In this document: piece after piece, positions 1 through 64,000 of the stretch | How the letters are laid out: each line of letters begins with the position of its first letter | Numbering within the stretch: the stretch's first letter is position 1 | Source: Gammaproteobacteria bacterium | GTDB taxonomy: Bacteria; Pseudomonadota; Gammaproteobacteria; Porifericomitales; Porifericomitaceae | Assembly: GCA_014238615.1 (NCBI GenBank) | Contig: JABAAT010000038.1 | Coordinates: 78,363 to 142,362 of the forward strand | Reading direction: 5' to 3' | Length of the DNA stretch: 64,000 nt | The notes under the pieces: model-generated | The model's database searches: none | What the model saw: only the letters and a program-made list of their open reading frames with translations | Told to the model about the DNA's origin: nothing | Made by a program: the position numbers and the translations under genes

Positions 1-1226
1 CAGCAGCTCCTCACCCAGCCCCGTCTTCAGGGGCTTGCTGCGCGCCAGCAGCCGCAGCGCTTCCTGCAGTGTGCCGGGCAGGCGTTTCGCGTCCCGCACC
101 TTGTAGCCTTCCTCGTACATGTTGATGTGCAGGGCCTTGCCCGGATCGCGCTTCTGCTCCAGCCCGTCCAGGCCGCCGGCCAGCACCGCGGCCTGCATCA
201 GGTAAGGGTTGGCCGCCCCGTCCATGAGCCGTAACTCAAAGCGGCCGGCCTCCGGCACCCGGATCATGTGGGTGCGGTTGTTGCCGGAATAGGTGACCGC
301 GTTCGGCGCCCAGGTCGCCCCGGAGGTCGTGCGCGGCGCGTTGATGCGCTTGTAGCTGTTCACGGTCGGGTTGAACAGGGCGCAGAGCGCCTCGGCATTG
401 TGCATGATGCCGCCCAGGAACTGGTAGGCCGACCTCGACAGGCCGAGCTTGTCCTTGCGATCCAGGAACAGGTTGCGGCGCCCCTGTGGATCCCAAACCG
501 AGACATGCGCGTGGCAGCCGTTTCCGGTCAGATGCTGGAAGGGCTTGGGCATGAAAGTGGCCCGGTAGCCGTGCTCCTCGGCGATGCTTTTGACCATGAA
601 CTTGAAGAAGGCGTGGCGGTCGGCGGTGCGCAGCGCGTCCGTGTAATCCCAGTTCATCTCGAACTGGCCGTTGGCGTCCTCGTGATCGTTCTGGTAGGGA
701 TTCCAGCCGAGCTGCAGCATGCAGTCGCAGATCGCGCGCACCACGTCATAGCGGCGCATCAGGCTTTGTTGATCGTAGCAAGGCTTGACCTGCGTATCAC
801 GCGGATCCGAGAGTGCGTCGCCGTCCTTGGAGACCAGGAAATACTCGCACTCCACGCCGCTCTTCATGCGCAGCCCAAGCCGCTCGGCGCGCTCCAGCTG
901 GCGCTTCAGGGCGACCCGCGGCGAGGCCTCCACCGGGCTGCCGTTCATCACCAGGTCGGCGGCCAACCAGCCGACCTCGGGCTTCCAGGGCAATTGGATC
1001 AGGCTGTCCGGATCGGGCAATGCGAACATGTCCGGATCGGCCGGGGTCATGTCCAGCCAGGCGGCGAACCCGGCGAACCCGGCACCGTTTTTCTGCATGC
1101 CGTCAATGGCGCGCGCCGGCACCAGCTTGGCACGCAGCACCCCGGCCAGATCGACGAAACTGACCAGGAAATACTCTATTTTCTTCGCTTTCGCGATCTT
1201 GCTTAGACTCTTTTCTTTAACTGCCA
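1..1226 (-). CDS. Glutamine synthetase family protein (GmaS/PuuA-like gamma-glutamyl-amine ligase), partial: the N-terminal ~408 aa lie in the window and the C-terminus runs off the window start
   Basis: Hand translation of the reverse strand from the ATG at 1224-1226 gives MAVKEKSLSKIAKAKKIEYFLVSFVDLAGVLRAKLVP...NSYKRINAPRTTSGATWAPNAVTYSGNNRTHMIRVPEAGRFELRLMDGAANPYLMQAAVLAGGLDG. The NSYKR and NPYL GS-family motifs are present. Absent from the ORF track because it is truncated by the window edge. Confidence 0.8.
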
Positions 1227-1288
1227 TGATGACCCCTCTGTTTCATCCTGCCAGGAAGCAGGAAATAGCACAAATTGAGATTACACTA

Positions 1289-2095
1289 ATGATGATGGGA
1301 AATCCTGTAAAGCGACCCACAAGGCCCGCCGCGCCGCGCGACCGGCGACGCCTGCTGCTCTTCAAACTGCAGCGAGCGCCGACCGCCCTACGGGCCGAGG
1401 AGGGTGATTTCGAACATTACTTCGCGCGCGGTCTGGGGGTGGCGGTGGAAGAACTGCGGGTCGTGGAAACGGTGCGCGGCGAGGAGGCTCCGCCGCCAGG
1501 GGAGGTGGCCGGGGCGATCTTCAGTGGCTCCGATGCCATGGTGACCGAACCCACGGCCTGGATGGAAAAGCTGCGGCAGTGGGTGCGCACGGCCCTGCGG
1601 GAGCGCGTGCCGCTGCTGGGCGTCTGTTTCGGACACCAGCTACTGGCGCAAACCTTGGGCGGCCGCGTGGACTGGAACCCGGGCGGCCCGGGTTTCGGCT
1701 CTGAGCAGCTGACCCTGAGCGAAGCCGGGCGCGCCGACTCCCTGTTCGCCGAGGTCGCGCCGCGGCCGCTGTTTCAGCTCTGGCACCAGCAGGCGGTGAC
1801 CCGTATGCCGCCGGAAGCGGTGCTGCTGGCCGGCAACGCCAGGGTTTCCGTGCAGTCCTTCCGCTGGCGGGACCAGGTTTGGGGCACGCAGTTCCATCCC
1901 GAATTCACGCCGGCGGTGGTGCGCGGCTACACGCGTGAGCTTAGTGCGAAGCTGCCAAAGCTGGGAACCGATCCAAAAGCCCTGCTGGATCGATTGGAAG
2001 ACAGCCCGGCCGGACCACGGGTGCTCGGCAACTTCGCCGCCCATGCCCTCGGTGAAACCCGGTCTCACGACGACGAAGCCCAAGCCGGGAAGTGA
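1289..2095 (+). CDS. Class-I glutamine amidotransferase-like protein (GuaA N-domain/PuuD-like), putative gamma-glutamyl-amide hydrolase
   Basis: C-terminal part of ORF 785..2095: LLGVCFGHQLLAQTLGG...GTQFHPEF carries the GATase1 catalytic Cys-His signature. Start chosen at the in-frame ATG cluster at 1289. Divergent from the GS-like gene. Confidence 0.7.
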   Translation: MMMGNPVKRPTRPAAPRDRRRLLLFKLQRAPTALRAEEGDFEHYFARGLGVAVEELRVVETVRGEEAPPPGEVAGAIFSGSDAMVTEPTAWMEKLRQWVRTALRERVPLLGVCFGHQLLAQTLGGRVDWNPGGPGFGSEQLTLSEAGRADSLFAEVAPRPLFQLWHQQAVTRMPPEAVLLAGNARVSVQSFRWRDQVWGTQFHPEFTPAVVRGYTRELSAKLPKLGTDPKALLDRLEDSPAGPRVLGNFAAHALGETRSHDDEAQAGK

Positions 2096-2904
2096 ACCGG
2101 GGCGAGGCGGGTCAGCAGCAGGGCGGCCATGACGCGGCCCTCAACGCTGAATTCCGGCGGCTCATCGACCAACCAACGCTGCTCCCGGGCGTGGCTGCTG
2201 AAAGGCGCCCGCGCCTCGGCGTCCCGTGGCTGCTGTGCGGCCGGTGGTGGCTGCCGCCCTCCTGGTGGCTTCCGCCCCCCTGGTTCCGGAGCTTCCGCCC
2301 GCTCTTCCGCCTGATCCGGCGCCTCCCCCTCCAGGAGCGCCCGCCGCAGCTCCATGCGCCGCCGCGGGGTGGCGACCCAGCGCGAGTCCGAAGCACCCGG
2401 AGCATGGCCCGCGGCGCAAACCTCCCGGGCCGCCCCGCAGGCTTCCCGGGCACCACGCCGATCGCCCCTGGCGTTCAGCAGTTCGGCGTGGTTCACGAAA
2501 GTCACGGCTTGCGCGGTGCGTAAGGCCGCCAGGCAGTCGGCGCGCGCCGCGCGCTCGTAGTGCGCGGCGTGGCGCCGCCACAAGCGCAGATGAAACAGGG
2601 AACTGCGGCCGCGCGGGGTCAGCCGTGCGCGTTCCAGCCAGGTTTCGGCCTCGCGCCAGCACTCCGCCGCGGCCTGGTTCAGGCGCAGCGCCTCCCCCTC
2701 CGCGCCGCGGATGCGACGCGCCAGGGACAGGTTGGAAGCGCCGGCGGCGCGGCGCGGGTCGGCGGCGGGAAAACGCTCCGCCATGGGCGCCGCCGCCTCC
2801 CAGGCGGCGGCCGCAGCCCGCCAGTGACCGTCCAGGCAACAGGCCCAGGCCGCCTCACAGTCGCGCAGCCAGGCGAATTCCGCATCTCGGATCCGCTCCG
2901 ACAT
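2065..2904 (-). CDS. Hypothetical Ala/Arg-rich protein, possibly a TPR-like helical repeat; start uncertain
   Basis: Long ORF 2065..3030 with GC3-biased codons downstream of the ABC operon. Upstream starts overlap livF-like, so the MSERIRDAEF... start was chosen. No recognisable motif; could be a high-GC artefact. Confidence 0.25.
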   Translation of the reverse strand: MSERIRDAEFAWLRDCEAAWACCLDGHWRAAAAAWEAAAPMAERFPAADPRRAAGASNLSLARRIRGAEGEALRLNQAAAECWREAETWLERARLTPRGRSSLFHLRLWRRHAAHYERAARADCLAALRTAQAVTFVNHAELLNARGDRRGAREACGAAREVCAAGHAPGASDSRWVATPRRRMELRRALLEGEAPDQAEERAEAPEPGGRKPPGGRQPPPAAQQPRDAEARAPFSSHAREQRWLVDEPPEFSVEGRVMAALLLTRLAPVHFPAWASSS

Positions 2905-2932
2905 CCAGCCGGCAGCGTCCCGAGGTCCCCCC

Positions 2933-3637
2933 TCAGATCCCCAGGTATGCCTTGCGTACATGCTCATTGCCCATAAGCTCCACGGCCGTTCCCTGCATCC
3001 TGAGGGAACCGGTCTCCAGGACATAGCCATAGCGCACCAATTCCAAGGCCAACTCGGCGTTCTGCTCCACCAGCAGGATGGAGATGCCGCGTCCCTGTAT
3101 TTCCCGTAGCAGGCGCGCGATGCCCTGCACGATCAACGGCGCCAGGCCCAGCGAAGGCTCGTCCAGCAGCAGCAGGCGGGGCCGCGCCATGAGAGCCCGG
3201 CCGATCGCGAGCATCTGCTGTTCACCGCCGCTCATGGTGCCGGCCTGCTGCCCTCCCCGCTCCTTAAGGCGCGGCAGGTGCTGGTAAACCCATTCCAGGT
3301 CGGTGTTGATGCCCGCGCGATCACGGCGCGTGTAGGCGCCGAGCTCCAGGTTTTCGCGCACGCTCAGATCCTTGAAGACGCGGCGGCCCTCCGGAACATG
3401 GGCGACGCCCAGGCGCACGATGCGATCCGCGGACAAGCCGTCCAGGCGCTGATCCCCGAAGTGGATTTCACCCCCGCGGATCGGCACCAGGCCGGAGATC
3501 GCGCGCAGCGCGCTGCTCTTGCCGGCACCGTTAGAGCCGATGATGGCGGAAAAACCGCCCTCCTCCACGCGCAGGGACAGGCCACGCAGCGCCGCCACCT
3601 TGCCGTAGCTTACATGCACATCATCCACCCTCAGCAT
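2933..3637 (-). CDS. HAAT-family ABC transporter ATP-binding protein (LivF/UrtE-like)
   Basis: Walker A GSNGAGKS, signature MSGGEQQML and Walker B LLLLDEPSLGLAP. Last gene of a five-gene transporter operon. Confidence 0.85.
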   Translation of the reverse strand: MLRVDDVHVSYGKVAALRGLSLRVEEGGFSAIIGSNGAGKSSALRAISGLVPIRGGEIHFGDQRLDGLSADRIVRLGVAHVPEGRRVFKDLSVRENLELGAYTRRDRAGINTDLEWVYQHLPRLKERGGQQAGTMSGGEQQMLAIGRALMARPRLLLLDEPSLGLAPLIVQGIARLLREIQGRGISILLVEQNAELALELVRYGYVLETGSLRMQGTAVELMGNEHVRKAYLGI

Positions 3638-4425
3638 GATGCGCGCTCCGTCCCACCGGCTGCGCTGCCCAGGTAGGCCTCAAGCACCGCCGGATCACGG
3701 CGGACCGACTCCGGCGTGCCCTCCGCCAGGAGCCGCCCGAAGTTCAGCACGGTGACGAAGTCGCAGAGCCCCATCACGGCTTTCATGTTGTGCTCCACCA
3801 GCACGATGGTGATCCCCGAGCGCCGCACCTTGCGGGTCAGTTCCATCATGTGCGCGGTCTCCGCCGGATTCATGCCCGCGAAAGGCTCGTCCAGCAGCAG
3901 CAGCCGCGGTTTTGCCAGCAGGGCGATACCCAAGGCCAGGGCCCGCTGCGAACCGAGCGGCAGTTCGGAGGCCAGCTGCGCCCGGCGTTCCCGCAGGCCC
4001 ACGAAATCCAGGATGCGCCCGGCAGCCTGCCGCTGCCGCTCCAAACGCTCCCGATCCAGGCCGAGCAGCGCCCTGAACAGGCCGGAGGACGCATGCAGGT
4101 GGCAGCCGGCCTCCAGGTTCCGCATGACGCTCAACTCCTGGAACAAGGTGGTCTCCTGGAAAGTGCGCACCACCCCGAGGCCGGCGATCTCGTACGGAGG
4201 GCGCCCGGAAATGGGGCGGCCGGCCAGCAGGATCTCCCCGGCACCGGGCCGGTAAAAACCGGCGATGTTCTTGAACAGGGTGCTCTTGCCGGCGCCGTTC
4301 GGCCCGATCAGGCCCCTGATCTCCCCCTCCCGCACCTGGAAACTGACCCGATCCAGGGCCACCAGGCCGCCGAAGCGCTTGCAGAGCCCCCGCACTTCCA
4401 GCAGGGGTGCCGCCGCCGTCGCCAT
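3631..4425 (-). CDS. HAAT-family ABC transporter ATP-binding protein (LivG/UrtD-like)
   Basis: GPNGAGKST and LLLLDEPFAGMNP motifs. Start taken at MATAAAPLLEVRGL; 7-bp overlap with the downstream ATPase. Confidence 0.85.
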   Translation of the reverse strand: MATAAAPLLEVRGLCKRFGGLVALDRVSFQVREGEIRGLIGPNGAGKSTLFKNIAGFYRPGAGEILLAGRPISGRPPYEIAGLGVVRTFQETTLFQELSVMRNLEAGCHLHASSGLFRALLGLDRERLERQRQAAGRILDFVGLRERRAQLASELPLGSQRALALGIALLAKPRLLLLDEPFAGMNPAETAHMMELTRKVRRSGITIVLVEHNMKAVMGLCDFVTVLNFGRLLAEGTPESVRRDPAVLEAYLGSAAGGTERASC

Positions 4426-4426
4426 C

Positions 4427-5413
4427 TCAGCCTTGCGCCGCCGCGACGCGCCGCCGCCAAAGCCCACGCAGACGGCCCGGCAGGCTCTCCAGGCCGTCCG
4501 GAAGGAAACGCATGCTGAGGAGCAGGATCAACCCGTAGATGGCCGGACGCCATTCGTCATACTGGCGGAAGATCTCGTTCAGAACAGACAGCACCACGAC
4601 CCCGATGACAGGACCGGCGAAGGTGCGGGTGCCGCCGATAATGACCCAGACCAGTATGTAGAGCATCTCGCCGATGGCAAACTGGTTCGGATTGATGCTG
4701 CCCAGGTAGTGCACGAAGAGGGCGCCCGCGAGGCCGGCGAAGAAGGCCCCGCAGGCGAAGGCCAGGGTCCGATAGCGCCAGCTGTTCACACCCACCGCCT
4801 CGGCCAGGGAGGGCTGCCAGTGCACCATGTGCAGGGTCAGACCGATGCGCGAGTGCTCCAGGCGATAGAGCAGCAGCAGGGAGACACAGGTCACGACCAG
4901 GAGCAGCAGGTAAAAAGGGATCGGCTCAACGAAGGACAGGGGCTGCTCCAGGAAAGGCAGTTGCAGCTCCAACGGGGGGATCAACTTCAGGCCCTTGGGG
5001 CCCCCGAAAGGATAGACAAAGTACTTCCAGGCCAGGCGGACGGCCTCGCCGGCGGCGTAGGAACCGATGAGGAAATAAAAACCCCGCATGCGCAGCAGCG
5101 GGAAACTGAGCAGCAGGGCGACGGCGGCGGTCAATAAAGCCGCCAGCGGTATGGACAGCCAGACGAGGAGGTCGGCGCGCTTGCTCAGCAGGGCGCTGGC
5201 ATAGCCGCCGCAGCCCATCAGCACCATGTGTATCAGCGACCATTCACCGCTTAGGGTCACGAGGCGGTAAGAAACCACCAGCATCACGTCCAGGAGCAGG
5301 AAAATCATGAAGTCCTGCCGGTGAAATGGCAGGAAGAAGGGCAGCGCGGCGAGCGCGGGCAGCAGTACCGCCGCCGCCAGCCACCAGCCGTGCCGGCGGG
5401 AGGCGCTATTCAC
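4427..5413 (-). CDS. HAAT-family ABC transporter permease (LivM/UrtC-like)
   Basis: Polytopic membrane protein with LivM-type conserved segments (GGYASALL..., INPNQFAIGEMLYILVWVIIGG). Confidence 0.8.
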   Translation of the reverse strand: MNSASRRHGWWLAAAVLLPALAALPFFLPFHRQDFMIFLLLDVMLVVSYRLVTLSGEWSLIHMVLMGCGGYASALLSKRADLLVWLSIPLAALLTAAVALLLSFPLLRMRGFYFLIGSYAAGEAVRLAWKYFVYPFGGPKGLKLIPPLELQLPFLEQPLSFVEPIPFYLLLLVVTCVSLLLLYRLEHSRIGLTLHMVHWQPSLAEAVGVNSWRYRTLAFACGAFFAGLAGALFVHYLGSINPNQFAIGEMLYILVWVIIGGTRTFAGPVIGVVVLSVLNEIFRQYDEWRPAIYGLILLLSMRFLPDGLESLPGRLRGLWRRRVAAAQG

Positions 5414-6276
5414 GCAGCCGGGATCCCATGAGGCCGGTGGGTTTGATCACCAGCACCAGCAGCATGATGAACAGGCCCAGCATCGTGGCCAGGGTGCCGC
5501 TGTAATAGGTCGTGACGAAAGTGTGGAAGAAGGCGTACAGCACGGCTGCAAGCACGGCCCCCCGGATGCTGCCGATGCCGCCTACGATGGCCACGATGAA
5601 GGCCGTGATGATCACCGCGTGTCCCATGTAGGGCTCGACGCGCACCAGCGGCGCCATGAGAGCGCCCGCGGTGCCGGCCAGGGCGGCGCCCAGGCCCATG
5701 GCGAACATGCCGATGCGCCGCACACTGATGCCCTGCAGCGCGGCTGCCTCCCGATCCATGGAAACCGCGCGCAGCGCCCAGCCCAGGCGGGTCCAGGTCA
5801 GCAGCCAGCCCACCGCGGCGAGCAGTCCCAGGGACACCACCAGGGCCACCGCACGCTGTACGGGAATGCGCACCTCGAAGGGCAGTTCCAGGGTGCCCGG
5901 AAAGGCCGGCGGCACATGCTTCATCAGGCCCAGGCCGCCGATCTGCACCGCGAGCACCTGCAGGATGAAAAGCAGGCCGATGGAATTGATGAGACCGCCC
6001 AGCGGGTTCTCCCGGAAGGGCTGAAACAGGAAGCGCTCCATGCACAGCCCAAGCAGGCACACGATGAGCGCCGCCGCGAGCAGCGCGAGCGGAAAAGGAA
6101 GCCCCTGTCCGGCGTACAGCAGCCAAACCGTGTAAGCCCCCACCATCACCATCTCGCCATGGGCGAAGTTGATAATGCCCATGACGCCGAAGATCAACAC
6201 CAGGCCCACGGCCCAGAGGCTGAAAAAGCCGCTCTGGACCAGCGCGTTGGCGATGCTTTGCAGTACCAGTTCCAAG
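5406..6276 (-). CDS. HAAT-family ABC transporter permease (LivH/UrtB-like); start uncertain, possibly the TTG at ~6276
   Basis: LELVLQSIANALVQSGFFSLWAVGLVLIFGVMGIINFAHGEMVMVGAY matches the LivH/UrtB N-terminus. No ATG lies near the expected start; the ORF track extends to 6416 into the binding-protein gene. Confidence 0.75.
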
Positions 6277-6340
6277 GTCTTGATGTTCTTATTCGTGGGG
6301 ACGGGCGGGGCCGCGGCGCGACCCCGCCCGCATGGCAGAC

Positions 6341-7615
6341 TCAGCCCTGCTGGTAATGCATCAGCCCCATGGCTTCCATGTGCTTGACCAGGAGATCCTT
6401 GTAACAGGACCACCATTCGGGGATGCTGCGGAACTCCTCGATGCGCGCCCGTCCGTCACGCACGGTGACCACCGGCCAGTTGCCCACCAGGGCGTTGTCA
6501 ATGCCCCAGAGCTCCTCGCCCCACCAGGAGGCGTCGCCGAAGGCATGCGGCGCGCGGCCGCCCTGCTTCATGGCCTCCAACACCGCCAGGGGCTCCACCG
6601 AAGCGGCCTGCTCCGCCGCCGCCTTCCACAGGTCCATGATGGAAGCGTACTCCCAGGCCACCGCCGACCACTGTCCGGGGTGGCGCTCAACGAACTTCTC
6701 GTAGAAGTCCTTCGGCCGCTTGAAGTTGATGAAGTCCTGGCGCAGGGCCGGGTCGTCGAAGTCCGGGAACTGGAAGATGAAGCCCTCCACGAACTCCTTG
6801 CTGGTCTTCTCGATGACGTCCTGGTAATTGTCAAAGGTACAGGAGATGATCTTGCCCTTGAAGCCCTGGTGAAAGAGTTGCTCCGTGATCAGGTTGACGT
6901 AATCCGCGTAGCAGGTGTCCAGGCAGACGATGTCCGGCCCGGAAGCCAGCATGGAGGTCACGACGGGGGCAAAGTCGGTGGTCGACGGATCGAAGATGTT
7001 CTGATCCACCACGTCGATGCCGGCCGCCTCGAAGGCCGCCAGGTAGGTCGCCACCGAGGGCAGCCCCAGGGAGTCATTCTGGGCGCAGATCGCGGCCCGC
7101 TTCAACTCCGGGAAGTTCTGGGCCATCCATTCCACTCCGGTCACGTTGTAGATCGGATGCACCTCGCAGGGAGCAATGTGGTAGGGAGCGTCCGGCGACA
7201 GGTCACTGGGCAACAGCGTGGAAGTCAGCAGCTTGCGCCGGGTGGCGAAAGGCTGCACCGCCGGCCAGGTGTCGCCGCCGAGCATCATGACGAACTTGAC
7301 ATCATGCTCGCCGACCAGCTTCTTCATACCCTGCAGGGCCTTGTCGGGAAGGTATTCGTTGTCGTAAGAAACGAACTCCACCTTGTAGTTGTCGCCGCCG
7401 ATGCGCAAACCGCCGGCGCGGTTCACCTCCTCGGCCCAGATTTCGCAGCCCTACAGACCCGGCAGGCCCCAGGCCGCCACCTCACCGGTAAGAGGCGCCA
7501 AAAAGCCGATCCGCACGGTGCGCGAAGCGGCACGCGCGGCGCCCGGCAGGCCACCGCAAACCATGACGCCGCCGAGCGCGGCGGCGCGCAACAATTCTCT
7601 ACGTGTAATAGCCAT
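6341..7615 (-). pseudogene. Periplasmic substrate-binding protein of the HAAT (amide/urea/branched-chain) ABC transporter with a Tat signal peptide; interrupted by an in-frame TAG at 7451-7453
   Basis: ORF 7451..7648 (MAITRRELLRAAALGG...TVRIGFLAPLTGEVAAWGLPGL*) and ORF 6341..7426 are in the same frame. The hand-read junction is ...GLPGL-TAG-GCEIWAEEVNRAGGLRIGG. AGGAGG RBS 7 nt before the ATG at 7613-7615. A Tyr is expected at the stop position by homology. Confidence 0.6.
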
Positions 7616-7729
7616 TTCTGATCCTCCTGGTGAATGAAACGCAAACACTCCCGGGGGAGCCTTTGCCTGTTTTCAACGATTGTCTCTGTGATTTCGTGGG
7701 TCCGGCGTGCCGCACGCCCGGGTAGAAGC

Positions 7730-8329
7730 TCAGGGGGTTTCCTCCTCCATGGGCCGCAGCTCCGCATAACGCCCGCGGAAATACAGCAGGGGCTCGGCGC
7801 GCGGCGCGTAGTGCACCACGCTGTCCACCTGTCCTACGAAAATGACATGGTCTCCTCCCTGGTAGGTGTAGTGCGTGCTGCAATCAAACACGGCCAATGA
7901 GTCCGGGAACCAGGGGCTGCCGTTCGGGGTTTGCCGCCATTCCGTGGTCGCCCATTTATCGCCCATGGGCACCGCGAAGCGCGTCGCCAGGTCGCGCTGT
8001 CGAGTGGACAGGACGCTGACCGCGAAATGCGCGGTGGAGAGGAAGGCTCGCAGGCTGTAGGCGCCCTTGTCCAGGCTGAACAACACCAGGGGCGGCTCAA
8101 GGGACACCGAACTGAAGGAATTCGCGGTGATGCCCAAGCGCTCCCCACGCTGCCCGCCGGCGGTGATGATGGTCACACCGGTGGCGAAATTGCCGAGAAC
8201 CCCACGCAGCTCCCCGCGGCTGAGCGGCGCCCGGGATTCCACAACGGGTTTTGACTCGGAGGATTCCGACACGATCTCCAGGGAGCTTCTTTCCGAGCGG
8301 CCGGCCGGGGAATGATCAGAGGCGGCCAT
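7730..8329 (-). CDS. NAD(P)H-dependent flavin reductase (HpaC/RutF-type, flavin_reduct domain)
   Basis: LRGVLGNFATGVTIITAGG...SFSSVSLEPPLVLFSL is typical of the small flavin reductases that partner two-component monooxygenases. Confidence 0.8.
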   Translation of the reverse strand: MAASDHSPAGRSERSSLEIVSESSESKPVVESRAPLSRGELRGVLGNFATGVTIITAGGQRGERLGITANSFSSVSLEPPLVLFSLDKGAYSLRAFLSTAHFAVSVLSTRQRDLATRFAVPMGDKWATTEWRQTPNGSPWFPDSLAVFDCSTHYTYQGGDHVIFVGQVDSVVHYAPRAEPLLYFRGRYAELRPMEEETP

Positions 8330-8331
8330 CG

Positions 8332-8660
8332 CTCAGGATTGCACCCGCTCTTTGCGCGGGTCGTAGAAGGGGCTCGGCACCACGCGCGCCGGGATGCGCT
8401 TCTGGTGACCGTCCAGCTTGCCCACCTCCACGGCGGCGCCCTCCGCGGCGATGCCGCGGCGCGGGATGCAGGATCTCGCGGGACGATGCGCCTTCACGGA
8501 TCCAGCACCGTGAGTCGGTCACCGGCCTGCAGTCCGAGCCGGATAGAGCCGCCGCCGTGGCCCTGGCAGCGCTCCCGCCCAGGCGGCAGGGCCGCCTGCC
8601 TTGACAGGGACGGCGTGGCCGGAGTGAGTACGGGGGATGCCGCCATTGGCAGGCCTTTAA
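8332..8660 (-). pseudogene. Collapsed remnant of a second tdm-like (DUF1989-GcvT) gene: ~57 N-terminal codons joined out of frame to ~40 C-terminal codons
   Basis: Bases 8332-8470 align to the 3' end of the intact gene at 14943-15075 (VEVGKLDGHQKRIPARVVP.PFYDPRKERV). Bases 8470-8660 align to its 5' end at 17150-17318 (MAxxxxLTPxxPxxSRxAxxPPGRERxQxxGGGSIxxGLQAGDRLTxLDP). Roughly 80-85% nucleotide identity, so this is not a recent copy. Confidence 0.6.
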
Positions 8661-10069
8661 GCCTTCCCGGAACCAGGTAGTGCCTTTTCGGACTCCGCCA
8701 CGAGGCGTTCGCCCAAGGCGCGTTTGGACTCCTTGTCAAGCTTTTTCAACTCGTTGTTCAGTACCCTTTCGTTGAGCGCCTGGTTCCAGTAGTCCAGCGA
8801 TTCGAAACCGAGCAGCACGGACTTGCCGACGAACTGGCGCAGCACTTCGTTGGTCGGTCCCATCACCCAGCCCGCCTTGCCGTCCCGCAGGTAGCGTTCA
8901 ATGCCCAAGGCCGGCTTGTAAGCGGTGCCGCCGCAGGCATGCAGCATCTTGTCCGAGACGTGGGCCACGTTCTTGGCGGCGGTGAACTTCACCTGCCACA
9001 TCCAGTGCAACAGGTCGGAGCGGGGCAGCGCCGAGACATCCCGGTGGATGGACCAATCGCAGTCACCGGTACAGCTGTCCAGGGCCTGGGCCATCATGAA
9101 AACCATGGCGCGCGAGGCGTTCGTGTCGATCAGCGCCTCCACGACGTAGTCCTGGATCGTCGGATAATCCGCCACCCGCATGCCCACATCAGCGTGTTTC
9201 TTGCGGGTGGTGTGCACCTTGGCGATATCAATGAGACCGAGTGAAATGCCGTTCCAACAGGAAGAAGACATGAGCAGGAAGAACGGATCCACCGCCTCGT
9301 CGTTGGAAACGGCGCCGTCACCCACGGGCCCCACGAGCCGGGCGGCCGGTATCTCGACCGCGTCGATCTGGATGGGGCCGGACTGGTTGCCGCGCAGGCC
9401 CAAACCGTCCCAGCTGGCCGGATCCGACTTGACCTCGTCGCCGAGAATCAGGAAGCAGGACAGGTTCGAATAATCGCCGCCGAAATCCGGGCTGGTGGTC
9501 TGTACGATGTACCAGTCCGCGAAACCGCCCGAAGTGGTCCAGGATGCCTTCTTATGAACCCGCCAGCCATGTTCGATACGCTCCGCCCGCGAGCTGACCG
9601 GGTACCAGAAGTGCGAGCCGGTCTCCGGATCGGAATAGGACAGGGTGCCGATCAGCACCTCCTTGTCCAGGCGCCCCATGAGCTCCTGGATCACCTGGTT
9701 GTCGTGATGACGCAGCAGGGCCGCGGCCACGGCGCCCGCGTGCATGGTATAGCACATGGCGGTGCTGGCACAGCCGTAGCGCGCGATGGTCTCCACCACC
9801 ATCGCCACACAGGCATGGTTCTCCCCCATGCCGCCCAACTCCTCCGGCACCAGCAGCCCCAGCACCCCGAGTTCGGCCAGCGCCTCAAAGTTCTTGCGCG
9901 GGTAAAGCAGCTTCTTGTCGCTCTCCACGGCGTTCTCGCGCAGAGTGGTGTGACACAGTTCGATCAGATCGGCCTGCAGGCGTTGCTGCTTGTCCGTCAG
10001 CACCCACTGCGGGTCATATTCATAACCCAACCCCCAAAAAGGTTCCGTACCCCATTTCTTGTTGCTCAT
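8657..10069 (-). CDS. Acyl-CoA-dehydrogenase-fold flavin-dependent oxygenase (group-D two-component monooxygenase-like: DszC/SfnB/IBAH family)
   Basis: ACAD N/M/C-domain signatures (LAELGVLGLLVPEELGGMGENH, ...GTLSYSDPETGSHFW..., ...YLRDGKAGWVMGPTNEVLRQF). Start taken at MSNKKWGT with a GGGGAG RBS. A flavin reductase lies 330 bp downstream in the same orientation. Confidence 0.75.
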   Translation of the reverse strand: MSNKKWGTEPFWGLGYEYDPQWVLTDKQQRLQADLIELCHTTLRENAVESDKKLLYPRKNFEALAELGVLGLLVPEELGGMGENHACVAMVVETIARYGCASTAMCYTMHAGAVAAALLRHHDNQVIQELMGRLDKEVLIGTLSYSDPETGSHFWYPVSSRAERIEHGWRVHKKASWTTSGGFADWYIVQTTSPDFGGDYSNLSCFLILGDEVKSDPASWDGLGLRGNQSGPIQIDAVEIPAARLVGPVGDGAVSNDEAVDPFFLLMSSSCWNGISLGLIDIAKVHTTRKKHADVGMRVADYPTIQDYVVEALIDTNASRAMVFMMAQALDSCTGDCDWSIHRDVSALPRSDLLHWMWQVKFTAAKNVAHVSDKMLHACGGTAYKPALGIERYLRDGKAGWVMGPTNEVLRQFVGKSVLLGFESLDYWNQALNERVLNNELKKLDKESKRALGERLVAESEKALPGSGKA

Positions 10070-10611
10070 TCGTCTTACTCCCCAGCTTTCAGCCCACTTC
10101 AGCGTACTGATGAAGTGGATGCGGGTGTGTTGATGTGAACCAGAACAGGCCAAGGTCATGTCTGCATCAGGGATTATCGCCGGATGCAGGTTGTCTTTCA
10201 AGGTACCTATCCAGCATACCTGCCATTTTTTAGGTGGATCATGCTATATCTTTATGGATAGAGCCGAGATCAGACCGCCGCTGGCGCCTCCCAGGCGCCC
10301 AGGATAGTGTCGCATCCGACCGGGGCGCTTCGAAAGCAGGAGCTTCTTATCCCCGCTTTCGGCCGGTGGTGTCTGTCCCTGGTGTGCGGCGTTTGGCCGA
10401 CCTGAAAGTCGGCGGGCACGTAGGCCAGGTCATCATTTTGCGTCAAGTCGGCGGCCAGGCGGCCGATGACGGCGCCGGCACGCGGCAACAGGGAGGTTTT
10501 CCTTCGCGGGATGCTCCAGTCCCATGCCCCGCTCCACCTCGTGGGGGCGCGGCACGCGCCCCTTAACTCTCGTTGACCTGATGATCAAGCCAGGCCACAA
10601 GTCAGCCTGGG

Positions 10612-12600
10612 TCAGGCCAGCCCCAATTCCTGCTTTCTGGGCAGCGCCCACCTGTTGATCAGATGGTCCATTGCAAGCCCCATAAAGGCGACACACAAGC
10701 CTAACACCAAGCCTTTACCCATATCGCTCTCGGAAAGCGCCTGCATGATTTCCTGTCCCAAATCCTGGGTTCCGATAAAGGCGCCGATAATCACCATGAA
10801 CAAAGCAAATATAACCGTTTGATTCACACCAAGCATAATATGTGGAAGCGCCAACGGCAGTTCGATCTTAAACAGCCTTTGTATCCTGCTCACACCCGAC
10901 ATCGTCGCCGCCTCCTGTAAACCCTGTGGAACACTGCGCAAACCCTCTATGGTGTAGCGCGTGGCTGGAATCGAGGCATAAATAATCACCGCGGTAAGCA
11001 CCGACACATCGTTGACCTGGAACAGCATGATCACGGGGATTAAATAGACGAAAGATGGAAAGGTCTGAAGAGTATCGCAAATCAACAGCGCGTACCTGGT
11101 CGTGAAGCTTCTGCGTGAGGCGATGATACCTATCGATAAACCAATGAACACAGAGATGAGCACCGAAAAACTGACCATGTAAGCGGTAATCATCGCTTTA
11201 TTCCACCAGCCGGTCAAGGCGATGAAGGCAAAGAAAGCGCCCACGATGAGCGCGGAGCGCACCCCGCCAAGGAACAGGCCGGCGCCCATCAGCAGGGCAA
11301 ACACCGCAACCATCGGCAGCGATGTATAAGCGTCCCGCATGGGAATTAATACTTCCACCAACAGGAAGGTTCGGAATTGCTGTAACCCGGAATACCAATT
11401 CCTCACAACCCAATCCACCATGAAATCCCAAAAAGGAGCAGTGGTGATCGCGACGGAGCGGGGAATCTTATAAGCATAAGGAAAAAACTTTGAGACGATG
11501 ATGCTGAGCAGCGTCAATCCGACAATGGCAAGCCAATATTTATAGCGTACATAAAAAGGCAGATCGGCGCGATAATCAGGCTGTTTGTGCGCCCAGGCCA
11601 GGGACAGCCTGTCAAGCACAATGGCGATCAGGACAATGGAAATACCAAGCTCCAGGGCCTTCCCAATCTTCAGGCTTCCCAACATCACCAGCAATGTATA
11701 ACCCAATCCGGAAGCGCCGATAAACGAAGCGATCACCACCATGGCCAGGCATTGCATGATCACCTGGTTCACACCAATCATGATGTCGTGCCGGGCCGAG
11801 GGTATCTGCACCTGGGTCAACAGCTGCAGGTTATTGCACCCACTCATCCTGCCGGATTCGAGCACCTCCACGGACACTTTCTTCAATCCCAGCAAAGTCA
11901 AGCGAATCATCGGTGGAGTCGCAAAAATAATCGTCGCAATCGCACCGGCGTTATCACCGATACCAAAGAAAACCAATACCGGAATCAGGTAGGAAAAATG
12001 GGGAAGCGATTGGGCGACATTCAACAAGGGAGCCAGCGTCAGCTCCACGACCTTGTACCTGTAAGCCAACACCCCCAGGGATAAGCCCAGAACCAGGGCA
12101 ATAGGCACCGCAACGAACACCAGGGATAAAGTACGCATGGAATCCTGCCATTGCCCGAAGACGGCCAGGTAGATCACGCTAAGGCCCGCAAGCAACGATA
12201 ATCTCCAGCCCTGCAGGGCGTAACCTATCACAAAGGCAATTCCCGCCACGGCGGTCCACGGCAGCGCCGGCAGGGCGAATCCCTTCCGCCCTCCCAGAAG
12301 AATGTTACGCACTACGTCAATACTCGACTGCAGCGCATCCGACACACCCCTGCTTATCAACATCACCGCCGTTGTCTCTTCCGCAAGATCTTCTTCCACG
12401 TCGATGACTGTAATCTTCCAGAATTCATCCTGCAGGAAGAACAAAGCCTGGTTCAGCCACTCGGCTATCGGCAATGTGACGGAGGCGGGCCACGTGAGCA
12501 GCCAACCCGGCATCACACCCTTCCCTGCCACCAATACGGCGAATACGATAAAGAGAAGGGCAACCTGTATTGACTTACGGTCTGTGGGCAGGTGTACCAT
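10612..12600 (-). CDS. Glycine-betaine/TMAO-type ABC transporter permease with two fused ProW-like domains (TmoW-like)
   Basis: 662-aa polytopic protein with two BPD_transp_1 cores (EAA-like loops). Confidence 0.8.
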   Translation of the reverse strand: MVHLPTDRKSIQVALLFIVFAVLVAGKGVMPGWLLTWPASVTLPIAEWLNQALFFLQDEFWKITVIDVEEDLAEETTAVMLISRGVSDALQSSIDVVRNILLGGRKGFALPALPWTAVAGIAFVIGYALQGWRLSLLAGLSVIYLAVFGQWQDSMRTLSLVFVAVPIALVLGLSLGVLAYRYKVVELTLAPLLNVAQSLPHFSYLIPVLVFFGIGDNAGAIATIIFATPPMIRLTLLGLKKVSVEVLESGRMSGCNNLQLLTQVQIPSARHDIMIGVNQVIMQCLAMVVIASFIGASGLGYTLLVMLGSLKIGKALELGISIVLIAIVLDRLSLAWAHKQPDYRADLPFYVRYKYWLAIVGLTLLSIIVSKFFPYAYKIPRSVAITTAPFWDFMVDWVVRNWYSGLQQFRTFLLVEVLIPMRDAYTSLPMVAVFALLMGAGLFLGGVRSALIVGAFFAFIALTGWWNKAMITAYMVSFSVLISVFIGLSIGIIASRRSFTTRYALLICDTLQTFPSFVYLIPVIMLFQVNDVSVLTAVIIYASIPATRYTIEGLRSVPQGLQEAATMSGVSRIQRLFKIELPLALPHIMLGVNQTVIFALFMVIIGAFIGTQDLGQEIMQALSESDMGKGLVLGLCVAFMGLAMDHLINRWALPRKQELGLA

Positions 12601-12634
12601 GGGGTTGCCTGTCGGGGACTAAGCGCCGGACCCC

Positions 12635-13672
12635 TTAGCTGGGCTTCCCGAATAAAATATGCAGTATCCTCTTGCAGTTTAAAACACCGATAATTTCCCC
12701 CTGCCCATCAACCACGGCGACCGGTTTGGTTGCAGACAACACCCGCTCGGCAACCTGCTCAATGATGACATCGGCTGCAACGGTGAATTCACTCAACTCC
12801 TGCCCTTCCTGCTTCGGCTCCATCACGGACGCCGTGGTCAGGACCCGCTCGCGCGGGACTTCGTTGGTAAATTTTTTCACATAGTCGGTCACCGGATTGA
12901 GTACAATATCAACCGGGGCGCCGATTTGCTCAACTCTGCCGTGGTACATAATGGCGATTCTATCCGCCAATCGCAGGGCCTCATCAAAATCATGGGTAAT
13001 AAACACGATGGTCTTGTTCAGCAGGGACTGCAGGCGCAGAAATTCGTCCTGCATTTCACGGCGAATCAGCGGATCCAAGGCTGAGAAAGGCTCATCCAAA
13101 AACCAGATATCGGGTTCCACCGCCAGCGATCGGGCGATGCCTACACGCTGCTGCTGCCCTCCCGACAACTCTCGCGGGAAACTCTTTTCGCGACCCACTA
13201 AGCCCACCAATTCGATCATTTCCCGCGCACGCCCGTGGCTGTCAGCGGTCTTTACACCTTTGACCTGCAGGGGAAAAGCAATATTTTCCAGAACGGTTTT
13301 ATGCGGGAGTAAGGCGAAATTCTGGAACACCATCCCCATCTTATGACGGCGAAGCTCTATCAGATCCTTGTTGCGCATCTTCAACAAGTCTTGACCGTCG
13401 ATGAGGATTTCCCCCGCGGTCGCGTCAGTCAGGCGGGAAATACAACGTACCAAGGTCGATTTACCCGAGCCGGACAGACCCATCACCACCAGCATTTCTC
13501 CCTGGTGTACCTCCAGGGAAACATTATTCACGCCAATAATGCAGCCTGCCTTACTGAACTCTTCCTCATCTACCCGGCCCTTGCTTTCTTCCAGCAGTTT
13601 CCGGGCGTTCTCCCCAAAAATTTTGTACACGGAACGGCATTCTATAACCGCCTGTGCCTTCTCTTCCGCCAT
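12635..13672 (-). CDS. Glycine-betaine/TMAO-type ABC transporter ATP-binding protein (ProV/TmoV-like)
   Basis: GLSGSGKST, LSGGQQQRVGIARSL and IWFLDEPFSALD motifs, followed by a C-terminal CBS-like tail. Confidence 0.85.
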   Translation of the reverse strand: MAEEKAQAVIECRSVYKIFGENARKLLEESKGRVDEEEFSKAGCIIGVNNVSLEVHQGEMLVVMGLSGSGKSTLVRCISRLTDATAGEILIDGQDLLKMRNKDLIELRRHKMGMVFQNFALLPHKTVLENIAFPLQVKGVKTADSHGRAREMIELVGLVGREKSFPRELSGGQQQRVGIARSLAVEPDIWFLDEPFSALDPLIRREMQDEFLRLQSLLNKTIVFITHDFDEALRLADRIAIMYHGRVEQIGAPVDIVLNPVTDYVKKFTNEVPRERVLTTASVMEPKQEGQELSEFTVAADVIIEQVAERVLSATKPVAVVDGQGEIIGVLNCKRILHILFGKPS

Positions 13673-13770
13673 GCGCGCTTAACCTCTAGAGAGGATCCAA
13701 TTACCAAAGGCACTTGCCGCGGCAAACGCGCGCGGCAAGTACCCCTGGTAACGGATAGTTTTTCGTCTGA

Positions 13771-14715
13771 TTAATCTTTAAGCCATGGTTTCCAGGCAGC
13801 TTCATTGTCTGCAAGCCACTTATCCGCAGCCTCTTCGTGCTCTAAACCGTCGATATCCACCAACTTCGCCATGGTCGCGATTTGCACCTTGTCGAAATCA
13901 ATGCGCGTCAGCAGTTTGTAGGCTGCCGGCCACTTTTTCGGCATTTGATAATAGGCCGCCTTCTTCAACCAACCCGCCGGCGGGCTGCCGCAAACACCAT
14001 CACCGCCATCTTCCTTCCTGCAACCTTCATAATACTCCGGGAACTCGATAAAGTCACCCCCGTAAAGCGCATCGGTGAAATTAGGCGACCAGTTGAACAG
14101 TACGATGGGCTTGTTGTTTTTCTTGGCGGCTTCCAATTCCGCCCATAAGGCAGCCGCGGAACCGGCGAACACAGCCTTATAATCCATCTTTAAGGCTTCA
14201 ATGCGGTCCTTGGTCTCCTGCCCGTGCCAATCAGCCGGACCATCCAGGTAACGGCCCAAAGGCGCGGTTTCCGGGCTGCTGAATGTCTCCGCACAGGCGT
14301 TGAGCGCCTCCCAGCTGGGCAATCCCGGACAAAACTCGGTCACGTAAGCAGGATACCACCATTCTTCCCGGGTTTTTGCCGTATGGGTGCCCGCATCAAT
14401 GATGCCGCCCTTGTCCAATGCCTCGTTAAAGGATTTTCCAAAGGTACTTTGCCAAACTTCCATAGAGACGGTGACATCGCCACGGCGAATCGATTCATAC
14501 ACCGCCTGGCTGTCCGCCGGTTTGTACTCAACATTATCACCGAGTTTCTCAAACAACTTACCGACAACGTAAGACATGACGATCTGACTGGACCAGTTGT
14601 GCGTCGGGAGGATAATCGGATCCTTGGAATCCGCAGCCACCGCCCATCCTGACAGACCAGCCAGCAGCATACTGACAAGCGCCACCGGCAATAGTTTTCT
14701 AAGCATGAATTTCAT
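13771..14715 (-). CDS. OpuAC-family periplasmic substrate-binding protein (glycine betaine/choline/TMAO-binding, TmoX-like)
   Basis: Signal peptide MKFMLRKLLPVALVSMLLAGLSGWAVA, then an OpuAC-like fold sequence. First gene of the transporter operon adjacent to the tdm-like gene. Confidence 0.8.
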   Translation of the reverse strand: MKFMLRKLLPVALVSMLLAGLSGWAVAADSKDPIILPTHNWSSQIVMSYVVGKLFEKLGDNVEYKPADSQAVYESIRRGDVTVSMEVWQSTFGKSFNEALDKGGIIDAGTHTAKTREEWWYPAYVTEFCPGLPSWEALNACAETFSSPETAPLGRYLDGPADWHGQETKDRIEALKMDYKAVFAGSAAALWAELEAAKKNNKPIVLFNWSPNFTDALYGGDFIEFPEYYEGCRKEDGGDGVCGSPPAGWLKKAAYYQMPKKWPAAYKLLTRIDFDKVQIATMAKLVDIDGLEHEEAADKWLADNEAAWKPWLKD

Positions 14716-14942
14716 AATTCAGATACTCCCTAAAAATGACCTGCAAAGCCCTTCCTAGATAAGGTCCTTGCTACAGTGATAGCTTGCGCCATGAACCCGG
14801 TACACCGCCCGCTACAGGCGACGCATCGGGATTTTCTTATCGCGCGGGACACTCCGTATAGCCGTATAGCACCGCGCCCTTGAAAATACGAAAAATTCCG
14901 GCCGGGATGTCGAACAGGAATGGGGCGGAGGCAGTCACCGCG

Positions 14943-17318
14943 TCAAGCCCGCACCCGTTCCTTGCGTGGGTCGTAGAAGGGGATCGGCACCACGCGCGCC
15001 GGAATGCGCTTCTGGTGACCATCCAGCTTACCCACCTCCACGGCAGCACCCTCCTCGGCGGCACTGACATCCATGCGGCATAAGGCGATATTGCGGCGCA
15101 GGACAGGCGAGCGCACGGCGCTGGTCACCACCCCTGTCTGGGCACGACCCTGGTGCACGCAGTCACCGTGCCCGGCCGCTTCGTTGCCCTCCAGTTCCAG
15201 TCCTACCAAGCGTCGCTGCGGGTGCGCCTTGCGCTTTTCCAGGGCCGCCCGGCCCACGAAATCGTCCTGCTTGCCGCGCAGCGGCACGCAAAAGCCGATG
15301 CCGGCCTCAAAAGGATCGGTTTGATCGCAGAATTCGTAGCCGGCGAAGACCAGGCCGGCCTCAATCCGCAGCATATCCAGGGCCTCCAGGCCCAGGGGCG
15401 CCAACCCCAGGGGCTGTCCGGCCTTCCAAAGCGCGTCCCAGACTTCAACAGCGGCGTCCGGATGACACCAAAGTTCATAACCCAGCTCACCCGTATAGCC
15501 GGTACGCGAAATCATCAGGGGAACACCCTTGAGATCCCCCAGGCGACCGATCGTAAAACGGAACCACTGCAGTTCCTCCAGGGTCGGTTGCGCCGGGGGC
15601 GTCCAGATCAGTTCGCGCAGCAATTCACGCGAGCGCGGCCCCTGCACGGCGATATTGTGGAGCTGATCCGTGGAGGATTTGACCCAAACCCGGTATTTCT
15701 TTTCCTTGGCCTGCTTGCGCAACCAGTCGCCGCCGTATTCCTCACCGCAGATCCAGCGAAAGTTATCGGCTCCAAGTCGGAATAAAGTACCGTCATCCAA
15801 CATGCCGCCGCTCGGGTAACACATGGCCGAGTAAACTACCTGCCCCACCGCCAGGCGCCGCACGTCGCGGGTGATCGACCACTGCATCAGCGCCTCCGCA
15901 TCCGGACCGAACACCTCAAATTTGCGCAACGGGGAAAGATCCATGACCGCAACGCGCTCCCGGCAGGCATGATACTCCTCGATGGTGCCGTATTCCTGGT
16001 AGGAAGTCGGGAGCCAATACCCCCGGTACTCAGTAAAACGCCGCGTCAGCGCGGAACTGCGGGGGTGAAAAGCCGTTTCGCGGGTCATTCGGGTCTCCGA
16101 GTCGGGGTGCAGACGGAAAGCAACGGCCTTGCTGAACATATGCCGTGAAGGATAGACTCGCACCTGCACATCGGTGGGATTCCAGCCATTCGCCGGATCA
16201 ATGTCGTCCGGGCAGGCCGAGGAAGAGCAGACCAAATCGGTCAGGGCGCGCAGCAACACGTAGTCGCCCGGACGGGACCAGGATTCATCCAGGTAAATAC
16301 TATTTGAATCATCAATACCGGTGTTGTAGAAAAAATTCACGGCCGGCCAGGCAGGGCGTGCCCGCACACCGTAATCCCGCAAGGCCGCGTTGAAGTTATC
16401 CGAACAGTTCGGGTGTCCGAAATAGCCACGTTCCTCGTAAAACCTGGCATAGCAGGCCAGGCCAAAGGTGTCGTGCCGGCCGCAGGTGTCACGCACCACC
16501 TCCAGCAAGGGGTTTAGATCCTGATCGTAGAACTTGGAGTACAGGCCGGGCTGCGGACAGGTAAAGCCCATCAGGGAGCGCGTGGCAGTGGCATCCAGGC
16601 TGTTCTCCCGGCCCGCCTCCAAGGGCGCGTGTGCGAAGGCCAGGAAGTCTGAACATTGGTGACCGGCGATATCCATCACCTGGATGTATTCTCCGGCACG
16701 CACCAGGTAGGCGTGCGCGGTACGCGCCTGGATACGCAGATCCAGGCGCGCTTCAGCCAAGGGCTCAGGCAGAGACTCAAGCGGGTTCGGAACCTCAATC
16801 GGATGCTCCCGATCCACGAAAGCGATCAATTCCGTGGCGGGCCGATGGCCGGCCACGGCGCCCTCTATCGGCATCGCACCGCCCACCGACACCAGGATGC
16901 AGTTGCAGGCCACCGCCGCGCGCAATTCCCGGCGCAATCCGGGCTCGGAGTCAGGCGCGAAGAGGCGCACGCCGCGCAGGTGTCCCCGATCGGCCACGGT
17001 CGCCTGGAGACGCTTGCGCAAACGCGCGGCGTTCGGATCCGCCGCCAACTGCAAGAGCGCCTCGCGTGCGGGTGGCAGATCGGAGGCATTCAACAGATTC
17101 GCGTCACTTTTCCCCGTCTCATCAAACACCAGGATCTCACAAGGCTGTGCGCCTTCCGGGTCCAGCAACGTAAGCCGGTCACCCGCCTGCAGACCGATCC
17201 AAATCGAGCCGCCGCCGGGGACCTGGTAGCGCTCCCGCCCGGGCGGCGGGGTCGCCAGCCTCGACAAGAACGGGGTGGCCGGGGGAACCGTCGGAGTCAG
17301 TGACAGGGCTACCGCCAT
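14943..17318 (-). CDS. tdm: DUF1989-GcvT fusion protein, trimethylamine N-oxide demethylase (Tdm)-like
   Basis: 791 aa. The N-terminal ~400 aa resemble the DUF1989/urea-carboxylase-associated family. The C-terminal ~380 aa form an aminomethyltransferase (GcvT) fold (RERVAVMDLSPLRKFEVFGPDA...GYTGELGYELW...). This is the architecture of characterised Tdm, next to a betaine-type transporter. Confidence 0.65.
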   Translation of the reverse strand: MAVALSLTPTVPPATPFLSRLATPPPGRERYQVPGGGSIWIGLQAGDRLTLLDPEGAQPCEILVFDETGKSDANLLNASDLPPAREALLQLAADPNAARLRKRLQATVADRGHLRGVRLFAPDSEPGLRRELRAAVACNCILVSVGGAMPIEGAVAGHRPATELIAFVDREHPIEVPNPLESLPEPLAEARLDLRIQARTAHAYLVRAGEYIQVMDIAGHQCSDFLAFAHAPLEAGRENSLDATATRSLMGFTCPQPGLYSKFYDQDLNPLLEVVRDTCGRHDTFGLACYARFYEERGYFGHPNCSDNFNAALRDYGVRARPAWPAVNFFYNTGIDDSNSIYLDESWSRPGDYVLLRALTDLVCSSSACPDDIDPANGWNPTDVQVRVYPSRHMFSKAVAFRLHPDSETRMTRETAFHPRSSALTRRFTEYRGYWLPTSYQEYGTIEEYHACRERVAVMDLSPLRKFEVFGPDAEALMQWSITRDVRRLAVGQVVYSAMCYPSGGMLDDGTLFRLGADNFRWICGEEYGGDWLRKQAKEKKYRVWVKSSTDQLHNIAVQGPRSRELLRELIWTPPAQPTLEELQWFRFTIGRLGDLKGVPLMISRTGYTGELGYELWCHPDAAVEVWDALWKAGQPLGLAPLGLEALDMLRIEAGLVFAGYEFCDQTDPFEAGIGFCVPLRGKQDDFVGRAALEKRKAHPQRRLVGLELEGNEAAGHGDCVHQGRAQTGVVTSAVRSPVLRRNIALCRMDVSAAEEGAAVEVGKLDGHQKRIPARVVPIPFYDPRKERVRA

Positions 17319-17479
17319 CCGCCTACCCTATGCGCCTTACCGAGGCCAGGCACCCGCGCTTCCCCGTCTTCCCCCACGGGCACTCGCCCTAGGACAAACC
17401 ACGTTTTCATGCTGCAAATCTTCTCCGCTTTGATCTATCAACCGTAAACACCACGGGGCGATGGAAGAACGGCATACCG

Positions 17480-17660
17480 ATACCATCCCACCGTAAAGAA
17501 TTATCACTGTATCCGTCCTGTCCCGCAATCTAAATCTAGGGATAACTTGAAGTATTTAGTTATACTTACTTCCTTTAGTACAATGACTATCTATCCTTTA
17601 GAGATAGTTCACAAAGCCGCCATCGCACGGAATCCTCCCAGCCTTCACCGGAAAGCGGCT
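17480..17660. promoter_or_regulatory. AT-rich (~35% GC) intergenic island upstream of the tdm-like operon, with repeated TCCTTTAG motifs
   Basis: tacttcctttagtacaatgactatctatcctttagagatagttcac. The two TCCTTTAG copies are ~21 bp apart, and a CTATC...GATAG palindrome is present. Sits between the soxG-like stop and the tdm-like start. Confidence 0.35.
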
Positions 17661-17667
17661 ATATGAA

Positions 17668-18444
17668 CTATTTCCGGGCTCCTTTTTCCCCGAACGCCTG
17701 TGGGGCCTCCTCCCACGCACCCAGAAAAGCGTCACAGCCGACCGGAACGCCGTCAAACTCGAGCGCGGCGTCCCCGATACACTCCCACAGGTATTCGGCC
17801 GCGGCGCTGTCCATCAGCAGGTGGTAGGCGGGCAGTGCCGGCGCGCCGGCACACACGCAATCCTCCCGCAGCAGCAGGACATTCATGCGCGCCATGACCG
17901 TCTGCGCCACCCGCAGATTGGGGAAACGATGCGTCCGCAGATCCAGCGCGCAGAGCTTGGCAAACATGGCCGGCGCCTGGGTGCCGCCGATCCGCAGCCA
18001 GGCCGAAAGCGACTGGCGCGGCACCGGGAAGACCCCGGACGGCCGCTCTTTTTCCCAGTCCGCCGCACAACGCTGACATGCCTCGGCCGCGGCCCGCGCC
18101 GCTCCCAGCAACAGTGCCTCGTCACCCATACGCGCCGCCAGCAGGCCGTCCCGGGAACACCTGGTTTCGCCGCTCTCGCCCACACCCAGACCCCGTGCGC
18201 GTAACCAGGAAAGCGCCTCCCAGCCCTTGTAACCAAGCCGCGGCAAGGGGCTGAAGTCGGCCCAGGCCAGGCACCGCAAACGCTCCTCCTCCTCCGGCGA
18301 CGCACCGCAGTCCGCGACAACCACCGTGTCCGCAAAAGCTCGGCAACGGGCGCCGGCTGCTTCAAGGCGCCGATACAGCGGGCTGCGCGCAACGCCATCG
18401 GTCGCCCGGGGAGCAGCGTTCTTACTCTCTTTCACCATCTTCAA
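17668..18444 (-). CDS. Sarcosine oxidase gamma-subunit family protein (SoxG/MgdD-like)
   Basis: Last gene of the B-D-A-G operon; 4-bp overlap with the alpha subunit. Size and position fit SoxG. Confidence 0.65.
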   Translation of the reverse strand: MKMVKESKNAAPRATDGVARSPLYRRLEAAGARCRAFADTVVVADCGASPEEEERLRCLAWADFSPLPRLGYKGWEALSWLRARGLGVGESGETRCSRDGLLAARMGDEALLLGAARAAAEACQRCAADWEKERPSGVFPVPRQSLSAWLRIGGTQAPAMFAKLCALDLRTHRFPNLRVAQTVMARMNVLLLREDCVCAGAPALPAYHLLMDSAAAEYLWECIGDAALEFDGVPVGCDAFLGAWEEAPQAFGEKGARK

Positions 18445-21425
18445 ACTTCCTGGCGCTGGTTTCCCGCATCGTAGAAGGGGGCAGCCACCACGCGCGCCTG
18501 CAAGATGAGCTTTTCATCCTTGCTTTTGCCGTGCGGCGCCTGTCCCTTGATATGCAGCACTTCGCCGACCTTGGAGTCGCTCGGTGCGTAAGCCAGGCCG
18601 ATGGTTTTGCGCAGGGCCGGCGACCAGGCCACCGAGGTAACATGACCAACGATGGCGCCGTTGCGCAGCAACAGGCTGGATTCCCGAAGCAGCGTTCCCA
18701 AATCCGGATCATCCCCCGCCTCAAAAGCGACCAGGCGGCGATCGGACAACTGGTGCCGAGCGCGCAACTCCAGGGAGCGTCCACCAACAAAGAACGGTTT
18801 TTTGCCGGCTACCGCCCAGTCCATCTGCAGCTCTTGAGGGGTACTCATGGCATCGGTGTCCTGGCCGATGATCACGTGTCCTTTTTCCAGGCGCAGCACG
18901 CGCTGCGCCTCGATGCCCACCGGCCGCACGCCGAACTCTACGCCGCCGCGCAGCAAGGCGTCCCAGAGCGCCTCACCGTGGGTTGAAGGCACATGGATTT
19001 CGTAGCCCAGTTCGCCCACGAAGCCGATCCGCAGGAGCCGCGCCGGGAGACCCGCGACACGCCCGCAACGCACTCCCAGGTAAGGAAAGTCCGAAGCTTC
19101 AAGCCGCAGGTCTGCCGCACATACGCTCCGCAACACCTCGCGCGCCCGGGGGCCGGACAGGCTGACCCCGGCGTAGGCGGCAGTGACGTTGCAGATATCC
19201 ACGCGCAAACGCCACTGCGCGTTCCACCACAGCATGTTGCGGTAAACATTCTCCACCCCACCGGTGGTCGCGGTCACGTAGAAATGATCCTCGGCGAGGC
19301 GGCAGGCCACCCCATCATCCGTCACGACCCCCGCCTCGTTGGTCATGAGCACGTAGCGTACCCGGCCCACCGGTTGCTTCTTGTAAGCAAACGTGTAGAT
19401 CCGGTTCAGGAATTCGGCCGCGTCCGGCCCACGCACTTCCAGGCCGCCCAAGGTGGAGACATCGATCATGCCGACCCCATTGCGCACCGCCAGCACTTCC
19501 TCCTGAATGCACTGCTCCCGCGCGGCCTCTCCCGGTGAATAATAAGCTGGTCGCCACCACAGGCCGGCCGCCAACATGCGCGCCCCGGCCTCCAGGTGCC
19601 GGTGATGCATGGCAGTGCGCCGCTCCGGTTCAAAGCAACGCCCGGCGAGCACCCCCAGTTTTTCGGCAGCCACGGGCGGCCGCGCCGTGGTCACACCCAC
19701 CCGCGCCGGCTCGCTCCCGGTGGCGCGCGCCACCAGGCGCGCCGTCGCCAGCGCCGAGTGGCGCCCCTGGGAAGGCCCCATGCCCACCGTGGAATAGCGC
19801 TTGACCAACTCCAGCTCCGCGTAGCCGTCGGCGCAGGCGTTCAGGATATCGGCGATCTGCAGATCCTCGTCGCGATCCACGAATTCCTTGCCGCGCGCAT
19901 GCTGGAAGATGGGCCAGACCGGGGACGCGGCGCCGCTCTCCTCCGGGGACGGGAAATCCTGCGCCGCTTCGCCGTCCCCCCCATTCCCGGCAAGCGCGGC
20001 GACGGCGGCGGCGCCGACCGCCCGACCGTCCGCCAGCACCTCTTCCAGGCTCCTGAAACCGCGCACGGCGCCGGCCAGGCGTACCCGTTCCGGCAAACCG
20101 CTGATCCGAAATCCCTCCAGGTCCCCGGCATGGCTCAGGCGCGCGCCGGCCTGCAAGGGCAGCTGGTAGGTCGGCATGCGGCCCACACTCATGCACAACA
20201 GGTCGCATTCCAGGCGCACTTTAGAGTCCTCGCAGGAACCCCCGGAGATGATGTGAGCGAGCCGCACGGCCGCCAGATGACCGCCGCGCCCGGCCTCGGC
20301 TTCCAACACGCAGCTGCCGGAAAACACTCCCAGGCCACGCCGCACCACCTCCTGGAAACAGTCGCCCTCCGGGGCCGGACGCATATCGACGACCGCGCTC
20401 ACTTCCACCCCGGCTTCCAGCAGATCCAAGGCCACCTCGTAGCCATCCGCGGCGGCCGTGAGCACCACGGCGCGCCGCCCGGGCCGTACCCCGTAGAGAC
20501 GCAGCAGGCGCTGCGCGGCCGAGCCCAGGATCACACCGGGCAGGTCATTGTTGCGGAACACGGCGGGCTGCTCCATGACGCCGGTGGCCAGGATCAGTTC
20601 GCGTGCGCGCAGCTTGTAGAGCCGTCGGCCTTGCACCAGGGGCAGCCAGTTATCGGCGAACCAAGCGTTGCAGAGCGTACCGGAAAGGAACTCAATATTC
20701 GGTGTCTCCGCCACCTCGCGCAACAATTCATCGCGCCGCCCGGACTCGCCGTCCGGCACGTCGCGGGCATAATTCAGCATCCCACCGGGCCGCTCCTCCT
20801 GCTCCACCAACAGCACCTCGCACCCGCCGCGAGCCGCTTCCAGGGCCGCCGCCATACCGGCCGCACCGGCCCCGATCACGGCCACATCACAGAAACGGTA
20901 CATTTTGTCGTAATAAGCCGGAGGCGCATCGCGCCGCACCCGCCCAAGACCGGTCATGGCGCGCACGATGGGTTCCCAGAAATACTGCCACGCAAGGCGC
21001 GGCCGATACATGGCCTTATAGTAGAAACCGACCGGCAGGAAGCGTGAGAAAATACCGAGCAACGCCGATGGATCCCAGCGCAGGCCGAAGGGACCGCAGT
21101 TCTGAGCGCGTATCTCCATGCCATCGCGTAAAGCTTCCATATCAGCCTGAACATTTGCTTCGCCGTTCACCCGCACCAAGGTGTCAGCCTCCAGGCCGGC
21201 CATGGAAAGCGGGCCGCGCGGCCGGTGGTACTTGAAGGAACGCGACAACATCCAGACGCCGTTGGCGAGCAGGGCGCTGGCGATGCTATCCCCCTCGAGG
21301 CCGCTGTACGCGCGACCTTCATAGCGAAACCGCAGCGGCCGATCGCGCCGCACACACAGTCCCGCGGGAGCCGGCAGACGCCAAGGGGCGTCCGCGGCCA
21401 GCGGCGTTGCGGCCGCCTTGCTCAT
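18441..21425 (-). CDS. Sarcosine oxidase alpha-subunit family protein (SoxA/MgdC-like) with FAD/NAD-binding and GcvT-like domains
   Basis: 994 aa. VAVIGAGAAGMAAALEAARGG Rossmann motif, and a C-terminal aminomethyltransferase fold (GELGYEIHVP). Confidence 0.85.
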   Translation of the reverse strand: MSKAAATPLAADAPWRLPAPAGLCVRRDRPLRFRYEGRAYSGLEGDSIASALLANGVWMLSRSFKYHRPRGPLSMAGLEADTLVRVNGEANVQADMEALRDGMEIRAQNCGPFGLRWDPSALLGIFSRFLPVGFYYKAMYRPRLAWQYFWEPIVRAMTGLGRVRRDAPPAYYDKMYRFCDVAVIGAGAAGMAAALEAARGGCEVLLVEQEERPGGMLNYARDVPDGESGRRDELLREVAETPNIEFLSGTLCNAWFADNWLPLVQGRRLYKLRARELILATGVMEQPAVFRNNDLPGVILGSAAQRLLRLYGVRPGRRAVVLTAAADGYEVALDLLEAGVEVSAVVDMRPAPEGDCFQEVVRRGLGVFSGSCVLEAEAGRGGHLAAVRLAHIISGGSCEDSKVRLECDLLCMSVGRMPTYQLPLQAGARLSHAGDLEGFRISGLPERVRLAGAVRGFRSLEEVLADGRAVGAAAVAALAGNGGDGEAAQDFPSPEESGAASPVWPIFQHARGKEFVDRDEDLQIADILNACADGYAELELVKRYSTVGMGPSQGRHSALATARLVARATGSEPARVGVTTARPPVAAEKLGVLAGRCFEPERRTAMHHRHLEAGARMLAAGLWWRPAYYSPGEAAREQCIQEEVLAVRNGVGMIDVSTLGGLEVRGPDAAEFLNRIYTFAYKKQPVGRVRYVLMTNEAGVVTDDGVACRLAEDHFYVTATTGGVENVYRNMLWWNAQWRLRVDICNVTAAYAGVSLSGPRAREVLRSVCAADLRLEASDFPYLGVRCGRVAGLPARLLRIGFVGELGYEIHVPSTHGEALWDALLRGGVEFGVRPVGIEAQRVLRLEKGHVIIGQDTDAMSTPQELQMDWAVAGKKPFFVGGRSLELRARHQLSDRRLVAFEAGDDPDLGTLLRESSLLLRNGAIVGHVTSVAWSPALRKTIGLAYAPSDSKVGEVLHIKGQAPHGKSKDEKLILQARVVAAPFYDAGNQRQEV

Positions 21426-21724
21426 CTCGCCTCCCCCGCCGCGCCGGACTGCGCCGCACCGGACTTCTCAAAATACTCAGCCACCGTGTATGTCTTCAGG
21501 ATGCGGTCGCTGACCGTATCCCGCTCGGCGATGAACCAATAGCTGCTGGGCAAGTGGCACCACCATTCGCGCACCACGCCTGCCTTGTTCTCGGAAAACC
21601 ACACGTGCTCGGCCCATTCCCTGTCCTCACAGGCTTTTGCATCAGGCATCTCAAGTAGTTCTCCCAGGTACAGGAATTCGCTGATGTTGCGCGGTCCGTT
21701 CAGGGGACAGGTCATGACTTTCAT
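21422..21724 (-). CDS. Sarcosine oxidase delta-subunit family protein (SoxD/MgdB-like)
   Basis: 100 aa with MKVMTCPLNGPRNISEFLYLGE (SoxD N-terminal Cys motif). Lies between the beta and alpha genes. Confidence 0.75.
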   Translation of the reverse strand: MKVMTCPLNGPRNISEFLYLGELLEMPDAKACEDREWAEHVWFSENKAGVVREWWCHLPSSYWFIAERDTVSDRILKTYTVAEYFEKSGAAQSGAAGEAR

Positions 21725-21767
21725 GGTCGGCTCCGGACGATACCCAAAACAAACTCAGCAGGCAGGA

Positions 21768-23009
21768 TCAGTGGCTGGCGGCGGTGGCGCCAGCCTCGTT
21801 GCTTAAGTTGAAAGAATAAAAACGGTCCAGGGCGAAAGGCCGGATCAACTCCGGCACACGGCCAGTTGCAATCGCCTGCGCGATGCTCTGGCCGGCCACG
21901 GGAATGGCCTTGAAGCCCCAGGTGCCCCAACCGGCGTCCAACCAATAACCCTCCAGGGGCGTGTGGCCCATGATGGGGCTGTAGTCCGGGGTCATGTCGG
22001 TGATCCCGGCCCACTGGCGCACCAGGCGCAGCTCGTGCAGGAAGGGAAACAGGCCCAGCACCCCGGCGATGAGCGATTCCTTCAACTCCAGGGTGGAACG
22101 CGTGGAATACAGGCTGTAGGGATCGGAACCCCCGCCGATGACTAACTCGCCACGCGCCGTCTGCGACACGTAGGCATGCAGGGAGGCCGAACTCACCAGC
22201 GGGTTCAGGAACGGCTTGACCGGCTGGGTCACCATGGCCTGCAGGGGGAAACTGCGGATCGGCAGACGTAGCCCGGCCATCGCCGCGACCACCGAACTCA
22301 TTCCGGAGACCGCCTGCAACACATGCCCACAGGACAATTCGCCGCGCGACGTGCTCACTCCGGTGACCCGATTCCCGGAGCGCAGGATACCGGTCACCTC
22401 GGTACGCTGGTGCACTTCCACGCCCAGCTCGACGGCGCGCCGAGCGTAACCCCAGGGCACCGCATCATGCCGTGCCAGGCCGCCATCCGCATGCCACAGG
22501 CCACCGAGCACGGGCCAACGCACCCGGCGCGACAGGTTTAGACACGGCACCAAGTCGCGAATCTCTTCCAGGTCCACCATCCTGGAACGCACCCCCAGAT
22601 GCCTGTTGACCTCGGCGCGCAAGCGAAAAGTGCGCAGGCTGGCCTCGGTATGCGCCAAGGTGAGCTGGCCGCGCCGGGAATACAGCAGGTTGTAGCCTAA
22701 TTCGCCGGCCAGCCCCTGGTACATCTCCACGCCTTTCTTGTAAAAGCGTACCGCCTCGGGGGAGATATAGTTCGAACGGATCACCGTGGTATTGCGGCCG
22801 GTGTTGCCGCCGCCCACGTAGCCGCGCTCCAACACCGCAACCTTGCGGATACCGTGCTCGCGTGCCAGGTAATAGGCGGCCGCCAGGCCGTGCCCACCGC
22901 CGCCGATGATCACCACATCGTAGCTGGGACGCAGCGCCTGGGGCGGCGGAATGTCCACCCGCGCCGGGTAGCGCCTGGAAAAACCGTACTTAAGCAGCGC
23001 CCAGGGCAT
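21768..23009 (-). CDS. Sarcosine oxidase beta-subunit family FAD oxidoreductase (SoxB/MgdA-like)
   Basis: YDVVIIGGGGHGLAAAYYLAREHG dinucleotide-binding motif, DAO fold, 413 aa. First gene of the operon, with a GGAGAC RBS. Confidence 0.85.
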   Translation of the reverse strand: MPWALLKYGFSRRYPARVDIPPPQALRPSYDVVIIGGGGHGLAAAYYLAREHGIRKVAVLERGYVGGGNTGRNTTVIRSNYISPEAVRFYKKGVEMYQGLAGELGYNLLYSRRGQLTLAHTEASLRTFRLRAEVNRHLGVRSRMVDLEEIRDLVPCLNLSRRVRWPVLGGLWHADGGLARHDAVPWGYARRAVELGVEVHQRTEVTGILRSGNRVTGVSTSRGELSCGHVLQAVSGMSSVVAAMAGLRLPIRSFPLQAMVTQPVKPFLNPLVSSASLHAYVSQTARGELVIGGGSDPYSLYSTRSTLELKESLIAGVLGLFPFLHELRLVRQWAGITDMTPDYSPIMGHTPLEGYWLDAGWGTWGFKAIPVAGQSIAQAIATGRVPELIRPFALDRFYSFNLSNEAGATAASH

Positions 23010-23421
23010 CCGCGTGTCTCCAGAAAGTCCGACAAAAAAAGCGCGGTGCGCGGTTGACGCTCAGCGCGTGATTTTACAGGGATATCTTACTAACCTTATC
23101 CGGAGGAACACCCGGCAAGGCACCCCCGCGACCCCGCAGGGGAACAGGAAAGCTGCGACCCAATACCGCCTTCATCGATAAAGACCGCCTGCGGCCCGCC
23201 CGCGGCGAAAGCCGACCCCCCTCCCCGGTCGACAGTCAGCAGGCGAAGTGCGAATAAGACCCTACCTTCGTCACGCTCCCCCAGGAACTCCGCCAACCTT
23301 CAGGCGCGCAAGACGCTCGATGCCGTACGGGACCGGCAACACGACCCAACCAGGCGGTGCACAGGCGATCCAGACGATTCAAGAACCCGCGCCGCCTGCC
23401 GACATCTTCCCGGCAAGCCGA

Positions 23422-23710
23422 TTAGCCAAAAAACGTAACGCGCCCGATCTTCCAATAGAAGTCCCTTCCCCGGCAACCCCTAATACAGACTATTCTTTTA
23501 GGAGTAGTATCGGTACCGGACAGGCTGGCGAAAAGCCGCCGGAGACTCCAGGGTGGCCGGCACGGGAAAGAAGCCGGAGTGAGGCGCCCCGACCTCGGAG
23601 GCTGCCTTGCCCAGGCGGGGCACGGAAAACCGTGCTTAAGCAGCACCCAGAACACCCGCGTGTCTCCAGGAAGTCCAGCGAAGGAAGCGCGGCGCGCGGT
23701 TAACGCTCAG
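23422..23710 (-). pseudogene. Fragment duplicating the mgdA/soxB 5' leader and first ~10 codons, fused to unrelated sequence
   Basis: 23590-23710 is ~80% identical to 22960-23080 (leader, RBS ggagacacgcgg, start M[PF]W[AV]LLK[YH]G). After ~10 codons the reading frame diverges (ORF 23422..23655). Confidence 0.4.
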
Positions 23711-23866
23711 CGCGCGATTATCCGGGTGGGGTCCACCCAAGAGGAGGACAAGGCCAAGGCTAACTAAGGCCAGGAAGGACAAGAAGTATGAATGGGCGGG
23801 GCAACGCCCGGCCGGGCCGCAGCAGGCCCGGGGCCGGGTGTCATCCCCCCTCCCCACGGACAGCTC

Positions 23867-23920
23867 AGCGCGTTGCCGCCCCGACGCCGCGTTGCCGCCC
23901 CGACGCGTTGCCGCCCCGAA
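23867..23920. repeat. Three tandem 17-19-bp direct repeats (CGCGTTGCCGCCCCGAC) immediately downstream of the porin gene
   Basis: cgcgttgccgccccgac gc cgcgttgccgccccgac gcgttgccgccccgaac, read directly from the sequence. Confidence 0.6.
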
Positions 23921-23921
23921 C

Positions 23922-24641
23922 TTAGAAGCTGCGTGCCGCCGAGAACACTACCCGGGAACTATATATAGGACTGCTGTCTTCATCCGTATCGTGGTAGCGC
24001 AAGTCCAAATCAAAACTCAGGATCGATTTGCTGACACCCAGTTCCCAGTGCAGATAGTTGAAATTTTCACTTCCCGGGGCACCCGTTTCCTCAATATATT
24101 GATAGCCAGCGCCGAAATCCACTCCGAAGTCATTCGGCAGGCTGAAAGACACGGAAGGCTTCAGGTAATGCGCCGTGGTGTTGTCCGTACCATTCCCCCA
24201 ACGCGGGGAATAGGCATAGAGCAGGTTCAGGGTGGGCGCGGCCGCCCCCTCGAAAGTATGCGAGGCATTAGCCCATATCTCAAAGATGTTATAGCCACTG
24301 TTCTCGGGGAAATAATAGAAGATGGGCTGTATCCAGAAATCGATGCCTCCAACGGAGTTCCCATAGCCAGCGTAAAAGTCCAGTTCAACGTCAAAACCGT
24401 TAAGACTCGTGCCCCAGACTCCGGCAAACAGGTAACCTCCGGCGTTCAGGTCATTAGCCCAGTCGAAGCTACCCTGGATCGCCGGGTTTTCGTTTGAAAA
24501 CGAAGTGCCACGGAAAATATAGTCGGTGGTCAGGGTCAGCGTGTTGCTAAAGTTTTCCTCGCTGAGGGCGCCTTCGGCGAGTGCCGGCTTCCCTCCCAGA
24601 CTGACAGTCAGGATGCAGAGTGCGAATAAGACTTTCTTCAT
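23922..24641 (-). CDS. Outer-membrane beta-barrel protein of the Gcw_chp/TorF porin-like family
   Basis: Signal peptide MKKVLFALCILTVSLGGKPALA, alternating aromatic/hydrophobic beta-strand pattern and C-terminal ...VVFSAARSF, characteristic of this ~240-aa proteobacterial family. Confidence 0.65.
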   Translation of the reverse strand: MKKVLFALCILTVSLGGKPALAEGALSEENFSNTLTLTTDYIFRGTSFSNENPAIQGSFDWANDLNAGGYLFAGVWGTSLNGFDVELDFYAGYGNSVGGIDFWIQPIFYYFPENSGYNIFEIWANASHTFEGAAAPTLNLLYAYSPRWGNGTDNTTAHYLKPSVSFSLPNDFGVDFGAGYQYIEETGAPGSENFNYLHWELGVSKSILSFDLDLRYHDTDEDSSPIYSSRVVFSAARSF

Positions 24642-25149
24642 TACGAAATCTCCTCAAAGTTCATAAGGTCTTCGGCGCGCCCGGCGCCGGATGGCATGGC
24701 AGGTTCCGGCTAACGCGAACCGGCGGTTCTGAAATCGACGGGACATAGTATAGATGATTTACTTCTTTAGGAATAGGCCGAGCCGCGGCGGCGCGTAAAG
24801 GTGGCTTAAGGTTGCCGGAACATGCTGTCCTTTGCATCGGCCGGGCGGCGCTCCCGTGCCAACGTCGCCGGATACTCCGGCATCTTGCCCGGGCGGTGAC
24901 AGCGGCGCGTTGCCGCCGGCGCGGCGCGGTGACTCCAGTTGCCCGGGTCGAGCCGCCTGGTGCACCGAAACCGCGATTTCCAGCGGCCGCGCCAGGGGCG
25001 CGCTACCTGTTTCCAGTCAACCGCCGCGTCCCCAGGCGCACCAGCGTCACGGCAAAACCGTATCGCCCCCGGCACCAGGGGGCTGCTGCCGGAGCTGCGC
25101 CGCGGCAGCGGCGCCTGGGTCTGCCCCTGCAACTGCCCCTGCAACTGCC

Positions 25150-25860
25150 GGAAAACACTCCCAGGCCGTGCCGCCTCCCGAAATTAGGGACCGCACGCAA
25201 ATCGACCGCGCTGCTCACTTCCACCCCGGTATCCAGCACATACATGGCCGCCTCGCAGCCTTCCGCGGCGGCTATGAGGATCACGGTGCACCGCCCGGGA
25301 GCCGCGGCAGGCGCGGTGCAGCCGAGCACGGGAACACGACGAGCGGAATCGTTAGTTGCGCAACACGACGGGCTGCTCTATGACGCCGATAGCCGGAATC
25401 AGTTCGCGGGCGCACGGCTTGTAGAGCCGCTGCCCCCGCACCAGGGGCAACCGGCTGTCAGTGCACCAGGCGTTGCAGAGCCTGCCCCCAGGAGTTCGAT
25501 GTTGGGGTCTTTCGCCGCCTTGTGCAGCCCCGCCCGGCCACACACGGGGCGCGGACGCGGTGCCGCTGGACCGCACCAGCAGCACCTCGGCGCCGTTGAG
25601 GGCCCGCCAGGCCGGGCACGGCCACACACGGGTAACGGCGGGACTTATCGTGCACATCGTGCCGCAACCGCCCGAGGCCGGTCATGGCGCGCACGATGGA
25701 TTACCAGGAAGTACGGCCAGGGAGCGTGCGGCCGGTACATGACCTTACCGTAGATAGAAGCCGACCGGCAGGGAACCAGAAAACAGTACGGGCAATTCCG
25801 AGGGGCAGGTTGGCACTATTACCCAGTTCGTCGGCAGATCATCGGCAGACGTCGGTCAAT
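25150..25860 (-). pseudogene. Degenerate internal fragment of an mgdC/soxA-like gene (alpha-subunit residues ~100-370)
   Basis: Collinear nucleotide similarity (~75-80%) to 20320-21120 of the intact alpha-subunit gene. Multiple frameshifts and no intact ORF. The flanking 25020-25140 carries a ~35-bp patch similar to 28990-29030 of the GGDEF-EAL gene. Confidence 0.6.
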
Positions 25861-25899
25861 CCTCGGCACATCTCCCCACCCCCTCTTTAATGGAAGCGC

Positions 25900-26170
25900 G
25901 CCGCCTCCGGTGAGTATGTGGTTCGGGTGGATCACCGTGGTGTTGCGGCCGACCGGATCGCCGCGTAACACCTCGACCTTGCGGACGCCTTGTTCACGCG
26001 CCAGACAACAAGCGACCAACAGGCGACCGTCAAGCCATGCCCGCCGCCGCCCACCACATCGTAGCCGGGGCCTGGTGCACGGAGGGCGGGATGTCGATGC
26101 ACGCCGGGTAACGCGCCTGGATAAACCGTACTTGAGTAAGGCCCGGAACAGGCCCTGAACAGACCCAGAG
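25900..26170 (-). pseudogene. Degenerate 5' fragment of an mgdA/soxB-like gene
   Basis: Similar to 22800-23060 (LLKYG...VVIIGGGGHG...NTTVI) but frameshifted (ORF 25819..26340 reads ...FRALLKYGLSRR...RNTTVIHPNH). Confidence 0.55.
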
Positions 26171-26377
26171 AAAGCCCGGGAGAGCAGACCCAAGGCAGCT
26201 GGATACCGTCTCTTCGAACGATGCAGTACACACCTCGGCACCCCGGAAATCCATGGCTGCCCGAAGCGAGACGGGACAGAAGGTGATGAGAAAAAAGTCA
26301 GGGATAACACGCCGACGCCCTCATAGAGCCCAGCTTGCACAGGGAGCTATGAGGGCGTCCACGTTGAACGTTGAAAT

Positions 26378-27178
26378 CTAGAAACTACGTGACACTGTAA
26401 AAACCACCCGCCTCTTAAACAAGTGGAGGTCCGGGCGAGTATCGCCCCAGTAATCCTTTACAAGGGGAGAGTCCAGATCCACATCCATATCGTGCATGCG
26501 CACGTCCCAGTTGAAGCCAAGGAAAGAGTTGCTGAGACCAACCGTCCAATTCCAGAAGGCCTGGGGTGATGATTGTGCATGCTTTCCTTCCACGTACTGG
26601 TAGCCGGCAGTGAAGTTCAAGCCGAAGCCCCGCGGCAAGTTAAAGGCTATGGAAGGCTCAAAGTAGTGCGCTATACCCCAATTGGTATAACTCCAATCCG
26701 GGGAAAAGGAGTAGAACATGCCGACAGTCGGTGAACCTGGTCCCTCGATGCCGCGCGAAACATTAAAATAAATCTCCCCGGCGTCTGTCTCACCAGCCCT
26801 GTCATGTGCGTTAGGGTAACTATACCAGATCGGCAGTATCGAGTAATTAAACGCGCCGATCGAATTCGCATAACCGATGTATGGGTAGATCGTGGAATGA
26901 TAATTGCTGTAGCCGGAAAGGCTTGCGCCGCCGATGCCGGCGAACACGGTACCACCGTCTCCCAGCGAGTGACTCCAGTCAAAAGTTCCTGCAACAGACG
27001 GGTCTCGATCTGAATACGAGACGCCACGAAACACGTAGTCACTGCGCATGGTAAACGTGGCACTGAAATTCTCCTTGGCGAACATACCACCTTCACCAAA
27101 AACATCACCGGCGAAGGCTGACCTTCCTGCCAGGCTAACGGCTAATACACACAGCACGATTAATACTCTTTGCATCAT
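26378..27178 (-). CDS. Outer-membrane beta-barrel protein of the Gcw_chp/TorF porin-like family (paralog of 23922..24641)
   Basis: Signal peptide MMQRVLIVLCVLAVSLAGRSAFA. Collinear similarity to the first porin (TxRSDYVFRGVS...FAGxxGxSL...GYAN...FSxxRSF). Confidence 0.65.
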   Translation of the reverse strand: MMQRVLIVLCVLAVSLAGRSAFAGDVFGEGGMFAKENFSATFTMRSDYVFRGVSYSDRDPSVAGTFDWSHSLGDGGTVFAGIGGASLSGYSNYHSTIYPYIGYANSIGAFNYSILPIWYSYPNAHDRAGETDAGEIYFNVSRGIEGPGSPTVGMFYSFSPDWSYTNWGIAHYFEPSIAFNLPRGFGLNFTAGYQYVEGKHAQSSPQAFWNWTVGLSNSFLGFNWDVRMHDMDVDLDSPLVKDYWGDTRPDLHLFKRRVVFTVSRSF

Positions 27179-27270
27179 GAATCTCCTCTAATTCCGCCAG
27201 CCTTTAGCAGGCGCGTTGCTTTGCAGGCGCGTTTTACGCCGGATGTGCGTGTTCAGAAGTCAGGATCGGA

Positions 27271-27321
27271 AGCGTGAGTCAAACCAGGCGAGTCGAGCCA
27301 GGCGAGTCGAGAACTCACGCT
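27271..27321. repeat. Hairpin (9-bp stem AGCGTGAGT/ACTCACGCT) enclosing two tandem 14-bp repeats CCAGGCGAGTCGAG
   Basis: Read directly from the sequence, ~100 bp upstream of the second porin gene. Confidence 0.45.
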
Positions 27322-28030
27322 GTCCATGCTACAGGCGATTGCAAACTTGTAGATCTCGGTGGAAACCGTGATTTAAGCAATTTTGCAACAGCTGTCCTCC
27401 TCCTAAGCAACTGTTTAGTGTAGGTTGTTTTTGAAGATTGTATATTACTTTTCAGGGATAACCCATCAATATTATTTATCTACCCTTAAGGATATACCCC
27501 CTTGCACTCAACCACGCAATACAGCGGGTTGCGCGGTCGGCGGCATAAAGCCCAGGGCTCGGACTGACCCGGTCACCCTGTGGCAAGAAACCAACAGTTC
27601 GATGATTTCCAACGGATATCTTCCCGGGCTGTCCCTCTTGATCCGCTCCGGTCGGCGGCGGCGGGTCGTGTTCCAGATGCGCGCTGCAGGCCTTCCATTC
27701 CTGATACTTGATGCGGACCCGCCTTCAAGGGCTTGCCGCCGCGGCGCGTCGTGCAGCGTGGAAGGCAAACGCTTTGCACTCCGCACTTTGTGAGCTTCCT
27801 TACCTGGTGTGCGGACGCGGATGTGACTGACACGCCTGTTTAAGGACTATCGCCGGACCGATTCTCCACCGCCATCTGAACCCGGGGGGAGCATGACGAA
27901 GTACGCCCCATCTTATGAGGCAGGCACTGCCTCACTCAATAAACTGGACAAGAACCGGGCAACAACCGGGCTGAATCTCCGCGATTCCACCGGAGTCCAG
28001 GAGTTCTCTGGCGCGGACGGGGGCGTTGAC

Positions 28031-30220
28031 TCAACCGGTCTTCAGACTGACCTTACCCCGGCCGGGGCAAACCAGCATCGCCAGGTACTCCGACACCCGG
28101 TCGGGCGACAATAGCGGCGCGACCGCTTCGCCCTGTACGTAGTCGACCTCGGCCCGGCGCAGCGACTCCAGCTGCTCGGGCTGATCCACCTGGTGCGCCA
28201 GGGTCTCAAGGTCCAACTGTTGCGCCACACGTATCAGGCGCCCCGTCTGTTCTTCGTCGGCGGCCAGCGCCTCCAGGCGCACCAGGTCAATGCATCGCCG
28301 GCGCCACAGCAAGGCCGTATCGCCGCTGCCGAAAGCATCCAGCATCAGGTGGATGCCGCTGCCGGAGATGCGTTTCAGCATCCCTTCCACCGCGCGGCTG
28401 CGGGCTCCCAGTACTGTCTCCGTGATACCCAGCATCAGCAGTGGTTGCGTGGAGCGCCACCCGGAGAGCAAAAAATCGGCCAGCCGCAGAATGGCATCGG
28501 CATCCAGAAGCGTGGTGCCGCTCACCAGGATGCCCCCGGGGGGCATTCCCACATCGGCCGCGCGGCGCCAGGACTCCATCTGCCGCCTCATCTCCCGGAA
28601 CACCCACTCCCAGAGCGCGGTCACTTGGCGCGAGTCCTCCAGATCGGGCACGAACTGCTCGGCGAACAGCAGGCCACGATGCTGATGCGGCCAGACCAGG
28701 CGCGACTCCAGGGCGTGCGGGGCGCCGCTCGCCAGTTCAATCACCGGTTGCCAGTGGAGTTGCAGTTCCTCGGCGCGCAGCGCCGCTTCCAACTCGCGCG
28801 CGGTAGCCCCGCGCAGGGCCACGAGGGCGTGGCCGCTCGGATCCTCCAGTTCGAAGCGCGCGCCGCCCAGGGAGTGGGCGCGGGACAGCGCGGCGCGCCC
28901 GGCGGCCAGCAGGGTTTCGGCGTCCCGCCTGCCGTCTTCCTCCAGAACGATGCCGATGCTGACCGTGACCTGTAAGTCCGCCTCCTCCGGCATCGGCAAC
29001 GGTGCCTGGGCCTGCCCCTGCAGCTGCCGCGCCGCCGCCACCGCCTTGGAAACCCCGGGCGACACCGCCAGCAGCAGCGCGTACAAGCCGTCGTTCTCCA
29101 GCAGGCAAAGCGAATCCAGCGGTCCCAGGGTCTCGATCAGGCGCCGCCCCAACTCCGGGAGCAGGTGCGTTTCGTAGTCTTTCCCCAAGCGTTGCTGCAG
29201 TTCCCCGCAGCGGTCCACGCTCAGCAGCATCAGGATAAAGCCCTGCCCCTCCAGGTGCGCGCGCCGGATGGCCCTGCGCAGGCGGTCCAGGAACAGGAGC
29301 GGAGTCGGCAGGCCGCTTTGCTCTTCATGTAGAACCAACCTCCGACTTTCCCGCTCGGCGATCGCACCCCGGCTCGCCTCCAGGATGATCCCCTCCAGTC
29401 CAAGCAGCATGCCGCTGGTCGTGAACACTCCCCGGCCTCGCTCCAACACCCAACACATCCGACCTCCGCGGCCCACCAAGCGATAATACAATTCAAAATC
29501 ACGGCTTTCGCGCAGGCCGAGCCGCACTTCACTGCGCACCCGCTCACGATCTCCCGTGTAGATTAAGTCGGCAAAGGCAACGCTGTGGTTGTTAATGATT
29601 TCATCAGGTTGATAGCCACACAGCACCGCACTGCCCACGCTGACGTATTCCATGGTCCAGTGACGATCATTGCGGCAGCGATACAACATCCCCGGCAACT
29701 GTCCGACCAGGTTCTCCAGGCCGCGATAATGAGCCCGCGTGATTTCCTCGGCCTGCATGATCTCACCGATGTCGTCCAGGGTGCCGAGCAATTCAGCGGC
29801 ATCCGGCACCGGCCCCAGCGGCTCGGCACGCAGCAGGAACCAGCGCGGTGTACCCTCGGGCATCAACAAACGCAGCCTGAGACCGGCCTCCGGGGCGCTA
29901 CCGCTCCGCACCTGCTGCAGGAAAGCGCGGCAGGAACCTTGATCCTTCGGGTGCAGGTACTTGAGGAAAACATGTCCGCAGGACTGTTCCGCCGAGCGCC
30001 CGGTCAACTCCCGCCAAGCGCCGCCGCCGAAGCGAATGACTCCAAAAACGTCCAGGCAAAATAAGCCCTGTGGCAACTTCTCAAGCAACGCGGCGCCGCC
30101 GGGAAGCGACCCGCCCCGAAAGTCGCGCGGCGACCCCTTCTTCAAGCGGGCCAGGAACTGTCGGGCGGGCGCGGCACAGCGTTCAGCTAGAGCTGAAAAT
30201 CTTGATGCTGCAGAGCCCAT
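28031..30220 (-). CDS. Signal-transduction protein with PAS, GGDEF-like and EAL-like domains; both catalytic motifs look degenerate
   Basis: 729 aa. PAS region (YRGLENLVGQLPGMLYRCRNDRHWTMEYVS), GGDEF-domain core with ENDGL in place of GGDEF, and an EAL-domain core lacking a canonical EAL triplet (..HALESRLVW..). Confidence 0.7.
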   Translation of the reverse strand: MGSAASRFSALAERCAAPARQFLARLKKGSPRDFRGGSLPGGAALLEKLPQGLFCLDVFGVIRFGGGAWRELTGRSAEQSCGHVFLKYLHPKDQGSCRAFLQQVRSGSAPEAGLRLRLLMPEGTPRWFLLRAEPLGPVPDAAELLGTLDDIGEIMQAEEITRAHYRGLENLVGQLPGMLYRCRNDRHWTMEYVSVGSAVLCGYQPDEIINNHSVAFADLIYTGDRERVRSEVRLGLRESRDFELYYRLVGRGGRMCWVLERGRGVFTTSGMLLGLEGIILEASRGAIAERESRRLVLHEEQSGLPTPLLFLDRLRRAIRRAHLEGQGFILMLLSVDRCGELQQRLGKDYETHLLPELGRRLIETLGPLDSLCLLENDGLYALLLAVSPGVSKAVAAARQLQGQAQAPLPMPEEADLQVTVSIGIVLEEDGRRDAETLLAAGRAALSRAHSLGGARFELEDPSGHALVALRGATARELEAALRAEELQLHWQPVIELASGAPHALESRLVWPHQHRGLLFAEQFVPDLEDSRQVTALWEWVFREMRRQMESWRRAADVGMPPGGILVSGTTLLDADAILRLADFLLSGWRSTQPLLMLGITETVLGARSRAVEGMLKRISGSGIHLMLDAFGSGDTALLWRRRCIDLVRLEALAADEEQTGRLIRVAQQLDLETLAHQVDQPEQLESLRRAEVDYVQGEAVAPLLSPDRVSEYLAMLVCPGRGKVSLKTG

Positions 30221-30861
30221 ACTGCAGCCTCCAGGCGTGAACGCAGGTTGAGTTTACGTAACAGGTTCTTGACATGTACCTTGACGGTGCCGTCGCTGAT
30301 GTTCAACGTGTTCCCAATCAATTTATTGCTGAAACCCTTAGTCAGAAGCTTGAGGATCTCACGCTCGCGGCTGGTCAGGCGGGAATATTGAACCTCCCCG
30401 GGCACAAACCGGCGATCGCGAAAAGCGCGGGTCAACAGCTGGGTTAACGATTCATCCATGATGACCTGGCCGGCGGCGGCGCGGCGCAGATGTTCCAACA
30501 GCTGGTTCGGGTCGGCGTCCTTGAGCAGGTAGCCGTCTGCTCCGGCGCGCAAGGCCGCTACCAGGTCCTCTTCCAGGTCTGAGACGGTCAGCACGATGAC
30601 CAACGACTCCAATTCATTTTGCTTAAGCCTGCTTAAGGTTTCCAGCCCGCTGATTCCTTTTTTCATGTTCAGATCCAGAAGGATGATGTACGGGCGCAAT
30701 TTCAGGGCCATCTCCAGGCCTTCCTCTCCCGACTGGGCCTCCCCCACGATGCGGAAATCGGGCTCCAGTGCAACCAATTGCGCCACACCGCGGCGCAACA
30801 AGGGGTGATCGTCGATGACCAACAGGCTTCGCTCAACAGGCATGGCTTTCTCCGGACTCAT
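30187..30861 (-). CDS. NarL/FixJ-family response regulator (REC + LuxR-type HTH)
   Basis: LLVIDDHPLLRRG...LLDLNM (receiver) and LTSREREILKLLTKGFSNKLIGNTLNISDGTVKVHVKNLLRKL (HTH). ATGA overlap with the upstream kinase. Confidence 0.8.
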   Translation of the reverse strand: MSPEKAMPVERSLLVIDDHPLLRRGVAQLVALEPDFRIVGEAQSGEEGLEMALKLRPYIILLDLNMKKGISGLETLSRLKQNELESLVIVLTVSDLEEDLVAALRAGADGYLLKDADPNQLLEHLRRAAAGQVIMDESLTQLLTRAFRDRRFVPGEVQYSRLTSREREILKLLTKGFSNKLIGNTLNISDGTVKVHVKNLLRKLNLRSRLEAAVWALQHQDFQL

Positions 30862-32093
30862 GAGCTTCGTTGCACGCGTCGCGGCGAAAGCGCAGCGCCG
30901 GACGCGTCGCAGGACGCCTGGAAGCGCAGGCACACGCGCGCCCCGCCCAGCGGGGCGCGTTCCAGGCTCAAACGGCCATTCATGTCGCGCACGCGCTGGC
31001 GCATGATGGTCAGGCCGTGCCCGGAACCATATCCCCTGGAAGAAGGAAACCCCTGACCGTTATCGTCCACCAGGATGCAAACCTCGTTGTCCCGGTTGCA
31101 GCGCAACGACAACCGCACTTGCTGCGCTTGGGAGTGACGCACCGCGTTGGACAGGGCCTCGCGTACAATCTGCAGTACCTGCATCTCCTCGTCCACGCTG
31201 AGCGCCCCTTTCGACAAACAATTGTCCACCTGGAAAGCGATGCCGCTACGGCTCTCGAACTCCTCCACCGAGCTCCCCAGGGCCTCGCCCAGGCTGCGCC
31301 CGTGCATGGTCAGGCGGAAGGTCGTGATGAGTTCCCGCAGCTGGCGGTAGGCGAGATTCAATCTGCCGTCCAGTTCCCGAATGACGCCGGAGGCGTCGCG
31401 CAGTGGCCGCGTTTCCTCCTCCCGGGCCAGGGCATCAAGGCGCGCCACCTGGATCTTCAGGTAGGAAAGCGACTGCGCCAGGGAATCGTGCAGTTCGCGA
31501 GCGATCAGGGCGCGCTCCTGGTAAAGCACCTGGCGCCGCCTGGAACGCTCCTGGGAAACGCTCTTCAGGAGCGTGGAGAATTCGATCGCGAGGCGCTCGT
31601 AAGAGTCCCTGGACACCGTGCCCAGGTTTTCCCCGGCGGGCAGACGCAACAGCAATGCGTCAGCCTGGTCCTGCCCATAGAGCCCCAGGGACAACCAACA
31701 GCAGCCATTCACCCATAATTCCGCGACCGGACACGACACCTCCCACTCGGCTTCAGTGCGTAAGGCATGGAGCAGGGCTGTCCTCCCCCACTTCTCATGT
31801 CCGGGAACATAAACGAGCAGCGACGGCCCGTCGTCTATCCCGGTCCGGCAAATCGCCCCAGCCTCCACGCTGCCCGGTCTCAACAGCTTATTCAGCAACA
31901 AGGAGTATAAGCGGTCCTCTTCCTCCCCATCCAAATGCTTCAGAAGGTCACGTAGTACAGAGAACCACGGCAGGATGTCCTCGGCGTCAGACGCGCTTTC
32001 AGAGCGGCGCTTTTGCGCACGCGCCCCAAGCGGGAACACCGGTTCGCGCAGCATCTGCGCGAAAACCTTCAACGAGGGTACATTCCTCCCCAT
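30858..32093 (-). CDS. NarX/UhpB-type sensor histidine kinase (HisKA_3 + HATPase_c) with a cytoplasmic N-terminal sensor region
   Basis: ARELHDSLAQSLSYLKIQV H-box and ...ILVDDNGQGF...GHGLTIMRQRV ATPase motifs. No obvious TM helices. Confidence 0.8.
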   Translation of the reverse strand: MGRNVPSLKVFAQMLREPVFPLGARAQKRRSESASDAEDILPWFSVLRDLLKHLDGEEEDRLYSLLLNKLLRPGSVEAGAICRTGIDDGPSLLVYVPGHEKWGRTALLHALRTEAEWEVSCPVAELWVNGCCWLSLGLYGQDQADALLLRLPAGENLGTVSRDSYERLAIEFSTLLKSVSQERSRRRQVLYQERALIARELHDSLAQSLSYLKIQVARLDALAREEETRPLRDASGVIRELDGRLNLAYRQLRELITTFRLTMHGRSLGEALGSSVEEFESRSGIAFQVDNCLSKGALSVDEEMQVLQIVREALSNAVRHSQAQQVRLSLRCNRDNEVCILVDDNGQGFPSSRGYGSGHGLTIMRQRVRDMNGRLSLERAPLGGARVCLRFQASCDASGAALSPRRVQRSS

Positions 32094-32621
32094 GATGAAT
32101 TTCTAGCAGCGTGTTTCCATAGCGTGGGAGAAGCTATACGACCGCGGGCAAATCAAAACTCAAGTCCTCCTTAAGCCAAGAGCCATTGACGAGTTCAACA
32201 CGGCTTGATTATACTCCACCCGGCCATTGAGTTCGTAGCACCGCCCTTTCACTTTAGTCGCCACCGGTCTCACAAATCCGGATTCCACCCAATTGAGGGT
32301 ATTTCATTATCGTTGTGTTACCTTGTAAGGAGTATTCTTATCTGGTGATTGAGCGGTTGGCTCAGCTTGATTAGGATTTCCCGTCTATTTCAAGGGAACC
32401 GCCGAGATTCTGGTCTGAACGGTATGCGCCGCACGTGTTGAGGCTTAAAGGTGTGCGCGGCGGGCGATCCGACCTCTTCAGGTAACGCCGGTACCCTGAG
32501 TTGATGCGTTCCGGTCGGAACCGCCCCGGCATGCCTCGGGAATCCGGGATATCATCCTTAGAACACAACTGGGAAGTCACCGCTCCTCGAACGCAACCTC
32601 AAAAACAGCTAAATTATAACC

Positions 32622-33962
32622 ATGACCATTCCCAAGCACGCTAAGTATCTCATCCTCGGCGCCGGCATCCACGGCCTGAGCACCGCCTACCACCTGGCGC
32701 GGGGCTTGCGCGTTCTGGGACGCGGCGACGGCCGGGACATCCTGGTGATCGACAAAACCGGAATCGGCGCAGGTGCCTCGGGCATCGCCTGCGGAGTTGT
32801 TCGAAATAACTACTTCCAACCCGCCATGCGGGAGCTGATGGTACACAGCGTGGAGGTCTGGGAGAGTGCGGCGCAAACCCTGGCGTATCACCCGGTGGGT
32901 TACGTCCAGCTGGCGCCGCGGTCGATGCAGGAAGACATCGCGTCCATCGCCGCCCAGCAACGCGCCATCGGCTACGACTCGTTGTTCGTGGAAGGCGGGA
33001 AAGACTGCGACGCCTACATGCGGGGTTATTTTGAGGACTGGCGTGCGCAGGGCATCGAATGCCTGCTGCACGAGAAGCGCGGCGGCTACGCCAACAACAT
33101 GCGCAGCATGCGGGGGCTGGCCGGCATGGCGACAGCGGAGCAGGTGTCCATCCTGGACCAGACCCGGGTCACCGCAATCCACCGCGATAACGGCGGCTCT
33201 GTCACCGGGGTGGAAACCGGGCAGGGAGCAATCGCCTGCGATTACCTCGTGGCGGCGCCCGGGCCCTGGGCTAAAAGCGTTTGGGAAATGTTGGACATGC
33301 CGCGCCGCGTGACCCTGCGTGAGGGACCCGCCGGCCGCCAACGCGAGGTGCCGATGTGGGTTTACTGGTGCCTGCAGGAAGGCACCCTGGACGTGGATCC
33401 GGGAAGCTTTACCAGCAACAGCGGAGAGCAACCGCCGGTCCTGCACGTGGACAGTTCGGCGCCCCTGTATTCGGATCGGGACGGTTCCCTGCTGCGCGAG
33501 GACCTGTGGGGTATCTACTACAAGCCGGACTTTGATTTCGGGGGCGTGCAGGGAGGCGCCGCACCCTACCGCGTGGAGACCGACCCGGAACAGGTGCGGG
33601 TGGACCCCTACGGCCCCGACTCACCCGAGTACACGGTGGACGATGGTTTCGCGGAAATGTGGATTTCCGCCCTGGCCCACTGCCATAAACGCTTCGCCGG
33701 CACCCTGCCGCACTACCGGAAAGAGGCTTCCGGCGGGATCGGCGCCTTTACCCCGGACAATTTCCCGGTCTTTGACGTGTTCCGGGAAAACTGCTACCTG
33801 ATCGCCGACTCCAATCACGGCTACAAGATGGTCGGCGTGGGCAAACTCGTCGCCGAAGAGATTCTCGGTAAGACCTCAAGCCTGCTGGAGCCCTTCCGCT
33901 ACGCGCGTTTTGCCGAAGGCCGCCTGCATCCGGTCTCCAACAGCCCCTTCCCGTGGAGTTGA
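32622..33962 (+). CDS. FAD-dependent oxidoreductase, DAO family (stand-alone SoxB-like)
   Basis: KYLILGAGIHGLSTAYHLA dinucleotide-binding motif; 446 aa. First gene of the plus-strand operon that continues into the GS-like and mgs-like genes. Confidence 0.75.
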   Translation: MTIPKHAKYLILGAGIHGLSTAYHLARGLRVLGRGDGRDILVIDKTGIGAGASGIACGVVRNNYFQPAMRELMVHSVEVWESAAQTLAYHPVGYVQLAPRSMQEDIASIAAQQRAIGYDSLFVEGGKDCDAYMRGYFEDWRAQGIECLLHEKRGGYANNMRSMRGLAGMATAEQVSILDQTRVTAIHRDNGGSVTGVETGQGAIACDYLVAAPGPWAKSVWEMLDMPRRVTLREGPAGRQREVPMWVYWCLQEGTLDVDPGSFTSNSGEQPPVLHVDSSAPLYSDRDGSLLREDLWGIYYKPDFDFGGVQGGAAPYRVETDPEQVRVDPYGPDSPEYTVDDGFAEMWISALAHCHKRFAGTLPHYRKEASGGIGAFTPDNFPVFDVFRENCYLIADSNHGYKMVGVGKLVAEEILGKTSSLLEPFRYARFAEGRLHPVSNSPFPWS

Positions 33963-34067
33963 ACAACGCCCCCGACGTCAAGCCCGGAGCTCCCCTGCGA
34001 GTCCGGTACACACCCGGTGCGCCGTCGGGCCTTTGAAATCCATCGCTAACTTTTAAGGAGTTTCATC

Positions 34068-35543
34068 ATGGCTACAACTGACCTGCAGAACTTCCTGAAC
34101 AGCAAGCAACGCGACCAGCAGGTACGGGCGGTACGCAGAAAGATCAAGCAACTCGACATCCGCTACATCTACTACCAGTTCGTCTCGGTGACCGGTCGTA
34201 TCATGGGCAAGGGCACTCCCGCCTCGCAATGGGAACGCATGGCCGCAAACGGGTTTCAGCTTGTTTACGGTGCCACCGCCAACCTGTTCATTGACCGCAG
34301 CAATAACTACATTGCCTACGGGCCGGAAGCCTGGGAACTGGTGGGCCTGCCGGAACCCGACACCTTCCTGCAACTGCCTTGGGACAAGCGCGTGGCGCGG
34401 GTCTTCTGCACCCTGTTCCGGGGACGCGAGCATGAAGAAAATCCCGGTTCCTACCTGACCTCCGACTGCCGCGGCAACCTGCGCCGCATGCACCAGGATT
34501 TCCAAAAGCGTCACAAGCTGCAGTTGCGGGTCGGCACGGAGCCCGAAATGATGTGGCTGAAGCGCGGCGAAGACGGCAAACCGGCCGGCGGCTTCAGTAA
34601 GCCCTTCTGCTACCACGTCGATCAATTCGAATCGCTGCGGCCCGTCTCCATGAAAGTCATCGAATACGCCCAGGCCATGGGTCTGGACATGATCCAGGGG
34701 GACCACGAGGACGCCCCCGGACAGCTGGAATTGAATTTCACCTATGACGATGTGATTCGCAACGCGGACCGCCTCACCACCTACCGGCAACTTTGCGCCC
34801 AGGTGGCCCGCGAGCACAACCTCATCGCCTGCTTCATGTCGAAACCGTTCATGCACGTTTCGGCCTCCGCCTGCCACACCAATCTTTCGCTCTGGAAAGG
34901 CGGCAAGGATGAGCTGAATCCGGTCGGCAACGATCCCCTCCCCGGCCTGGATACGCCCTTTACTTACGTGCAGGGGGGCACCAACACCCTCATGCCCTCG
35001 GGCAAAAATCCGCGGAAACCTGGCAAAATCGGCCTGCTCGCGATGGGCGGCCTCCTGGAACACGTACGCGGCTTGACCGTACTCGGCTGCTCCACGGTCA
35101 ACTCCTACCGGCGCCTGCTGGACTTCGGCTTCTGGGCGCCGCTGTACGCCAACTGGGGCTACCAAAACCGCACCGCCGGGGTGCGCAACTCGGCTCCCGG
35201 GCGCTTTGAATACAAGGCCGCGGATTCCATGCACAACCCTTACCTGATGGGTACCGGCCTGCTGCGCGCGATTGACGACGGCCTGGAGCGCAAGATCGAT
35301 CCAGGGCCGGCCGAGCAACGTAACATCTACGAACACATTGACGAGATGCAGAAGAAATACGTCAAGTTGCCGATGTCCCTGGGCGAGGGCCTGGACGCCC
35401 TGGAGCAGGACAAGGTGGCACGGAGCGCCCTGCCGGGCGAAATGTACAAGGTGTTCATGGACTATAAGCGTGACGAGTGGGACAAGTTCCTGGCGACCGT
35501 CACCGAGTGGGACATGGAAAACTACCTTGACTGTCTCCCCTGA
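34068..35543 (+). CDS. gmaS: Glutamine synthetase family protein, putative gamma-glutamylmethylamide synthetase (GmaS-like)
   Basis: GS catalytic-domain motifs (NSYRRL, ...SMHNPYLM...). Lies immediately upstream of the three glutamate-synthase-domain genes, which is the canonical gmaS-mgsABC arrangement. Confidence 0.65.
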   Translation: MATTDLQNFLNSKQRDQQVRAVRRKIKQLDIRYIYYQFVSVTGRIMGKGTPASQWERMAANGFQLVYGATANLFIDRSNNYIAYGPEAWELVGLPEPDTFLQLPWDKRVARVFCTLFRGREHEENPGSYLTSDCRGNLRRMHQDFQKRHKLQLRVGTEPEMMWLKRGEDGKPAGGFSKPFCYHVDQFESLRPVSMKVIEYAQAMGLDMIQGDHEDAPGQLELNFTYDDVIRNADRLTTYRQLCAQVAREHNLIACFMSKPFMHVSASACHTNLSLWKGGKDELNPVGNDPLPGLDTPFTYVQGGTNTLMPSGKNPRKPGKIGLLAMGGLLEHVRGLTVLGCSTVNSYRRLLDFGFWAPLYANWGYQNRTAGVRNSAPGRFEYKAADSMHNPYLMGTGLLRAIDDGLERKIDPGPAEQRNIYEHIDEMQKKYVKLPMSLGEGLDALEQDKVARSALPGEMYKVFMDYKRDEWDKFLATVTEWDMENYLDCLP

Positions 35544-35622
35544 ACGGGACACCGGTTTTCCCCATCCGACAGCCGGCCCTTCACACGGTGCCGGGTGACC
35601 AGGCTTTTAAGGAGTCATTATC

Positions 35623-36573
35623 ATGTGTGGAATCGCGGGACTAATCTATCGCGGAGAACAGGGCGGGATCGGCCGGGAGATGACCTCCATGCTGCATTCC
35701 CTCAAGCACCGCGGGCCGGACTCTACCGGCTTCGCCCTGTTCGGGCCGGTGCAGGAGGAACAAAATATACTGCGCTTCAAACTGGCCGAACCCCAAGAGA
35801 TGTTTGGCGAGAACCAGCAAAGCAACTTCCAAATCGAGGAGCAGCTCAAGGAGCGCCGCCGGCTGGTGGATGAGCGGCTCCAGGGGCTGGGAGTCGAGCT
35901 GCACGATCAACAGCAGTTTACGGACTACGCCTGCCGCTACAGCTTTACCTACCAGGGAGACGGCGCGGACCTGGCCCGGCGCATTGAGGATATAGAAGGT
36001 GTGGAGATCCTCTCCATGGGAAAAAGCCTGGAGCTGGTCAAGGATCTGGGCGACGCCAACACGGTGGCCGCGCGGTATGAACTGGAATCCTTCCAGGGTT
36101 CGCACGGCATCGGACACACCCGCATGGCCACGGAATCGGACGTGGATATCCGCTCGGCGCATCCCTACTGGGCCTTCCCCTTCAACGACATCGCCGTCGT
36201 CCACAACGGGCAGTTGACTAACTACTGGACCAACCGCCGCGACATGGAACGACGCGGACACCGTTTTACCTCCAAGTGCGACTCGGAGTTGATCGCGGTT
36301 TATATCGCCGACCGCCTGAACCAGGGAGACACCCTGGAAGCCGCCATGCACCGCTCTATCGAGGAACTGGACGGTGTCTTCACCTACCTGGTGGCCACCA
36401 GGGGGCAGCTCGGCATGGCCAAGGACGTGATGGCCGCCAAGCCCCTGGTGCTCTACGAAAGTGAACAGTGCGTGGCCATGGCTTCGGAGGAAGTCGCGAT
36501 CCGCGCGGTCTTCCCCCAGGAAATCGACACCTGGGACCCTTATGACGGAGAAGTGATGGTATGGCAGACATGA
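35623..36573 (+). CDS. mgsA: Class-II (Ntn) glutamine amidotransferase domain protein, N-methylglutamate synthase subunit A-like
   Basis: Starts MCGIAGLI (N-terminal nucleophile Cys), ~316 aa. First of three split GltB-domain genes. Confidence 0.75.
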   Translation: MCGIAGLIYRGEQGGIGREMTSMLHSLKHRGPDSTGFALFGPVQEEQNILRFKLAEPQEMFGENQQSNFQIEEQLKERRRLVDERLQGLGVELHDQQQFTDYACRYSFTYQGDGADLARRIEDIEGVEILSMGKSLELVKDLGDANTVAARYELESFQGSHGIGHTRMATESDVDIRSAHPYWAFPFNDIAVVHNGQLTNYWTNRRDMERRGHRFTSKCDSELIAVYIADRLNQGDTLEAAMHRSIEELDGVFTYLVATRGQLGMAKDVMAAKPLVLYESEQCVAMASEEVAIRAVFPQEIDTWDPYDGEVMVWQT

Positions 36574-37409
36574 ACAACACGCAGAGCGATGCACATGACA
36601 TGGGGCTGCATACCGAGCAGCTCGCGGGTCGCAGCAGGAAGGTCTTCTTCACCGCCGACACGGAGGAGCATTTCACCCCGGCATGGGAATGCCCGGTGGA
36701 TTTCCAGCGTGAAGCCGAGTTGGACGCAAGCGACCTTGACTCCCGGGAGGTCAATCAGCGCATCCGCGACCTCATGAGTGAGGGCTTCGGGAGCATCACG
36801 GTGCGTAACCCGGGAGCCCGGCACGGGCTGGGGGTAGGCATCCTGAACCGCCTGCGGCTGCAGTTCGACGGCAGCCTGGGCTATTTCGGCTGCGGCCTTC
36901 TGGATGGCCCGAATGTACGGGTCAGCGGCCGCGTCGGCTGGTCCTGCGCGGAGAACATGATGTCCGGCACCGTGGTCATTGAGAAAAACGCCGGTTCCAC
37001 CTTCGGCGCGGCCATTCGCGGCGGCGACCTGGTCTGCAAGGGAGACGTCGGCTCCCGCACCGGCATTGACATGAAGGGCGGCACGATCCTGATCGGCGGC
37101 CGTACCGGGGCGTTCTCCGGCTTCATGATGCAGCGCGGCCGCATGATCGTGCTGGGCGACGCCGGCAAGAATCTCGGCGACTCCATGTACGACGGCCTCA
37201 TCTTCATCGGCGGAAAAATCCAGAGCCTGGGGGTGGACGCGGTGGAAGGCGAGCTCAACGACCTTGAGCGGAAATGGCTTGCCGAGAAGCTGGCACGCTA
37301 TGGACTGGAGGCGCCGCGCGGCGTGGAAAACATGACCAAGATCGTCTCCGGCAAGCAACTTTGGAACTACGACAACCTGGAACCAGCGGAGAAGAAACTG
37401 GTGCTCTAA
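36561..37409 (+). CDS. mgsB: GXGXG-motif (glutamate synthase C-terminal domain) protein, N-methylglutamate synthase subunit B-like
   Basis: Repeated G-x-G motifs (GLGVGILN, YFGCGLLDG, VCKGDVGSRTGIDMKGGTILIGG) typical of GltB domain 3. Overlaps the mgsA-like stop. Confidence 0.75.
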   Translation: MADMNNTQSDAHDMGLHTEQLAGRSRKVFFTADTEEHFTPAWECPVDFQREAELDASDLDSREVNQRIRDLMSEGFGSITVRNPGARHGLGVGILNRLRLQFDGSLGYFGCGLLDGPNVRVSGRVGWSCAENMMSGTVVIEKNAGSTFGAAIRGGDLVCKGDVGSRTGIDMKGGTILIGGRTGAFSGFMMQRGRMIVLGDAGKNLGDSMYDGLIFIGGKIQSLGVDAVEGELNDLERKWLAEKLARYGLEAPRGVENMTKIVSGKQLWNYDNLEPAEKKLVL

Positions 37410-37452
37410 GGCGAGTACCCCGACCAACTCCCCCACCCTAAGGAACCTTAAC

Positions 37453-38841
37453 ATGAGTGCTTCGAAACAAGCCGTTCCAATGCAATCCCCTCCACCCGAG
37501 ACAGAGCATCCGGAGCGCAACCGAAATGTGCTGGGGAAAAGCTTCATCTTCCCGCCCGAGGTCATCGACGACATCCATATCAAGTCTGAACTCGGGCGCT
37601 ACCGCATGCGGGGCTTCTCGATTTTCAAGCGCATCCCCTCCTGGGATGACCTGACCTTCATGCCCGGCACCCTGACGCGCTTCGTGATCGAGGGGTACCG
37701 GGAAAAATGCCTCACCGCCACCACCATCGGCCCCCGTGCCCGCCGCCCCATACAGCTGGACATCCCGGTTTACGTTACCGGCATGAGCTTCGGCGCGCTC
37801 AGCTACGAGGCGAAAGTCGCCCTGGCGCGCGGCGCCACCATGGCCGGCAGCGCCACCTGTTCCGGCGAGGGCGGCATGATTCCGGATGAGCGCCGCTATT
37901 CGGAGAAGTGGTTCTACCAATGCATTCAATCACGCTACGGCTTCAACCCGCAGCACCTGCTCCTGGCCGACGGAGTGGAGTTTTTTATTGGGCAGGGCTG
38001 CAAGGTCGGCCTGGGCGGCCATCTCATGGGACAGAAAGTCACCGACCAGGTCGCCGAAATGCGCTCCCTGCCGGCCGGCATCGACCAGCGGTCGCCGGCC
38101 CGCCATCCGGACTGGCTGGGGCCGGACGACCTGGCCCTGAAGATACAGGAAATCCGGGAGGCCACCAACTGGGAGATCCCGATCCAACTGAAGCTGGGCG
38201 CGGCGCGGGTGTATGACGATGTCCGCATGGCCATCAAGACCGATCCGGACAGCATCTACATTGACGGCATGGAAGGGGGCACCGGCGCCGGCCCCCACCT
38301 GGCCACCGAGGAAACCGGGGTGCCGGGCATCGCCGCCATTCGCCAGGCGCGCCGCGCCCTGGACGAACTAGGCAAATCCGGAGAGATCTCCCTGGTCTAT
38401 GCCGGAGGCATTCGCAACGGCGGCGATATCGCCAAGGCCTTGGCCCTGGGCGCGGATGCTATCGCCATCGGCCACTCAGTGCTCATGGCGCTGAACTGCA
38501 ACAAGGCGATCCCGGAAGCCGACTTCGAGAAAGAAATAGGAGTGCCGGCCGGCTCCTGCTACCACTGCCACACGGGCCGTTGCCCGGTGGGGATCACCAC
38601 CCAGGATCCCAAGCTGCGCGCACGCCTGAATCCGGACGAAGCGGCCGAGCGCGTTTACAACTTCCTGCACTGCCTGACGATTGAATGCCAGATGCTGGCC
38701 CGCGCCTGCGGCAAAACCAACATCCACTCCCTGGAACCGGAGGATCTGGCGGCTCTCACCATGGAGGCCTCGGCCATGGCCCAGGTACCCCTGGCCGGCA
38801 CCCAGTACACGGTCGGCCGGCCCGACCTGAAACGTTTCTGA
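37453..38841 (+). CDS. mgsC: Glutamate synthase FMN-binding domain protein, N-methylglutamate synthase subunit C-like
   Basis: GltB domain-2 signatures (YVTGMSFGALS, ...GEGGM..., ...IDGMEGGTGAGP..., CxxC...C FeS-cluster cysteines). Confidence 0.8.
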   Translation: MSASKQAVPMQSPPPETEHPERNRNVLGKSFIFPPEVIDDIHIKSELGRYRMRGFSIFKRIPSWDDLTFMPGTLTRFVIEGYREKCLTATTIGPRARRPIQLDIPVYVTGMSFGALSYEAKVALARGATMAGSATCSGEGGMIPDERRYSEKWFYQCIQSRYGFNPQHLLLADGVEFFIGQGCKVGLGGHLMGQKVTDQVAEMRSLPAGIDQRSPARHPDWLGPDDLALKIQEIREATNWEIPIQLKLGAARVYDDVRMAIKTDPDSIYIDGMEGGTGAGPHLATEETGVPGIAAIRQARRALDELGKSGEISLVYAGGIRNGGDIAKALALGADAIAIGHSVLMALNCNKAIPEADFEKEIGVPAGSCYHCHTGRCPVGITTQDPKLRARLNPDEAAERVYNFLHCLTIECQMLARACGKTNIHSLEPEDLAALTMEASAMAQVPLAGTQYTVGRPDLKRF

Positions 38842-38878
38842 CACACTCCATCCCCGCAATACCGGAGAGCATCCCGCC

Positions 38879-39277
38879 ATGACGAAAAACCACCCCGATC
38901 CGGACCGCTTCCTGAAGGACACGGACCTGGAAAAACAACGCGAGAAAATGATCGGCCAACACATTGGCTACCGTTATGACGTCAACATGATGCCGGACTA
39001 CCAGCGGCTGACCCCCTTCCTGCGCAAGTACATGGAAACGATGGGCTGGGAGGATCTAAATTGGCTGGAGGACGTGCACATGGGCTACGAGGAACAGCGC
39101 GCGGCCGTGTTTGACCGCAATATCAACGGCTGGGTCGGTGTGCCGGAGGACATGGGGCTTCCCAAAGATCAACAGGCTCGGGACATGCTCGCCCGCGAAT
39201 TACTCGTGAAATTCCAGATGTCGCGCAACCACCCGCTGGTTGACTTGCGCAAGGCTTACGGCAAGTTCCGCCGCTAA
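38879..39277 (+). CDS. Hypothetical conserved protein downstream of the mgsC-like gene
   Basis: 132-aa ORF with balanced composition (not Ala/Arg/Pro-inflated), 37 bp after the mgsC-like stop, followed by a GC-rich hairpin. Confidence 0.5.
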   Translation: MTKNHPDPDRFLKDTDLEKQREKMIGQHIGYRYDVNMMPDYQRLTPFLRKYMETMGWEDLNWLEDVHMGYEEQRAAVFDRNINGWVGVPEDMGLPKDQQARDMLARELLVKFQMSRNHPLVDLRKAYGKFRR

Positions 39278-39280
39278 GCT

Positions 39281-39312
39281 CTCCCCCGGGGGTCTCTCCC
39301 GGGGGAACGCCC
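39281..39312 (+). terminator. GC-rich palindromes (CCCCCGGGGG / CTCCCGGGGGAAC) after the gmaS-mgs-like operon
   Basis: taagctctcccccgggggtctctcccgggggaacgcc immediately after the last ORF. No clear U-tract, so weak. Confidence 0.3.
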
Positions 39313-39804
39313 TGTTCCCCGCACGCCGCCCACACTTTCTCCCCCCAGGCACGAACCCACTTCGGAATGGGTGAAAAAGCCCGCGCCGGCCCGATGCCGC
39401 CCCAGACGAGGCCCGTCTCACCGGCGTGGGCAGGGAATCAGCACCGTCGCCGGACCGCTACCCTTCGTGCATCAATCCCGAAGTCAGCCCCGAGGTCAGC
39501 CTGAGCCGGGTGCAACGCATCCGGGATCGCGCTTTTTCTCGCATTTCTACCCACTTAGTAATGCTTTCACGCCCCTGATTTATCTCATTTAGCCTATATT
39601 GCCTTTTCAAACAAAAGGGTGCTAGAATCCACGGCTTAGAGTACACGCTTTTAAGGGCCGTCCCTTTCAGGCTGTCCTTTTAAGGGTTGTGACAAGAACA
39701 AATTCGACTTCGCAACATTCCGCGGGCCTCACAACATCCTGCGATTGAGGCAGTCCGGCCTGCGCCGTTCTTCACCTAACGCCATCATACAAGGGAGAAC
39801 ACTC

Positions 39805-41208
39805 ATGAGCGACCAACTTACTTCACTGGTCACTATTTTTACCGAATTCTATTACTGGATCACCATCCCGCTGATGTTCCTCATCCACGTGGGGTTCTGC
39901 ATGTACGAGGTAGGCGCTTCGCGCTGGACCAATCACATGCATACCCTGATGAAGAACACCATGCTAATCCCCCTGGTGACCATCACCTTCTTCTTCTATG
40001 GCTGGTGGATCTACTTCGCCTTCCCGAAATTCCCATTCTTCGGCGACCTGGTGGCCTCACCCACCGCCGAGCCCTGGAGCCAGCTGATGGGTCCGCACCT
40101 GGGCGGCGTACCGGCTAACTCAGATTTTGAGGCGGGTGACACCATCCTGTGGTCACGCCTGAATGGAGTCTTCTGGGCGGCCTTCCTGCTCTTCTCCTGG
40201 ACCGCGGCCTCCATCGTCTCCGGCTCGGTGATCGAGCGCATCCGCCCTTCGGCCTTCTGGCTGGCCGCCATCCTGATCGGCTCCGTGGCCTGGGTCATTG
40301 ACGCCTCCTGGGGCTGGCATTACGACGGCTGGATGGTGGAAAAACTGGGCTACCATGATGCTTACGCATCCGGCGTTATCCACGCCATCGCCGGCGGCTT
40401 CGCTCTCGGCCTGCTGGTCGTGCTGGGGCCGCGCATCGGTAAGTTCCGCCCAGACGGCACCGCACGCAACATCCCACCCCAGAACCCCTGGCTGGTAACG
40501 CTCGGCCTGTTCATGATCTATGTCGGTTTCTGGGGCTTCTACGTGGCCTGTAACATCCCTATCATCGACATCGACCAGGCCGACGACCGGGTGTTCTTTT
40601 CCGCCACCAACATCTACCTGGGTCCCACGACCTTGTCCGCCATCACCGTCAACTTCCTGATGTCATTGTCCGGCGGACTGCTGGCGGGCTACATCGTCTC
40701 CCGAGGCGACGCCTTCTGGACCTACTCCTTGGGTCTGGCGGGTATCATCACCGCATCGGCGGGTAATGACATGTACCACCCCATACAGGCCATGCTGGTC
40801 GGTGCCGCCGGGGCGGTCGGCGCCTACTGGTTGCACTACTGGGTAGAGCGCACCTTCAAGATCGACGATGCCGTGGGGGCCGTGGCCGTGCATGGCTACG
40901 CTGGGTTCCTGGGGCTTGTCATCTCCGGCTTCCTGCTCTGGGGTTTCCCCACCTCGCCCATCCACGCTGAGTCCTTGATTACCCCCCATGGGCAGTTCCT
41001 TGGTGCCCTCGTCATGTTCGTAGTACTTGGGTTCATCCCCGCCTTCATCCTGGCCAAGATCCTGGATTTCTTCGGGTTGTTGCGGATCCCACGTAACGTT
41101 GAACTGGCTGGCCTGGACCTGAAAGTCATGCAGGAACGCGCCGAGGATGCGGAAGAGCTCAGGAAGGCCATCAAGGAAGAAGAAGCCGGGAGCGCAGGAT
41201 CGGCCTGA
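39805..41208 (+). CDS. amt: Ammonium/methylammonium transporter (Amt/MEP family)
   Basis: 11-12 TM protein with Amt signatures. Start MSDQLTSLV with RBS AAGGGAGA; ORF-track start 39745 is likely too early. Confidence 0.85.
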   Translation: MSDQLTSLVTIFTEFYYWITIPLMFLIHVGFCMYEVGASRWTNHMHTLMKNTMLIPLVTITFFFYGWWIYFAFPKFPFFGDLVASPTAEPWSQLMGPHLGGVPANSDFEAGDTILWSRLNGVFWAAFLLFSWTAASIVSGSVIERIRPSAFWLAAILIGSVAWVIDASWGWHYDGWMVEKLGYHDAYASGVIHAIAGGFALGLLVVLGPRIGKFRPDGTARNIPPQNPWLVTLGLFMIYVGFWGFYVACNIPIIDIDQADDRVFFSATNIYLGPTTLSAITVNFLMSLSGGLLAGYIVSRGDAFWTYSLGLAGIITASAGNDMYHPIQAMLVGAAGAVGAYWLHYWVERTFKIDDAVGAVAVHGYAGFLGLVISGFLLWGFPTSPIHAESLITPHGQFLGALVMFVVLGFIPAFILAKILDFFGLLRIPRNVELAGLDLKVMQERAEDAEELRKAIKEEEAGSAGSA

Positions 41209-41306
41209 ACGATGGACCAGCGCGTTTTATGAATGACTAATCTCACACGCCGCCGCCCGGTGCCCCCGGCCCGGGCGGCGGACAGTCACACGGGAGTATT
41301 CACCTC

Positions 41307-41543
41307 ATGGTACTTGAACTGATCAACAACAACGCCGGAATCGAAAACTGGGTCGGAGACATTTCCGAGATCGGCGCTATCTACCCCTTCGTAGGCTACG
41401 AAGGACTCATGGTATTGCTTGGCCTCATCTTCTGGATCGGATGGCACATCCTGCAAATAAAGGACGAAGCGCGTGAATGGCGGGAAACCATCGATGCCCA
41501 CGCTCACAAGCAGACTCCAAAGCCGGGCGACGATCAACTCTAA
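41307..41543 (+). CDS. Small membrane protein (one predicted TM helix) co-transcribed with amt
   Basis: 78 aa, hydrophobic core YPFVGYEGLMVLLGLIFWIGWHIL. Lies 98 bp after the amt stop on the same strand. Confidence 0.45.
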   Translation: MVLELINNNAGIENWVGDISEIGAIYPFVGYEGLMVLLGLIFWIGWHILQIKDEAREWRETIDAHAHKQTPKPGDDQL

Positions 41544-41844
41544 GGCTCTTCTTTCCCAGGCTCTTCTTTCCAGCTCCTCTTCCTCCTCCGGGGCTCCTCT
41601 CGGAGTCCCCTTGAAGAGGGCTTGAGAACTTGAGGGCGGGGGCCTGGGGGTGATCTCGATCGCGGCCGGTTCACTGGATACCGGCCTGTCGGCTGGATCA
41701 TCAAGAAAGACAACCGGTTCCCGGCAAGGCCATCATCCAACCATGCAACGCCCCTCCCCGGGAGAACTGCGGGAAAACGGTAAGCACGATAGGATGGGCG
41801 GGGCCCTTTTCAATTCACGGGGACGACATCCCACGGGAACGACA

Positions 41845-43116
41845 TTAACTCCCCGGAATACGACAGTAGCGTCCATCCAACTGCGCACACACGGCGCCGC
41901 GTAACTCCAGGGCGAACAACGAGGCTGAGAGAAATTCCGGGGAAAAGCCGCTGCGTTGCGCCAATTCGTCGGCATCGGCCGGATCCCAGCCCATCACATC
42001 CAGAAGACGCTGCTCCTCGGCGCTGAGCGGCTCTTCCGGCACCGCCCGCTCCCCCCTGGTTCGGGATGCGGGGGCGGCCTGGACGGACCCTTGGGAAGAT
42101 GCTTCCCAGTTCAGTTCGCGCAGGATGTCCACGGCATTCTCCACCAGGGCGGCACCCTGGCGCAGCAGGGCGTGGCAACCACGGGCCAATGGGTTGAAGA
42201 CAGACCCGGGGACTGCAAAGACGTCCTTGCCTTGCTCCAGGGCATGTCGGGCGGTGATCAAAGAGCCACTGCGCAGATCGGCCTCCACCACCAAGGTGGC
42301 GGCGCTCAGGGCGCTGATGACCCGGTTGCGTCTCGGGAAATGTTCCGGCAGCGGGGGAACATCGGGGGAATGCTCACTGAGAAGGACCCCGGCCTCCACG
42401 ACGCGCTGCGCCAGGCTGCGGTGTGCCCTGGGATAGATTTGACCCAGACCACTACCAAGGACAGCGATGGTATCCCCCCCGGCGCGCAGGGCGCCTTCGT
42501 GTGAGGCACCGTCAATGCCACGCGCCAGGCCGCTGGTCACTATCACCCCGGCATCAGCCAGGTCGCCCGCAATGCGCTCGGCAATGCGACGCCCCTGGAC
42601 ACTGGGCGCGCGACTGCCCACCATGGCCACCTGGCGGCATGTGAGCAGACCTGGATCACCCTGACCGAACAAGAAAGGCACCGGTGGACAAGCCCGTCGC
42701 AGTCCCTCCGGGAATCCCTGGTCCGAGGTGTGGAGCAGGAATCCATCCCGCTCCCGAAGCCAACCCAACTCCCGATCGGCGCGCTCCCAGTCCGGGCGGC
42801 GCAACGCGGCAAGGCTTTCAGCCGGCAGGCGAAAACGGCGGGCCGCATCGACCGCCCGATTCAAGACCTTCTCGGGAGCACCGAAGGCGGAAAGCAAGCG
42901 CAGGTACATGGCGGGACCCACACCGGGCGCGTAGGAAAGCACCAGCCAACACCGCAGGGCACTCCATTCCCGGGAAGTCAGCGATAAAGGTGGGGCGACA
43001 CCCCCCCTCGGAGCAAAACCAGGCTGCACGGGGAGCCCGCCTGAAGAGGGAGATGAGGAAGAAGATGAAGAAGAAAGCGTCTCCTCCCTGGATTTAGCTG
43101 CTTCCATCCGGGCCAC
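41845..43116 (-). CDS. dprA: DNA-processing protein DprA (Smf)
   Basis: Rossmann-like DprA core (VAMVGSRAPSVQGRRIAERIA...VTSGLARGIDGASHEGAL...AVLGSGL..). Ser-rich low-complexity N-terminus, so the true start may be internal. Confidence 0.8.
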   Translation of the reverse strand: MARMEAAKSREETLSSSSSSSSPSSGGLPVQPGFAPRGGVAPPLSLTSREWSALRCWLVLSYAPGVGPAMYLRLLSAFGAPEKVLNRAVDAARRFRLPAESLAALRRPDWERADRELGWLRERDGFLLHTSDQGFPEGLRRACPPVPFLFGQGDPGLLTCRQVAMVGSRAPSVQGRRIAERIAGDLADAGVIVTSGLARGIDGASHEGALRAGGDTIAVLGSGLGQIYPRAHRSLAQRVVEAGVLLSEHSPDVPPLPEHFPRRNRVISALSAATLVVEADLRSGSLITARHALEQGKDVFAVPGSVFNPLARGCHALLRQGAALVENAVDILRELNWEASSQGSVQAAPASRTRGERAVPEEPLSAEEQRLLDVMGWDPADADELAQRSGFSPEFLSASLFALELRGAVCAQLDGRYCRIPGS

Positions 43117-43207
43117 CTCCTTGTGGCGGGCAATCGACTCCCCCCGGGGGACGGGGGGATTGAGGGAACCTGGGCCTGCGAGCCGCGCTCAGTGCGCCGC
43201 GTTCAGA

Positions 43208-44491
43208 TTAGCGCGGATTGCCGACCTTGTCGTAAAGCACGGGAGGATAATCCATCTCCACGATCAACGCGTAGCTGAGGTTCGGGTAACTCCGAAAAAC
43301 CATGGCCTTACCGATATATCCCGACGGCAATTGCACCTCCACCCTCGGCGGCACACCGGCTTCCAGGAAACGACCCAACCTGGTGTCGTCAAACCTTTGC
43401 TTAAGGCGCCTGGCGTCATTCGCAACCTGACTCACCAGGTTGGTTGCCGGGGAATTCTCCTCACCCTCAAAGTACAAGGGCTGCTTGCGGCGCTCCTCCG
43501 CCTTCCGCTCCGCCTCAATGGGATCATTCACCTGGCCCCCGAAAGCCTGGTAGATGGAGACCACCGAACCCGGATCCACCCCGGCCTCCCTGCCCACATC
43601 CAGCACCACCACGTGGAACTGGCCGATATTCCGCACACCGCCGACGACATCCACGATATAGCCGTCAATGTCCCGTTCCGGGGCATGCGGCACGAAACCC
43701 ATGAGTTGTTCGCCTTCGCTATAACCGTAACCAGTCACCCGGAGTCGGTCTCCCAGTTGCATTTCCCGCGTCGAATGAATGATCACGGCCACGGTCGGAT
43801 CGCCGCGCTTCAGTATCTCCAACGTGCCGACCAGGTCCGCCCGATAGCCCAGCACCTCGCCCTGCTCCCCCTTACGCGCCGGCGCGTGGCGTATCTCATG
43901 GCTCTCCCGGTAAACCACGAAGCGACGCTGCCCCTCGGGCACATCACCACGCAGGTACACCTTATCACTCTCAATGCCAAGCCTGCGTTCACCTCTTTCC
44001 CCCATGGCAACCACGTAAGGCCAGGATTCCATCTCATCCTTTTCCACGATCAGCAGTTCCTTCAGGAAAGGACGCAGCACCTTGAGCGGCAGGGTCTCAA
44101 TCGCACCGGCGTTGGAAGAAATACGGATGCGCGGTGAAAGCTTTACATCACGATCCGCAGGACTCCCGCGCGGCGTCGCGGCAACCTCGCCCGCCCCGGC
44201 ACCCCCCCGCTCCAGCTCCAGGCGGGGGGCACCATCCTCGTCATAGACAAGCCGCACCGTGTCGCCCGGGAAGATGAGATGCGGATTCTCAATCTGGGGG
44301 TTGATATTCCAGACTTCCGGCCAGCGCCACGGCTTCTCCAGAAACCGCCCGGAGATATCCCACAAGGTGTCCCCTTTCCTCACGATGTACTCATCGGGAT
44401 GCCCGGGAGCCAGCCTGATGACATCAGCCGACACAACCATGGCCGGGAACGCCAGCAAAAGAGCCAGGAAAACTTGGAATTTCAGATTCAT
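43208..44491 (-). CDS. LysM domain-containing protein, TsaP-like (conserved between dprA and def)
   Basis: Signal peptide, then LysM (YIVRKGDTLWDISGRF). Position between dprA and def matches PA0020/TsaP synteny. Confidence 0.7.
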   Translation of the reverse strand: MNLKFQVFLALLLAFPAMVVSADVIRLAPGHPDEYIVRKGDTLWDISGRFLEKPWRWPEVWNINPQIENPHLIFPGDTVRLVYDEDGAPRLELERGGAGAGEVAATPRGSPADRDVKLSPRIRISSNAGAIETLPLKVLRPFLKELLIVEKDEMESWPYVVAMGERGERRLGIESDKVYLRGDVPEGQRRFVVYRESHEIRHAPARKGEQGEVLGYRADLVGTLEILKRGDPTVAVIIHSTREMQLGDRLRVTGYGYSEGEQLMGFVPHAPERDIDGYIVDVVGGVRNIGQFHVVVLDVGREAGVDPGSVVSIYQAFGGQVNDPIEAERKAEERRKQPLYFEGEENSPATNLVSQVANDARRLKQRFDDTRLGRFLEAGVPPRVEVQLPSGYIGKAMVFRSYPNLSYALIVEMDYPPVLYDKVGNPR

Positions 44492-44910
44492 TGATGAATA
44501 CTCCTCACGCGTTTCCGCACAAACATTCCCAAAGCGCTTAAACTAGGCTGATCCGCCTCTATCACTTGGTCGCCCGGCCCTCTATCACCGGCAATCCGCC
44601 CGACCGACCCCCGCCCAATCAATCCCGCGTGGGCCGATTTCGCCTGGATACAAGCAGTACCGTGTCCGAACTTCCACCATTTTATTCCACTTCGCGCCCA
44701 TTGCCGGACCCCTGCCATGGCCCGTAGTATAACAAAAAGGCCGGCGGGACGGAAGGGCGCCGGGCGCTCCGGCGCTCCGTTTACCCCGGCCGAGTGATTT
44801 GCTATGGTAGAGCATACCAGCGTACCCCGCGCGAAGCGGCGCACGGGTGTGGGGTGGGTCCGGTCCCAGCCCCCTCCACGCCGCCCCAAGGCTTGAGAAC
44901 GCGCTACCCA

Positions 44911-45426
44911 ATGGCCGAATTGACCGTTCTGCGTACACCAGACCCGCGCTTGCGGCGCAAAGCCGCGCCCGTTCGGGATTTCAACGGGACCTTAAAGAAA
45001 CTGGCTGAAAACATGCTGGAGACCATGTATGCGGAAGACGGCATCGGACTGGCCGCGATACAGGTGGGAGTGACCAGCCGCCTGGTCACCATGGACCTTA
45101 GTTCGGCTCGAAACCACCCGCGCGTGCTGGTGAATCCCGAAATTCTGAGCCGGGAAGGCCGCGTCTCCCACCGTGAAGGCTGCCTGTCAGTGCCCGACTA
45201 CTACGATTACGTGGAGCGCGCCGCGCGCATTCGCTTGCGGGTAATGGATCTAGACGGCCAGGCGCGGGAGGAAGACTGTGAAGGACTGGAGGCGATCTGC
45301 ATCCAGCACGAAATCGACCACCTGAACGGCAAGCTTTTCATTGACTACCTGTCGCCGATGAAACGGCGCCGCCTGCTCAAAAAGCTGGGAAAACTAAAGC
45401 GCCGGGAAACAGCTCCCGTGCTGTGA
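44911..45426 (+). CDS. def: Peptide deformylase
   Basis: MAELTVLRTPDPRLRRKAAPV...GIGLAAIQVG...EGCLS...HEIDHLNG (the three PDF motifs). Start set from the ORF-track frame; the printed text is one base off here. Confidence 0.85.
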   Translation: MAELTVLRTPDPRLRRKAAPVRDFNGTLKKLAENMLETMYAEDGIGLAAIQVGVTSRLVTMDLSSARNHPRVLVNPEILSREGRVSHREGCLSVPDYYDYVERAARIRLRVMDLDGQAREEDCEGLEAICIQHEIDHLNGKLFIDYLSPMKRRRLLKKLGKLKRRETAPVL

Positions 45427-46376
45427 ACAAACGGCGCCTGCGCCTTGGCTTCGCGGGTACTCCAAAGCTCGCCGCCTGTTTCCTGCACGATCTGCTGGGC
45501 TGGGAGGCGGTGCAGGTCCTCTTGGTCTGCACCCGCCCGGATCGTTACCAGGGACGCAAGGCACGCGGTAAAAGCTTTGGTCCCGTGAAGGAATTGGCCG
45601 TCAGCCATGGCCTGCCCGTACTGCAACCGGAATGTGCGGCGCATTTGGCCCCCGAAGCGTTGCGGGACCTGGACGTGCTGCTGGTGGTGGCCTACGGTCT
45701 GCTGCTGCCGGCGGCCGTGTTGCGGGCGCCGCACCTGGCTTGCGTCAACGTGCATTTTTCCCTGCTGCCGCGCTGGCGCGGCGCGGCGCCCGTTGCGCAC
45801 GCGCTCCTGGCCGGGGACGAAGAGACCGGCATCAGCCTGTTCCAAATGACGGAACGCCTGGACGCTGGCCCCTTGCTACACCAGGAAAGCTGTCGCGTCA
45901 GCGCCCGGGACACCACGGGCAGCCTGGAGCAACGCTTGGTGGCGCTCGGTCTGCCCTGTGTGCGGGAAAGCCTGCTCACGCTGCGGGACGGCAACGCGCG
46001 GCCCCGCCCCCAGGAGCAGGGGCACGCCTCGTACGCCCCCCGGCTGGACAAAAAGCAGTTCCGGCTTGACTGGAAGCAACCAGCGGCGCTGCTGGAACGA
46101 CAGGTGCGCGCCTGCCATCCCCGTCCCGGCGCTTACCTGGATCTGGAGTGCGGGCGACTCAAGGTGCATCGCGCCGTGGTGCGCGCCGGCGCGGCGCGCG
46201 GCACACCAGGCCAGGTGTTGTACTCCGGGAACGACGGCGTTGACATCGTCGCCGGGGACGGAGCGATCCTGAGACTGCTGGAAGTGCAGCCGGCCGGGCG
46301 CCGCGTCATGTCGGCCGCAGCTTTCCGGCATGGCTGGGGCAGATGCCTGGAACGCTCCAGGACGCTGCCCGGCTGA
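45423..46376 (+). CDS. fmt: Methionyl-tRNA formyltransferase
   Basis: LRLGFAGTPKLAA... formyl-transferase N-domain and C-terminal domain. ATGA-type overlap with def. Confidence 0.85.
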   Translation: MNKRRLRLGFAGTPKLAACFLHDLLGWEAVQVLLVCTRPDRYQGRKARGKSFGPVKELAVSHGLPVLQPECAAHLAPEALRDLDVLLVVAYGLLLPAAVLRAPHLACVNVHFSLLPRWRGAAPVAHALLAGDEETGISLFQMTERLDAGPLLHQESCRVSARDTTGSLEQRLVALGLPCVRESLLTLRDGNARPRPQEQGHASYAPRLDKKQFRLDWKQPAALLERQVRACHPRPGAYLDLECGRLKVHRAVVRAGAARGTPGQVLYSGNDGVDIVAGDGAILRLLEVQPAGRRVMSAAAFRHGWGRCLERSRTLPG

Positions 46377-46393
46377 AGGCTCCGGAGTAGCGC

Positions 46394-47059
46394 ATGCGGA
46401 CCGCCACCCTACGCTTGTCGCGTCGCTTTCCGGAAAAGCGTGCGGCTCCTCCCCAGGCAACCATGGAGCGGGCGGAACCGGATACCCCGGCCCCCACGGG
46501 AACCGGCCGACGCGTGCTGTTCGCGAGTTTGCTGCTGGCTGTGCTGGGCGGCTTTCCCATGCCCGGTGCCCAGGCCGCCGGGGGGTTTCGCCTGAAGCAG
46601 GCCGAGGTCCTGCGTGAACCACGGCACTTCCTGGTGAACCTGCGCATCGATTACCATCTGTCCCCGGAGATGCTGGATACCCTGCTGCACGGAATCCCCC
46701 TGCAACTGCGCGTTGAAGTGGAATTGCGCCGCCTGGGATGGCTTTACGATCCGCTGGTGCGACGCCTAAACCATCAGCGGCGCCTGGAATACCACGTATT
46801 GCGCGGTCTCTACCAGGTCACCGACTTGCAGGACGACACCCGGCGCTACTTCGCCCAGTTGCGTGAAGCCTTGCGGTCGCTCGGCAACCTGCGACGGTTG
46901 CACCTGGCGCTGCGAACGCCTTCAGCAAGCTCCAACTACCGGATGCGCGCCCGGGCCGGCCTGGTCATAGACGCCCTGCCCGCACCGCTACAGCCGCGCG
47001 CCTACCTGCATCCTTCCTGGCGGACGGCCCTGTCCTGGCGGGAGTTGCCGCTGCCATGA
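46394..47059 (+). CDS. DUF4390-family periplasmic protein (commonly precedes ntrY)
   Basis: Signal peptide followed by ...LNLRIDYHLSPEMLDTLLHGIPLQLRVEVELRR.... Overlaps the ntrY-like start. Confidence 0.55.
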   Translation: MRTATLRLSRRFPEKRAAPPQATMERAEPDTPAPTGTGRRVLFASLLLAVLGGFPMPGAQAAGGFRLKQAEVLREPRHFLVNLRIDYHLSPEMLDTLLHGIPLQLRVEVELRRLGWLYDPLVRRLNHQRRLEYHVLRGLYQVTDLQDDTRRYFAQLREALRSLGNLRRLHLALRTPSASSNYRMRARAGLVIDALPAPLQPRAYLHPSWRTALSWRELPLP

Positions 47060-49278
47060 AAAAAATCGGGAAACCAGGCAAGCGTTTACTGCTGTTGATC
47101 GTCGGCGCGGTCCTGCTCACACTCCTGGTCGCCCTGCTGCAGTTCATGAGCATCGCCACCCGCGACGCTTCCGGGTTCAGCAGATTATTCCTGCCGCTAC
47201 TGCTCATTTACTGCGCCGGCCTGCTGGCCTTGCTGCTGCTCATCGGCATGTACAGCGTCCGCCTGGCGCGGGATTTCAGGGCGCGGCGCCCGGGCGCCCG
47301 CCTCACCCTGCGCATCGTGCTCATGCTGGCCCTGGTGGCGCTGGTGCCGCAGGGTGTGGGACTCTGGTTCTCACTGGATCTCCTGCGCCGCGGCATTGAC
47401 AGTTGGTTTGACCTGAAAGTGGAACAACAAATCATGGATGAATCCCTGAAATTGAGCCGTATCTCCCTGGAATTGCAAAAACACGGCCACCTGCGGGACA
47501 CCCGCCAAGTAGCAGAAAGCGTCGCCTCCCTGCAGAACACCGTCACGCCCTTTGAACTGGATGAACTGCGCCAGCGCGTCGGCGCCGCGGAACTCACCTT
47601 GTTTTCGGATACGGAACCGATCCTCTTTGCCAGCAGCGCCGACATCGATCGCATTGTGCCCGTGGGGCTGAGCAACAACCTGCTGATGCAACTGCGCCAC
47701 AGTAACAGCTACCTCGGCCTGGACCCCCTGCCCAGCCTGGGTCTGCATACACGCGTCGCCGTGTACGTGGATGACCTGGAGCCAGGCCGGGAACGACGTA
47801 TTCTGCAGGCCTTGTATCCCGTCCCGCGGGAAATCGCGCGCCTCGCCGCCCGGGTGGAGGATAACCTGCGACGTTACCAGCAGCTTTCTTACCTGCGTCC
47901 CCAACTGACACTGATTTTCTCGCTGACCCTGGTCATGGTGATCCTGGTCACCATGTGTGGTTCCGCCTGGCTGGCTTTTCTCGGCGCCCAGCGACTGGTC
48001 GCACCCATCGTGGAATTGGCCCAGGGCACGCAGGCCGTGGCCCGCGGCCGTTACGACATGCGCCTGGCCACTTCCGACCGCCCTGAACTGGGTTTCCTCC
48101 TGAACTCCTTCAACGAAATGACCGATCAGCTGGGACAGGCGCGCGGCGCGGAACAAGAGAGTCGCGCCCGGGCACAGGCTCAAAACGCCTACCTGGAGGG
48201 GGTGCTGGGTTGCATTTCCTCGGGAGTGCTGGTGTTTGATCAAGACGAACAATTACGCGCCTCCAACAGGTCCGCGGATCGTCTGCTGGACGCCTCGATC
48301 AGTTCCATGCTGGGCGCGCCGTTGGCGACCCTGGGGCAACAACACCCACGCCTGGAACCACTCGTCGCCATGCTCCAGCCGCTGCTGAAACATAGCCTGC
48401 AGTGGCGCCGCCAGGCCGCATTGGAAACCCATCGTGGACACCGCACCATGCTCTACAACGGCGCCGCGCTTGAAGCAGACGAGAAAGGCGCCCGAGGGCA
48501 TGTCATCGTGATTGACGATATCACCACGCTCCTGCGCAACCAGCGCACCGCGGCCTGGAGCGAGGTGGCGCGCCGCCTGGCCCACGAAATCAAGAATCCG
48601 CTGACGCCCATCCGCCTGTCGGCCGAACGGCTGCGCCACAAGTACCTGCCGTTGCTGCCGTCCGGGCAGGACACCTCCATGAAACGCCTGACCCACACCA
48701 TCATTGAGCAGGTACAAAGCATGCAGAGCATGGTGGACGCCTTTTCGGAATACGCCAAGGCGCCGCGCCTGAAGTTCGAGCGACTCGAGTTGAACCGAAT
48801 CGTGACTGAAGCCGCGGATCTTTACCGTAATATGCGCAGCGATCTGATCCTGGACCTGGAACTGGGGGTGCTGCCGAAATTGCATGCTGACGCCCGCGGC
48901 TTACGCCAGGTGCTCAACAACCTGCTGAATAACGCACTGGAGGCCTGCGCCGCGGGGAGCGTCCCCCACATCCGCATAGTCACCCGGTGCCTCCCAACGG
49001 CCACCGGACTCGTCCTGGAACTCAGCGTCCGCGACAACTGCGAGGGACTTCGGGAGGATATCCTGAAAAACGCCGTGGAGCCTTACATCACCACCAAGAG
49101 AAAAGGCACCGGGTTGGGCCTGGCCATCGTGCAGCGCATCGTCGAGGAGCACGGCGGCGACCTCCAGCTGGAGAACAACCAACCACCGCCCGGGGCCACC
49201 GTGCGCGTCTCGCTGCCGCCACACCCCCCGGAGAGCGCTATAATACGCTCCCCGCCACACCCCGAGGAAATGTCTTGA
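47056..49278 (+). CDS. ntrY: NtrY-like sensor histidine kinase (TM, HAMP, PAS, HisKA, HATPase_c)
   Basis: LAHEIKNPLTPIRLSAERL H-box and ...GTGLGLAIVQRIVEEHGG G-box. N-terminal TM segments. Confidence 0.75.
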   Translation: MKKIGKPGKRLLLLIVGAVLLTLLVALLQFMSIATRDASGFSRLFLPLLLIYCAGLLALLLLIGMYSVRLARDFRARRPGARLTLRIVLMLALVALVPQGVGLWFSLDLLRRGIDSWFDLKVEQQIMDESLKLSRISLELQKHGHLRDTRQVAESVASLQNTVTPFELDELRQRVGAAELTLFSDTEPILFASSADIDRIVPVGLSNNLLMQLRHSNSYLGLDPLPSLGLHTRVAVYVDDLEPGRERRILQALYPVPREIARLAARVEDNLRRYQQLSYLRPQLTLIFSLTLVMVILVTMCGSAWLAFLGAQRLVAPIVELAQGTQAVARGRYDMRLATSDRPELGFLLNSFNEMTDQLGQARGAEQESRARAQAQNAYLEGVLGCISSGVLVFDQDEQLRASNRSADRLLDASISSMLGAPLATLGQQHPRLEPLVAMLQPLLKHSLQWRRQAALETHRGHRTMLYNGAALEADEKGARGHVIVIDDITTLLRNQRTAAWSEVARRLAHEIKNPLTPIRLSAERLRHKYLPLLPSGQDTSMKRLTHTIIEQVQSMQSMVDAFSEYAKAPRLKFERLELNRIVTEAADLYRNMRSDLILDLELGVLPKLHADARGLRQVLNNLLNNALEACAAGSVPHIRIVTRCLPTATGLVLELSVRDNCEGLREDILKNAVEPYITTKRKGTGLGLAIVQRIVEEHGGDLQLENNQPPPGATVRVSLPPHPPESAIIRSPPHPEEMS

Positions 49279-50615
49279 CCATCGCCCGCATACTGGTCGT
49301 TGACGACGAAGAGGATATCCGCTCCCTGATCCGCGAAATCCTGGAGGATGAGGGATATGAAATTTCCGCCGCGGCCTCTGCGGCGACGGCGCACGAGTTG
49401 ATGAAAACAGCGGCACCGAACCTCGTGCTGCTGGATATCTGGATGCCGGACAAGGACGGCATCAACCTGTTGCGCGAATGGAGCGAATCCGGCCTGCTGC
49501 GTTGCCCGATTATCATGATGTCCGGCCACGCCACCGTGGAAACCGCTGTGCTGGGGACGCGCCTGGGCGCCTACGATTTCCTGGAAAAACCACTCTCCAT
49601 GGCGAAACTCCTGCTGACCGTGCGCCGCGCCCTGGAGAACGCCAACCTACGTAAGGAAAACCAGCGCCTGCGCGACGGAGAGGCAACCTTCTACCAGCCG
49701 TTGGGGAAAAGCCCGGCCATGCGTGAATTGCGCGACCAGCTGCAGCAGGTCGCACACCACAATACGCCGGTGTTGCTGATCGGCGAAGCCGGCACCGACA
49801 AGGAACGGTACGCCCGCTATTTGCACGCCATTTCGCCGCGTTCTGGTCATCCTTTCCTGATCGCCCCCCCCTCGGCGCTGGCCGGCGCGCACGCCACCGA
49901 AACGCTGCTGGGCCGGGGCGGCGCACGCCCCCGGCCCGGCCTGCTGGCGCAAGCGGCCGGCGGCACCCTGTTACTGAAAGACATCACCGAACTGGATACA
50001 GATGTACAAGCCATGCTGCAGGAAATACTGGATCGCCTCACCTTCCAGCCTGTTGACAGCGCTCCGGAACCCCTGCAAACCCGTATCATCGCCGCCACCC
50101 GGCACGATCTGCAAGGGCACGTCGCTCAAAATCTTTTTCGGCGTGAACTCTATTACCAGTTGAGCGTCGTCCCCATCCACCTGCCTCCGCTGCGCGAATA
50201 TAACGAGGACGTTCCCGAACTGCTGGAACATTACGCAAGCCTGTACGCGGAACAGGAAGGACTGACGTACCGGCCCTTCAGCCTCTCCACCCAGAACCGG
50301 TTGCGCGCTTACCCGTGGCCGGGAAACCTGCGCGAGTTGCGCAACCTGGTACAGCGCCTGCTCATCAGGGGCAAAGATCCGGAAATCAGCGATTCGGAAC
50401 TGGACCAGGCGCTGGGCGGAGCCTGGGCACGCATCGATTCGCCGCTCTTCGAGCTGCCCCTGCGGGCCGCCCGGGAACGCTTTGAACGGGCCTACTTCCA
50501 ATATCAACTCGAACAGGAGAAGCAAAATATCAGTAAAATCGCCCACAACTCGGGGATAGAACGCACGCACCTCTACCGTAAACTCAAAAACCTGGGCATC
50601 GAGTTGAAGAACTAA
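49275..50615 (+). CDS. ntrX: NtrX-like sigma-54-dependent response regulator (REC, AAA+, Fis-HTH)
   Basis: ILVVDDEEDIRSLI...LLDIWMP (receiver), sigma-54 interaction domain, C-terminal HTH. Probable TTG start overlapping the ntrY-like stop. Confidence 0.8.
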   Translation: MTIARILVVDDEEDIRSLIREILEDEGYEISAAASAATAHELMKTAAPNLVLLDIWMPDKDGINLLREWSESGLLRCPIIMMSGHATVETAVLGTRLGAYDFLEKPLSMAKLLLTVRRALENANLRKENQRLRDGEATFYQPLGKSPAMRELRDQLQQVAHHNTPVLLIGEAGTDKERYARYLHAISPRSGHPFLIAPPSALAGAHATETLLGRGGARPRPGLLAQAAGGTLLLKDITELDTDVQAMLQEILDRLTFQPVDSAPEPLQTRIIAATRHDLQGHVAQNLFRRELYYQLSVVPIHLPPLREYNEDVPELLEHYASLYAEQEGLTYRPFSLSTQNRLRAYPWPGNLRELRNLVQRLLIRGKDPEISDSELDQALGGAWARIDSPLFELPLRAARERFERAYFQYQLEQEKQNISKIAHNSGIERTHLYRKLKNLGIELKN

Positions 50616-50728
50616 CGCCCTCACGAACTGATGCCTCCCAGCACCCTGCTCCCCCCGCCACGAAGCCTGCATCGCCGCCACGGACGGCCTGTACTGACAC
50701 CCACGGTCGGCTTCCTCGCACCCCTTTC

Positions 50729-52105
50729 ATGAAGCTGCTGATTCTCGGTGCCGGCCAGGTCGGCAGTAACCTGGCTGCCAGCCTGTCCCGGGAGCGCCAT
50801 GACATCACTGTCGTGGACATTGAACCAAAACGCCTGCAAAAGCTGCGCGAAAGCTACGACCTGCAGACTGTACTCGGCGTCGGTTCGCATCCCGAGATAC
50901 TGGAGCGTGCCGGCGCACACGACGCCGACATGATCATCGCCGTGACCAACTGCGATGAAGTCAACATGCTGGCCTGCCAGGTCGCTTATACCACCTTCCA
51001 CACGCCGACCAAGATTGCGCGGGTGCGCAATCTCGCCTACCTGCGTCACCCGGAATTGTTCTCCCAGGAAGCCCTGCCCATCGATGTGATCATCAGTCCG
51101 GAACAACTGGTCACGGAACACGTGGCGCGCATCATCCAGTATCCGGGCGCCCTGCAGGTGCTGGATTTCGCCGACGGCAAGGCGCAGATGATCGCGATCA
51201 AGGTGGAACCGGGCAGCTTCCTGGACGGACTGTCGGTGCATCAACTGGCGGATGCCTTGAAGGACATGGAATTCCGCATTCTCGCCGTGTATCGGGGCGG
51301 CGAAAGCGGTGTCCTGCTGCCCGGCCCAGATACACGCATCCGGACCGGAGACATCGTCTTCATCCTGGCCTCCACCCCCGTCATCAAGAACCTGATGCAA
51401 ACCATTGGGAAAACCAGGCGGGTGCGCCGACTGCTGCTCGCGGGTGGAGGCAATATCGGCCTGCGCCTCGCCGCGCACCTGCAATCCGACTACCAGACAA
51501 AACTGGTGGAACACTCGACCGAGCGCGCCGAAACCGCTTCTCAGCTGCTGAGCAATACCATCGTGCTGGAGGGGGACGCCACCGACGAGGCGCTGCTCCA
51601 GGAAGAAAACATCGACCGCGTGGACGTGTTCTGCGCACTCACCGAATCGGACGCCACCAACATCATCTGCTCCATGCTGGCGAAAAAGCTCGGCGCCCGG
51701 CGCGTGCTCAGCCTGATCAACCGCGCCACCTACAGCACCCTGGTGCAAAGCGGGGTCATCGACATCCTCATTTCACCACAGCAAATCACCATCAGCGGCC
51801 TGTTGGCCCAGGTGCGCCGCGGCGACGTGGTGGCCGTGCATTCGCTGCTCCACGGCAGCGCCGAGGCCATGGAGGCGGTGGTGCACGGTGACCGGCATTC
51901 TTCCAAGGTCGCGGGCCGCGCGGTCTCCGAGATCGGGCTGCCGCGCAACACCGCACTCGGCGCCGTGGTGCGCGGCGGTGAAGTACTGATCGCCCACCAT
52001 GACACGGTGATCGAGAGCGAGGATCACCTGATCTTCTTTGTGGCTGACAAGCAAAGGCTGCCGGAACTTGAACGACTGTTTCGGGTCGATGTGGTTTTCG
52101 TCTGA
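50729..52105 (+). CDS. trkA: Trk potassium uptake protein TrkA (tandem NAD-binding + RCK_C domains)
   Basis: MKLLILGAGQVGSNLA and second LLLAGGGNIGLRLA Rossmann motifs; 458 aa. Confidence 0.85.
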   Translation: MKLLILGAGQVGSNLAASLSRERHDITVVDIEPKRLQKLRESYDLQTVLGVGSHPEILERAGAHDADMIIAVTNCDEVNMLACQVAYTTFHTPTKIARVRNLAYLRHPELFSQEALPIDVIISPEQLVTEHVARIIQYPGALQVLDFADGKAQMIAIKVEPGSFLDGLSVHQLADALKDMEFRILAVYRGGESGVLLPGPDTRIRTGDIVFILASTPVIKNLMQTIGKTRRVRRLLLAGGGNIGLRLAAHLQSDYQTKLVEHSTERAETASQLLSNTIVLEGDATDEALLQEENIDRVDVFCALTESDATNIICSMLAKKLGARRVLSLINRATYSTLVQSGVIDILISPQQITISGLLAQVRRGDVVAVHSLLHGSAEAMEAVVHGDRHSSKVAGRAVSEIGLPRNTALGAVVRGGEVLIAHHDTVIESEDHLIFFVADKQRLPELERLFRVDVVFV

Positions 52106-52162
52106 CCACCGGCGGCGGCGCACCATGCGCAACCGCAACGACTGACAAGGCCGCTTTCCCCC

Positions 52163-53617
52163 ATGTACCCGCTGCTTAGCCTGCGCATCCTCGGTGTCAT
52201 GCTGATGCTGTTCAGCCTCAGTATGCTTCCGCCACTGCTGCTCTCTTACCTTTACGATGACGGCGGCGCGGCCGCCTTCCGTCACTCCCTGGTCGGTTGC
52301 TGCAGCGTCGGCCTGCTGTGCTACCTGCCGACGCGCCGGGGGCGCCGGGAACTGCGCCCGCGCGATGGCTTCATCGTGGCGGTAGCGGCCTGGGTGGGCC
52401 TGGGCATCTTTGGTTCCCTGCCTTTCCTGCTGCTCCCGGAACCGGAGATTTCCTGGAGCAATGCCCTGTTTGAATCCATCTCCGGGTTGACCACCACCGG
52501 TGCCACCGTGTTCGGCTCCCTGGAAACGATGCCGCGCTCCCTGCTTTTCTACCGGCAGGAGCTGCAATGGCTGGGAGGCCTGGGCATCCTGGTGCTGGTG
52601 ATAGCCCTGATGCCCATCCTCGGAGTAGGCGGCATGCAGCTCTACCGGGCCGAGATGAGCGGCTCCATCAAGGACAACAAACTGACACCGCGCATTGCGG
52701 AAACCGCCAAGTACCTCTGGTACCTGTACCTGTCGCTGACCGTGCTGTGCGCCTTCTGCTACTGGCTGGCGGGCATGAGCTCATTCGACGCCGTGGCGCA
52801 CAGCTTTTCGACGATCTCCATCGGCGGCTTCTCCCCTTATGACGACAACCTCGGGCATTTCCAAAACAGTGCCGTGCACTACATCGCCATGTGCTTCGTG
52901 TTCATAGCCGGCGTCAACTTCAGCCTGCACATCGCGGCCTGGCGCAGCGGCAAACTGCGGGGCTACCTGGAGGACTCCGAATTCAAGACCTACGCCATCC
53001 TGCTTTGCACGATTAGCCTGTTCTGCTGCATCTATCTCGGCCTGCGCGCGCTCCACACGGAACAACCCACGATGTTTGCAGCGGGGCTCTTCCACTCCCT
53101 GTCCATCGCGACCACCACCGGCTTCACACTCTTTGACATGCAGCAGTACTGGCCCGCTTTCATCCCCATCCTGCTGCTGTTCACCAGCTTCGCCGGCGGT
53201 TGCACCGGCTCCGTGGGCGGCGGCCTCAAGATCATGCGTATCCTGCTGCTGTTCAAGCAGGTGCTGGGCGAGCTCCGCAAGCTGGTGCATCCCAATGCCG
53301 TGATTCACACCAAGATCGGTGGACGAGCGATTCCGGAGCGCGTCACCCAGTCCGTGTGGGGCTTCTTCGCCGCCTACATCTTTGTTTTCACCCTGCTCCT
53401 GATGCTCATGCTGGCCTGCGGGGTCGATATGGAAACCTCCTTTTTTTCCATGGTCGCCTGCATGAACAACCTCGGCCCCGGCCTCGCTGAGGTCAGTTCC
53501 CATTACGGGAACCTGCCGCAGCCCGCGAAATGGATCCTGACGGTGGCCATGCTCATGGGCCGCCTGGAAGTTTTGCCGCTGCTGGTGCTTTTCACCCCGA
53601 CCTACTGGCGGGCATGA
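52163..53617 (+). CDS. trkH: Trk potassium uptake protein TrkH
   Basis: 484-aa polytopic membrane protein with TrkH pore-loop repeats. Confidence 0.85.
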   Translation: MYPLLSLRILGVMLMLFSLSMLPPLLLSYLYDDGGAAAFRHSLVGCCSVGLLCYLPTRRGRRELRPRDGFIVAVAAWVGLGIFGSLPFLLLPEPEISWSNALFESISGLTTTGATVFGSLETMPRSLLFYRQELQWLGGLGILVLVIALMPILGVGGMQLYRAEMSGSIKDNKLTPRIAETAKYLWYLYLSLTVLCAFCYWLAGMSSFDAVAHSFSTISIGGFSPYDDNLGHFQNSAVHYIAMCFVFIAGVNFSLHIAAWRSGKLRGYLEDSEFKTYAILLCTISLFCCIYLGLRALHTEQPTMFAAGLFHSLSIATTTGFTLFDMQQYWPAFIPILLLFTSFAGGCTGSVGGGLKIMRILLLFKQVLGELRKLVHPNAVIHTKIGGRAIPERVTQSVWGFFAAYIFVFTLLLMLMLACGVDMETSFFSMVACMNNLGPGLAEVSSHYGNLPQPAKWILTVAMLMGRLEVLPLLVLFTPTYWRA

Positions 53618-54201
53618 ACGAAACAGCAACAGGACAGAACCGGGAGCTCCGCCATCAAGCCGGCGCGGCGGCTCCGGCCGAGGCCTGCGCGGTGCTGCGG
53701 GGAAACCCGCAACTATTGCCCCACACCGGCGCGGCCCTGGACCTGGCCTGCGGCTGCGGCGGCAACGCCCTGTTCCTGGCGCACCGCGGCCTCCGGGTGA
53801 CCGCCTGCGACATCTCGAAGGGAGTGCTCCGAAAACTGCGCGAGGAAGCCACCCGCCGGGAATTGCGGATAGAAACCCAGGTCTGCGACGCGGCCGAAGC
53901 AGTGCGCGAAGAACAGGCATGGCATGTCATCACCATCAGCCATTTCCTTGATCGGAGCATCACGGACCAACTCATCAAGGCGCTCACCCCCAACGGTCTG
54001 CTCTACTACCAAACCTTCACCACGGACCGCCAGGGCGACCACCCCCGCAACCCGGACTACCTCCTGCGCCCGAATGAACTGTTGCGACTTTTCGCCTCCC
54101 TGGAGCTACTGTATTACCGGGAAGAACGCAACGCCGGGGACGGCGTACGCCGACTCCCGGGTAAGGCCTGCCTGGTAGGGCGCCGCCGGGAAGGCGCATG
54201 A
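53614..54201 (+). CDS. Class I SAM-dependent methyltransferase (TehB-like small MTase)
   Basis: ALDLACGCGGNALFLAHRG (motif I), ...WHVITISHFLDR... Start MNETATG overlaps the trkH stop (ATGA). Confidence 0.65.
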   Translation: MNETATGQNRELRHQAGAAAPAEACAVLRGNPQLLPHTGAALDLACGCGGNALFLAHRGLRVTACDISKGVLRKLREEATRRELRIETQVCDAAEAVREEQAWHVITISHFLDRSITDQLIKALTPNGLLYYQTFTTDRQGDHPRNPDYLLRPNELLRLFASLELLYYREERNAGDGVRRLPGKACLVGRRREGA

Positions 54202-54578
54202 AAAAACCGCAAGCCAGCCAGGTCGTACAGCGCACGGCACAACTGGAAGAACAACTGCGGAAGCTCGAGTCCGACGGTAGGGACAACGCCCTCCTCCGCT
54301 TCAGCCTCGGACAAGGCTACTGCACCATCGGCCGGCACCAGCAGGCGGTCGCACACCTGGCCAAGGCCGTGGCCCTGAGCCCAAAACACTCAGCAACCTG
54401 GAAACTCTACGGCAAGGCCCTCGCCGCACGGGGAAACCTCCAGGCCGCGCGCACCGCCTACCAGCGCGGGATCCAAACCGCCCAGGAGCACGGCGACCTC
54501 CAGGCCGCCGCCGAAATGCGCGTCTTCCTGCGCCGCCTACAGCCACCCCCAGGCGCGAACCACGAAAAGCAAGGCTGA
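54198..54578 (+). CDS. Tetratricopeptide-repeat protein
   Basis: 126 aa with TPR-like helical repeats (LGQGYCTIGRHQQAVAHLAKAVALSPKHSATWKLYGKAL...). Confidence 0.5.
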   Translation: MKKPQASQVVQRTAQLEEQLRKLESDGRDNALLRFSLGQGYCTIGRHQQAVAHLAKAVALSPKHSATWKLYGKALAARGNLQAARTAYQRGIQTAQEHGDLQAAAEMRVFLRRLQPPPGANHEKQG

Positions 54579-55137
54579 GAGACAACCACCCTCAAGCCGT
54601 GGTGCTCCTGAACCTTTAGACAACCTGGCGGCCTGATGCAGGCCCTGGACTCCTCTCCCCACACGAGAACCCAGGCGCCGTATTGCCCCGGGGCTGAATC
54701 CTACAGGACACCCCCTGGCAGCAAGCCCGCGAGCAAGCCTGAAAGCAGGTCAGCGGAACGCTTCAACCCTGCCGGCTCCGTCCATACTCTCCCCTCAAGC
54801 TTGCTTCACCCCTGGACAAATCAAGCTTTTCGACCCACCCCCAGGCCTTCTTGTCCCCCTGGATTACAAGCCCGCCCGCGACGCAGGCTCCTTTGCCGTG
54901 GGGAGTCGATTGCCTGTAGAAAACCCCCAGGCTCCCCTGTAAGGATGGCTGCACCAAGGCACCTACTGGTACGAAAGCTCTGCAATCGCGCGTCCGGAGC
55001 GGCGGAAAATCCTGAACCCGGCAGGCGTTGCAAGGTGCTTTCGGAGTACCCGGGAGCGCCTCGGCAGCAGCGGCAGTCTTCCCCTGGGCGTCCCTGAACT
55101 AAAGCATTCCCCGTGGCATGCCCCGGGTCGTGGGTAC

Positions 55138-57435
55138 TCAGGCGATACGGGCGGTCTTCCTGGAGCGGCGCAGCTTAGCCTCTGTCTCGATGTGCGGTTC
55201 ACCATCCCGCAGTAAGACGCGCGCCCGGCCGCCGTGCTCCAGTTTGCCGAACAGCATGGCATCAGCCAGCGGCTTCTTGATGCGCTTCTCGATGAGGCGC
55301 TTCATGGGGCGAGCTCCCATGACAGGATCATAACCATGATCGGCCAGCCAACCCAGCACTTCGTCGCTCACTTCCAGGCTCACGCCGCGCTCCTCCAGAA
55401 GTGACTCCATCTCGACTGCGAACTTGCTGGCCACGTTCAGGATCGTCTGACGCTCCAGCGGCCGGAACTGGATGACAGCGCTCAGCCGGTTGCGAAACTC
55501 GGGGTTGAAGGTTTTGCGCACCACCCCCAACACGTCACTGCCGTGGTTTTGTTCGGAGAACCCGATGGAAGCCCGATTCAGGAGTGCGCCGCCGACGTTT
55601 GAGGTCATCATCAGGAACACATTACGAAAGTCGGTCTTGCGGCCGTTGGTGTCGGTCAGCGCTCCATGGTCCATGATCTGCAGGAGCAGGTTGTAGACGT
55701 CCTTATGCGCTTTTTCGATCTCGTCCAGCAACAGCACGGAATGCGGCTGCTTGTGCACTGCGTCCGTCAGCAGGCCGCCGTTCTCATAACCCACGTAGCC
55801 GGGCGGCGCGCCGATGAGCCGGGAAACGGTGTGCGCCTCCATGTATTCGGACATATCAAAGCGCAGCAGCTCCACTCCCAGGAGGCGGGCGAGCTGGCGG
55901 GCCAGCTCGGTTTTGCCCACCCCGGTGGGACCGACACAGAGGAAAGAGCCGATGGGATCCTCCCGTTCCCCGATCCCGGAGCGGGACAACTTGATGGCCG
56001 AGGTCACCGCCTCGATCGCCTGGTCCTGACCATAGATACAGAGCTTCAGGTCACGCTCCAGGTTCTGCAGAACGCGCTTATCCGAAGAGCTGACCACGCG
56101 CAGCGGGATGCGCTTGAACTGGGATACCATGTGCTCGATCTCCGCCACGCCGATAAGCTGCCTGCGGCGGCTCGGCACCTGGAGCTTCTGCGCCGCGCCG
56201 GCCTCGTCGATGAGATCGATAGCCTTGTCCGGAAGGTAGCGATCGTGGATGTGTCGATCACTTAACACCACGGCCGAGCGCAGGGCCTGGTGGGTATAGC
56301 GGATGCCGTGGAACTCCTCGAAACGCGATTTCAGGCCTTCCAGTATTTGCACCGCCTCGCTGATGGAGGGTGCCTGAACGTCGATCTTCTGGAAGCGGCG
56401 GGACAGCGCCCGGTCGCGCTCAAAGATGCCCCGGTATTCCTGGTAGGTGGTGGAACCAATGCAGCGCAACCGACCGGAGGCAAGCAGCGGCTTAAGAATG
56501 TTGGAAGCATCCATGACGCCGCCGGAAGCCGAGCCGGCACCGATGATGGTATGGATTTCATCGGCGAAAAGAATCGCCTTGCCGTGCTTCTCCAGGCGTG
56601 CCAGCAGGTCCTTCAGGCGCTGCTCAAAATCGCCGCGATACTTCGTGCCAGCCAGGAGGGCGCCTAAATCCAGGTTGTAGATGGTGCAGCTTTGCAGGAT
56701 CTCCGGCACCTTACCGGCGACGATCAGCCCGGCCAGGCCCTCGGCCAGGGCGGTCTTGCCGACCCCGGCTTCTCCGACAAACAGGGGGTTGTTTTTGCGG
56801 CGGCGGCACAGCGTCTGGATGGTACGCTGGATTTCCACGCGCCGCCCGATCAGTGGATCAATGCGGCCCTGTTCAGCCAGCGCGTTGAGATCCGTGGTAT
56901 AAGCTTTCAGCGGGTCGGCGGCGGGGTCCCGAGCGCGGCCTTCCTTGCCCCCCCCCTCCGCCTCCTCCTCTTCCAGGGCGTCCGCGCCCTCCTCCGTGGC
57001 GACCCGGCCGATCCCATGGGAAAGGTAGGAAATCACATCCAGTCGGGTCACCTGCTGGGCCTCCAGGAAATAAAGCGCGTGTGATTCGCGCTCGCTGAAA
57101 ATAGCCACCAGCACGTTGGCACCGGTCACCACCGGGCGCCCGGTGGTGGATTGCACGTGATACACCGCCCGCTGTAGAACGCGCTGGAACCCCAGCGAAG
57201 GCTGGGTCTCACGGCTCTCAGAATCTGCGAGCGACGGGCAGTGCTCCGTCAGAAATTCACGCAGCTGCCGCTCCAGCTTCTCCAAATCGGCGCCGCAAGC
57301 GCGCAGCACCTCCGAGGCCACGCCGTTCTCCAGCAAGGCCAGCAACAGGTGCTCTACGACCACGAACTCATGCCGCCACTTGTGGGCTTCGCGATAGGCT
57401 TTACCCAAGGTGGCTTCCAAGGCGCTGTCAATCAT
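55138..57435 (-). CDS. clpA: ATP-dependent Clp protease ATP-binding subunit ClpA
   Basis: Two AAA+ modules (GEAGVGKTALAEG, GPTGVGKTELARQLA) and a Clp_N domain; 765 aa. Confidence 0.9.
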   Translation of the reverse strand: MIDSALEATLGKAYREAHKWRHEFVVVEHLLLALLENGVASEVLRACGADLEKLERQLREFLTEHCPSLADSESRETQPSLGFQRVLQRAVYHVQSTTGRPVVTGANVLVAIFSERESHALYFLEAQQVTRLDVISYLSHGIGRVATEEGADALEEEEAEGGGKEGRARDPAADPLKAYTTDLNALAEQGRIDPLIGRRVEIQRTIQTLCRRRKNNPLFVGEAGVGKTALAEGLAGLIVAGKVPEILQSCTIYNLDLGALLAGTKYRGDFEQRLKDLLARLEKHGKAILFADEIHTIIGAGSASGGVMDASNILKPLLASGRLRCIGSTTYQEYRGIFERDRALSRRFQKIDVQAPSISEAVQILEGLKSRFEEFHGIRYTHQALRSAVVLSDRHIHDRYLPDKAIDLIDEAGAAQKLQVPSRRRQLIGVAEIEHMVSQFKRIPLRVVSSSDKRVLQNLERDLKLCIYGQDQAIEAVTSAIKLSRSGIGEREDPIGSFLCVGPTGVGKTELARQLARLLGVELLRFDMSEYMEAHTVSRLIGAPPGYVGYENGGLLTDAVHKQPHSVLLLDEIEKAHKDVYNLLLQIMDHGALTDTNGRKTDFRNVFLMMTSNVGGALLNRASIGFSEQNHGSDVLGVVRKTFNPEFRNRLSAVIQFRPLERQTILNVASKFAVEMESLLEERGVSLEVSDEVLGWLADHGYDPVMGARPMKRLIEKRIKKPLADAMLFGKLEHGGRARVLLRDGEPHIETEAKLRRSRKTARIA

Positions 57436-57501
57436 GTCGCTGTTCCGGCATTAACTGTTTCCGATGACTGTTTCCCTGGGGCGACTCTCAGACCGTTTCC
57501 A

Positions 57502-57852
57502 TCACGCGGGTTCCATTTTGCACAGCAGCGGATGCTGATGCTCGCGTGCAAAGGACAGCACCTGGGTCACCTTGGTTTCCGCGATCTCACGGACGTACAC
57601 GCCGCATACGCCGATACCGCTGGTGTGCACTTCCAGCATGATGCGGGTCGCGGTATCCGTATCCTTGGAGAAGAACGCCTGCAACACGCGCACAACAAAT
57701 TCCATGGGCGTATAGTCATCGTTGATCAGCAGCACCTTGTAGAACGGAGGCCGTTGCAACCGCGGCGAGGCTTCCTTAAGCGCAGTCTCCTGCTCCTGGG
57801 AAAGCTCAAGCGGTGCTTCATTGTTGCCGCCGACCGAGTTCATGACGAGCAT
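57502..57852 (-). CDS. clpS: ATP-dependent Clp protease adaptor ClpS
   Basis: [24 protein letters not shown]...[15 protein letters not shown]. Start trimmed to the MLVMNSVGG Met. Confidence 0.8.
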
Positions 57853-58082
57853 CTTAATCGGCGCCAAGCGGCCCTGGGGCAATCTCCAATTGCAACTTAA
57901 GTATGGCCCCAGCGCGGGTTGAAACCCCAATCGAGAGCCCGGAAAGATTCATTCCTCCTGGCAATATCACCACGATTCCCTCTAAAAAGCTTTCTTAGGC
58001 TACCTCAATCATCATGATTTAATTAAACCTATTCCAATTCTAGTACACTTTCTCGAAAGTGCAAATCTGCGGCGGGGAATGG

Positions 58083-59015
58083 CTATGAGCTCACCTCGGG
58101 GAGCGGCCCGGGATCGGTTTCAAGCCCGGCCAGGCGCAGGAAATCCTGGGCCAGGGGCTTCGGCAGGCCAGCGGAGTTCGGCGGCAGGTAAACTCCGTAA
58201 GTGGATTCCGGCGCCGGGCGGATGGGGACACACGCCAACCGCGCGTCTCCGTCCGGGCAATAGTTATCCACAACGGCCACACCCAGGCCCTCCGCCACAC
58301 AAGCCGGCAAAGCGGCGGCCGCACCGATACGCAGATGGACGAGCGTCCGGACGCCGCGCTCCTCCAGCAGGGGGCGCAGACGCTCCCAAGGTGGATGTCG
58401 GCGCAGCGGCAAGATCAGCCGGCAGGCGGCAAGCTCTTCCGGGGCAAGCACGGCACGGGGCGCCAGCGGGTGCGCGGCAGGCACCAGTAACCGCAACCCG
58501 GCTGGCGGTAACGGCAGGAAGCGCAGTCCCGGCGGCCGCACAACCAGGCTCCCGGCATACAAGTCCAGGTTCCCGCTCATCAGGCGCCGCGTCGGCAATA
58601 GGGGCGAATCTTCCACCGTCACCTCGACCTCACCCTGATCCCACTCCAGGCCGCGCAGCAGGCGCGGCAACCAACCCGACAGTAATGGCTCGGCGGCTGC
58701 CAGGCGTAACCGCCTGTCCTGCTCCCGGCGCAGCAGCCGCAACTTTTCGGGCAGGCCCTCCACCTGGTACAGCAGGGGCAGTGCCAGCTTAAGCAACGCC
58801 CGGCCGGGCGGCTGCAATTGCAGGCGCGGCCCGCGCCGAACGAACAAGCGGCAATCCAGATCCCCCTCCAGCTCCTTGATGAGCATGGATACCGCGGGCT
58901 GACTGAGGTTCAAACGCGCCGCGGCGGCGGACATGCTACCGCTGACCCCGGTTTGGCAAAAAGCCGCCAGTTGCCGCAGACGGTTGCGACGCAGATACCA
59001 GTCCTGTTCCATACT
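58083..59015 (-). CDS. LysR-family transcriptional regulator (divergent from aceA)
   Basis: N-terminal HTH LRQLAAFCQTGVSGSMSAAAARLNLSQPAVSMLIKELE plus a LysR substrate-binding domain. Start taken at MEQDWYL. Confidence 0.75.
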   Translation of the reverse strand, partial: SMEQDWYLRRNRLRQLAAFCQTGVSGSMSAAAARLNLSQPAVSMLIKELEGDLDCRLFVRRGPRLQLQPPGRALLKLALPLLYQVEGLPEKLRLLRREQDRRLRLAAAEPLLSGWLPRLLRGLEWDQGEVEVTVEDSPLLPTRRLMSGNLDLYAGSLVVRPPGLRFLPLPPAGLRLLVPAAHPLAPRAVLAPEELAACRLILPLRRHPPWERLRPLLEERGVRTLVHLRIGAAAALPACVAEGLGVAVVDNYCPDGDARLACVPIRPAPESTYGVYLPPNSAGLPKPLAQDFLRLAGLETDPGPLPEVSS

Positions 59016-59477
59016 CAAGCCTGCACCAGGAAACCTGCTGGCGCGCACGCCGCCCAAGGCAGGAAAACGGGCGGGGGAAACGGGCGGGGGAAACGGTCTT
59101 TCCCGCGTGGAAGTTTCTGGATACCAGTCATTATACAATATTCTAATATAAAAGATAAGCATATACGGCTATTGCAAAATGTTGCGCTGCATCGTAAATT
59201 ACTTACCGGGTGACCCCGATGGGGGCAAAGTCCAGCCGACAGGCCGACAGGCCTAGACCAGGCACGGTGCCTCATCCCACTCCAGCCAGGTGTCTATGCA
59301 GACGGCACCCCGGCGTTTTTTGAAGCGGGTTCGCGCAGGGCAGCGCGAGCGGAACCCGGGTAAACCACCGGGATCCATCAGACCGTTTCCCAGCTATTTT
59401 CCAGGGCTGTTTCCAAGCCGTTTTGCAGGGTGACCAAGGTCCACCTGCTTGACCGACTTTAGGGAGGAACAAAATCT

Positions 59478-60797
59478 ATGGCGATCAACTTAGAAGAAGA
59501 CGCGCGACAGCTCCAGCAGGACTGGAATACGAATCCCCGCTGGCAGGGAGTCCAACGCCCATACAGCGCCACCGACGTTCTCCGCCTGCGGGGAACGATC
59601 CAGGTGGAACACAGCCTGGCCCGCCAAGGTTCGGAAAAACTCTGGGGGAAGCTGACTCAATGCGGGGAAACAGACTTCATCTCGGCACTTGGCGCTCTTT
59701 CCGGCAACCAGGCCGTACAACAGGTCAAAGCCGGCCTGCCCGCCATCTACCTGAGCGGATGGCAGGTCGCCGGTGACGCCAACCTCGCCATGGAGACTTA
59801 CCCCGACCAGTCACTCTATCCCGCGAACAGCGCCCCCCTCCTGGTGCGGCGTATCAATAACGCGTTGCAGCGCGCCGACCAGATTCACCACTTGGAAGAC
59901 GACCACAGCGTGGACTGGGCAGCTCCTATCGTGGCCGACGCCGAGGCTGGTTTCGGCGGCGTGTTGAACGCCTACGAGATCATGAAGCACTTTATCGAGG
60001 CCGGCGCTTCCGGCGTGCATTTTGAGGACCAGTTGGCGGCTGCCAAAAAATGCGGCCACATGGGCGGCAAGGTGCTGGTTCCCACCCAGGAGGCCGTCAA
60101 CAAGCTGATCGCCGCCCGGCTTGCAAGCGATGTGCTCGGCACACCCACCCTGCTGGTGGCCCGCACCGACGCCTTGGGTGCCGCGCTGCTCACCTCCGAA
60201 TGCGACGAGCGGGACCGTCCCTTCATCACCGGCGAACGCAGCGTGGAAGGCTTCTTCATCACCCGCGCCGGCTTTGACCAAGCGATCGCGCGCGCCCTGG
60301 AATACGCCAGGTACGCCGACCTGTTGTGGTGCGAGACAGCCATCCCCGACCTGGGCTTCGCGCGCCGTTTCGCGGAGACGATCCAGCGTCAATTCCCAGA
60401 CCAAATGCTGGCTTACAACTGCTCACCCTCCTTCAACTGGAAAAAGCATCTGGATCGTGCCACGGTTGACAAGTTTCAGCATGAACTGGCCGCCATGGGC
60501 TACAAATTCCAGTTCATTACCTTGGCTGGCTTCCACACTCTAAATTACTCCATGTTCGAGTTGGCCAGGAACTACCAGAAGCATCATATGGCCGCCTACA
60601 TGGACTTCCAGGAAAGCGAATTTGCCGCCGAGGTGCACGGCTACACGGCCACCCGCCACCAACGCGAGGTCGGTGCCGGCTATTTCGACGCCGTGACCAC
60701 GGTGGTGACCGGCGGTCAATCCTCGGTCACCGCCTTAGACGGCTCCACCGAAGAAGCCCAGTTTGAGGAACACCCCGGTCTGCGCGCGGCGCGCTGA
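59478..60797 (+). CDS. aceA: Isocitrate lyase
   Basis: ...[13 protein letters not shown]... catalytic motif (K-K-C-G-H) and full-length 439-aa ICL. Confidence 0.9.
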
Positions 60798-60829
60798 TCA
60801 AGCGTCGCGCGGGCACCCGGCTACCCGGT

Positions 60830-61294
60830 TCAGGTCTTCGGAGCAGCCTCCGGAGGCCGGGACCGCAACCAGAAAGTCACCGGGCCGTCATTGACCAGTT
60901 CCAGGCGCATATCCTTCCCGAAGCTTCCGGAGGCGGTATGCGGATGGCGTTCCGCGGCGCGACGCAGCAGGTACTCAAAAAGGAGCCGGCCTGTCCCGGG
61001 CGCCGCGGCCGACGTGAAGCTCGGGCGGGCGCCCTTCCGGGTGTCGGCCACCAGGGTGAATTGCGGCACCAGCAGCAAACTGCCGTCCACTTCACACAGG
61101 CTGCGCTCCATGCGCCCCTCGGCATCGGCAAACACCCGGTAGCTCAACAGGCGTTCCAAGAGCCTTTCAGCCTGCGCCTCGCCATCGCCCCGCTCCACTC
61201 CAATCAGCACCACCAGGCCACACCCGATGGAACCCAGCACCACACCCCCCGCGCGCACCTCGGCACGCGTCACCCGCTGCATCAGTCCGATCAT
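60830..61294 (-). CDS. dtd: D-aminoacyl-tRNA deacylase
   Basis: MIGLMQRVTRAEV...LVVLIGVERGD...NDGPVTFWL (SQFTL-like and NDGPVT motifs). Confidence 0.85.
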   Translation of the reverse strand: MIGLMQRVTRAEVRAGGVVLGSIGCGLVVLIGVERGDGEAQAERLLERLLSYRVFADAEGRMERSLCEVDGSLLLVPQFTLVADTRKGARPSFTSAAAPGTGRLLFEYLLRRAAERHPHTASGSFGKDMRLELVNDGPVTFWLRSRPPEAAPKT

Positions 61295-61342
61295 CGGCGC
61301 CCCGCCGCCGCTCAGAGGCGGCGCAGCCGCTCAGACCACCTC

Positions 61343-62023
61343 TCAGGCCACTTCACGCACGCCCCGGCTCCCGGCGACCAGCAACAAATCAGCCGGACAA
61401 CTCACGAACAGACCGTGACCGACCACCCCCGGCAGCCGGTTCAAACGCTCTTCCAGTTCCAGCAGGGAGCGGCCGGCGCAGCCATGCAAGTCCAGGATCG
61501 GGTGACCGTTGTCGGAGAGAAAATCGCGGCGCCATTCGGGCCGCAGGCCCCAACCCGTAAAGCGCCGGGCCGCCAGGCCGCGGGCCAGCGGCAATACTTC
61601 CACCGGCAGGGGCCGACGCAGGGCCAGCGCCTCCACGAGCTTACCGTCATCCAGAATGCAGAGAAAGCGATCCGCAGCCTCGGCCAGGATCTTCTCACGC
61701 ACCATCGCGCCTCCGCCGCCCTTCAACAGATGCTTGTGCGGATTGGCCTCATCGGCACCGTCTATGTACAAAGGCAACCGATCGACCTGGTTCAGCTCCA
61801 GCACCTCGATACCCAAGGCGCACAGGCGCCGCTCGCTGTTCAGGGATGCCGCGACCACGCCACGCAGGCGGCCGCGTACACTCCCCAGGGCCTGGATCAG
61901 GCAATCCACCGTGCTGCCGCTGCCCACGCCCAGCACACCGTCAAACGGAAGGTGACTAAGCGCGGCCTCGGCCACCCGCTGTTTCTTTTCTTCCTGTGTC
62001 ATGCAAGAGCCGACGCGCCGCAC
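61343..62023 (-). CDS. rpiA: Ribose-5-phosphate isomerase A
   Basis: LGVGSGSTV...YIDGADE...KGGGGA motifs. Confidence 0.8.
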   Translation of the reverse strand: MRRVGSCMTQEEKKQRVAEAALSHLPFDGVLGVGSGSTVDCLIQALGSVRGRLRGVVAASLNSERRLCALGIEVLELNQVDRLPLYIDGADEANPHKHLLKGGGGAMVREKILAEAADRFLCILDDGKLVEALALRRPLPVEVLPLARGLAARRFTGWGLRPEWRRDFLSDNGHPILDLHGCAGRSLLELEERLNRLPGVVGHGLFVSCPADLLLVAGSRGVREVA

Positions 62024-62177
62024 AAACGGGACGCCGCCAGCCTCCCGGATTTTACTATAGACGATCCCAGGGTCTTACCACGCGGCGTTTCCCACGGGCC
62101 GACCCGGGGCCGGGAACACCCAATGCCCCGGCCGCACCGGGGGGGAAACGGCACCACCCCGCTTCCCGGGCAACCCT

Positions 62178-63552
62178 CTTGAAGAAGCAGGAAAACTCGA
62201 AGCTGCATTGCCCGCACTGCCGGGCCCTCCTATGGGCGAACAAAGAGTTGCTGACCGTTCGCCAAGTGCGCTGCGGCCGTTGCCACAAAGTCTTTGACCC
62301 ACTACAGCAGCTGACAACGGCTTCCCCCGCCGCGCCCGCTCCGCCCCCGGACACGGTGGCGCGGGTCATCCCGAACGACGCACAAAGAGCGGAAACAGGT
62401 CGAGACTGCTCCGGGGAAGAGGGCCTATGGGCCGAGAACAACGCGCCCACCGCGCGCGACGCTCCCCAGGCGCTGAGTCCCGCACTGGAATTCCTGGTCG
62501 GGAAATTGCAATCCCGCGTCTCGAACATAATGCAGAATTCCACGCGGCCCGACCGGGACAGCCACACCTCCGGCGGTCACGCACCGGCGGAGCACGCCCC
62601 CGGCGTGGGCAGCCCTCCCTCGACGCGCGATGACTCCGGGGCGCCGGAAATCCCGTTCTCCACTCCGGACACGGGCCTGGAACAGCCCATGCTGTCGGCT
62701 GCTCCCAATGCCGCAACCGCCGGCGACACCATGTTCACCGCTATCCCCACACGCGCTTCGCCCGGCGCGGACGCCCCGTCCTCCGCCCCCCGGGAGGACG
62801 CGGCCTGGGAGGATCGCTCGCCGCCCCAGGGCGTGGGCCCCTCCCCACACCCGCCCAAGGCTTCGTCCACCGCCACCATTACACTCGCACCGTCCGTGGC
62901 AAACATCGTCCGAGGCTACTCACCCACACATCAGGACGCCGCGCCCGAGACTACCGCAACCATCGAAGCTCCGGCCGCTGCTCCAGGAGACCCGGCACCG
63001 CCCCGCGCCGCACCGCATGGAAAAACGGAGCTTCCCGATATTCCCATCGCCCTGTTGGAAGAGCTGGAGGCCCCGGCGCCATCCCGGCGCTTCGCCTGGA
63101 CCTTGCTCTGCTTCCTGCTGCTACCCGCCCTGCTGCTGCAAATCGCCTGGTTCAATCGCAACATCCTGGCGGCCAGAGTGCCGGGCGCGCCGGTCTGGCT
63201 GAGAAGCCTGTGCCGCGAAATAGACTGTCAACCGCTGCGCGAGGATTTCCTGGACAAGCTGCGCATACTGCAGCGTGATGTACGCAACCACCCCTTCCGG
63301 GCCGATATCCTGCTGGTCAACATCCTTTTCCGCAGCGACGCGACAGGCAGCATCCGCTACCCCGCCCTGCGCCTGGTGCTGCGTGACGAGGCTGACCGGC
63401 CACTCCACGTTTACGATCGTACGCCCGGCGCATACCTCGGCGATCCGATCTGGGATGAAGCCGGGCTACGGCCGGGACACCCGGTGCACGTTCTGCTGGA
63501 ACTGCCCGCCCCGAAGCAGGATATCCTGAACTACGAACTGTCCTTCCTTTGA
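62178..63552 (+). CDS. Zinc-ribbon (MJ0042-type) plus DUF3426 membrane protein with a long Pro/Ala-rich linker; start uncertain
   Basis: CPHCRALLW...RCGRCHKVFDP zinc ribbon, proline-rich low-complexity region, TM helix (FAWTLLCFLLLPALLLQIAWF), C-terminal DUF3426-like domain. The ORF-track start (61996) overlaps rpiA, so a TTG near 62178 is more plausible. Confidence 0.55.
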
Positions 63553-63577
63553 ACGGCACGCACGGGAGCCGTCCCAA

Positions 63578-63921
63578 ACACGGGAGCTAGCCGTTACGTT
63601 AAGTGTTGATGGCCTGGAATCCAAGCCGCCAAGTGTTTTTCACTACCAACGGAGGTTAAAATGATGCGAATCTGGAATAGATCCAGCCAAGATGAAGAGC
63701 GGGGGCGGTTGGAGCGGGAACTACGGTGGCTACTCGATAAGATGAGGGAGAAATCCAAACTGTTGAGACAAAAGGCCGCGAACTTGAAGGCCTTCTTGGA
63801 CAGGTAGGCAACCAAGGGCTCCACCAAGCGCGGCGGAGAGCAGCAGAGTGCCGACCCCAACCCCTGAAACCGGCTGTTGCAAAAAAGCATCAACACTTAA
63901 CGTAACGGCTAGACACGGGAG
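63578..63921. mobile_element. Miniature inverted-repeat transposable element (non-autonomous): 25-bp perfect terminal inverted repeats, 9-bp flanking direct duplication, ~50% GC interior
   Basis: Left inverted repeat 63587-63611 (ctagccgttacgttaagtgttgatg); right inverted repeat 63888-63912 is its exact reverse complement. The 9-mer acacgggag occurs at 63578-63586 and 63913-63921, directly abutting the inverted repeats. No transposase inside. Confidence 0.55.
63661..63807 (+). CDS. Small ORF (48 aa, predicted helical/coiled-coil) inside the miniature element
   Basis: GGAGGT RBS 7 nt upstream of the ATGATG. Translation MMRIWNRSSQDEERGRLERELRWLLDKMREKSKLLRQKAANLKAFLDR*. Below the ORF-track length cutoff. 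Confidence 0.35.
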   Translation: MMRIWNRSSQDEERGRLERELRWLLDKMREKSKLLRQKAANLKAFLDR

Positions 63922-63930
63922 CAACACAAC

Positions 63931-64000
63931 TTGAAATCCCAGGAAACGGAAACTGAAGTCGTCATCATCGGCGCCGGACCCTGCGGGCTGTTCCAGGTCT
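63931..64000 (+). CDS. FAD/NAD(P)-binding oxidoreductase (thioredoxin-reductase/ferredoxin-NADP-reductase-like), N-terminal fragment running off the window end
   Basis: TTG AAA TCC CAG GAA ACG GAA ACT GAA GTC GTC ATC ATC GGC GCC GGA CCC TGC GGG CTG, reading ...VVIIGAGPCGL (GxGxxG Rossmann start). Confidence 0.35.
   Translation, partial: MKSQETETEVVIIGAGPCGLFQV

Follow-up and report, generated by a model that had tools for sequence, protein, structure and literature searches.

A single in-frame amber codon interrupts a HAAT-family substrate-binding protein gene in a gammaproteobacterial methylated-amine locus, probably marking a young pseudogene

Results

An in-frame amber codon splits the first gene of an ABC importer operon

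The gene studied here lies on the minus strand of a 64,000-nucleotide stretch of gammaproteobacterial DNA, which we refer to as the window. Its ends, read from the sequence and its translation, are an ATG at 7615-7613 and a terminal TGA at 6343-6341. Minus-strand translation of 6341-7648 gives a single internal stop, with MAITRRELLRAAALGGVMVCGGLPGAARAASRTVRIGFLAPLTGEVAAWGLPGL before it and GCEIWAEEVNRAGG... after it; in the translation, the residues around the stop read MAITRRELL...AAWGLPGL on the N-terminal side and GCEIWAEEVN on the other. The gene and its parts are as follows.

6341-7615, minus strand: whole interrupted gene, 424 codons plus TGA, for a Peripla_BP_6 / HAAT-family periplasmic substrate-binding protein
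7451-7453, minus strand: in-frame amber TAG, codon 55 (the plus strand reads CTA)
7454-7615, minus strand: N-terminal piece of 54 codons, comprising the signal peptide and the first conserved strand/loop (RIGFLAPLTGEVAAWGLPGL)
6341-7426, minus strand: 361-aa ORF with a GTG start at 7426, the gene-caller version, without the signal peptide and without the first conserved strand
7623-7628, minus strand: Shine-Dalgarno sequence (AGGAGG) with a spacer of 7 nt to the ATG, read from the sequence

The 54-aa ORF, which is listed with its stop as 7451-7615, is called as a separate gene on eight contigs. Its translation contains a twin-arginine-like motif (TRRELL), a hydrophobic stretch and ARA-AS, and both R5 and R6 are invariant in an alignment of 25 homologs. 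The Pfam TAT_signal model gave no match to the 54-aa piece at E <= 1; one homolog cluster has a precomputed PF10518 match. The Tat export named in the preliminary description is putative, the TRRELL motif and the invariant RR pair being its basis. Judged by these features, the expression signals of the interrupted gene (Shine-Dalgarno sequence, start codon and signal peptide) look intact. The motif GAGGAG abuts the GTG at 7426 with zero spacer. Among the approximately 50 called genes in the window, this is the only one that a check of called genes found to be split by an in-frame stop.

Four transporter genes follow directly downstream.

5406-6275, minus strand: permease (BPD_transp_2; gene call and Pfam)
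4427-5413, minus strand: permease (BPD_transp_2; gene call and Pfam)
3631-4425, minus strand: ABC ATPase (gene call and Pfam)
2933-3637, minus strand: ABC ATPase (gene call and Pfam)

All four (2933-6275) are intact, and in relatives they find tblastn matches that cover the greater part or the whole of each gene at 50-74% identity. By Pfam, one of the two ATPases carries a BCA_ABC_TP_C tail besides ABC_tran. At the end of the operon, a 300-aa ORF on the minus strand (2065-2967) has no Pfam or NCBIfam match; it shares 35 nt with the last ATPase gene and 31 nt with a convergent GATase gene, and a 43%-identical homolog stands after the transporter genes in locus L006.

The operon adjoins the scar of a second tdm gene within a methylated-amine island

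Immediately upstream of the interrupted gene are two genes that appear intact and, between them, the remains of a gene for trimethylamine N-oxide (TMAO) demethylase, tdm.

7730-8329, minus strand: flavin reductase gene, 199 aa (Pfam), flanking the scar
8333-8646, minus strand: scar of a second tdm copy, in which about 50 N-terminal codons are fused to 38 C-terminal codons and about 700 codons are deleted
8657-10069, minus strand: acyl-CoA-dehydrogenase-fold gene, 470 aa (Pfam, NCBIfam), flanking the scar

The scar, two genes upstream of the binding-protein gene, appears in the gene calls as two small "genes" of 50 and 54 aa. Compared with the intact tdm of the window (14943-17318), its N-terminal part matches at 66% of amino acids and 82% of nucleotides, and its C-terminal part at 89% and 91%, respectively (blastx, blastn). 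The syntenic position in relatives holds a full-length tdm match in L016 and L055 and a match to the C-terminal half in L029, and in all three loci the tdm match adjoins the same acyl-CoA-dehydrogenase-fold and binding-protein genes. These three loci are alphaproteobacterial; their matches to the acyl-CoA-dehydrogenase-fold protein are nearly full length, at 71-80% identity, and the flavin reductase finds matches, likewise nearly full length, only in L016 and L029, at 50-52% identity. The acyl-CoA-dehydrogenase-fold protein also has weak NCBIfam matches to SfnB, DszC, HsaA and HpaH-type oxygenase components. Taken as a pair, the proteins encoded on either side of the scar look like a putative two-component flavin monooxygenase in a methylated-amine locus.

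An intact neighboring module, tdm with a TmoXWV-like transporter, spans 10612-17318 on the minus strand, and further genes lie beyond it.

14943-17318, minus strand: intact tdm, 791 aa (NCBIfam NF053776, TMAO demethylase; score 1205 bits, cut-off 1100)
13771-14715, 12635-13672 and 10612-12600, minus strand: OpuAC-type ABC transporter resembling TmoXWV (Pfam)
17668-23009: sarcosine-oxidase-like subunits
34068-35543: GS-like gene
35623-38841: GATase/GXGXG/Glu_synthase genes
39805-41208: ammonium transporter

The sarcosine-oxidase-like, GS-like and GATase/GXGXG/Glu_synthase genes are arranged in what we take to be the layout of the N-methylglutamate pathway. On its predicted gene content, the window is a methylated-amine utilization island. 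The region 17668-41208 also encodes a two-component system, a PAS-GGDEF-EAL protein and two Gcw_chp proteins.

The two reading frames encode one protein, with tyrosine expected at the stop

Pfam Peripla_BP_6 (PF13458) matches residues 33-388 of the reconstructed protein with an E value of 1.8e-48, covering profile positions 1-342 of 343, and the match is continuous across the stop. Thus, the two ORFs are not a chance juxtaposition. A homolog search returned 1982 relatives, and the best 120 listed are all 420-452 aa long, except for the window's own 361-aa fragment. We aligned 25 homologs of 420-452 aa that are 64-78% identical to the window protein, and none of them is interrupted. A preliminary description of this DNA had proposed that the N-terminal ORF and the 361-aa body share one frame and are separated by a single TAG at 7451-7453, and that they are collinear halves of one binding protein of an HAAT ABC transporter. 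The translation agrees with the first proposal, and the Pfam domain and the homolog alignment agree with the second; the assignment to a HAAT transporter is borne out by the full-length Peripla_BP_6 match and by the two BPD_transp_2 permeases and two ATPases directly downstream.

The preliminary description had also suggested an alignment with homologs as a check on the residue expected at the stop, which it took to be aromatic. In our alignment, the stop column holds Tyr in 23 of the 25 homologs and Asp in the other 2, within the motif PLTGEVAAWGLPGL-Y-GCEIWAE. Across 80 genomic loci, the codons found at this site are GAC (39), GAT (11), TAC (20), TAT (8), TTC (2) and AAT (1). The residue follows clade, with Tyr in the nearer clade (WGLPGLYG) and Asp, accompanied by Lys51, in the more distant one (WGKPGLDG). 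The claim of an aromatic residue is therefore right for the nearer clade, but it does not extend to the distant homologs, the majority of which carry Asp in this column. Relatives returned by the scan of the genome collection were at most 78% identical.

Residues 51 and 55 covary in the alignment and in loci L003-L029: Leu51 is paired with Tyr55 in one clade and Lys51 with Asp55 in another, and there is one case of Ala51 with Phe55. This pattern suggests that the two residues may be in direct contact, hydrophobic in one clade and through a salt bridge in the other. The window protein has Leu51, so Tyr is expected at position 55. All 13 Tyr codons of the interrupted gene are TAC and none is TAT, which points to TAC as the ancestral codon and to TAC>TAG as the change. 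Most likely, then, codon 55 was TAC (Tyr55) and was altered by a C>G substitution at its third position. This is in line with the earlier remark that the TAG is one substitution from TAY: a single base separates the stop from the Tyr codon that the closest homologs carry.

The binding protein belongs to a subfamily linked to TMAO demethylase

The structurally characterized relatives in the PDB are distant, comprising amino-acid, Leu and urea binders with E values of 1e-12 to 1e-3. The nearest is an Agrobacterium amino-acid binder (3ip5; E 2.5e-12), and the urea binders follow at approximately 1e-5. In 27 of 80 genomes, a member of the binding-protein subfamily is encoded within 10 kb of a TMAO-demethylase homolog that is 46-73% identical to the Tdm of the window. 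These genomes include Roseovarius, Methyloceanibacter, Methyloligella, and Gammaproteobacteria and Kiloniellales metagenome-assembled genomes (MAGs). This linkage to TMAO demethylase genes makes a branched-chain amino acid an improbable ligand, and gene context makes the subfamily a candidate importer of a methylated amine. A literature search for the ligand of the tdm-linked binding-protein subfamily found no relevant paper, and one for the sample or run accessions gave no result.

The stop codon is shared by assemblies that differ elsewhere

The window can be compared with several other public consensus sequences. ENA contig ERZ23490334 scaffold_1 (213,768 bp) differs from it by a single-nucleotide polymorphism (SNP) at 2710 within the first 17.6 kb and, elsewhere, by a SNP at 50346 and by the length of a repeat at 41543-41581, where an indel covers roughly 45 bp. 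Among the Logan assemblies, SRR11455655 differs from the window at 38440 and SRR11455656 at 50346. The single-base differences at 2710, 38440 and 50346 indicate that several near-identical consensus sequences of the organism exist. The repeat is a short intergenic direct repeat (GGCTCTTCTTTCC...) that follows a 78-aa ORF; the ENA sequence carries the additional 45 bp or so, and the difference would be either a strain variant or an assembly variant in length.

The ENA sequence (L001, L002) has the identical TAG despite the SNP at 2710. In an exact-sequence look-up, the 54-aa and 361-aa products were both found on eight contigs from NCBI, ENA and Logan, which come from assemblies that may partly share reads; by coordinate arithmetic, the gene falls inside the 47-kb Logan contig SRR11455656_62124. 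When the JGI metagenome collection was searched for the exact flanks of the codon, as a 42-base pattern in which the codon itself was given as NNN, no conspecific contig, and hence no intact allele, was recovered. The stop is present in several assemblies that differ elsewhere, which makes a sequencing error unlikely, and it thus appears from these consensus sequences to be a property of the organism rather than of one assembly.

The contrary reading takes TAC for the true or dominant allele and the TAG for a sequencing, assembly or consensus artefact, either an error or a promoted minority variant. In its favor, the source is a metagenome assembly, known here from consensus sequences alone, and several of the public assemblies may come from overlapping read sets. 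However, the TAG is common to the window and a SNP-distinct ENA contig; both ORF products recur on eight contigs of varied size from three sources (NCBI, ENA and Logan), the 47-kb SRR11455656 contig among them; and the same random error is very unlikely to arise in independent consensus sequences. We therefore consider an artefact very unlikely. The preliminary description had listed a sequencing error as one of its options, and the TAG shared by SNP-distinct consensus sequences weighs against that option.

The remainder of the gene is undamaged

At 130 alignment columns that are otherwise invariant, the window protein departs only once, by a conservative K>R change; in the same comparison, intact homologs show 0-3 departures, with one outlier at 7. 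The absence of other damage in the gene, together with the intact downstream genes, indicates that the mutation is recent on the scale of sequence divergence.

TAG is an ordinary terminator in the window

The stop codons of the 49 called genes of the window are TGA (33), TAA (10) and TAG (6), counting the internal TAG. TAG thus terminates 5 of the 48 other called genes, including the permease gene directly downstream of the interrupted gene, and on this ground a genome-wide reassignment of TAG was rejected. The check for in-frame stops was made on called genes, a GC3-based scan being too noisy. Beyond the binding-protein gene, it flagged the scar ORF at 8333-8497 and the flavin reductase gene, which is preceded by the scar; one further flag was a chance open stretch upstream of 46394.

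A tRNA scan of the 64-kb window found none, and an Rfam scan of the same 64 kb gave no match. Compared with shuffled sequence, the 131 nt surrounding and following the stop show no excess of folding stability (z = -0.20). When the JGI metagenome collection was searched with a degenerate motif that has TAR (TAG or TAA) at the codon, no match appeared; in a local control, the motif with any codon at this position had 81 matches in 80 homologous loci, all of them sense codons. The UAG is accordingly unconserved at this site, which is a sense codon in 25 of 25 homologs and in 81 of 81 motif matches.

By comparison of ClpA, the host falls among uncultivated Gammaproteobacteria: one ENA relative is 79% identical, and the best named relatives, at approximately 62-66%, are Gammaproteobacteria MAGs, Thiohalophilus, Thioalkalispiraceae and Methylohalomonas lacus.

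Discussion

The data are best explained by a recent TAC>TAG nonsense mutation that has turned the binding-protein gene into a young pseudogene, a reading that we hold with a probability of about 0.78. As expected of a pseudogene, the in-frame stop falls within a domain that is continuous in the homologs. Of the options offered in the preliminary description, a recent nonsense mutation inactivating uptake is the one favored here, with the loss of uptake itself following by argument from the truncation.

The same observations must be weighed against the several ways in which the downstream part of the gene might still be translated. Termination could be leaky: near-cognate decoding that inserts Tyr, Gln or some other amino acid, or a suppressor tRNA whose gene lies elsewhere, might yield enough full-length protein to leave the gene attenuated rather than dead. 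The gene shows no damage beyond the stop, with its Shine-Dalgarno sequence, start and signal peptide in place; the family accepts Y, D, F or N at this position; and the absence of further decay fits a retained function equally well as a very recent mutation. Basal UAG readthrough in bacteria is non-zero, on the order of 0.01-1%, but such a level would yield at most about 1% of the normal amount of protein. Moreover, the window holds no tRNA, the RNA downstream of the stop has no unusual structure (z = -0.20), TAG ends five other genes of the window while no other gene has an in-frame TAG, and no homolog in the JGI metagenomes has TAG or TAA at this codon. We regard leaky termination as unlikely. 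It is highly improbable that the TAG is, beyond this, maintained and decoded (for example as Tyr, via an amber suppressor or efficient near-cognate readthrough), such that the binding protein would be held at a deliberately low or conditional level; were it so, the decoded TAG would represent a natural attenuation of an ABC transporter by a stop codon in a free-living gammaproteobacterium. The preliminary description had ranked readthrough as its less likely option, and its programmed form finds no support in the tRNA scan, the RNA folding, the homologs, which have no stop here, or the use of TAG as a normal terminator.

The metabolic setting raises the idea of programmed UAG recoding, by pyrrolysine or another dedicated readthrough system. 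Pyrrolysine occurs in methylamine methyltransferases, and the locus lies within a methylated-amine island with tdm, a TmoXWV-like transporter, and GS-like, Mgs-like and Sox-like genes. Yet the interrupted protein is a binding protein rather than a methyltransferase, the local pathway is of the Tdm / N-methylglutamate type, homologs have Tyr or Asp at the site and never a stop, no stem-loop follows the stop, and TAG is a normal terminator in the window. The host is, in addition, a gammaproteobacterium, and no Pyl system is known from that group. The probability of recoding is, in our estimate, close to nil. Reinitiation at the GTG at 7426, 24 nt past the stop, would instead give a 361-aa protein that stays in the cytoplasm and serves a new function. 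Gene callers do report this 361-aa ORF, and GAGGAG adjoins its GTG; however, the spacing between GAGGAG and the GTG is zero, the product would be without a signal peptide and without the conserved PLTGEVAAWGLPGLYG segment, and the other 119 homologs listed are all at least 420 aa long. This origin for a functional protein is barely credible. Both pyrrolysine, with a site that is never a stop in homologs, and reinitiation at the GTG at 7426, with no spacer after GAGGAG, were rejected.

Under the favored reading, the lead gene of a LivJ/HMGF-type (HAAT) importer operon would recently have acquired a nonsense mutation when G replaced C in the third position of TAC (Tyr55), giving TAG. Translation would then stop after 54 residues, leaving only the signal peptide and the first strand/loop. 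Such a product lacks the rest of the domain and so should neither bind ligand nor dock to the permease, and since the importer needs its binding protein, it would be disabled. Loss of uptake via this importer is thus the expected consequence, as far as the truncated product allows us to infer. By transcriptional polarity, the permease and ATPase genes behind the stop may also be expressed at a lower level. Redundancy with the intact parallel module may be the reason that the loss is tolerated: this module is already without its tdm and the parallel one is intact, which makes a tolerated loss of function the natural reading.

Taken with the nonsense mutation, the internal deletion that left the tdm scar suggests that this module of the island is losing genes. 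The locus would then capture one of two parallel methylated-amine modules in the course of being dismantled, by a deletion in tdm and a nonsense mutation in the binding-protein gene. As a single young pseudogene in a metagenome-assembled genome, the interrupted gene is of little importance in itself. It does have a value for annotation, in that the 54-aa and 361-aa "genes" of the public records would be two halves of one broken gene. Of greater interest than the stop is its context, an uncharacterized HAAT subfamily that stands beside tdm in many Alpha- and Gammaproteobacteria.

With the LivJ/LivK-type HAAT binders (TC 3.A.1.4), among them the binders of urea and short-chain amides (UrtA, FmdD and AmiC-like proteins), the window protein shares Peripla_BP_6 over its full length, and with LivJ/LivK-type systems it shares an operon having two LivH/LivM-type permeases and two LivG/LivF-type ATPases. 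It differs from those binders in having no NCBIfam equivalog, scoring 30 bits against a LivJ-like cut-off of 477 bits, and in that the gene here is broken by a stop. The in-frame UAG in a methylamine-linked gene recalls the Pyl-UAG methyltransferases MtmB, MtbB and MttB; in contrast to those, the UAG here is unconserved, the protein is of another family, the window has no tRNA, no structure accompanies the stop, and TAG is an ordinary stop. With ordinary nonsense pseudogenes, the event shares one in-frame stop in a conserved domain, a single substitution away from the ancestral sense codon, in a gene and an operon that are otherwise intact, and the remnant of a neighboring gene marks decay of the locus. 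No feature separates the event from ordinary pseudogenes, and it is a textbook nonsense mutation.

What the first reader, a model, noticed from the sequence alone, without database searches (positions are those of the whole stretch)
7730..10201. Candidate undescribed two-component flavin monooxygenase for methylated amines (ACAD-fold oxygenase + flavin reductase flanking a collapsed tdm paralog)
An acyl-CoA-dehydrogenase-fold oxygenase (8657..10069) and an HpaC-type flavin reductase (7730..8329) are co-oriented. They are separated only by the remnant of a second Tdm-like gene.

This implies the ancestral operon was oxygenase - TMAO demethylase - reductase. That operon sits directly between a TMAO-uptake/demethylation module and an amine/amide-type ABC importer, in an island that otherwise encodes the full N-methylglutamate route.

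No characterised TMA monooxygenase (Tmm, an FMO) or DMA monooxygenase (DmmDABC) is visible in the window. ACAD-fold two-component enzymes are known to oxidise amines (the IBAH-type N-hydroxylases).

This pair is therefore a plausible non-canonical TMA->TMAO or DMA->MMA oxygenase.
Basis: partly seen in the sequence, partly recalled or inferred. Interest (0 to 1): 0.85.

Follow-up and report, generated by a model that had tools for sequence, protein, structure and literature searches.

The report
Flavin monooxygenase pair tied to TMAO demethylase
An uncharacterised oxygenase with an acyl-CoA-dehydrogenase (ACAD) fold, plus its flavin reductase, sits next to the trimethylamine-oxide (TMAO) demethylase gene in bacteria of at least six phyla, so it is very probably an undescribed enzyme of methylated-amine breakdown, most likely oxidising trimethylamine (TMA) to TMAO.

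Summary
Window 8657-10069 (-) encodes a 470-aa ACAD-fold protein. Window 7730-8329 (-) encodes a PF01613 flavin reductase (FR). Between them, 8336-8655 holds the N-terminal (~53 aa) and C-terminal (~56 aa) pieces of an internally deleted tdm paralog.

The inferred ancestral operon exists elsewhere. Of 49 homolog loci with full flanks, 42 (86%) carry a full-length tdm within 10 kb. It often overlaps or abuts the oxygenase gene in the order ACAD-tdm-FR. These loci come from Latescibacterota, Acidobacteriota, Gemmatimonadota, Alpha/Gammaproteobacteria, Verrucomicrobiota and Cyanobacteria.

The protein lacks both known ACAD catalytic glutamates. It scores far below every named family cut-off. In animals it occurs fused to an FNR-type reductase. 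It is therefore a group-D two-component flavin monooxygenase.

The substrate is not settled.
- TMA->TMAO is favoured (~0.5). In Labrys the pair sits in the Tmm slot of tmoP-[ACAD-FR]-tdm-dmmDABC. Tmm is depleted near ACAD-linked tdm. Group-D enzymes typically oxygenate heteroatoms.
- DMA oxidation remains a serious rival (~0.25). Three loci also carry Tmm, and most clusters lack any known DMA enzyme.

I found no prior description in the searched literature.

The parts
8657..10069 (-). Oxygenase component: 470-aa ACAD-fold protein, proposed group-D flavin monooxygenase
   Evidence: Pfam ACAD N/M/C domains. No NCBIfam family reaches its cut-off. The MCAD-type catalytic Glu position is Gly404 and the IVD-type position is Phe. 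AF2 pLDDT 89 with an ACAD fold by Foldseek. Homologs are 73-80% identical in 341 species genomes.
8336..8655 (-). Remnant of a second tdm gene: N-terminal piece 8497-8655 and C-terminal piece 8336-8476, about 2 kb deleted internally, frames differ
   Evidence: tblastn with the intact Tdm and with 54 Tdm proteins from other loci.
7730..8329 (-). NAD(P)H:flavin reductase component (HpaC/Flavin_Reduct type), 199 aa
   Evidence: PF01613, 141 bits. HpaC/C1/HsaB-like by NCBIfam. Homologs lie beside the oxygenase in 57 of 82 loci.
10173..10201 (-). Sigma-70-like promoter match about 100 nt upstream of the oxygenase start (weak evidence)
   Evidence: 10 of 12 matches, but 1 site found against 0.6 expected by chance.
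14943..17318 (-). Intact TMAO demethylase (Tdm), the enzyme this pair is coupled to
   Evidence: NCBIfam NF053776, 1205 bits against a cut-off of 1100.
10612..14715 (-). TMAO ABC importer tmoX (13771-14715), tmoV (12635-13672), tmoW (10612-12600), directly upstream of the oxygenase. GC here is 0.54-0.59 against 0.63-0.70 in the flanks
2933..7426 (-). Liv/Urt-type ABC importer. Its binding protein (6341-7426) is a conserved neighbour of the oxygenase in 8 loci. Substrate unknown; possibly TMA or DMA
   Evidence: No close solved structure.
32622..33962 (+). 446-aa DAO-family flavoprotein ('DAO446'), candidate for the DMA->MMA step. It heads the gmaS-mgsABC-c5 block (34068-39268)

Best explanation
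The two genes encode a two-component, group-D (ACAD-fold) flavin-dependent monooxygenase dedicated to methylated-amine catabolism and functionally coupled to TMAO demethylase.

Proposed mechanism:
1. The 199-aa reductase uses NAD(P)H to reduce free FMN or FAD.
2. The 470-aa oxygenase binds the reduced flavin and reacts it with O2 to form a C4a-hydroperoxyflavin.
3. It transfers one oxygen atom to the nitrogen of trimethylamine, giving TMAO.
4. Tdm converts TMAO to dimethylamine plus methylene-tetrahydrofolate.
5. The N-methylglutamate pathway of the same island finishes the job.

On this reading the pair is a non-homologous replacement for the FMO-type TMA monooxygenase Tmm.

Shown: the fold, the loss of the dehydrogenase catalytic base, the reductase partnership, and the genomic coupling to tdm. 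Inferred: the monooxygenase chemistry and the identity of the substrate.

In this window the tdm copy that originally lay between the two genes has decayed. A second, lower-GC tdm next to tmoXVW presumably does that step now.
For: Two-component monooxygenase, not a dehydrogenase:
- ACAD fold.
- 'VMGPTNE' aligns with the ACAD 'IYEGTNQ' motif, so the catalytic Glu is Gly. The IVD-type base position is Phe. No Glu occurs at that motif position in any of 35 bacterial and animal homologs.
- A PF01613 reductase gene is found in 57 of 82 loci.
- In animals the same domain (37-56% identical) is fused to FAD_binding_6 + NAD_binding_1.

Coupling to Tdm:
- Full-length tdm lies within 10 kb in 42 of 49 full-flank loci, and within 300 bp in 24 loci.
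- The ACAD stop and tdm start overlap in L084.
- At least five different gene arrangements occur across six phyla, including cyanobacterial ACAD-tdm modules set among housekeeping genes.
- ACAD is linked to tdm, not to the N-methylglutamate (NMG) pathway. Of 80 DAO446 loci, only one carries ACAD, and that one also carries tdm.

TMA as the specific substrate:
- In Labrys (5 loci) the cluster is tmoP< ACAD> FR> tdm> dmmD> dmmA> dmmB> dmmC. Xanthobacter (3 loci) has a similar ACAD-FR-tdm-Dmm arrangement. A canonical DMA monooxygenase is therefore already present, and ACAD-FR occupies the slot Tmm holds in canonical clusters.
- Tmm is adjacent in 4 of 7 tdm loci without ACAD but in only 3 of 63 with ACAD (Fisher p = 0.001).
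- Neighbourhoods {Tmm, tdm, IclR, DAO446} and {tdm, FR, IclR, DAO446} are otherwise alike.
- Known group-D enzymes oxygenate N or S heteroatoms or aromatic rings. This is established knowledge. A 2026 study shows group-D enzymes oxidising DMS and DMSO (PMC13352529).
- The animal fusion proteins occur in crustaceans, corals, a brachiopod and others. These animals have no Tdm or NMG pathway, and many accumulate TMAO (PMC5893861).
Against: - Three loci (Virgifigura deserti L033; Dongiaceae L040 and L043) carry a canonical Tmm (68-71% identical to Methylophaga FMO) between ACAD and tdm. There the pair would be redundant.
- 33 of 42 ACAD+tdm loci contain no known DMA->MMA enzyme. The step linking Tdm to the co-operonic NMG genes would then be missing unless DAO446 or another protein supplies it.
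- TMAO importers lie directly beside the oxygenase in 9 loci, including this window. That also fits a role downstream of Tdm.
- Several animal carriers are freshwater or terrestrial.
- The Tmm-depletion statistic rests on 7 comparison loci that were selected through DAO446.
- No biochemical data exist.
Confidence: 0.5

Rival explanations
1. The pair is a dimethylamine monooxygenase or demethylase (DMA -> methylamine + formaldehyde). It would be a non-homologous substitute for the haem enzyme DmmDABC, filling the step between Tdm and the N-methylglutamate pathway.
For: - 33 of 42 ACAD+tdm loci, and this window, have Tdm and the NMG genes but no Dmm.
- In one-strand operons such as mgdABCD-gmaS-mgsABC-c5-ACAD-tdm-FR-DAO446-amt, DMA->MMA is the one step needed to connect the parts.
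- Three loci already have Tmm next to ACAD.
- TMAO importers sit beside the oxygenase.
- dmmDABC is known to be missing from many tdm-carrying bacteria (PMC5520151).
Against: - Labrys and Xanthobacter clusters carry a complete dmmDABC right after ACAD-FR-tdm.
- Flavin hydroperoxides are not known to hydroxylate an unactivated N-methyl C-H in group-D enzymes. The flavin-dependent dealkylases I know of are TIM-barrel group C enzymes (my own knowledge).
- The animal homologs have no use for methylamine.
- DAO446, an amine-oxidase-type flavoprotein, is an alternative candidate for this step. It is found next to tdm-tmm without gmaS.
Confidence: 0.25
2. The oxygenase N-oxygenates both TMA and DMA, and Tdm demethylates both products (TMAO and N,N-dimethylhydroxylamine). 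ACAD + reductase + Tdm would then form a self-contained module taking TMA all the way to methylamine.
For: - It explains why ACAD-tdm is the only invariant core.
- It explains why most clusters lack both Tmm and Dmm (33 of 42) and why none has both.
- It explains why minimal ACAD-tdm modules exist in cyanobacteria.
- Addition of either Tmm or Dmm in a few lineages would then be only partly redundant.
Against: - Purely inferential. I found no evidence that Tdm accepts dimethylhydroxylamine.
- The ACAD-linked Tdm proteins score as ordinary TMAO demethylases (1183-1205 bits).
Confidence: 0.1
3. The pair acts on some other substrate, or plays an accessory role for Tdm. Examples: another tertiary amine or sulfide whose product feeds Tdm, or reduced flavin used to keep the Tdm iron ferrous.
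For: - A 48%-identical bacterial relative sits in a non-tdm context.
- Seven full-flank loci have the oxygenase as a lone gene among unrelated genes.
- Freshwater and terrestrial animals carry the fusion.
Against: - An accessory role does not explain a 470-aa oxygenase conserved at 73-80% identity.
- In the Labrys clusters every other step of TMA catabolism is already assigned.
Confidence: 0.12
4. It is an ordinary acyl-CoA dehydrogenase that lies near tdm by chance or by inherited synteny.
For: Pfam ACAD domains. The best NCBIfam match is the Rv1679/FadE16 'acyl-CoA dehydrogenase' family.
Against: - The score of 205 is far below the cut-off of 600.
- Both catalytic-base positions lack Glu.
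- Reductase partner and animal fusion.
- tdm linkage in 86% of loci, in different arrangements, across six phyla.
Confidence: 0.03

Closest known systems
Tmm, bacterial FMO-type trimethylamine monooxygenase (class B flavoprotein monooxygenase)
   Same: Proposed reaction (TMA + O2 + NAD(P)H -> TMAO). Same place in gene clusters: next to tdm, TMAO transporters and dmmDABC. Same flavin-hydroperoxide chemistry.
   Different: No sequence or fold relationship. tblastn with Methylophaga FMO finds nothing in the window. Tmm is a single-component NADPH/FAD enzyme, whereas this is a two-component ACAD-fold enzyme with a separate reductase.
Group-D two-component flavin monooxygenases (DszC, SfnB, HsaA, C2-HpaH, isobutylamine N-hydroxylase, nitrososynthases DnmZ/KijD3)
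   Same: ACAD fold without the dehydrogenase catalytic base. Separate HpaC-type flavin reductase. Heteroatom oxygenation is expected.
   Different: Only about 20-23% identical to any solved member. About 25 extra N-terminal and 50 extra C-terminal residues. It forms a tight, isolated clade: one 50%-identity cluster, with the next full-length relatives at 45-52% and then about 30-36%. None of the known members acts on C1 methylated amines.
DmmDABC, haem-dependent dimethylamine monooxygenase
   Same: Possible alternative function (DMA -> MMA). Same pathway and the same neighbourhoods.
   Different: Unrelated proteins (PAS-haem alpha subunit PF11927, FNR/2Fe-2S reductase, GcvT-like DmmD). They co-occur with the ACAD pair in Labrys and Xanthobacter rather than replacing it.
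Rv1679/FadE16 family 'acyl-CoA dehydrogenase' (NCBIfam NF049984)
   Same: Best-scoring named family (205 bits), full-length alignment.
   Different: Score is one third of the family cut-off (600). Those proteins are about 370-410 aa and about 30-36% identical. I know of no established function for that family.

Membership tests
Group-D two-component flavin monooxygenase | Acyl-CoA-dehydrogenase fold | tested here: met
   Pfam ACAD N/M/C. AF2 model pLDDT 89, pTM 0.90. Foldseek TM 0.82-0.90 (target-normalised) to ACAD-fold structures including 5z8t and DszC 3x0y.
Group-D two-component flavin monooxygenase | Absence of the dehydrogenase catalytic glutamate | tested here: met
   Gly404 aligns with the Glu of the 'YEGT' motif. 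Phe aligns with the IVD-type base position. No Glu occurs at the motif in 35 homologs. Assignment of the motif positions rests on my knowledge of MCAD and IVD.
Group-D two-component flavin monooxygenase | Cognate NAD(P)H:flavin reductase | tested here: met
   PF01613 gene 328 bp downstream in the window. Present in 57 of 82 loci. FNR-type reductase domain fused in animal homologs. Not adjacent in cyanobacteria.
Group-D two-component flavin monooxygenase | O2 activation by reduced flavin with substrate oxygenation | not testable with these tools
   Needs an enzyme assay.
Acyl-CoA dehydrogenase (true dehydrogenase) | Catalytic Glu base and a family-level HMM score | tested here: not met
   The best equivalog scores 205 bits against a cut-off of 600.
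Tmm (FMO-type TMA monooxygenase) | FMO fold and sequence with FAD and NADPH Rossmann motifs | tested here: not met
   No similarity. tblastn of the validated Methylophaga FMO finds no hit in the window. Analogy of function only.
DmmDABC dimethylamine monooxygenase | HODM alpha (PF11927), DmmA-family and FNR/2Fe-2S subunits | tested here: not met
   No such genes in the window. They are present as separate genes in the Labrys loci.
SfnB / DszC sulfur-acquisition oxygenases | NCBIfam equivalog score above cut-off | tested here: not met
   SfnB 63 bits vs 431. DszC 42 bits vs 850. No sulfur genes in the conserved neighbourhood.
Amine N-hydroxylases / nitrososynthases (IBAH, DnmZ, KijD3) | Close sequence relationship to characterised members | tested here: inconclusive
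   DnmZ (4zxv) matches at only E 1e-10, 44 bits, weaker than ordinary ACADs. Same superfamily but not the same family.

The most novel reading that the evidence does not exclude
The family is a second, ACAD-fold type of TMA N-oxygenase shared by bacteria and marine invertebrates. In bacteria it would form, with Tdm, a portable two-step module that replaces Tmm, and that perhaps, by also handling DMA, bypasses the missing DMA monooxygenase. In crustaceans, corals, brachiopods and others, the reductase-fused version would be the unidentified enzyme that makes the osmolyte and piezolyte TMAO.
Probability: 0.3. Interest if true: 0.9.

Novelty: new variant of a known kind. Interest (0 to 1): 0.78.

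Why it matters
Methylated amines are a large nitrogen and carbon flux in soils and oceans, and they are precursors of climate-active aerosols. The accepted aerobic route relies on Tmm, Tdm and DmmDABC. Many tdm-carrying bacteria lack one of these enzymes. The absence of Dmm has been called a metabolic bottleneck (PMC5520151).

A conserved, uncharacterised oxygenase fixed next to tdm in soil, freshwater and marine lineages gives a concrete candidate for the missing activity. It would change how tmm- or dmm-based gene surveys are read. It is directly testable in cultured carriers: Labrys, Xanthobacter, Dongia deserti, Virgifigura deserti and Leptolyngbya.

The fused animal homologs raise the possibility of an unrecognised route to TMAO in invertebrates.

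Tried and rejected
- The first AF2 run, on 20 close homologs, gave pLDDT 55 and was discarded. A second run with animal homologs in the alignment worked.
- Fold search could not separate oxygenases from dehydrogenases. All ACAD-fold structures were about equally close.
- PDB sequence and profile searches found no close solved relative.
- The Liv-type binding protein has no informative solved relative, so its ligand could not be inferred.
- Ten literature searches found no description of an ACAD/reductase pair linked to tdm.
- I tested whether DAO446 is specific to the TMA pathway, which would have left TMA oxidation as the only free role for the pair. Instead it is mostly part of a gmaS-mgsABC block without tdm. 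That argument is therefore only partial, although DAO446 also occurs beside tdm-tmm without gmaS.
- The small third gene of the cyanobacterial modules matches no query, including the reductase and Tdm.
- Neighbours in the tdm-less loci were uninformative.
- The promoter match upstream of the oxygenase is not above chance.
Full report
**What is in the window.**
- The region holds three co-oriented elements on the minus strand. The first is a 470-aa protein with all three acyl-CoA-dehydrogenase (ACAD) domains (8657-10069). The mechanical ORF runs on to a TTG at 10201, but 19 homologs align from the ATG at 10069. The second is a 199-aa PF01613 flavin reductase, FR (7730-8329).
- The third element lies in the 327-bp spacer between them. 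tblastn with the window's own intact Tdm (14943-17318; NCBIfam TMAO demethylase, 1205 bits against a cut-off of 1100) hits 8655-8497 (Tdm residues 2-54, 62% identity). It also hits 8476-8336 (residues 736-791, 70% identity), in a different frame. This is a tdm paralog that has lost about 680 internal codons.
- The remnant is no more than 62-70% identical to any Tdm compared. It is therefore an old paralog, not a recent partial copy.
- Upstream lie tmoW, tmoV and tmoX, then the intact tdm, then mgdDCBA. Downstream lies a Liv/Urt-type ABC importer. Further along are a DAO-family gene, gmaS, mgsABC, a small conserved ORF and an Amt transporter.
- The rest of the window is housekeeping. tblastn with a validated FMO-type Tmm and with Labrys DmmDABC finds nothing in the 64 kb.
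- The window comes from a metagenome-assembled scaffold.

**The oxygenase is not an ordinary ACAD.**
- The best NCBIfam match is the Rv1679/FadE16 family at 205 bits against a cut-off of 600. SfnB, HsaA, DszC and C2-HpaH score 34-63 bits.
- The motif 'VMGPTNE' aligns with the ACAD motif 'IYEGTNQ', so the MCAD-type catalytic glutamate is Gly404. The position of the isovaleryl-CoA-dehydrogenase-type base is Phe (which motif positions carry the base is from my knowledge of MCAD and IVD). No homolog has Glu at the motif.
- An AF2 model built on a 35-sequence alignment reached pLDDT 89 and pTM 0.90. It superposes on ACAD-fold structures. The top hit is a deposited 'flavin-containing monooxygenase' (5z8t, 23% identity) and DszC ranks 24th. 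True dehydrogenases are equally close, so the fold alone does not decide.
- In a library of 1.84 billion representatives the family collapses into a single 50%-identity cluster. A few full-length relatives follow at 45-52%, then generic 380-410-aa ACADs at about 30-36%. It is a tight, isolated clade.

**Comparative genomics gives the main result.**
- A scan of one genome per species found relatives in 341 genomes. The best 80 are 73-80% identical. They come from Latescibacterota, Acidobacteriota, Gemmatimonadota, Alpha- and Gammaproteobacteria, Candidatus Udaeobacter and Obscuribacterales. Later look-ups added Leptolyngbya and picocyanobacteria-like contigs.
- Of 82 non-redundant loci, 63 contain a full-length tdm (45-72% identical to the window's). 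Of the 49 loci with at least 9 kb on both sides, 42 do (86%). The gap to tdm is at most 300 bp in 24 loci, and 18 have the order ACAD-tdm on one strand. Chance placement within 10 kb would be about 0.4% per locus.
One example is mgdABCD-gmaS-mgsABC-c5-ACAD-tdm-FR-DAO446-amt-FTHFS in a Latescibacterota chromosome, where the ACAD stop overlaps the tdm start.
- The linkage survives rearrangement. Observed orders include ACAD-FR-tdm, ACAD> tdm< FR>, FR-ACAD with tdm a few kb away, and ACAD-tdm-small ORF in cyanobacteria.
- A flavin reductase gene is present in 57 of 82 loci.
- The reverse check also holds. Of 80 metagenome loci fetched with the DAO-family protein, 40 show gmaS and only one shows the oxygenase, and that one also has tdm. 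The oxygenase therefore follows tdm, not the N-methylglutamate (NMG) genes.

**Independent evidence for an oxygenase-reductase system.**
- The closest relatives outside the bacterial clade are animal proteins of about 770 aa. In these the same domain (37-56% identical) is fused to FAD_binding_6 + NAD_binding_1, an FNR/cytochrome-b5-reductase module.
- The lobster gene is multi-exon, spans 16 kb on a 13-Mb scaffold and lies next to a chitin-binding protein gene. It is not contamination.
- Three non-homologous ways of supplying reducing power occur: an HpaC-type partner, a fused FNR domain, and no adjacent reductase in cyanobacteria. This is typical of enzymes that accept reduced flavin.

**Which substrate?** Two steps of the standard route have no assigned enzyme in this island: TMA->TMAO and DMA->MMA.

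Evidence for TMA oxidation:
- In five Labrys loci the cluster reads tmoP< ACAD> FR> tdm> dmmD> dmmA> dmmB> dmmC. Three Xanthobacter loci show a similar ACAD-FR-tdm-Dmm arrangement, with DmmC detected in one of them. tmoP, tdm and dmmA pass their NCBIfam cut-offs and dmmC matches PF11927. A canonical DMA monooxygenase is therefore already there, and the pair takes the position Tmm has in canonical clusters.
- Among tdm loci without the oxygenase, 4 of 7 have Tmm adjacent. Among those with it, 3 of 63 do (Fisher p = 0.001; small and non-random sample).
- Neighbourhoods {tmm, tdm, iclR, DAO446} and {tdm, FR, iclR, DAO446} differ essentially by that swap.
- Group-D enzymes are known for heteroatom oxygenation and aromatic hydroxylation. 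A 2026 study found group-D enzymes oxidising DMS and DMSO (PMC13352529).
- The animal carriers have no Tdm or NMG pathway. [quoted passage not shown]

Evidence for DMA oxidation:
- Three loci (Virgifigura deserti and two Dongiaceae) carry a canonical Tmm between the oxygenase and tdm.
- 33 of 42 full-flank ACAD+tdm loci have no known DMA enzyme, although tdm is co-operonic with the NMG genes.
- TMAO importers flank the oxygenase in nine loci, including this window.
- dmmDABC is known to be absent from many tdm-positive bacteria (PMC5520151).
- The DAO-family protein could supply the DMA step, but it is mainly part of a gmaS-mgsABC block found without tdm. Its role is therefore open.

No locus has both Tmm and Dmm together with the oxygenase. 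This leaves room for a dual-substrate N-oxygenase working iteratively with Tdm.

My estimates are: TMA oxidation about 0.5, DMA oxidation about 0.25, the iterative module about 0.1, other or accessory roles about 0.12, and a true dehydrogenase about 0.03.

**Local history.** The tmoXVW-tdm segment has markedly lower GC (0.54-0.59) than its flanks (0.63-0.70). One reading is that a TMAO uptake and demethylation cassette arrived by transfer beside the resident ACAD-tdm-FR operon. That made the resident tdm redundant, and it then decayed. The oxygenase and reductase stayed intact, which implies that their function is not supplied by the incoming cassette.

**Novelty and limits.** Ten full-text searches found no description of this pairing. 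The library does not cover most subscription journals. Everything about catalysis is inferred. Whole-genome presence of tmm and dmm in carrier genomes could not be examined. Gene calls in the fetched loci came from my own GC-frame heuristic, which agreed with the available database gene calls for L084 but fails on low-GC contigs.

Noticed in passing
P0121 (Homarus americanus XP_042236428.1; locus L166 8001-24178) and about 60 other animal proteins: Animals carry a ~770-aa fusion of this oxygenase domain (37-56% identical) with an FNR/cytochrome-b5-reductase domain, often in several copies. Carriers include decapods, a stomatopod, amphipods (among them the hadal Hirondellea gigas), barnacles, krill, an ostracod, an isopod, an annelid, a brachiopod, a chiton and stony corals. 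All are annotated as uncharacterised or mis-named (ACAD9-like, fadE25-like). This is a possible invertebrate TMAO-forming enzyme.
   Followed up: partly
window 32622-33962 (+) and 38897-39268 (+); loci L086-L165: A 446-aa DAO-family flavoprotein heads a conserved block DAO446-gmaS-mgsABC-c5(~130 aa, no Pfam)-c9(~198 aa, no Pfam) in dozens of metagenome loci. These include SAR11-like low-GC contigs (L149, L164: tmoX< tmm> .. tdm< DAO446> gmaS). It also lies beside tdm-tmm-iclR without gmaS (L139, L151). It co-occurs with mgdABCD, so it is not simply a replacement NMG dehydrogenase. It is a candidate for the missing DMA-oxidising enzyme.
   Followed up: partly
L167 10001-13855; L168 and L169 10001-13716: Cyanobacteria (Leptolyngbya sp. 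NK1-12 and an abundant picocyanobacterium-like lineage) have a compact module: oxygenase, a short Tdm (607-619 aa) and a conserved 156-168-aa protein with no detectable family. No flavin reductase is adjacent. In the picocyanobacterial contigs the module sits among housekeeping and photosystem genes.
   Followed up: partly
window 10001-16000: GC drops to 0.54-0.59 across tmoW-tmoV-tmoX and part of tdm, against 0.63-0.70 on either side. This suggests the TMAO uptake/demethylase cassette was acquired by transfer, which would explain why the older tdm copy at 8336-8655 became dispensable.
   Followed up: no
L033 12928-14280; L040 11581-12912; L043 12766-14097: A canonical FMO-type Tmm (68-71% identical to Methylophaga FMO) lies between the oxygenase and tdm in Virgifigura deserti and two Dongiaceae MAGs. 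Otherwise syntenic relatives (L027, L030) lack it. This is the main observation against the TMA-oxidase reading.
   Followed up: partly
window 1-2967 and L001 17103-20159: Next to the Liv-type importer lie a 300-aa protein with no family, a class-I glutamine amidotransferase/Peptidase_C26 gene (1289-2095, +) and a second glutamine-synthetase-like gene that runs off the window start. This looks like a gamma-glutamylation/hydrolysis pair for another amine. A similar GATase follows DAO446 in L139.
   Followed up: no
window 23922-24641 (-) and 26378-27178 (-): Two TorF-family putative porin genes lie just beyond mgdA, inside the methylated-amine island. They may be outer-membrane channels for these substrates.
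   Followed up: no
window 6341-7426 (-); L004, L007, L018, L019, L020, L023, L035: The Peripla_BP_6 binding protein of the Liv-type ABC importer is 60-69% identical in seven other loci and is always directly beside the oxygenase, in both orientations. It has no close solved relative. It may be an importer for the oxygenase's substrate.
   Followed up: partly

Follow-up and report, generated by a model that had tools for sequence, protein, structure and literature searches.

A decayed second tdm gene among the probable scars of a doubled segment in a methylated-amine island

Between the stop codon of an ACAD-like gene and the start codon of a flavin reductase gene (flr) lies a stretch of 314 bases that resembles both ends, but not the interior, of an intact trimethylamine N-oxide demethylase gene (tdm) on the same strand. 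The locus raises the question of what this relic is, how a second tdm came to stand there, and whether the remnant still does anything. It was analysed within a 64-kb stretch of DNA, referred to here as the window, which to judge by its genes is a methylated-amine island carrying soxB/A/G-like genes, tdm, tmoXWV-like genes and an ammonium transporter. The soxB/A/G-like genes probably encode N-methylglutamate dehydrogenase, and neither an FMO-type tmm nor dmmDABC was found within the window. The methylated-amine pathway, including Tdm, has been described (PMC5520151). The features that frame the question are these:

7730..8329, minus strand: flr, intact flavin reductase gene of HpaC/RutF type, with its ATG 3 nt past the relic stop
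8333..8646, minus strand: tdm relic, 314 bases, from the ATG at 8646-8644 to the native stop TGA at 8335-8333
8657..10069, minus strand: ACAD-like gene, intact, 470 aa as called in public assemblies
10612..14715, minus strand: tmoXWV-like ABC transporter genes (OpuAC binding protein, ATPase, fused permease), between the two tdm copies
14943..17318, minus strand: intact tdm, the surviving copy, 791 aa, trimethylamine N-oxide demethylase
34068-38841: gmaS-like and mgsABC-like genes

Pairwise alignment bears out the original prediction that positions 8332-8660 match the intact tdm at both of its ends (82% and 86% identity, E ~1e-39). BLASTN of 8200-8800 against 14800-17500 returns two pairwise matches on the same strand, one to the 3' end of the gene (8319-8450 with 14928-15060; 115/133 = 86%, E 1e-41) and the other to its 5' end (8469-8622 with 17130-17282; 126/154 = 82%, one gap, E 2e-39). 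Apart from itself, the intact tdm matches only these two blocks in the 64-kb window (E 2e-39 and 3e-37), and both were also found by an independent repeat search of the window, as repeats D1 and D2. The predicted coordinates were correct within a few bases, the relic being 8333..8646. What remains of a Tdm-like gene is its first 63 and its last ~53 codons (1-63 and ~739-791), arranged as follows:

8469..8646, minus strand: 5' block, corresponding to intact tdm codons 1-63 minus 4 codons, plus an inserted T
8494..8497, minus strand: GTGA, in which the T at 8496 has no counterpart in the intact copy
8451..8468, minus strand: deletion junction, 18 nt, with a frame shift of +1
8319..8450, minus strand: 3' block, the last ~38 tdm codons with the stop and 14 nt past the stop

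Relative to the intact tdm, the four codons absent from the 5' block are those for TVPP, and the inserted T at 8496 shifts the frame and brings in a premature TGA at 8496-8494. The 18 bases of the junction allow two readings: they may be filler, or they may be codons 739-745 in diverged form, after which 8-9 codons have been lost in frame. On the latter count, the interior missing from the relic is 17129..~15105 of the intact gene (2025 nt, residues 64-738), and with the junction bases taken as filler it is 17129..15061 (2069 nt), so that the ~2 kb of lost interior originally predicted amounts to 2.03-2.07 kb by alignment to the intact tdm. Start and stop codons are kept, as had been stated, and the junction is indeed out of frame, the +1 shift being read directly from the sequence. 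The inserted T with its premature TGA, the loss of 8-9 codons and other small in-frame losses are lesions that the prediction had not mentioned.

At the protein level, DUF1989, the metal-dependent half that cleaves TMAO (residues ~195-363 in the intact copy), is wholly absent, as the relic jumps from codon 63 to ~739, and the GCV_T folate-binding domain (~418-676) is absent as well. Only the last ~45 residues of GCV_T_C (702-783) are kept, with the invariant L746 and R748 gone. No uninterrupted Tdm frame runs through the relic, which is broken both by the TGA at 8496-8494 and by the +1 junction, and the large deletion, the frameshift, the premature stop and the out-of-frame junction together are lesions typical of a pseudogene. 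Homology past the tdm stop into flr is weak, being matched by 68 of 2000 shuffles, and was not relied on.

The intact gene scores 1205 bits against the NCBIfam equivalog NF053776 (cutoff 1100) and has the Pfam domains DUF1989, GCV_T and GCV_T_C, which mark its product as a bona fide trimethylamine N-oxide demethylase. Its kinship with the relic is close. The relic peptides agree with the intact copy at 39/59 residues in the N-terminal part and 34/38 in the C-terminal part, compared with 21/37 and 29/38 for the next best among 56 Tdm proteins from 80 related GTDB loci. The combined score of the relic is 365 with the intact copy versus 263 with the next among the 119 closest Tdm drawn from 5.8 billion proteins; altogether 175 Tdm were compared, of which these 119 are the nearest among ~8000 scored. 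Furthermore, the variable first ~25 residues can be aligned between the two window copies only, and not with other Tdm. Because the two copies have the top scores in both Tdm sets and share an alignable variable N-terminus, they are each other's closest known relatives, and the closest known homologue of the relic is thus the functional tdm of the same genome, as expected for a pseudogene derived from a duplicate. Among the 5.8 billion proteins, no other Tdm exceeds 66% full-length identity to the intact copy. A search with the frameshift-corrected relic peptide gave 62 candidates; the 18 with E<=1e-5 are all short proteins comprising the C-terminal GcvT part only, and the eight of these that were inspected are ordinary C-terminal Tdm/GcvT fragments. 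A third copy of repeat D3 (18454-18498) was considered as an additional relic and rejected: it lies in the SoxA-like C-terminus and is read as a conserved motif, since the SoxA-like protein has a GcvT C-terminal barrel domain too.

The position of the relic agrees with what is seen in other organisms. The stop codon (TAA) of the ACAD-like gene ends 10 nt ahead of the relic ATG. Homologues of the ACAD-like protein that are 73-80% identical occur in 80 loci from Alphaproteobacteria, Acidobacteriota, Latescibacterota, Gemmatimonadota and other phyla; Tdm is encoded in the flanks of 62 of these 80, and both Tdm and a flavin reductase in 48. The genes stand in a tight one-strand order ACAD > Tdm > Flr at 12 loci, and Tdm lies between ACAD and Flr, in either orientation, at 17. 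An intact tdm at the exact position of the relic is a common arrangement in other genomes, and the comparison with other genomes that had been proposed along with the prediction finds this ACAD-tdm-flr slot filled by an intact tdm in many of them. The trio of ACAD-like, Tdm and flavin reductase genes is widely conserved; it may hold more biological interest than the relic and may merit a separate study. A literature search found reports neither of tdm pseudogenes nor of the ACAD/Flr/Tdm trio. The true start of flr may be the GTG at 8272, because homologues align only from residue ~40. Beyond flr, a binding-protein gene contains an apparent TAG at 7453-7451.

Searches for a sister genome gave no candidate by way of the flavin reductase, exact clusters or Tdm. 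The best flavin reductase match is only 60-61% identical, the nearest such homologue (P0002, locus L083) has an unrelated gene context, and an exact-cluster look-up of the ORF1 and ORF2 called on the relic (see below), Tdm and ACAD returned a singleton each. Likewise, no intermediate state, i.e., a genome with two intact tdm genes or a contiguous soxA-p258-ACAD-tdm-flr order, was observed in the collections searched.

The relic is accompanied by three further vestiges, each with an intact partner within the window:

10325..10503, minus strand: soxA-like 3' vestige, residues ~913-978 of 994 with an internal frameshift, ~70% nucleotide identity to 18507-18685
10276..10335, minus strand: p258 (soxG-like) 3' vestige, residues ~229-250 of 258
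17327..17393, minus strand: ACAD-like 3' vestige, 67 nt immediately ahead of the intact tdm, ~68% identical to 8654-8718 (the last ~22 codons)
18441-21425, minus strand: soxA-like gene, intact, surviving copy, assigned by domain and profile matches
17668-18444, minus strand: p258/soxG-like gene, intact, surviving copy, assigned by domain and profile matches
~18685..14928, copy 1: 3' part of soxA intact, p258 intact, ACAD-like stub, tdm intact
~10503..8319, copy 2: soxA stub, p258 stub, ACAD-like gene intact, tdm stub, followed by the intact flr

Against the whole window, the soxA vestige gives a match of 70% (10340-10466 with 18507-18635, E 4.5e-14) and the p258 vestige one of 79% (10287-10328 with 17709-17750, E 4.5e-5). 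Both are located within the 542 nt that precede the ACAD-like gene, with ~750 nt gone between them, and both were confirmed by protein-level comparison. The ACAD vestige is short. Its translation ends in ..VPGLGKA, compared with ..LPGSGKA and a stop in the ACAD tail, and none of the 40 ACAD homologues among the matches listed has a PGxGKA tail. It scores 18 versus 11.9±1.7 in dinucleotide shuffles, 9 of 1000 of which reach 18, and ranks 2nd of 8481 window positions; one unrelated place scores slightly higher (18.5 vs 18).

Taken together, six collinear blocks in direct orientation on the same strand span soxA, p258, ACAD and tdm, which shows that a segment soxA3'-p258-ACAD-tdm of at least 3.8 kb is present twice in direct orientation in diverged form. 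Each of the doubled genes is intact in exactly one copy, and the present gene order after the losses is sox genes, tdm, tmoXWV, ACAD, flr. Between the two AT-rich spacers, at 17394-17667 and at 10070-10286, no homology was detected (score 9.5 versus 9.9±1.4 in shuffles). At locus L077, from a relative with nearby sox genes, ORFs the size of gmaS-mgsABC, assigned by size only, lie between p258 and ACAD; because relatives with sox genes have such intervening ORFs, the ancestral p258-ACAD adjacency is deduced only from the scars in the window. The interpretation that we consider probable is that the relic is a non-functional second tdm in the ACAD/tdm/flr slot, and one of at least four collinear scars of a doubled segment with complementary losses.

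Two other accounts can be set against this one. Since the source is a metagenome assembly, the relic could in principle be an artefact, with reads of the intact tdm mis-joined or collapsed, or with two strains fused into a chimera in the MAG. This is scarcely credible. Reads from the intact gene could not yield a sequence that is 82-86% identical to it and contains indels, and identity at that level excludes a collapsed repeat; the relic joins its flanking genes to the base, and the remaining scars are too decayed for chimeric joins. The junction is moreover reproduced at 100% in a Logan contig produced by a different pipeline (L002, run SRR11455659), which is identical from 8593 over the junction into flr, and the same neighbourhood is found on 7 further contigs. 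Compared with ENA assembly ERZ23490334 (213-kb scaffold), which represents the same population, the window has one mismatch in 18.3 kb. The original prediction had denied an assembly artefact, and rightly so. The other account is that tdm alone was doubled, with the ACAD-flr slot as either source or target, that one copy subsequently lost its interior, and that the remaining similarities are due to chance. Such an event would accommodate the dominance of the tdm blocks, well ahead of every other signal, as well as the shortness of the ACAD-tail match, which one unrelated locus equals, and the weakness of the downstream extension. It does not, however, predict the soxA and p258 vestiges with their E-values of 4.5e-14 and 4.5e-5, let alone that these are adjacent and have the correct strand and order relative to ACAD and the relic, and the PGxGKA tail is common only to the ACAD of this genome and the stretch upstream of its intact tdm. 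A single-gene event is for these reasons very unlikely. What had been proposed as an old duplication followed by an internal deletion consequently stands as regards a collapsed and disabled second copy, but not as regards a single gene, at least 3.8 kb having been doubled.

How the doubling came about is probably linked to the 4.3-kb tmoXWV-like cassette that separates copies 1 and 2. The nearest Tdm relative of the intact copy (P0143, 66%) resides at locus L084 in the same four-gene cassette tdm-OpuAC-ABC-permease, and identities to the window are congruent, at 66% for Tdm and 61, 68 and 56% for the transporter proteins. The tdm-tmoXWV linkage thus appears to predate the divergence of the two window copies, and in view of this linkage in L084 the doubling and the position of the cassette are likely to reflect one event. 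We lean, with some reserve, towards such a common origin of the second copy and of the cassette between the copies. In one form, a unit ending in tdm-tmoXWV would have been duplicated in tandem; in another, DNA of a close relative would have been integrated additively, with a homology anchor on one side. In the latter case, what was originally described as a duplication may instead have been an import of related DNA that brought the tmoXWV-like cassette along. A tandem duplication with a later, unrelated insertion at its junction is less parsimonious and less likely than one event. The tmoXWV-like genes have a GC3 of 0.62-0.66 compared with 0.79±0.06 for the other large genes of the window; an earlier reading of this as a sign of recent foreign origin was withdrawn, the same GC contrast being present in L084.

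Alternatively, the intact tdm could have been imported with tmoXWV from another organism, either an unrelated donor (the strong form) or a close relative (the weak form), and its arrival would have left the resident tdm, today's relic, superfluous. In favour of this are the location of the transporter genes, precisely between the copies, and the occurrence of the closest Tdm relative in the same cassette, with identities of 66/61/68/56%; the synonymous-biased 3' block described below fits divergence as functional orthologues. What speaks against the strong form is that none of the 175 Tdm comes nearly as close to either copy as the relic and the intact copy do to one another, even in the hypervariable first 25 residues, and that the flanks of the intact copy bear stubs of this genome's own gene order. 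In addition, GC3 is uniform along the intact tdm, without a breakpoint, and the low GC of tmoXWV is not diagnostic. Import as a whole is possible but doubtful. Its weak form, with a donor that had the order soxA-p258-ACAD-tdm, is kept as one of the two origin scenarios within the explanation based on a doubled segment.

Under that explanation, the presence of the segment in two copies would have created redundancy, and deletions would then have taken one copy of each gene. The stubs suggest an order for these losses. Those of soxA, p258 and ACAD retain 68-79% identity with their partners, compared with 82-86% for the tdm blocks. In the 3' block of the relic, differences by codon position number 0/2/8 (8 synonymous, 2 non-synonymous), and at least 8 of 10 differences at third positions correspond to a binomial P = 0.003; in the 5' block the numbers are 10/10/14. 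Because the 0/2/8 pattern is that of divergence under purifying selection, the second tdm would have been functional for most of the divergence and its deletion comparatively late. This third-position bias indicates that the deletion was late relative to the divergence of the copies. Truncation of soxA, p258 and the copy-1 ACAD would have come early, and the second tdm would have stayed under purifying selection much longer, until one large internal deletion was followed by small lesions and some drift. The tdm scar being the least diverged, we infer that the second tdm was the longest-functional of the lost copies. Gene conversion between the tdm copies could give the same picture of a late loss. 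The ends of the relic were perhaps spared simply as they abut the ACAD stop and the flr start.

Several changes in the relic are unseen in 48 functional Tdm, namely Q58S, L740P, the loss of L746 and R748, and R790Q. At sites that differ, the vestiges are more often the GC-richer member of the pair, with vestige-to-partner counts of 26:12 for tdm, 16:14 for soxA, 5:2 for p258 and 9:3 for ACAD (56:31 in total), which fits the enrichment expected for unconstrained drift towards the third-position composition of the genome, ~0.8. Changes at conserved sites and GC-enriching drift point to relaxed selection on the relic, to be set beside the 0/2/8 pattern of its 3' block. A donor of lower GC for the intact tdm was also considered and rejected, because the excess of GC over the functional partner is common to all four vestiges, in copy 1 as well as in copy 2.

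As for function, the relic most likely has none. Gene callers used for public assemblies annotate two ORFs here, ORF1 of 50 aa, which starts 10 nt past the ACAD stop and ends at the TGA 8496-8494, and ORF2 of 54 aa, whose GTG at 8497-8495 overlaps the TGA of ORF1 and which runs to the native tdm stop, leaving 3 nt to the flr ATG. Neither ORF has homologues, both being singletons among 15 billion proteins. Scans found no Rfam family, tRNA, promoter or terminator in or beside the relic, and the RNA fold of the region is not unusual (z = -1.5).

The arrangement of these ORFs nevertheless invites the idea that the relic is kept by selection, either as a translational bridge from ACAD to flr or for the 54-residue ORF2 peptide, which contains C-terminal strands of the GcvT barrel. 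In the putative relay, a ribosome leaving ACAD would pass through ORF1, the GTGA overlap and ORF2 to flr, and coupling would be kept through the operon. The deletion would then have been tolerated precisely as both gene ends stayed in place, and the T insertion at 8496 would have restored the relay after an out-of-frame deletion. The spacing of stop and start codons can be read from the sequence, the public gene callers pick exactly ORF1 and ORF2, the 3' block is almost without first- or second-position change, and the flr ATG has no strong Shine-Dalgarno sequence upstream. However, a recent deletion that spared the gene ends explains the pattern equally well, ORF2 inherits the native frame so that only ~15 extra codons need be stop-free, and changes in the 5' block and in the junction-proximal codons look unconstrained. 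The missing promoter and terminator and the ordinary RNA structure argue in the same direction, and flr may truly start downstream, at GTG 8272. Selective retention of the relic is in our view improbable, and equally so the relay as a specific form of it.

The relic is best described as a real but ordinary pseudogene, the product of a known kind of event that happens to be unusually legible. Together with the three stubs, it records intermediate stages, seldom still visible, of an operon rearrangement, namely the doubling of a segment and the subsequent complementary loss, and doubling with loss would explain why tdm is positioned upstream of the transporter and the ACAD-like gene. As for annotation, the ORFs of 50 and 54 aa should read as tdm fragments rather than hypothetical proteins.

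Among characterised enzymes, the type proteins of Tdm are Methylocella silvestris Msil_3603 and Ruegeria pomeroyi SPO1562. The intact copy passes the cutoff of the corresponding family (NF053776), and the relic keeps the start, 63 and ~53 codons, and the stop of a gene of this family. Unlike a functional Tdm, it lacks both catalytic domains, is frameshifted and ends prematurely, and so cannot be a demethylase.

Pseudogenes and remnants of duplicated genes are familiar from reductive genomes, e.g., those of Rickettsia and Mycobacterium leprae. As in such cases, the genome also has a functional homologue, and the relic combines several disabling lesions with an internal deletion and a drift towards the local neutral composition. 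It differs in lying inside a tightly packed and otherwise intact operon, with both ends abutting the stop and start of its neighbours, and, unlike Rickettsia and M. leprae, this genome is not obviously reductive.

Additive integration with one-sided homology proceeds by homology-facilitated illegitimate recombination or by a Campbell-type single crossover, and would give exactly the succession of homologous segment, new genes and homologous segment seen here. No donor, recombination junction motif or mobile-element gene was found for this locus, for which additive integration is a candidate mechanism only. Tandem-duplication-random-loss, on the other hand, is the classic explanation of rearranged gene order in animal mitochondria, and the present locus resembles it in having two direct multi-gene copies, one survivor per gene, a new gene order and visible stubs. 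The differences are that the doubled segment resides on a bacterial chromosome, and that its two copies are split by the 4.3-kb transporter cassette.

The decayed copy of tdm, which encodes a trimethylamine N-oxide demethylase, shares the window with stubs of other genes and with one interrupted reading frame, and a similar fragment is seen in one of the homologous loci:

10276-10503, minus strand: second collapsed relic, composed of soxA-like and p258/soxG-like stubs, in the intergenic gap that separates the ACAD-like gene from the permease gene
17327-17393, minus strand: ACAD-like stub, last ~22 codons, immediately upstream of intact tdm
6341-7615, minus strand: liv-type periplasmic binding-protein gene, downstream of the flavin reductase gene flr
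8759-8947 of locus L016 (Terriglobia genome): ACAD-like fragment, residues 4-66, 73%

In the relic at 10276-10503, the 3' region of the soxA-like gene (residues ~913-978) now abuts the 3' end of p258 (residues ~229-250), with ~750 nt lost from between them. The ACAD-like stub retains the lineage-specific tail PGxGKA, and is separated from p258 by a 274-nt spacer (17394-17667) of 44% GC, compared with 62.5% for the window. This spacer has no match in Rfam and no consensus promoter was found in it, nor can it be aligned with the spacer that precedes the ACAD-like gene. The L016 fragment lies ~1 kb upstream of an intact ACAD-like gene, and may be a relic comparable to those in the window, in another lineage. 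The Tdm match in three other loci (L030, L037, and L082) is split into two pieces in differing frames, which represent either frameshifted tdm genes or assembly errors.

When the vestiges (8319-8646, 10276-10503, and 17327-17393) are compared with their functional partners, each of the four pairs shows the vestige to be GC-richer at differing sites (56:31 summed over the pairs), which suggests that unconstrained DNA of this genome drifts toward higher GC. Elsewhere in the window, a pair of Gcw_chp (PF09694) paralogues (23922-24641 and 26378-27178, minus strand) is strikingly low in GC (52-53%; GC3 0.59-0.64). The GC3 of the tmoXWV-like transporter genes (10612-14715) is ~0.15 lower than that of their neighbours, and the same difference recurs at 12710-16795 of L084, the locus of the nearest relative of the intact Tdm, in an unrelated genome of 67% GC where these genes again follow tdm. 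Together with tdm, they form a four-gene cassette that is conserved, and its compositional contrast persists.

The liv-type gene, which encodes a Tat-like signal peptide, is probably a nonsense pseudogene: an in-frame TAG (7451-7453) occupies a position that is Tyr or Asn in homologues, within the conserved motif WGLPGL[Y/N]GCEIWAE. In alphaproteobacterial relatives, the ACAD-like gene has this gene as its syntenic partner.

In most of the 80 loci, Tdm is encoded alongside the ACAD-like protein, which is 73-80% identical across five or more phyla, and a flavin reductase of the HpaC type; in the window, the genes for the ACAD-like protein and the reductase span 7730-10069. Our literature search returned no report on this trio. 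Neither an FMO-type tmm nor dmmDABC is present in the 64-kb window. The ACAD-like protein falls below every NCBIfam cutoff and has no close solved structure; its weak matches are to the two-component monooxygenases SfnB, DszC, and HsaA, and with the flavin reductase it is a candidate for an uncharacterised two-component amine monooxygenase.

Follow-up and report, generated by a model that had tools for sequence, protein, structure and literature searches.

The stretch from 10612 to 17318 of the window (the whole 64-kb piece of DNA that was analysed, taken from a 214-kb metagenome contig of an uncultured gammaproteobacterium) contains four intact genes, tdm, tmoX, tmoV and tmoW, all on the minus strand. 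The tmoW stop codon has its final base at 10612 and the tdm ATG its initial one at 17318; the interval given in an earlier, sequence-only reading of this DNA fits these boundaries exactly, and its domain calls (OpuAC, double permease, ProV ATPase and a DUF1989-GcvT fusion) were borne out by Pfam and NCBIfam. The gene order it gave was wrong on two counts. It had the transporter followed by the 791-aa fusion, while tdm is in fact the first gene and the transporter comes after it, since all four lie on the minus strand; and it ordered the transporter X-W-V where the order is X-V-W.

Gaps separate the genes: 349 bp between mgdD and tdm, 227 bp between tdm and tmoX, 98 bp between tmoX and tmoV, 34 bp between tmoV and tmoW and 542 bp between tmoW and the following gene. 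No informative promoter or terminator signals were found, and with gaps of 227-542 bp this makes co-transcription of tdm, tmoXVW and mgd putative; of the proposal that the module is chained to an mgd-like operon on one strand, the common strand holds and the single operon is putative.

The mgdABCD-like genes (17668..23009, minus strand) comprise mgdA-like (21768-23009), mgdB-like (21422-21724), mgdC-like (18441-21425) and mgdD-like (17668-18438) members. Their SoxB and SoxA family matches fall below the sarcosine-oxidase cut-offs, and SoxD and GCV_T Pfam matches are found among the called genes. Farther along, on the plus strand, NCBIfam and Pfam identify a gmaS-like GS-family ligase (34068-35543), mgsA-like (35623-36573), mgsB-like (about 36561-37409) and mgsC-like (37453-38841) genes and an Amt-family transporter (39745-41208); just after mgsC lies a conserved 132-aa ORF (38879-39277) with 66-75% identity to ORFs that recur after mgsC in many loci. 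Both sets had been predicted for this window and both are there, though the relation of the "gmaS-like" protein to solved GmaS is distant (E 5e-50, no better than to ordinary glutamine synthetases).

The demethylase and the importer

The tdm gene (14943..17318, minus strand) encodes a 791-aa protein with an N-terminal domain, a DUF1989 Zn catalytic core (residues 195-363) and a GcvT-type THF domain (GCV_T 418-676, GCV_T_C 702-783). Its score with the NCBIfam TMAO-demethylase equivalog NF053776, the family of Methylocella silvestris Msil_3603 (Tdm), is 1205.1 bits (cut-off 1100), and it matches the cryo-EM structure of Paracoccus TDM (PDB 9Q59; also 9Q5L and 9Q5A) with an E-value of 1.6e-273, 53% identity and the same length and three-part architecture. 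The NF053776 and 9Q59 matches uphold the claim that the fusion has the architecture of the characterised TMAO demethylase. Nine of the ten functional TDM residues named in PMC13619132 are identical here (D224, C289, C305, C369, D371, R484, F586, F676 and K786). The three Zn cysteines, the Asp pair and the THF-binding residues are all retained. The exception is the substrate-pocket Phe327 of the Paracoccus enzyme, which is replaced by Tyr331; a change of F327 to Ala in Paracoccus TDM reportedly abolishes activity. The nearest relatives among species representatives are 57-63% identical, so the specificity of this Tdm is extrapolated.

It is exceedingly improbable that the fusion demethylates some other N-methyl compound (dimethylglycine, sarcosine or DMSP) rather than TMAO. 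Its C-terminal half does match GcvT, DmdA, dimethylglycine oxidase and SoxA models, but only over residues ~410-790 and far under their cut-offs, and the structures of dimethylglycine oxidase/dehydrogenase and sarcosine oxidase align at 1e-26 to 1e-37 with the GcvT half only. The full-length match, above the equivalog cut-off, is Tdm, with which the fusion groups rather than with the dimethylglycine and sarcosine demethylases; its retention of TDM's Zn and substrate residues likewise argues for TMAO.

The transporter begins with tmoX (13771..14715, minus strand), encoding a 314-aa periplasmic TMAO-binding protein of the OpuAC fold (PF04069) with a Sec signal peptide ending AVA|AD. Its counterpart in Ruegeria pomeroyi DSS-3 (SPO1548, PDB 4XZ6) matches with an E-value of 8.8e-112 and 56% identity. 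The Pelagibacter and Ruegeria TmoX proteins themselves share ~51% identity (PMC8918994), which puts the present one inside the range of proven orthologues, and all seven TMAO-pocket residues listed in that paper are preserved (W41, W88, F92, E117, W163, F207 and W209). The tmoV gene (12635..13672, minus strand) encodes a 345-aa ProV-family ABC ATPase (PF00005; TIGR01186, the proV subfamily, at 333.5 bits with a cut-off of 326.6) that is 61-71% identical to the ATPases adjoining tmoX in related tdm loci. The 662-aa product of tmoW (10612..12600, minus strand) is a fused double transmembrane permease, with two BPD_transp_1 stretches in Pfam and two ChoW/ProW-like halves in NCBIfam; homologues include matches of ~638 aa in related loci and a 654-aa fused permease in Leisingera, part of an X-V-W cassette adjoining torS/torT.

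The generic family matches of this transporter are to OpuAC, ProV, ProW and ChoW models, and databases name its homologues "glycine betaine/L-proline ABC transporter", as would be expected of an osmoprotectant importer (for glycine betaine, proline betaine or choline, of the ProU/OpuA/ChoXWV type) with only an incidental adjacency to tdm. That is nonetheless very unlikely. The ProX and ChoX equivalog models reach just 36 and 43 bits against cut-offs of 215 and 379, and the binding protein falls in with TmoX rather than with ProX, OpuAC or ChoX. Its sole close PDB relative is the TmoX structure, with an E-value over 100 orders of magnitude lower than those of all other OpuAC-fold structures, which are at least 1e-7; the protein retains the TMAO-specific Glu and the aromatic box, and a Pfam search detected no CBS (osmosensing) domain in the ATPase. 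The adjacency itself is repeated in unrelated genomes: in species-representative tdm loci, tmoX lies within the flank of tdm in 13 of 80 and 370-729 bp downstream of it in 9 of 80. A TMAO importer thus remains our reading, similar to the TmoXWV systems of Ruegeria pomeroyi DSS-3 and Pelagibacter HTCC1062 in its ProV-type ATPase and its linkage to methylated-amine genes. It differs from them in its uncultured gammaproteobacterial host, in its position, as X-V-W immediately after tdm instead of next to tmm, and in being compositionally foreign to its surroundings.

Proposed pathway and history of the locus

Taken together, the genes very probably serve the import of TMAO and its demethylation by Tdm, alongside neighbouring genes for monomethylamine, in a locus that would have both acquired tmoXVW and lost a tdm. 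By homology, Sec-exported TmoX would capture periplasmic TMAO, holding it in a four-tryptophan aromatic box with two phenylalanines while a glutamate hydrogen-bonds the N-oxide oxygen, and would hand it to TmoW, with TmoV powering transport. Cytoplasmic Tdm would then convert TMAO, at the 3-Cys zinc site of the DUF1989 core, to dimethylamine and formaldehyde, the latter presumably passing through an internal tunnel to tetrahydrofolate in the GcvT-type C-terminal domain to give methylene-THF. Monomethylamine would be handled via N-methylglutamate by the mgdABCD-like, gmaS-like and mgsABC-like neighbours. The four genes probably let the host grow with TMAO supplying nitrogen, carbon or energy, rather than serving osmoprotection.

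The suggestion that one island joins the TMAO to DMA and MMA to glutamate steps is correct as regards the genes for both, but they do not make up a complete pathway. Neither a tmm nor a dmmDABC homologue was found in the 64-kb window, and the conversion of DMA to MMA therefore has no known gene there. Like the tmm-tdm(-dmmDABC) clusters of Pseudomonas and many alphaproteobacteria, the locus embeds tdm among methylated-amine catabolic genes; unlike them, it has neither an FMO-type tmm nor a haem-dependent Dmm within the window.

In contrast to known Tdm systems, there is also a second, internally deleted copy of tdm 6.6 kb downstream (8319..8655, minus strand), seen in translation, nucleotide alignments, tblastn and self-blastn. 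On one side of it is the gene for an ACAD-fold protein (8657-10069), on the other that for a flavin reductase (7730-8329). A frameshifted 5' piece (8655-8469; tdm codons 2-54) is fused to a 3' piece (8450-8341; codons 736-791). Alignment to tdm shows 82% identity across 153 nt and 91% across 110 nt, and tblastn gives E-values of 2e-16 and 5e-19. The Tdm C-terminus is recognisable in translation, the homology extends 15 nt beyond the stop, and direct repeats D1 and D2 are present at the relic. The order ACAD-tdm-flavin reductase occurs in loci L085, L040 and others and is taken as ancestral; we infer that the original tdm stood between these two genes and was later destroyed when 2.07 kb of its interior was deleted. 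The tmoXVW genes are compositionally foreign, with a GC3 of 0.62-0.66 compared with 0.798 +/- 0.038 in 22 other window genes, and would be a horizontally acquired cassette inserted behind the intact tdm, itself a second copy on this reading. GC3 is also low in the two TorF porin genes, and the tmoXVW values could be due in part to the different codon usage that goes with membrane and periplasmic proteins.

The flavin enzyme pair beside tdm

A TMAO importer and demethylase together are ordinary and well understood; less so is the adjoining uncharacterised flavin enzyme pair, which accompanies tdm in many phyla and is the real lead of this locus. The ACAD-fold protein (470 aa; 8657..10069, minus strand) has three ACAD Pfam domains and is the proposed oxygenase component; the flavin reductase (a 199-aa ORF; 7730..8329, minus strand; PF01613 Flavin_Reduct, E 4e-41; NCBIfam matches to HpaC/HsaB/StyB-type reductases) is the proposed reductase. 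In the former a Gly replaces the catalytic Glu of the YEGT motif, and this Gly is invariant, within the motif RD[GA]KAGWVMGP[TS]N, among the best 120 family members listed. The pair is conserved across phyla (ACAD family, 73-81% identity), and in 39 of 80 metagenome loci a flavin reductase homologue adjoins the ACAD-like gene. We propose from sequence that it is a two-component flavin monooxygenase linked to tdm. The three ACAD domains, the lost glutamate and the dedicated Flavin_Reduct partner resemble those of the group D (ACAD-fold) enzymes (such as the nitrososynthases DnmZ/KijD3 and DszC, with HpaC-type reductases), but similarity to solved members is weak (E 1e-10 to 1e-25) and membership is putative.

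Such an enzyme might be a TMA N-oxygenase that replaces the flavin-containing monooxygenase Tmm and supplies TMAO to Tdm, a tentative reading to which we give somewhat less than an even chance. Group D flavin enzymes N-oxygenate amines, the ACAD-fold N-oxygenases DnmZ and KijD3 are detectable relatives, and the catalytic Glu of true ACADs is missing. Of 80 species loci seeded on tdm, 50 have tmm in the flank and 12 an ACAD-like gene, with both in only one (Fisher p 5e-5, phylogenetic kinship ignored); 11 of the 12 have the ACAD-like gene in place of tmm beside tdm. Of 80 metagenome contigs seeded on the ACAD-like gene, 32 have tdm in the flank and none has tmm. Several phyla have the ACAD-fold gene immediately upstream of tdm where tmm stands elsewhere; in Latescibacterota this is one of tmm's two flanking positions, the one it takes in Pseudomonas. 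Locus L152 has ACAD, flavin reductase and tdm together with a complete Dmm (HODM) set. Against this, L075 carries the ACAD-like gene together with tmm, in Hypericibacter no tdm lies within 10 kb of the pair, and the AlphaFold model of the ACAD-like protein is of poor quality. The exclusion may also be phylogenetic, since many ACAD loci stem from few related phyla, and an internal source of TMAO is unnecessary here because the same locus has an importer. We know of no group D flavin monooxygenase that acts on methylamines.

Alternatively, DMA to MMA could be carried out in place of DmmDABC by this pair or by a 446-aa DAO-family FAD oxidoreductase (32622..33962, plus strand) encoded directly upstream of the gmaS-like gene, but this is rather doubtful. 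That many marine Gamma- and Deltaproteobacteria, and SAR11, lack dmmDABC is a recognised puzzle (PMC5520151). In clusters such as L085 and L040, Tdm and the entire MMA to glutamate route are encoded without Dmm, and their unassigned oxidoreductases are only the pair in L040 and the pair plus the DAO protein in L085; dmm is absent from our window too. For the pair, co-occurrence with full Dmm in L152 argues against the idea, as does the fact that methylamine C-hydroxylation is, to our knowledge, not among the reactions of ACAD-fold flavin monooxygenases. For either candidate, dmm could be present outside the window, on the rest of the 214-kb contig or in another part of the genome. Oxidative N-demethylation is the chemistry of DAO-family enzymes such as the sarcosine and dimethylglycine oxidases, but this one may act on N-methylglutamate, since JGI labels it "methylglutamate dehydrogenase subunit A". 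It belongs to a large family otherwise named "FAD-binding oxidoreductase", with only a weak SoxB-family match in NCBIfam and PDB matches to sarcosine/dimethylglycine oxidases at just 1e-6 to 1e-9, and is repeated in methylamine clusters (L003, L005, L010, L074, L085, L101-103, L142 and L154).

TMAO uptake and demethylation

Four minus-strand ORFs fill positions 10612-17318 exactly: tdm (17318-14943; 791 aa, with the Pfam domains DUF1989, GCV_T and GCV_T_C), tmoX (14715-13771; 314 aa, OpuAC), tmoV (13672-12635; 345 aa, ABC_tran) and tmoW (12600-10612; 662 aa, with two BPD_transp_1 stretches). The protein types that a sequence-only reading had named for this segment are right, since the Pfam domains of the four ORFs agree with them; the direction it gave was wrong, as on the coding strand tdm leads and is followed by tmoX, tmoV and tmoW. 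The gaps measure 349 bp between mgdD and tdm (AT-rich), 227 bp between tdm and tmoX, and 542 bp between tmoW and the next gene. A consensus scan was uninformative as to transcription units: it gave 14 terminator-like sites vs. 17 expected, with none in the relevant intergenic gaps, and one promoter-like site at 10201-10173, upstream of the ACAD-like gene. No sigma-54 motif was seen in the gaps on inspection by eye.

By its sequence, one substrate/product contact aside, the 791-aa protein is a member of the Tdm family, predicted to convert TMAO to DMA and formaldehyde. It scores 1205.1 bits against the NF053776 equivalog ('trimethylamine N-oxide demethylase'; cut-off 1100 bits), with residues 24-791 lying on model positions 9-763. 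Its domains (PF09347 at 195-363, PF01571 at 418-676 and PF08669 at 702-783) make up a DUF1989 core fused to a GcvT folate-binding domain and a C-terminal barrel; the GcvT, DmdA and SoxA models match the C-terminal half alone, well under their cut-offs. The Paracoccus TMAO demethylase (9Q59, 9Q5L, 9Q5A) aligns end-to-end at 53% identity (E 1.6e-273), compared with E values of only 1e-26 to 1e-37 for dimethylglycine oxidase/dehydrogenase and sarcosine oxidase, so that the fusion protein sides with Tdm, as had been proposed, and not with the dimethylglycine/sarcosine enzymes. The eLife structure paper on the Paracoccus enzyme describes a three-cysteine zinc site (C285, C301, C365), substrate/product contacts (D220, F327, D367) and THF contacts (R480, F582, F672, K782) (PMC13619132). 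In the alignment the window protein has nine of the ten unchanged: the zinc cysteines as C289, C305 and C369, the two aspartates as D224 and D371, and the THF-site residues as R484, F586, F676 and K786. The exception is F327, which aligns with Tyr331, aromatic for aromatic.

The binding protein has a single close solved relative, the TmoX of Ruegeria pomeroyi (4XZ6; E 8.8e-112, 56% identity); the second-best PDB match lies at 1.2e-7, all other OpuAC-fold structures at 1e-7 or worse, and the ChoX and ProX NCBIfam models reach about one tenth of their cut-offs. It thus sides with TmoX rather than with ProX, OpuAC or ChoX. The Ruegeria TMAO pocket, defined by structure and mutagenesis (W55, W102, F106, E131, W177, F220 and W222; PMC8918994), is kept in all seven positions, as W41, W88, F92, E117, W163, F207 and W209. 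Since the Pelagibacter TmoX, a proven orthologue, is about 51% identical to that of Ruegeria (PMC8918994), the identity of the window TmoX lies inside the functional range, and the protein is a predicted TMAO-binding protein. Its N-terminus, MKFMLRKLLPVALVSMLLAGLSGWAVA/AD, has the typical form of a Sec signal peptide as judged by eye, which points to a periplasmic location. TmoV scores above the cut-off of TIGR01186 (ProV subfamily), with no CBS domain detected by Pfam or NCBIfam, and TmoW consists of two fused ProW/ChoW-like halves. A Leisingera plasmid carries an X-V-W cassette with a 654-aa fused permease, adjoining torS/torT, and the cassette lies 3' of tdm in many marine proteobacterial MAGs, in at least nine tdm loci. 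Among 80 species-representative loci, tmoX falls inside the tdm flank in 13, mostly 370-406 bp downstream of tdm.

The window belongs to a 214-kb metagenome scaffold (ERZ23490334). A plasmid origin was considered and rejected: a PLSDB megablast of the module returned one 60-nt match, to a Leisingera plasmid, and the window carries the chromosomal genes dprA, def, fmt, trkA, trkH and clpA. ClpA is at most 62-66% identical to that of named Gammaproteobacteria (Thiotrichales, Thiohalophilus, Thioalkalispiraceae, Methylohalomonas), and the host is accordingly, by this measure, a deep-branching uncultured gammaproteobacterium. No close relatives were found among GTDB species representatives, the top Tdm identity being 63%. 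The module itself is unremarkable: a well-understood system, here in a new host, and an uncultured gammaproteobacterial case of a well-characterised marine nitrogen and C1 pathway. The interest of the locus lies in the apparent acquisition of a cassette and duplication and decay of tdm, the absence of Tmm and Dmm, and a conserved pair of flavin enzymes.

The methylated-amine island and its missing steps

The genes 5' of tdm on its own strand (17668-23009) resemble mgdA, mgdB, mgdC and mgdD, and their SoxB/D/A family matches fall under the sarcosine-oxidase cut-offs. Some 15 kb away, a plus-strand series runs from a DAO-family oxidoreductase through a GS-family ligase in the place of gmaS, mgsA, mgsB, mgsC and a 132-aa ORF to an Amt transporter. 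This gene content agrees with the earlier proposal that one island holds both the TMAO to DMA and the MMA to glutamate genes. Tmm and DmmDABC, the known pathway enzymes on either side of Tdm, are both without a gene in the window. The reference queries were a Pseudomonas Tmm (FMO-like in Pfam) and, from the Pseudomonas locus L076, DmmD, HODM-alpha and the DmmA-like reductase; tblastn with Tmm found no homologue in the 64-kb window, nor was any HODM alpha subunit, DmmA-like reductase or DmmD found there. Genes of the island thus account for the steps from TMAO to DMA and from MMA to glutamate, while TMA to TMAO and DMA to MMA are matched by no known gene in it.

The GS-family ligase (34068-35543, plus strand; 491 aa) matches the solved GmaS structures (9QUR, 7CQL) at E of about 1e-50, no closer than archaeal or Bacillus-type glutamine synthetases, and its assignment as gmaS is made from genomic context. 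The related clusters L085 and L040 carry a second GS-like gene, of 444 aa; either could be the true gamma-glutamylmethylamide synthetase. Directly 5' of the gmaS-like gene is the DAO-family FAD oxidoreductase (32622-33962, plus strand; 446 aa), which is recurrent in methylamine clusters and belongs to a very large family, 63-68% identical among marine Gammaproteobacteria, labelled 'methylglutamate dehydrogenase subunit A' by JGI and generically elsewhere. Possible roles are the oxidation of N-methylglutamate or of dimethylamine. With 83-89% identity between Proteobacteria, Latescibacterota and Gemmatimonadota, the mgsC-like FMN subunit (37453-38841, plus strand) has diverged far less than its partners mgsA and the gmaS-like protein (31-76%). 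Directly after mgsC comes the 132-aa ORF (38879-39277, plus strand), which has no Pfam family and is kept in that position, at 66-75% identity, in Gamma-, Alpha- and Deltaproteobacterial and Latescibacterota loci, sometimes between mgsC and the ACAD-like gene. At the other end of the locus, after the flavin reductase, is a Liv/Urt-type ABC transporter (2933-7426, minus strand) with a Peripla_BP_6 binding protein, two permeases and two ATPases; its substrate could be an amine or amide tied to the locus.

A candidate flavin monooxygenase pair

The ACAD-like gene (8657-10069, minus strand; 470 aa) has three ACAD Pfam domains and adjoins a gene for a PF01613 Flavin_Reduct protein (7730-8329, minus strand). 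Members of its family, which spans at least five phyla, share 73-81% identity between Gammaproteobacteria, Rhodospirillales, Hyphomicrobiales, Latescibacterota, Gemmatimonadota and Verrucomicrobiota, and are named in the databases only as 'acyl-CoA dehydrogenase family' or 'AidB-like'. Similarity to solved structures is weak, at E 1e-25 for true ACADs and 1e-10 for the N-oxygenases DnmZ and KijD3. The YEGTN of 8I4P aligns with MGPTN, so that the ACAD catalytic glutamate is replaced by a glycine, which is invariant in the motif RD[GA]KAGWVMGP[TS]N among the best 120 family members listed; an IVD-type alternative catalytic base is absent as judged by eye. The ACAD fold, the glycine in place of the glutamate, the Flavin_Reduct partner and the weak similarity to solved structures together make the pair, by its features, a putative group D two-component flavin monooxygenase. 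An AlphaFold2 model of the ACAD-like protein, built on a 25-sequence, 75%-identical alignment, reached a mean pLDDT of 55, too low for a fold search. A CaiA/Bbu-type acyl-CoA enzyme releasing TMA was also considered and was rejected because the catalytic glutamate is absent, no CoA ligase or transferase is a neighbour, and there is a dedicated flavin reductase.

Loci with the ACAD/reductase family include L028, L040, L085 and L087-L166. Of the 80 species loci seeded with tdm, 50 have tmm in the flank of tdm and 12 have the ACAD-like gene there; L075 alone has both (Fisher p 5e-5, uncorrected for phylogeny). Of 80 metagenome contigs seeded with the ACAD-like gene, many of them short, 32 carry tdm and 39 a flavin reductase next to the ACAD-like gene, but none carries tmm. 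The pair thus tracks tdm across phyla and almost never occurs with tmm beside tdm; it is a candidate replacement for the missing enzymes. We therefore consider it possible, though somewhat short of probable, that the pair is a two-component TMA N-oxygenase that has displaced Tmm non-orthologously. Besides the near mutual exclusion, with its one exception in 80 species loci, this is favoured by gene position: in Latescibacterota the ACAD-like gene lies immediately 5' of tdm, the position of tmm in Pseudomonas, with tmm in other species loci being near tdm on either side. It is also favoured by L152, where ACAD-reductase-tdm is accompanied by a full haem-type Dmm. Against displacement stand L075, where tmm and the pair are present together, and Hypericibacter, which carries the pair with no tdm within 10 kb. 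In L085, an 8-Mb genome, a single co-directional run reads mgdABCD-gmaS-mgsABC-small ORF-ACAD-tdm-reductase-DAO-Amt-FTHFS. Antisense shadow ORFs, arising in high-GC DNA, dominated an ORF clustering of the ACAD-seeded loci; rough hints of neighbours in the soil-type loci are fatty-acid desaturase, aromatic lyase-like, SHMT and cold-shock genes.

It is unlikely, in our estimate, that the missing DMA to MMA step is supplied by the pair or else by the DAO-family protein. It is the step whose genes SAR11 and abundant marine Gamma- and Deltaproteobacteria are known to lack (PMC5520151); the pairing with a full Dmm in L152 is a point on the side of TMA oxidation. Our tentative view is that the pair may form a two-component flavin monooxygenase of methylated-amine catabolism, undescribed and very highly conserved, most likely acting on TMA to give TMAO where FMO-type Tmm is absent and less likely on DMA to give MMA. 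A literature search, incomplete in its coverage, found no enzyme of the ACAD-fold or two-component type for the catabolism of TMA, DMA or TMAO. The pair is present in Gamma- and Alphaproteobacteria, Latescibacterota, Gemmatimonadota and Verrucomicrobiota, and on this view part of global TMA/TMAO turnover would escape present-day gene surveys. Were the pair an alternative TMA or DMA oxygenase, it would also touch on the published 'bottleneck' of methylamine degradation in the sea and alter the scoring of metagenomes for TMA/TMAO cycling. With this pair, a question in marine methylamine cycling can be put to a direct test.

Composition and probable rearrangement of the locus

The GC3 values of tmoX, tmoV and tmoW (0.62, 0.64 and 0.66) lie 3.5-4.6 SD below those of 22 other genes of the window (0.798 +/- 0.038). 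Both TorF-family porin genes upstream of mgd (23922-24641 and 26378-27178) are similarly low, the span with tmoXVW being 0.59-0.66. In the MAG loci L012, L013, L018 and L021 the GC3 of tmoX/tmoW is likewise much below that of tdm. This suggests that tmoXVW is a movable cassette, which passes between lineages and docks behind tdm.

A relic of tdm (8319-8655, minus strand) lies in the stretch from the ACAD-like stop codon to the start of the flavin reductase. Its 5' piece (8655-8469) corresponds to tdm codons 2-54 with one frameshift, at 82% nucleotide identity over 153 nt, and its 3' piece (8450-8341) to codons 736-791, at 91% over 110 nt; about 18 nt separate the two, and the homology extends 15 nt beyond the stop codon. 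Some 2.07 kb of tdm is absent from the relic, and the intact copy lies 6.6 kb upstream. The 50-aa and 54-aa 'genes' called here on the source contig are rejected as real small proteins, since both are fragments of the relic. Intact loci of other phyla have the relic's arrangement, ACAD-tdm-flavin reductase. On the simplest reading the lineage would ancestrally have had this ACAD-tdm-reductase order; tdm would then have been duplicated to a site behind mgdD, with a foreign tmoXVW cassette inserted after the duplicate, and the original copy would finally have been lost by internal deletion.

A 313-aa ORF at 24812-25753 (plus strand) has no family match and is probably a spurious antisense ORF. 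Between the porin genes, at 25141-26144, are decayed parts of mgdC (74-82% nucleotide identity) and mgdA (68%), and a decayed mgdA 5' region (85%) lies at 23626-23719; these copies indicate an old segmental duplication.
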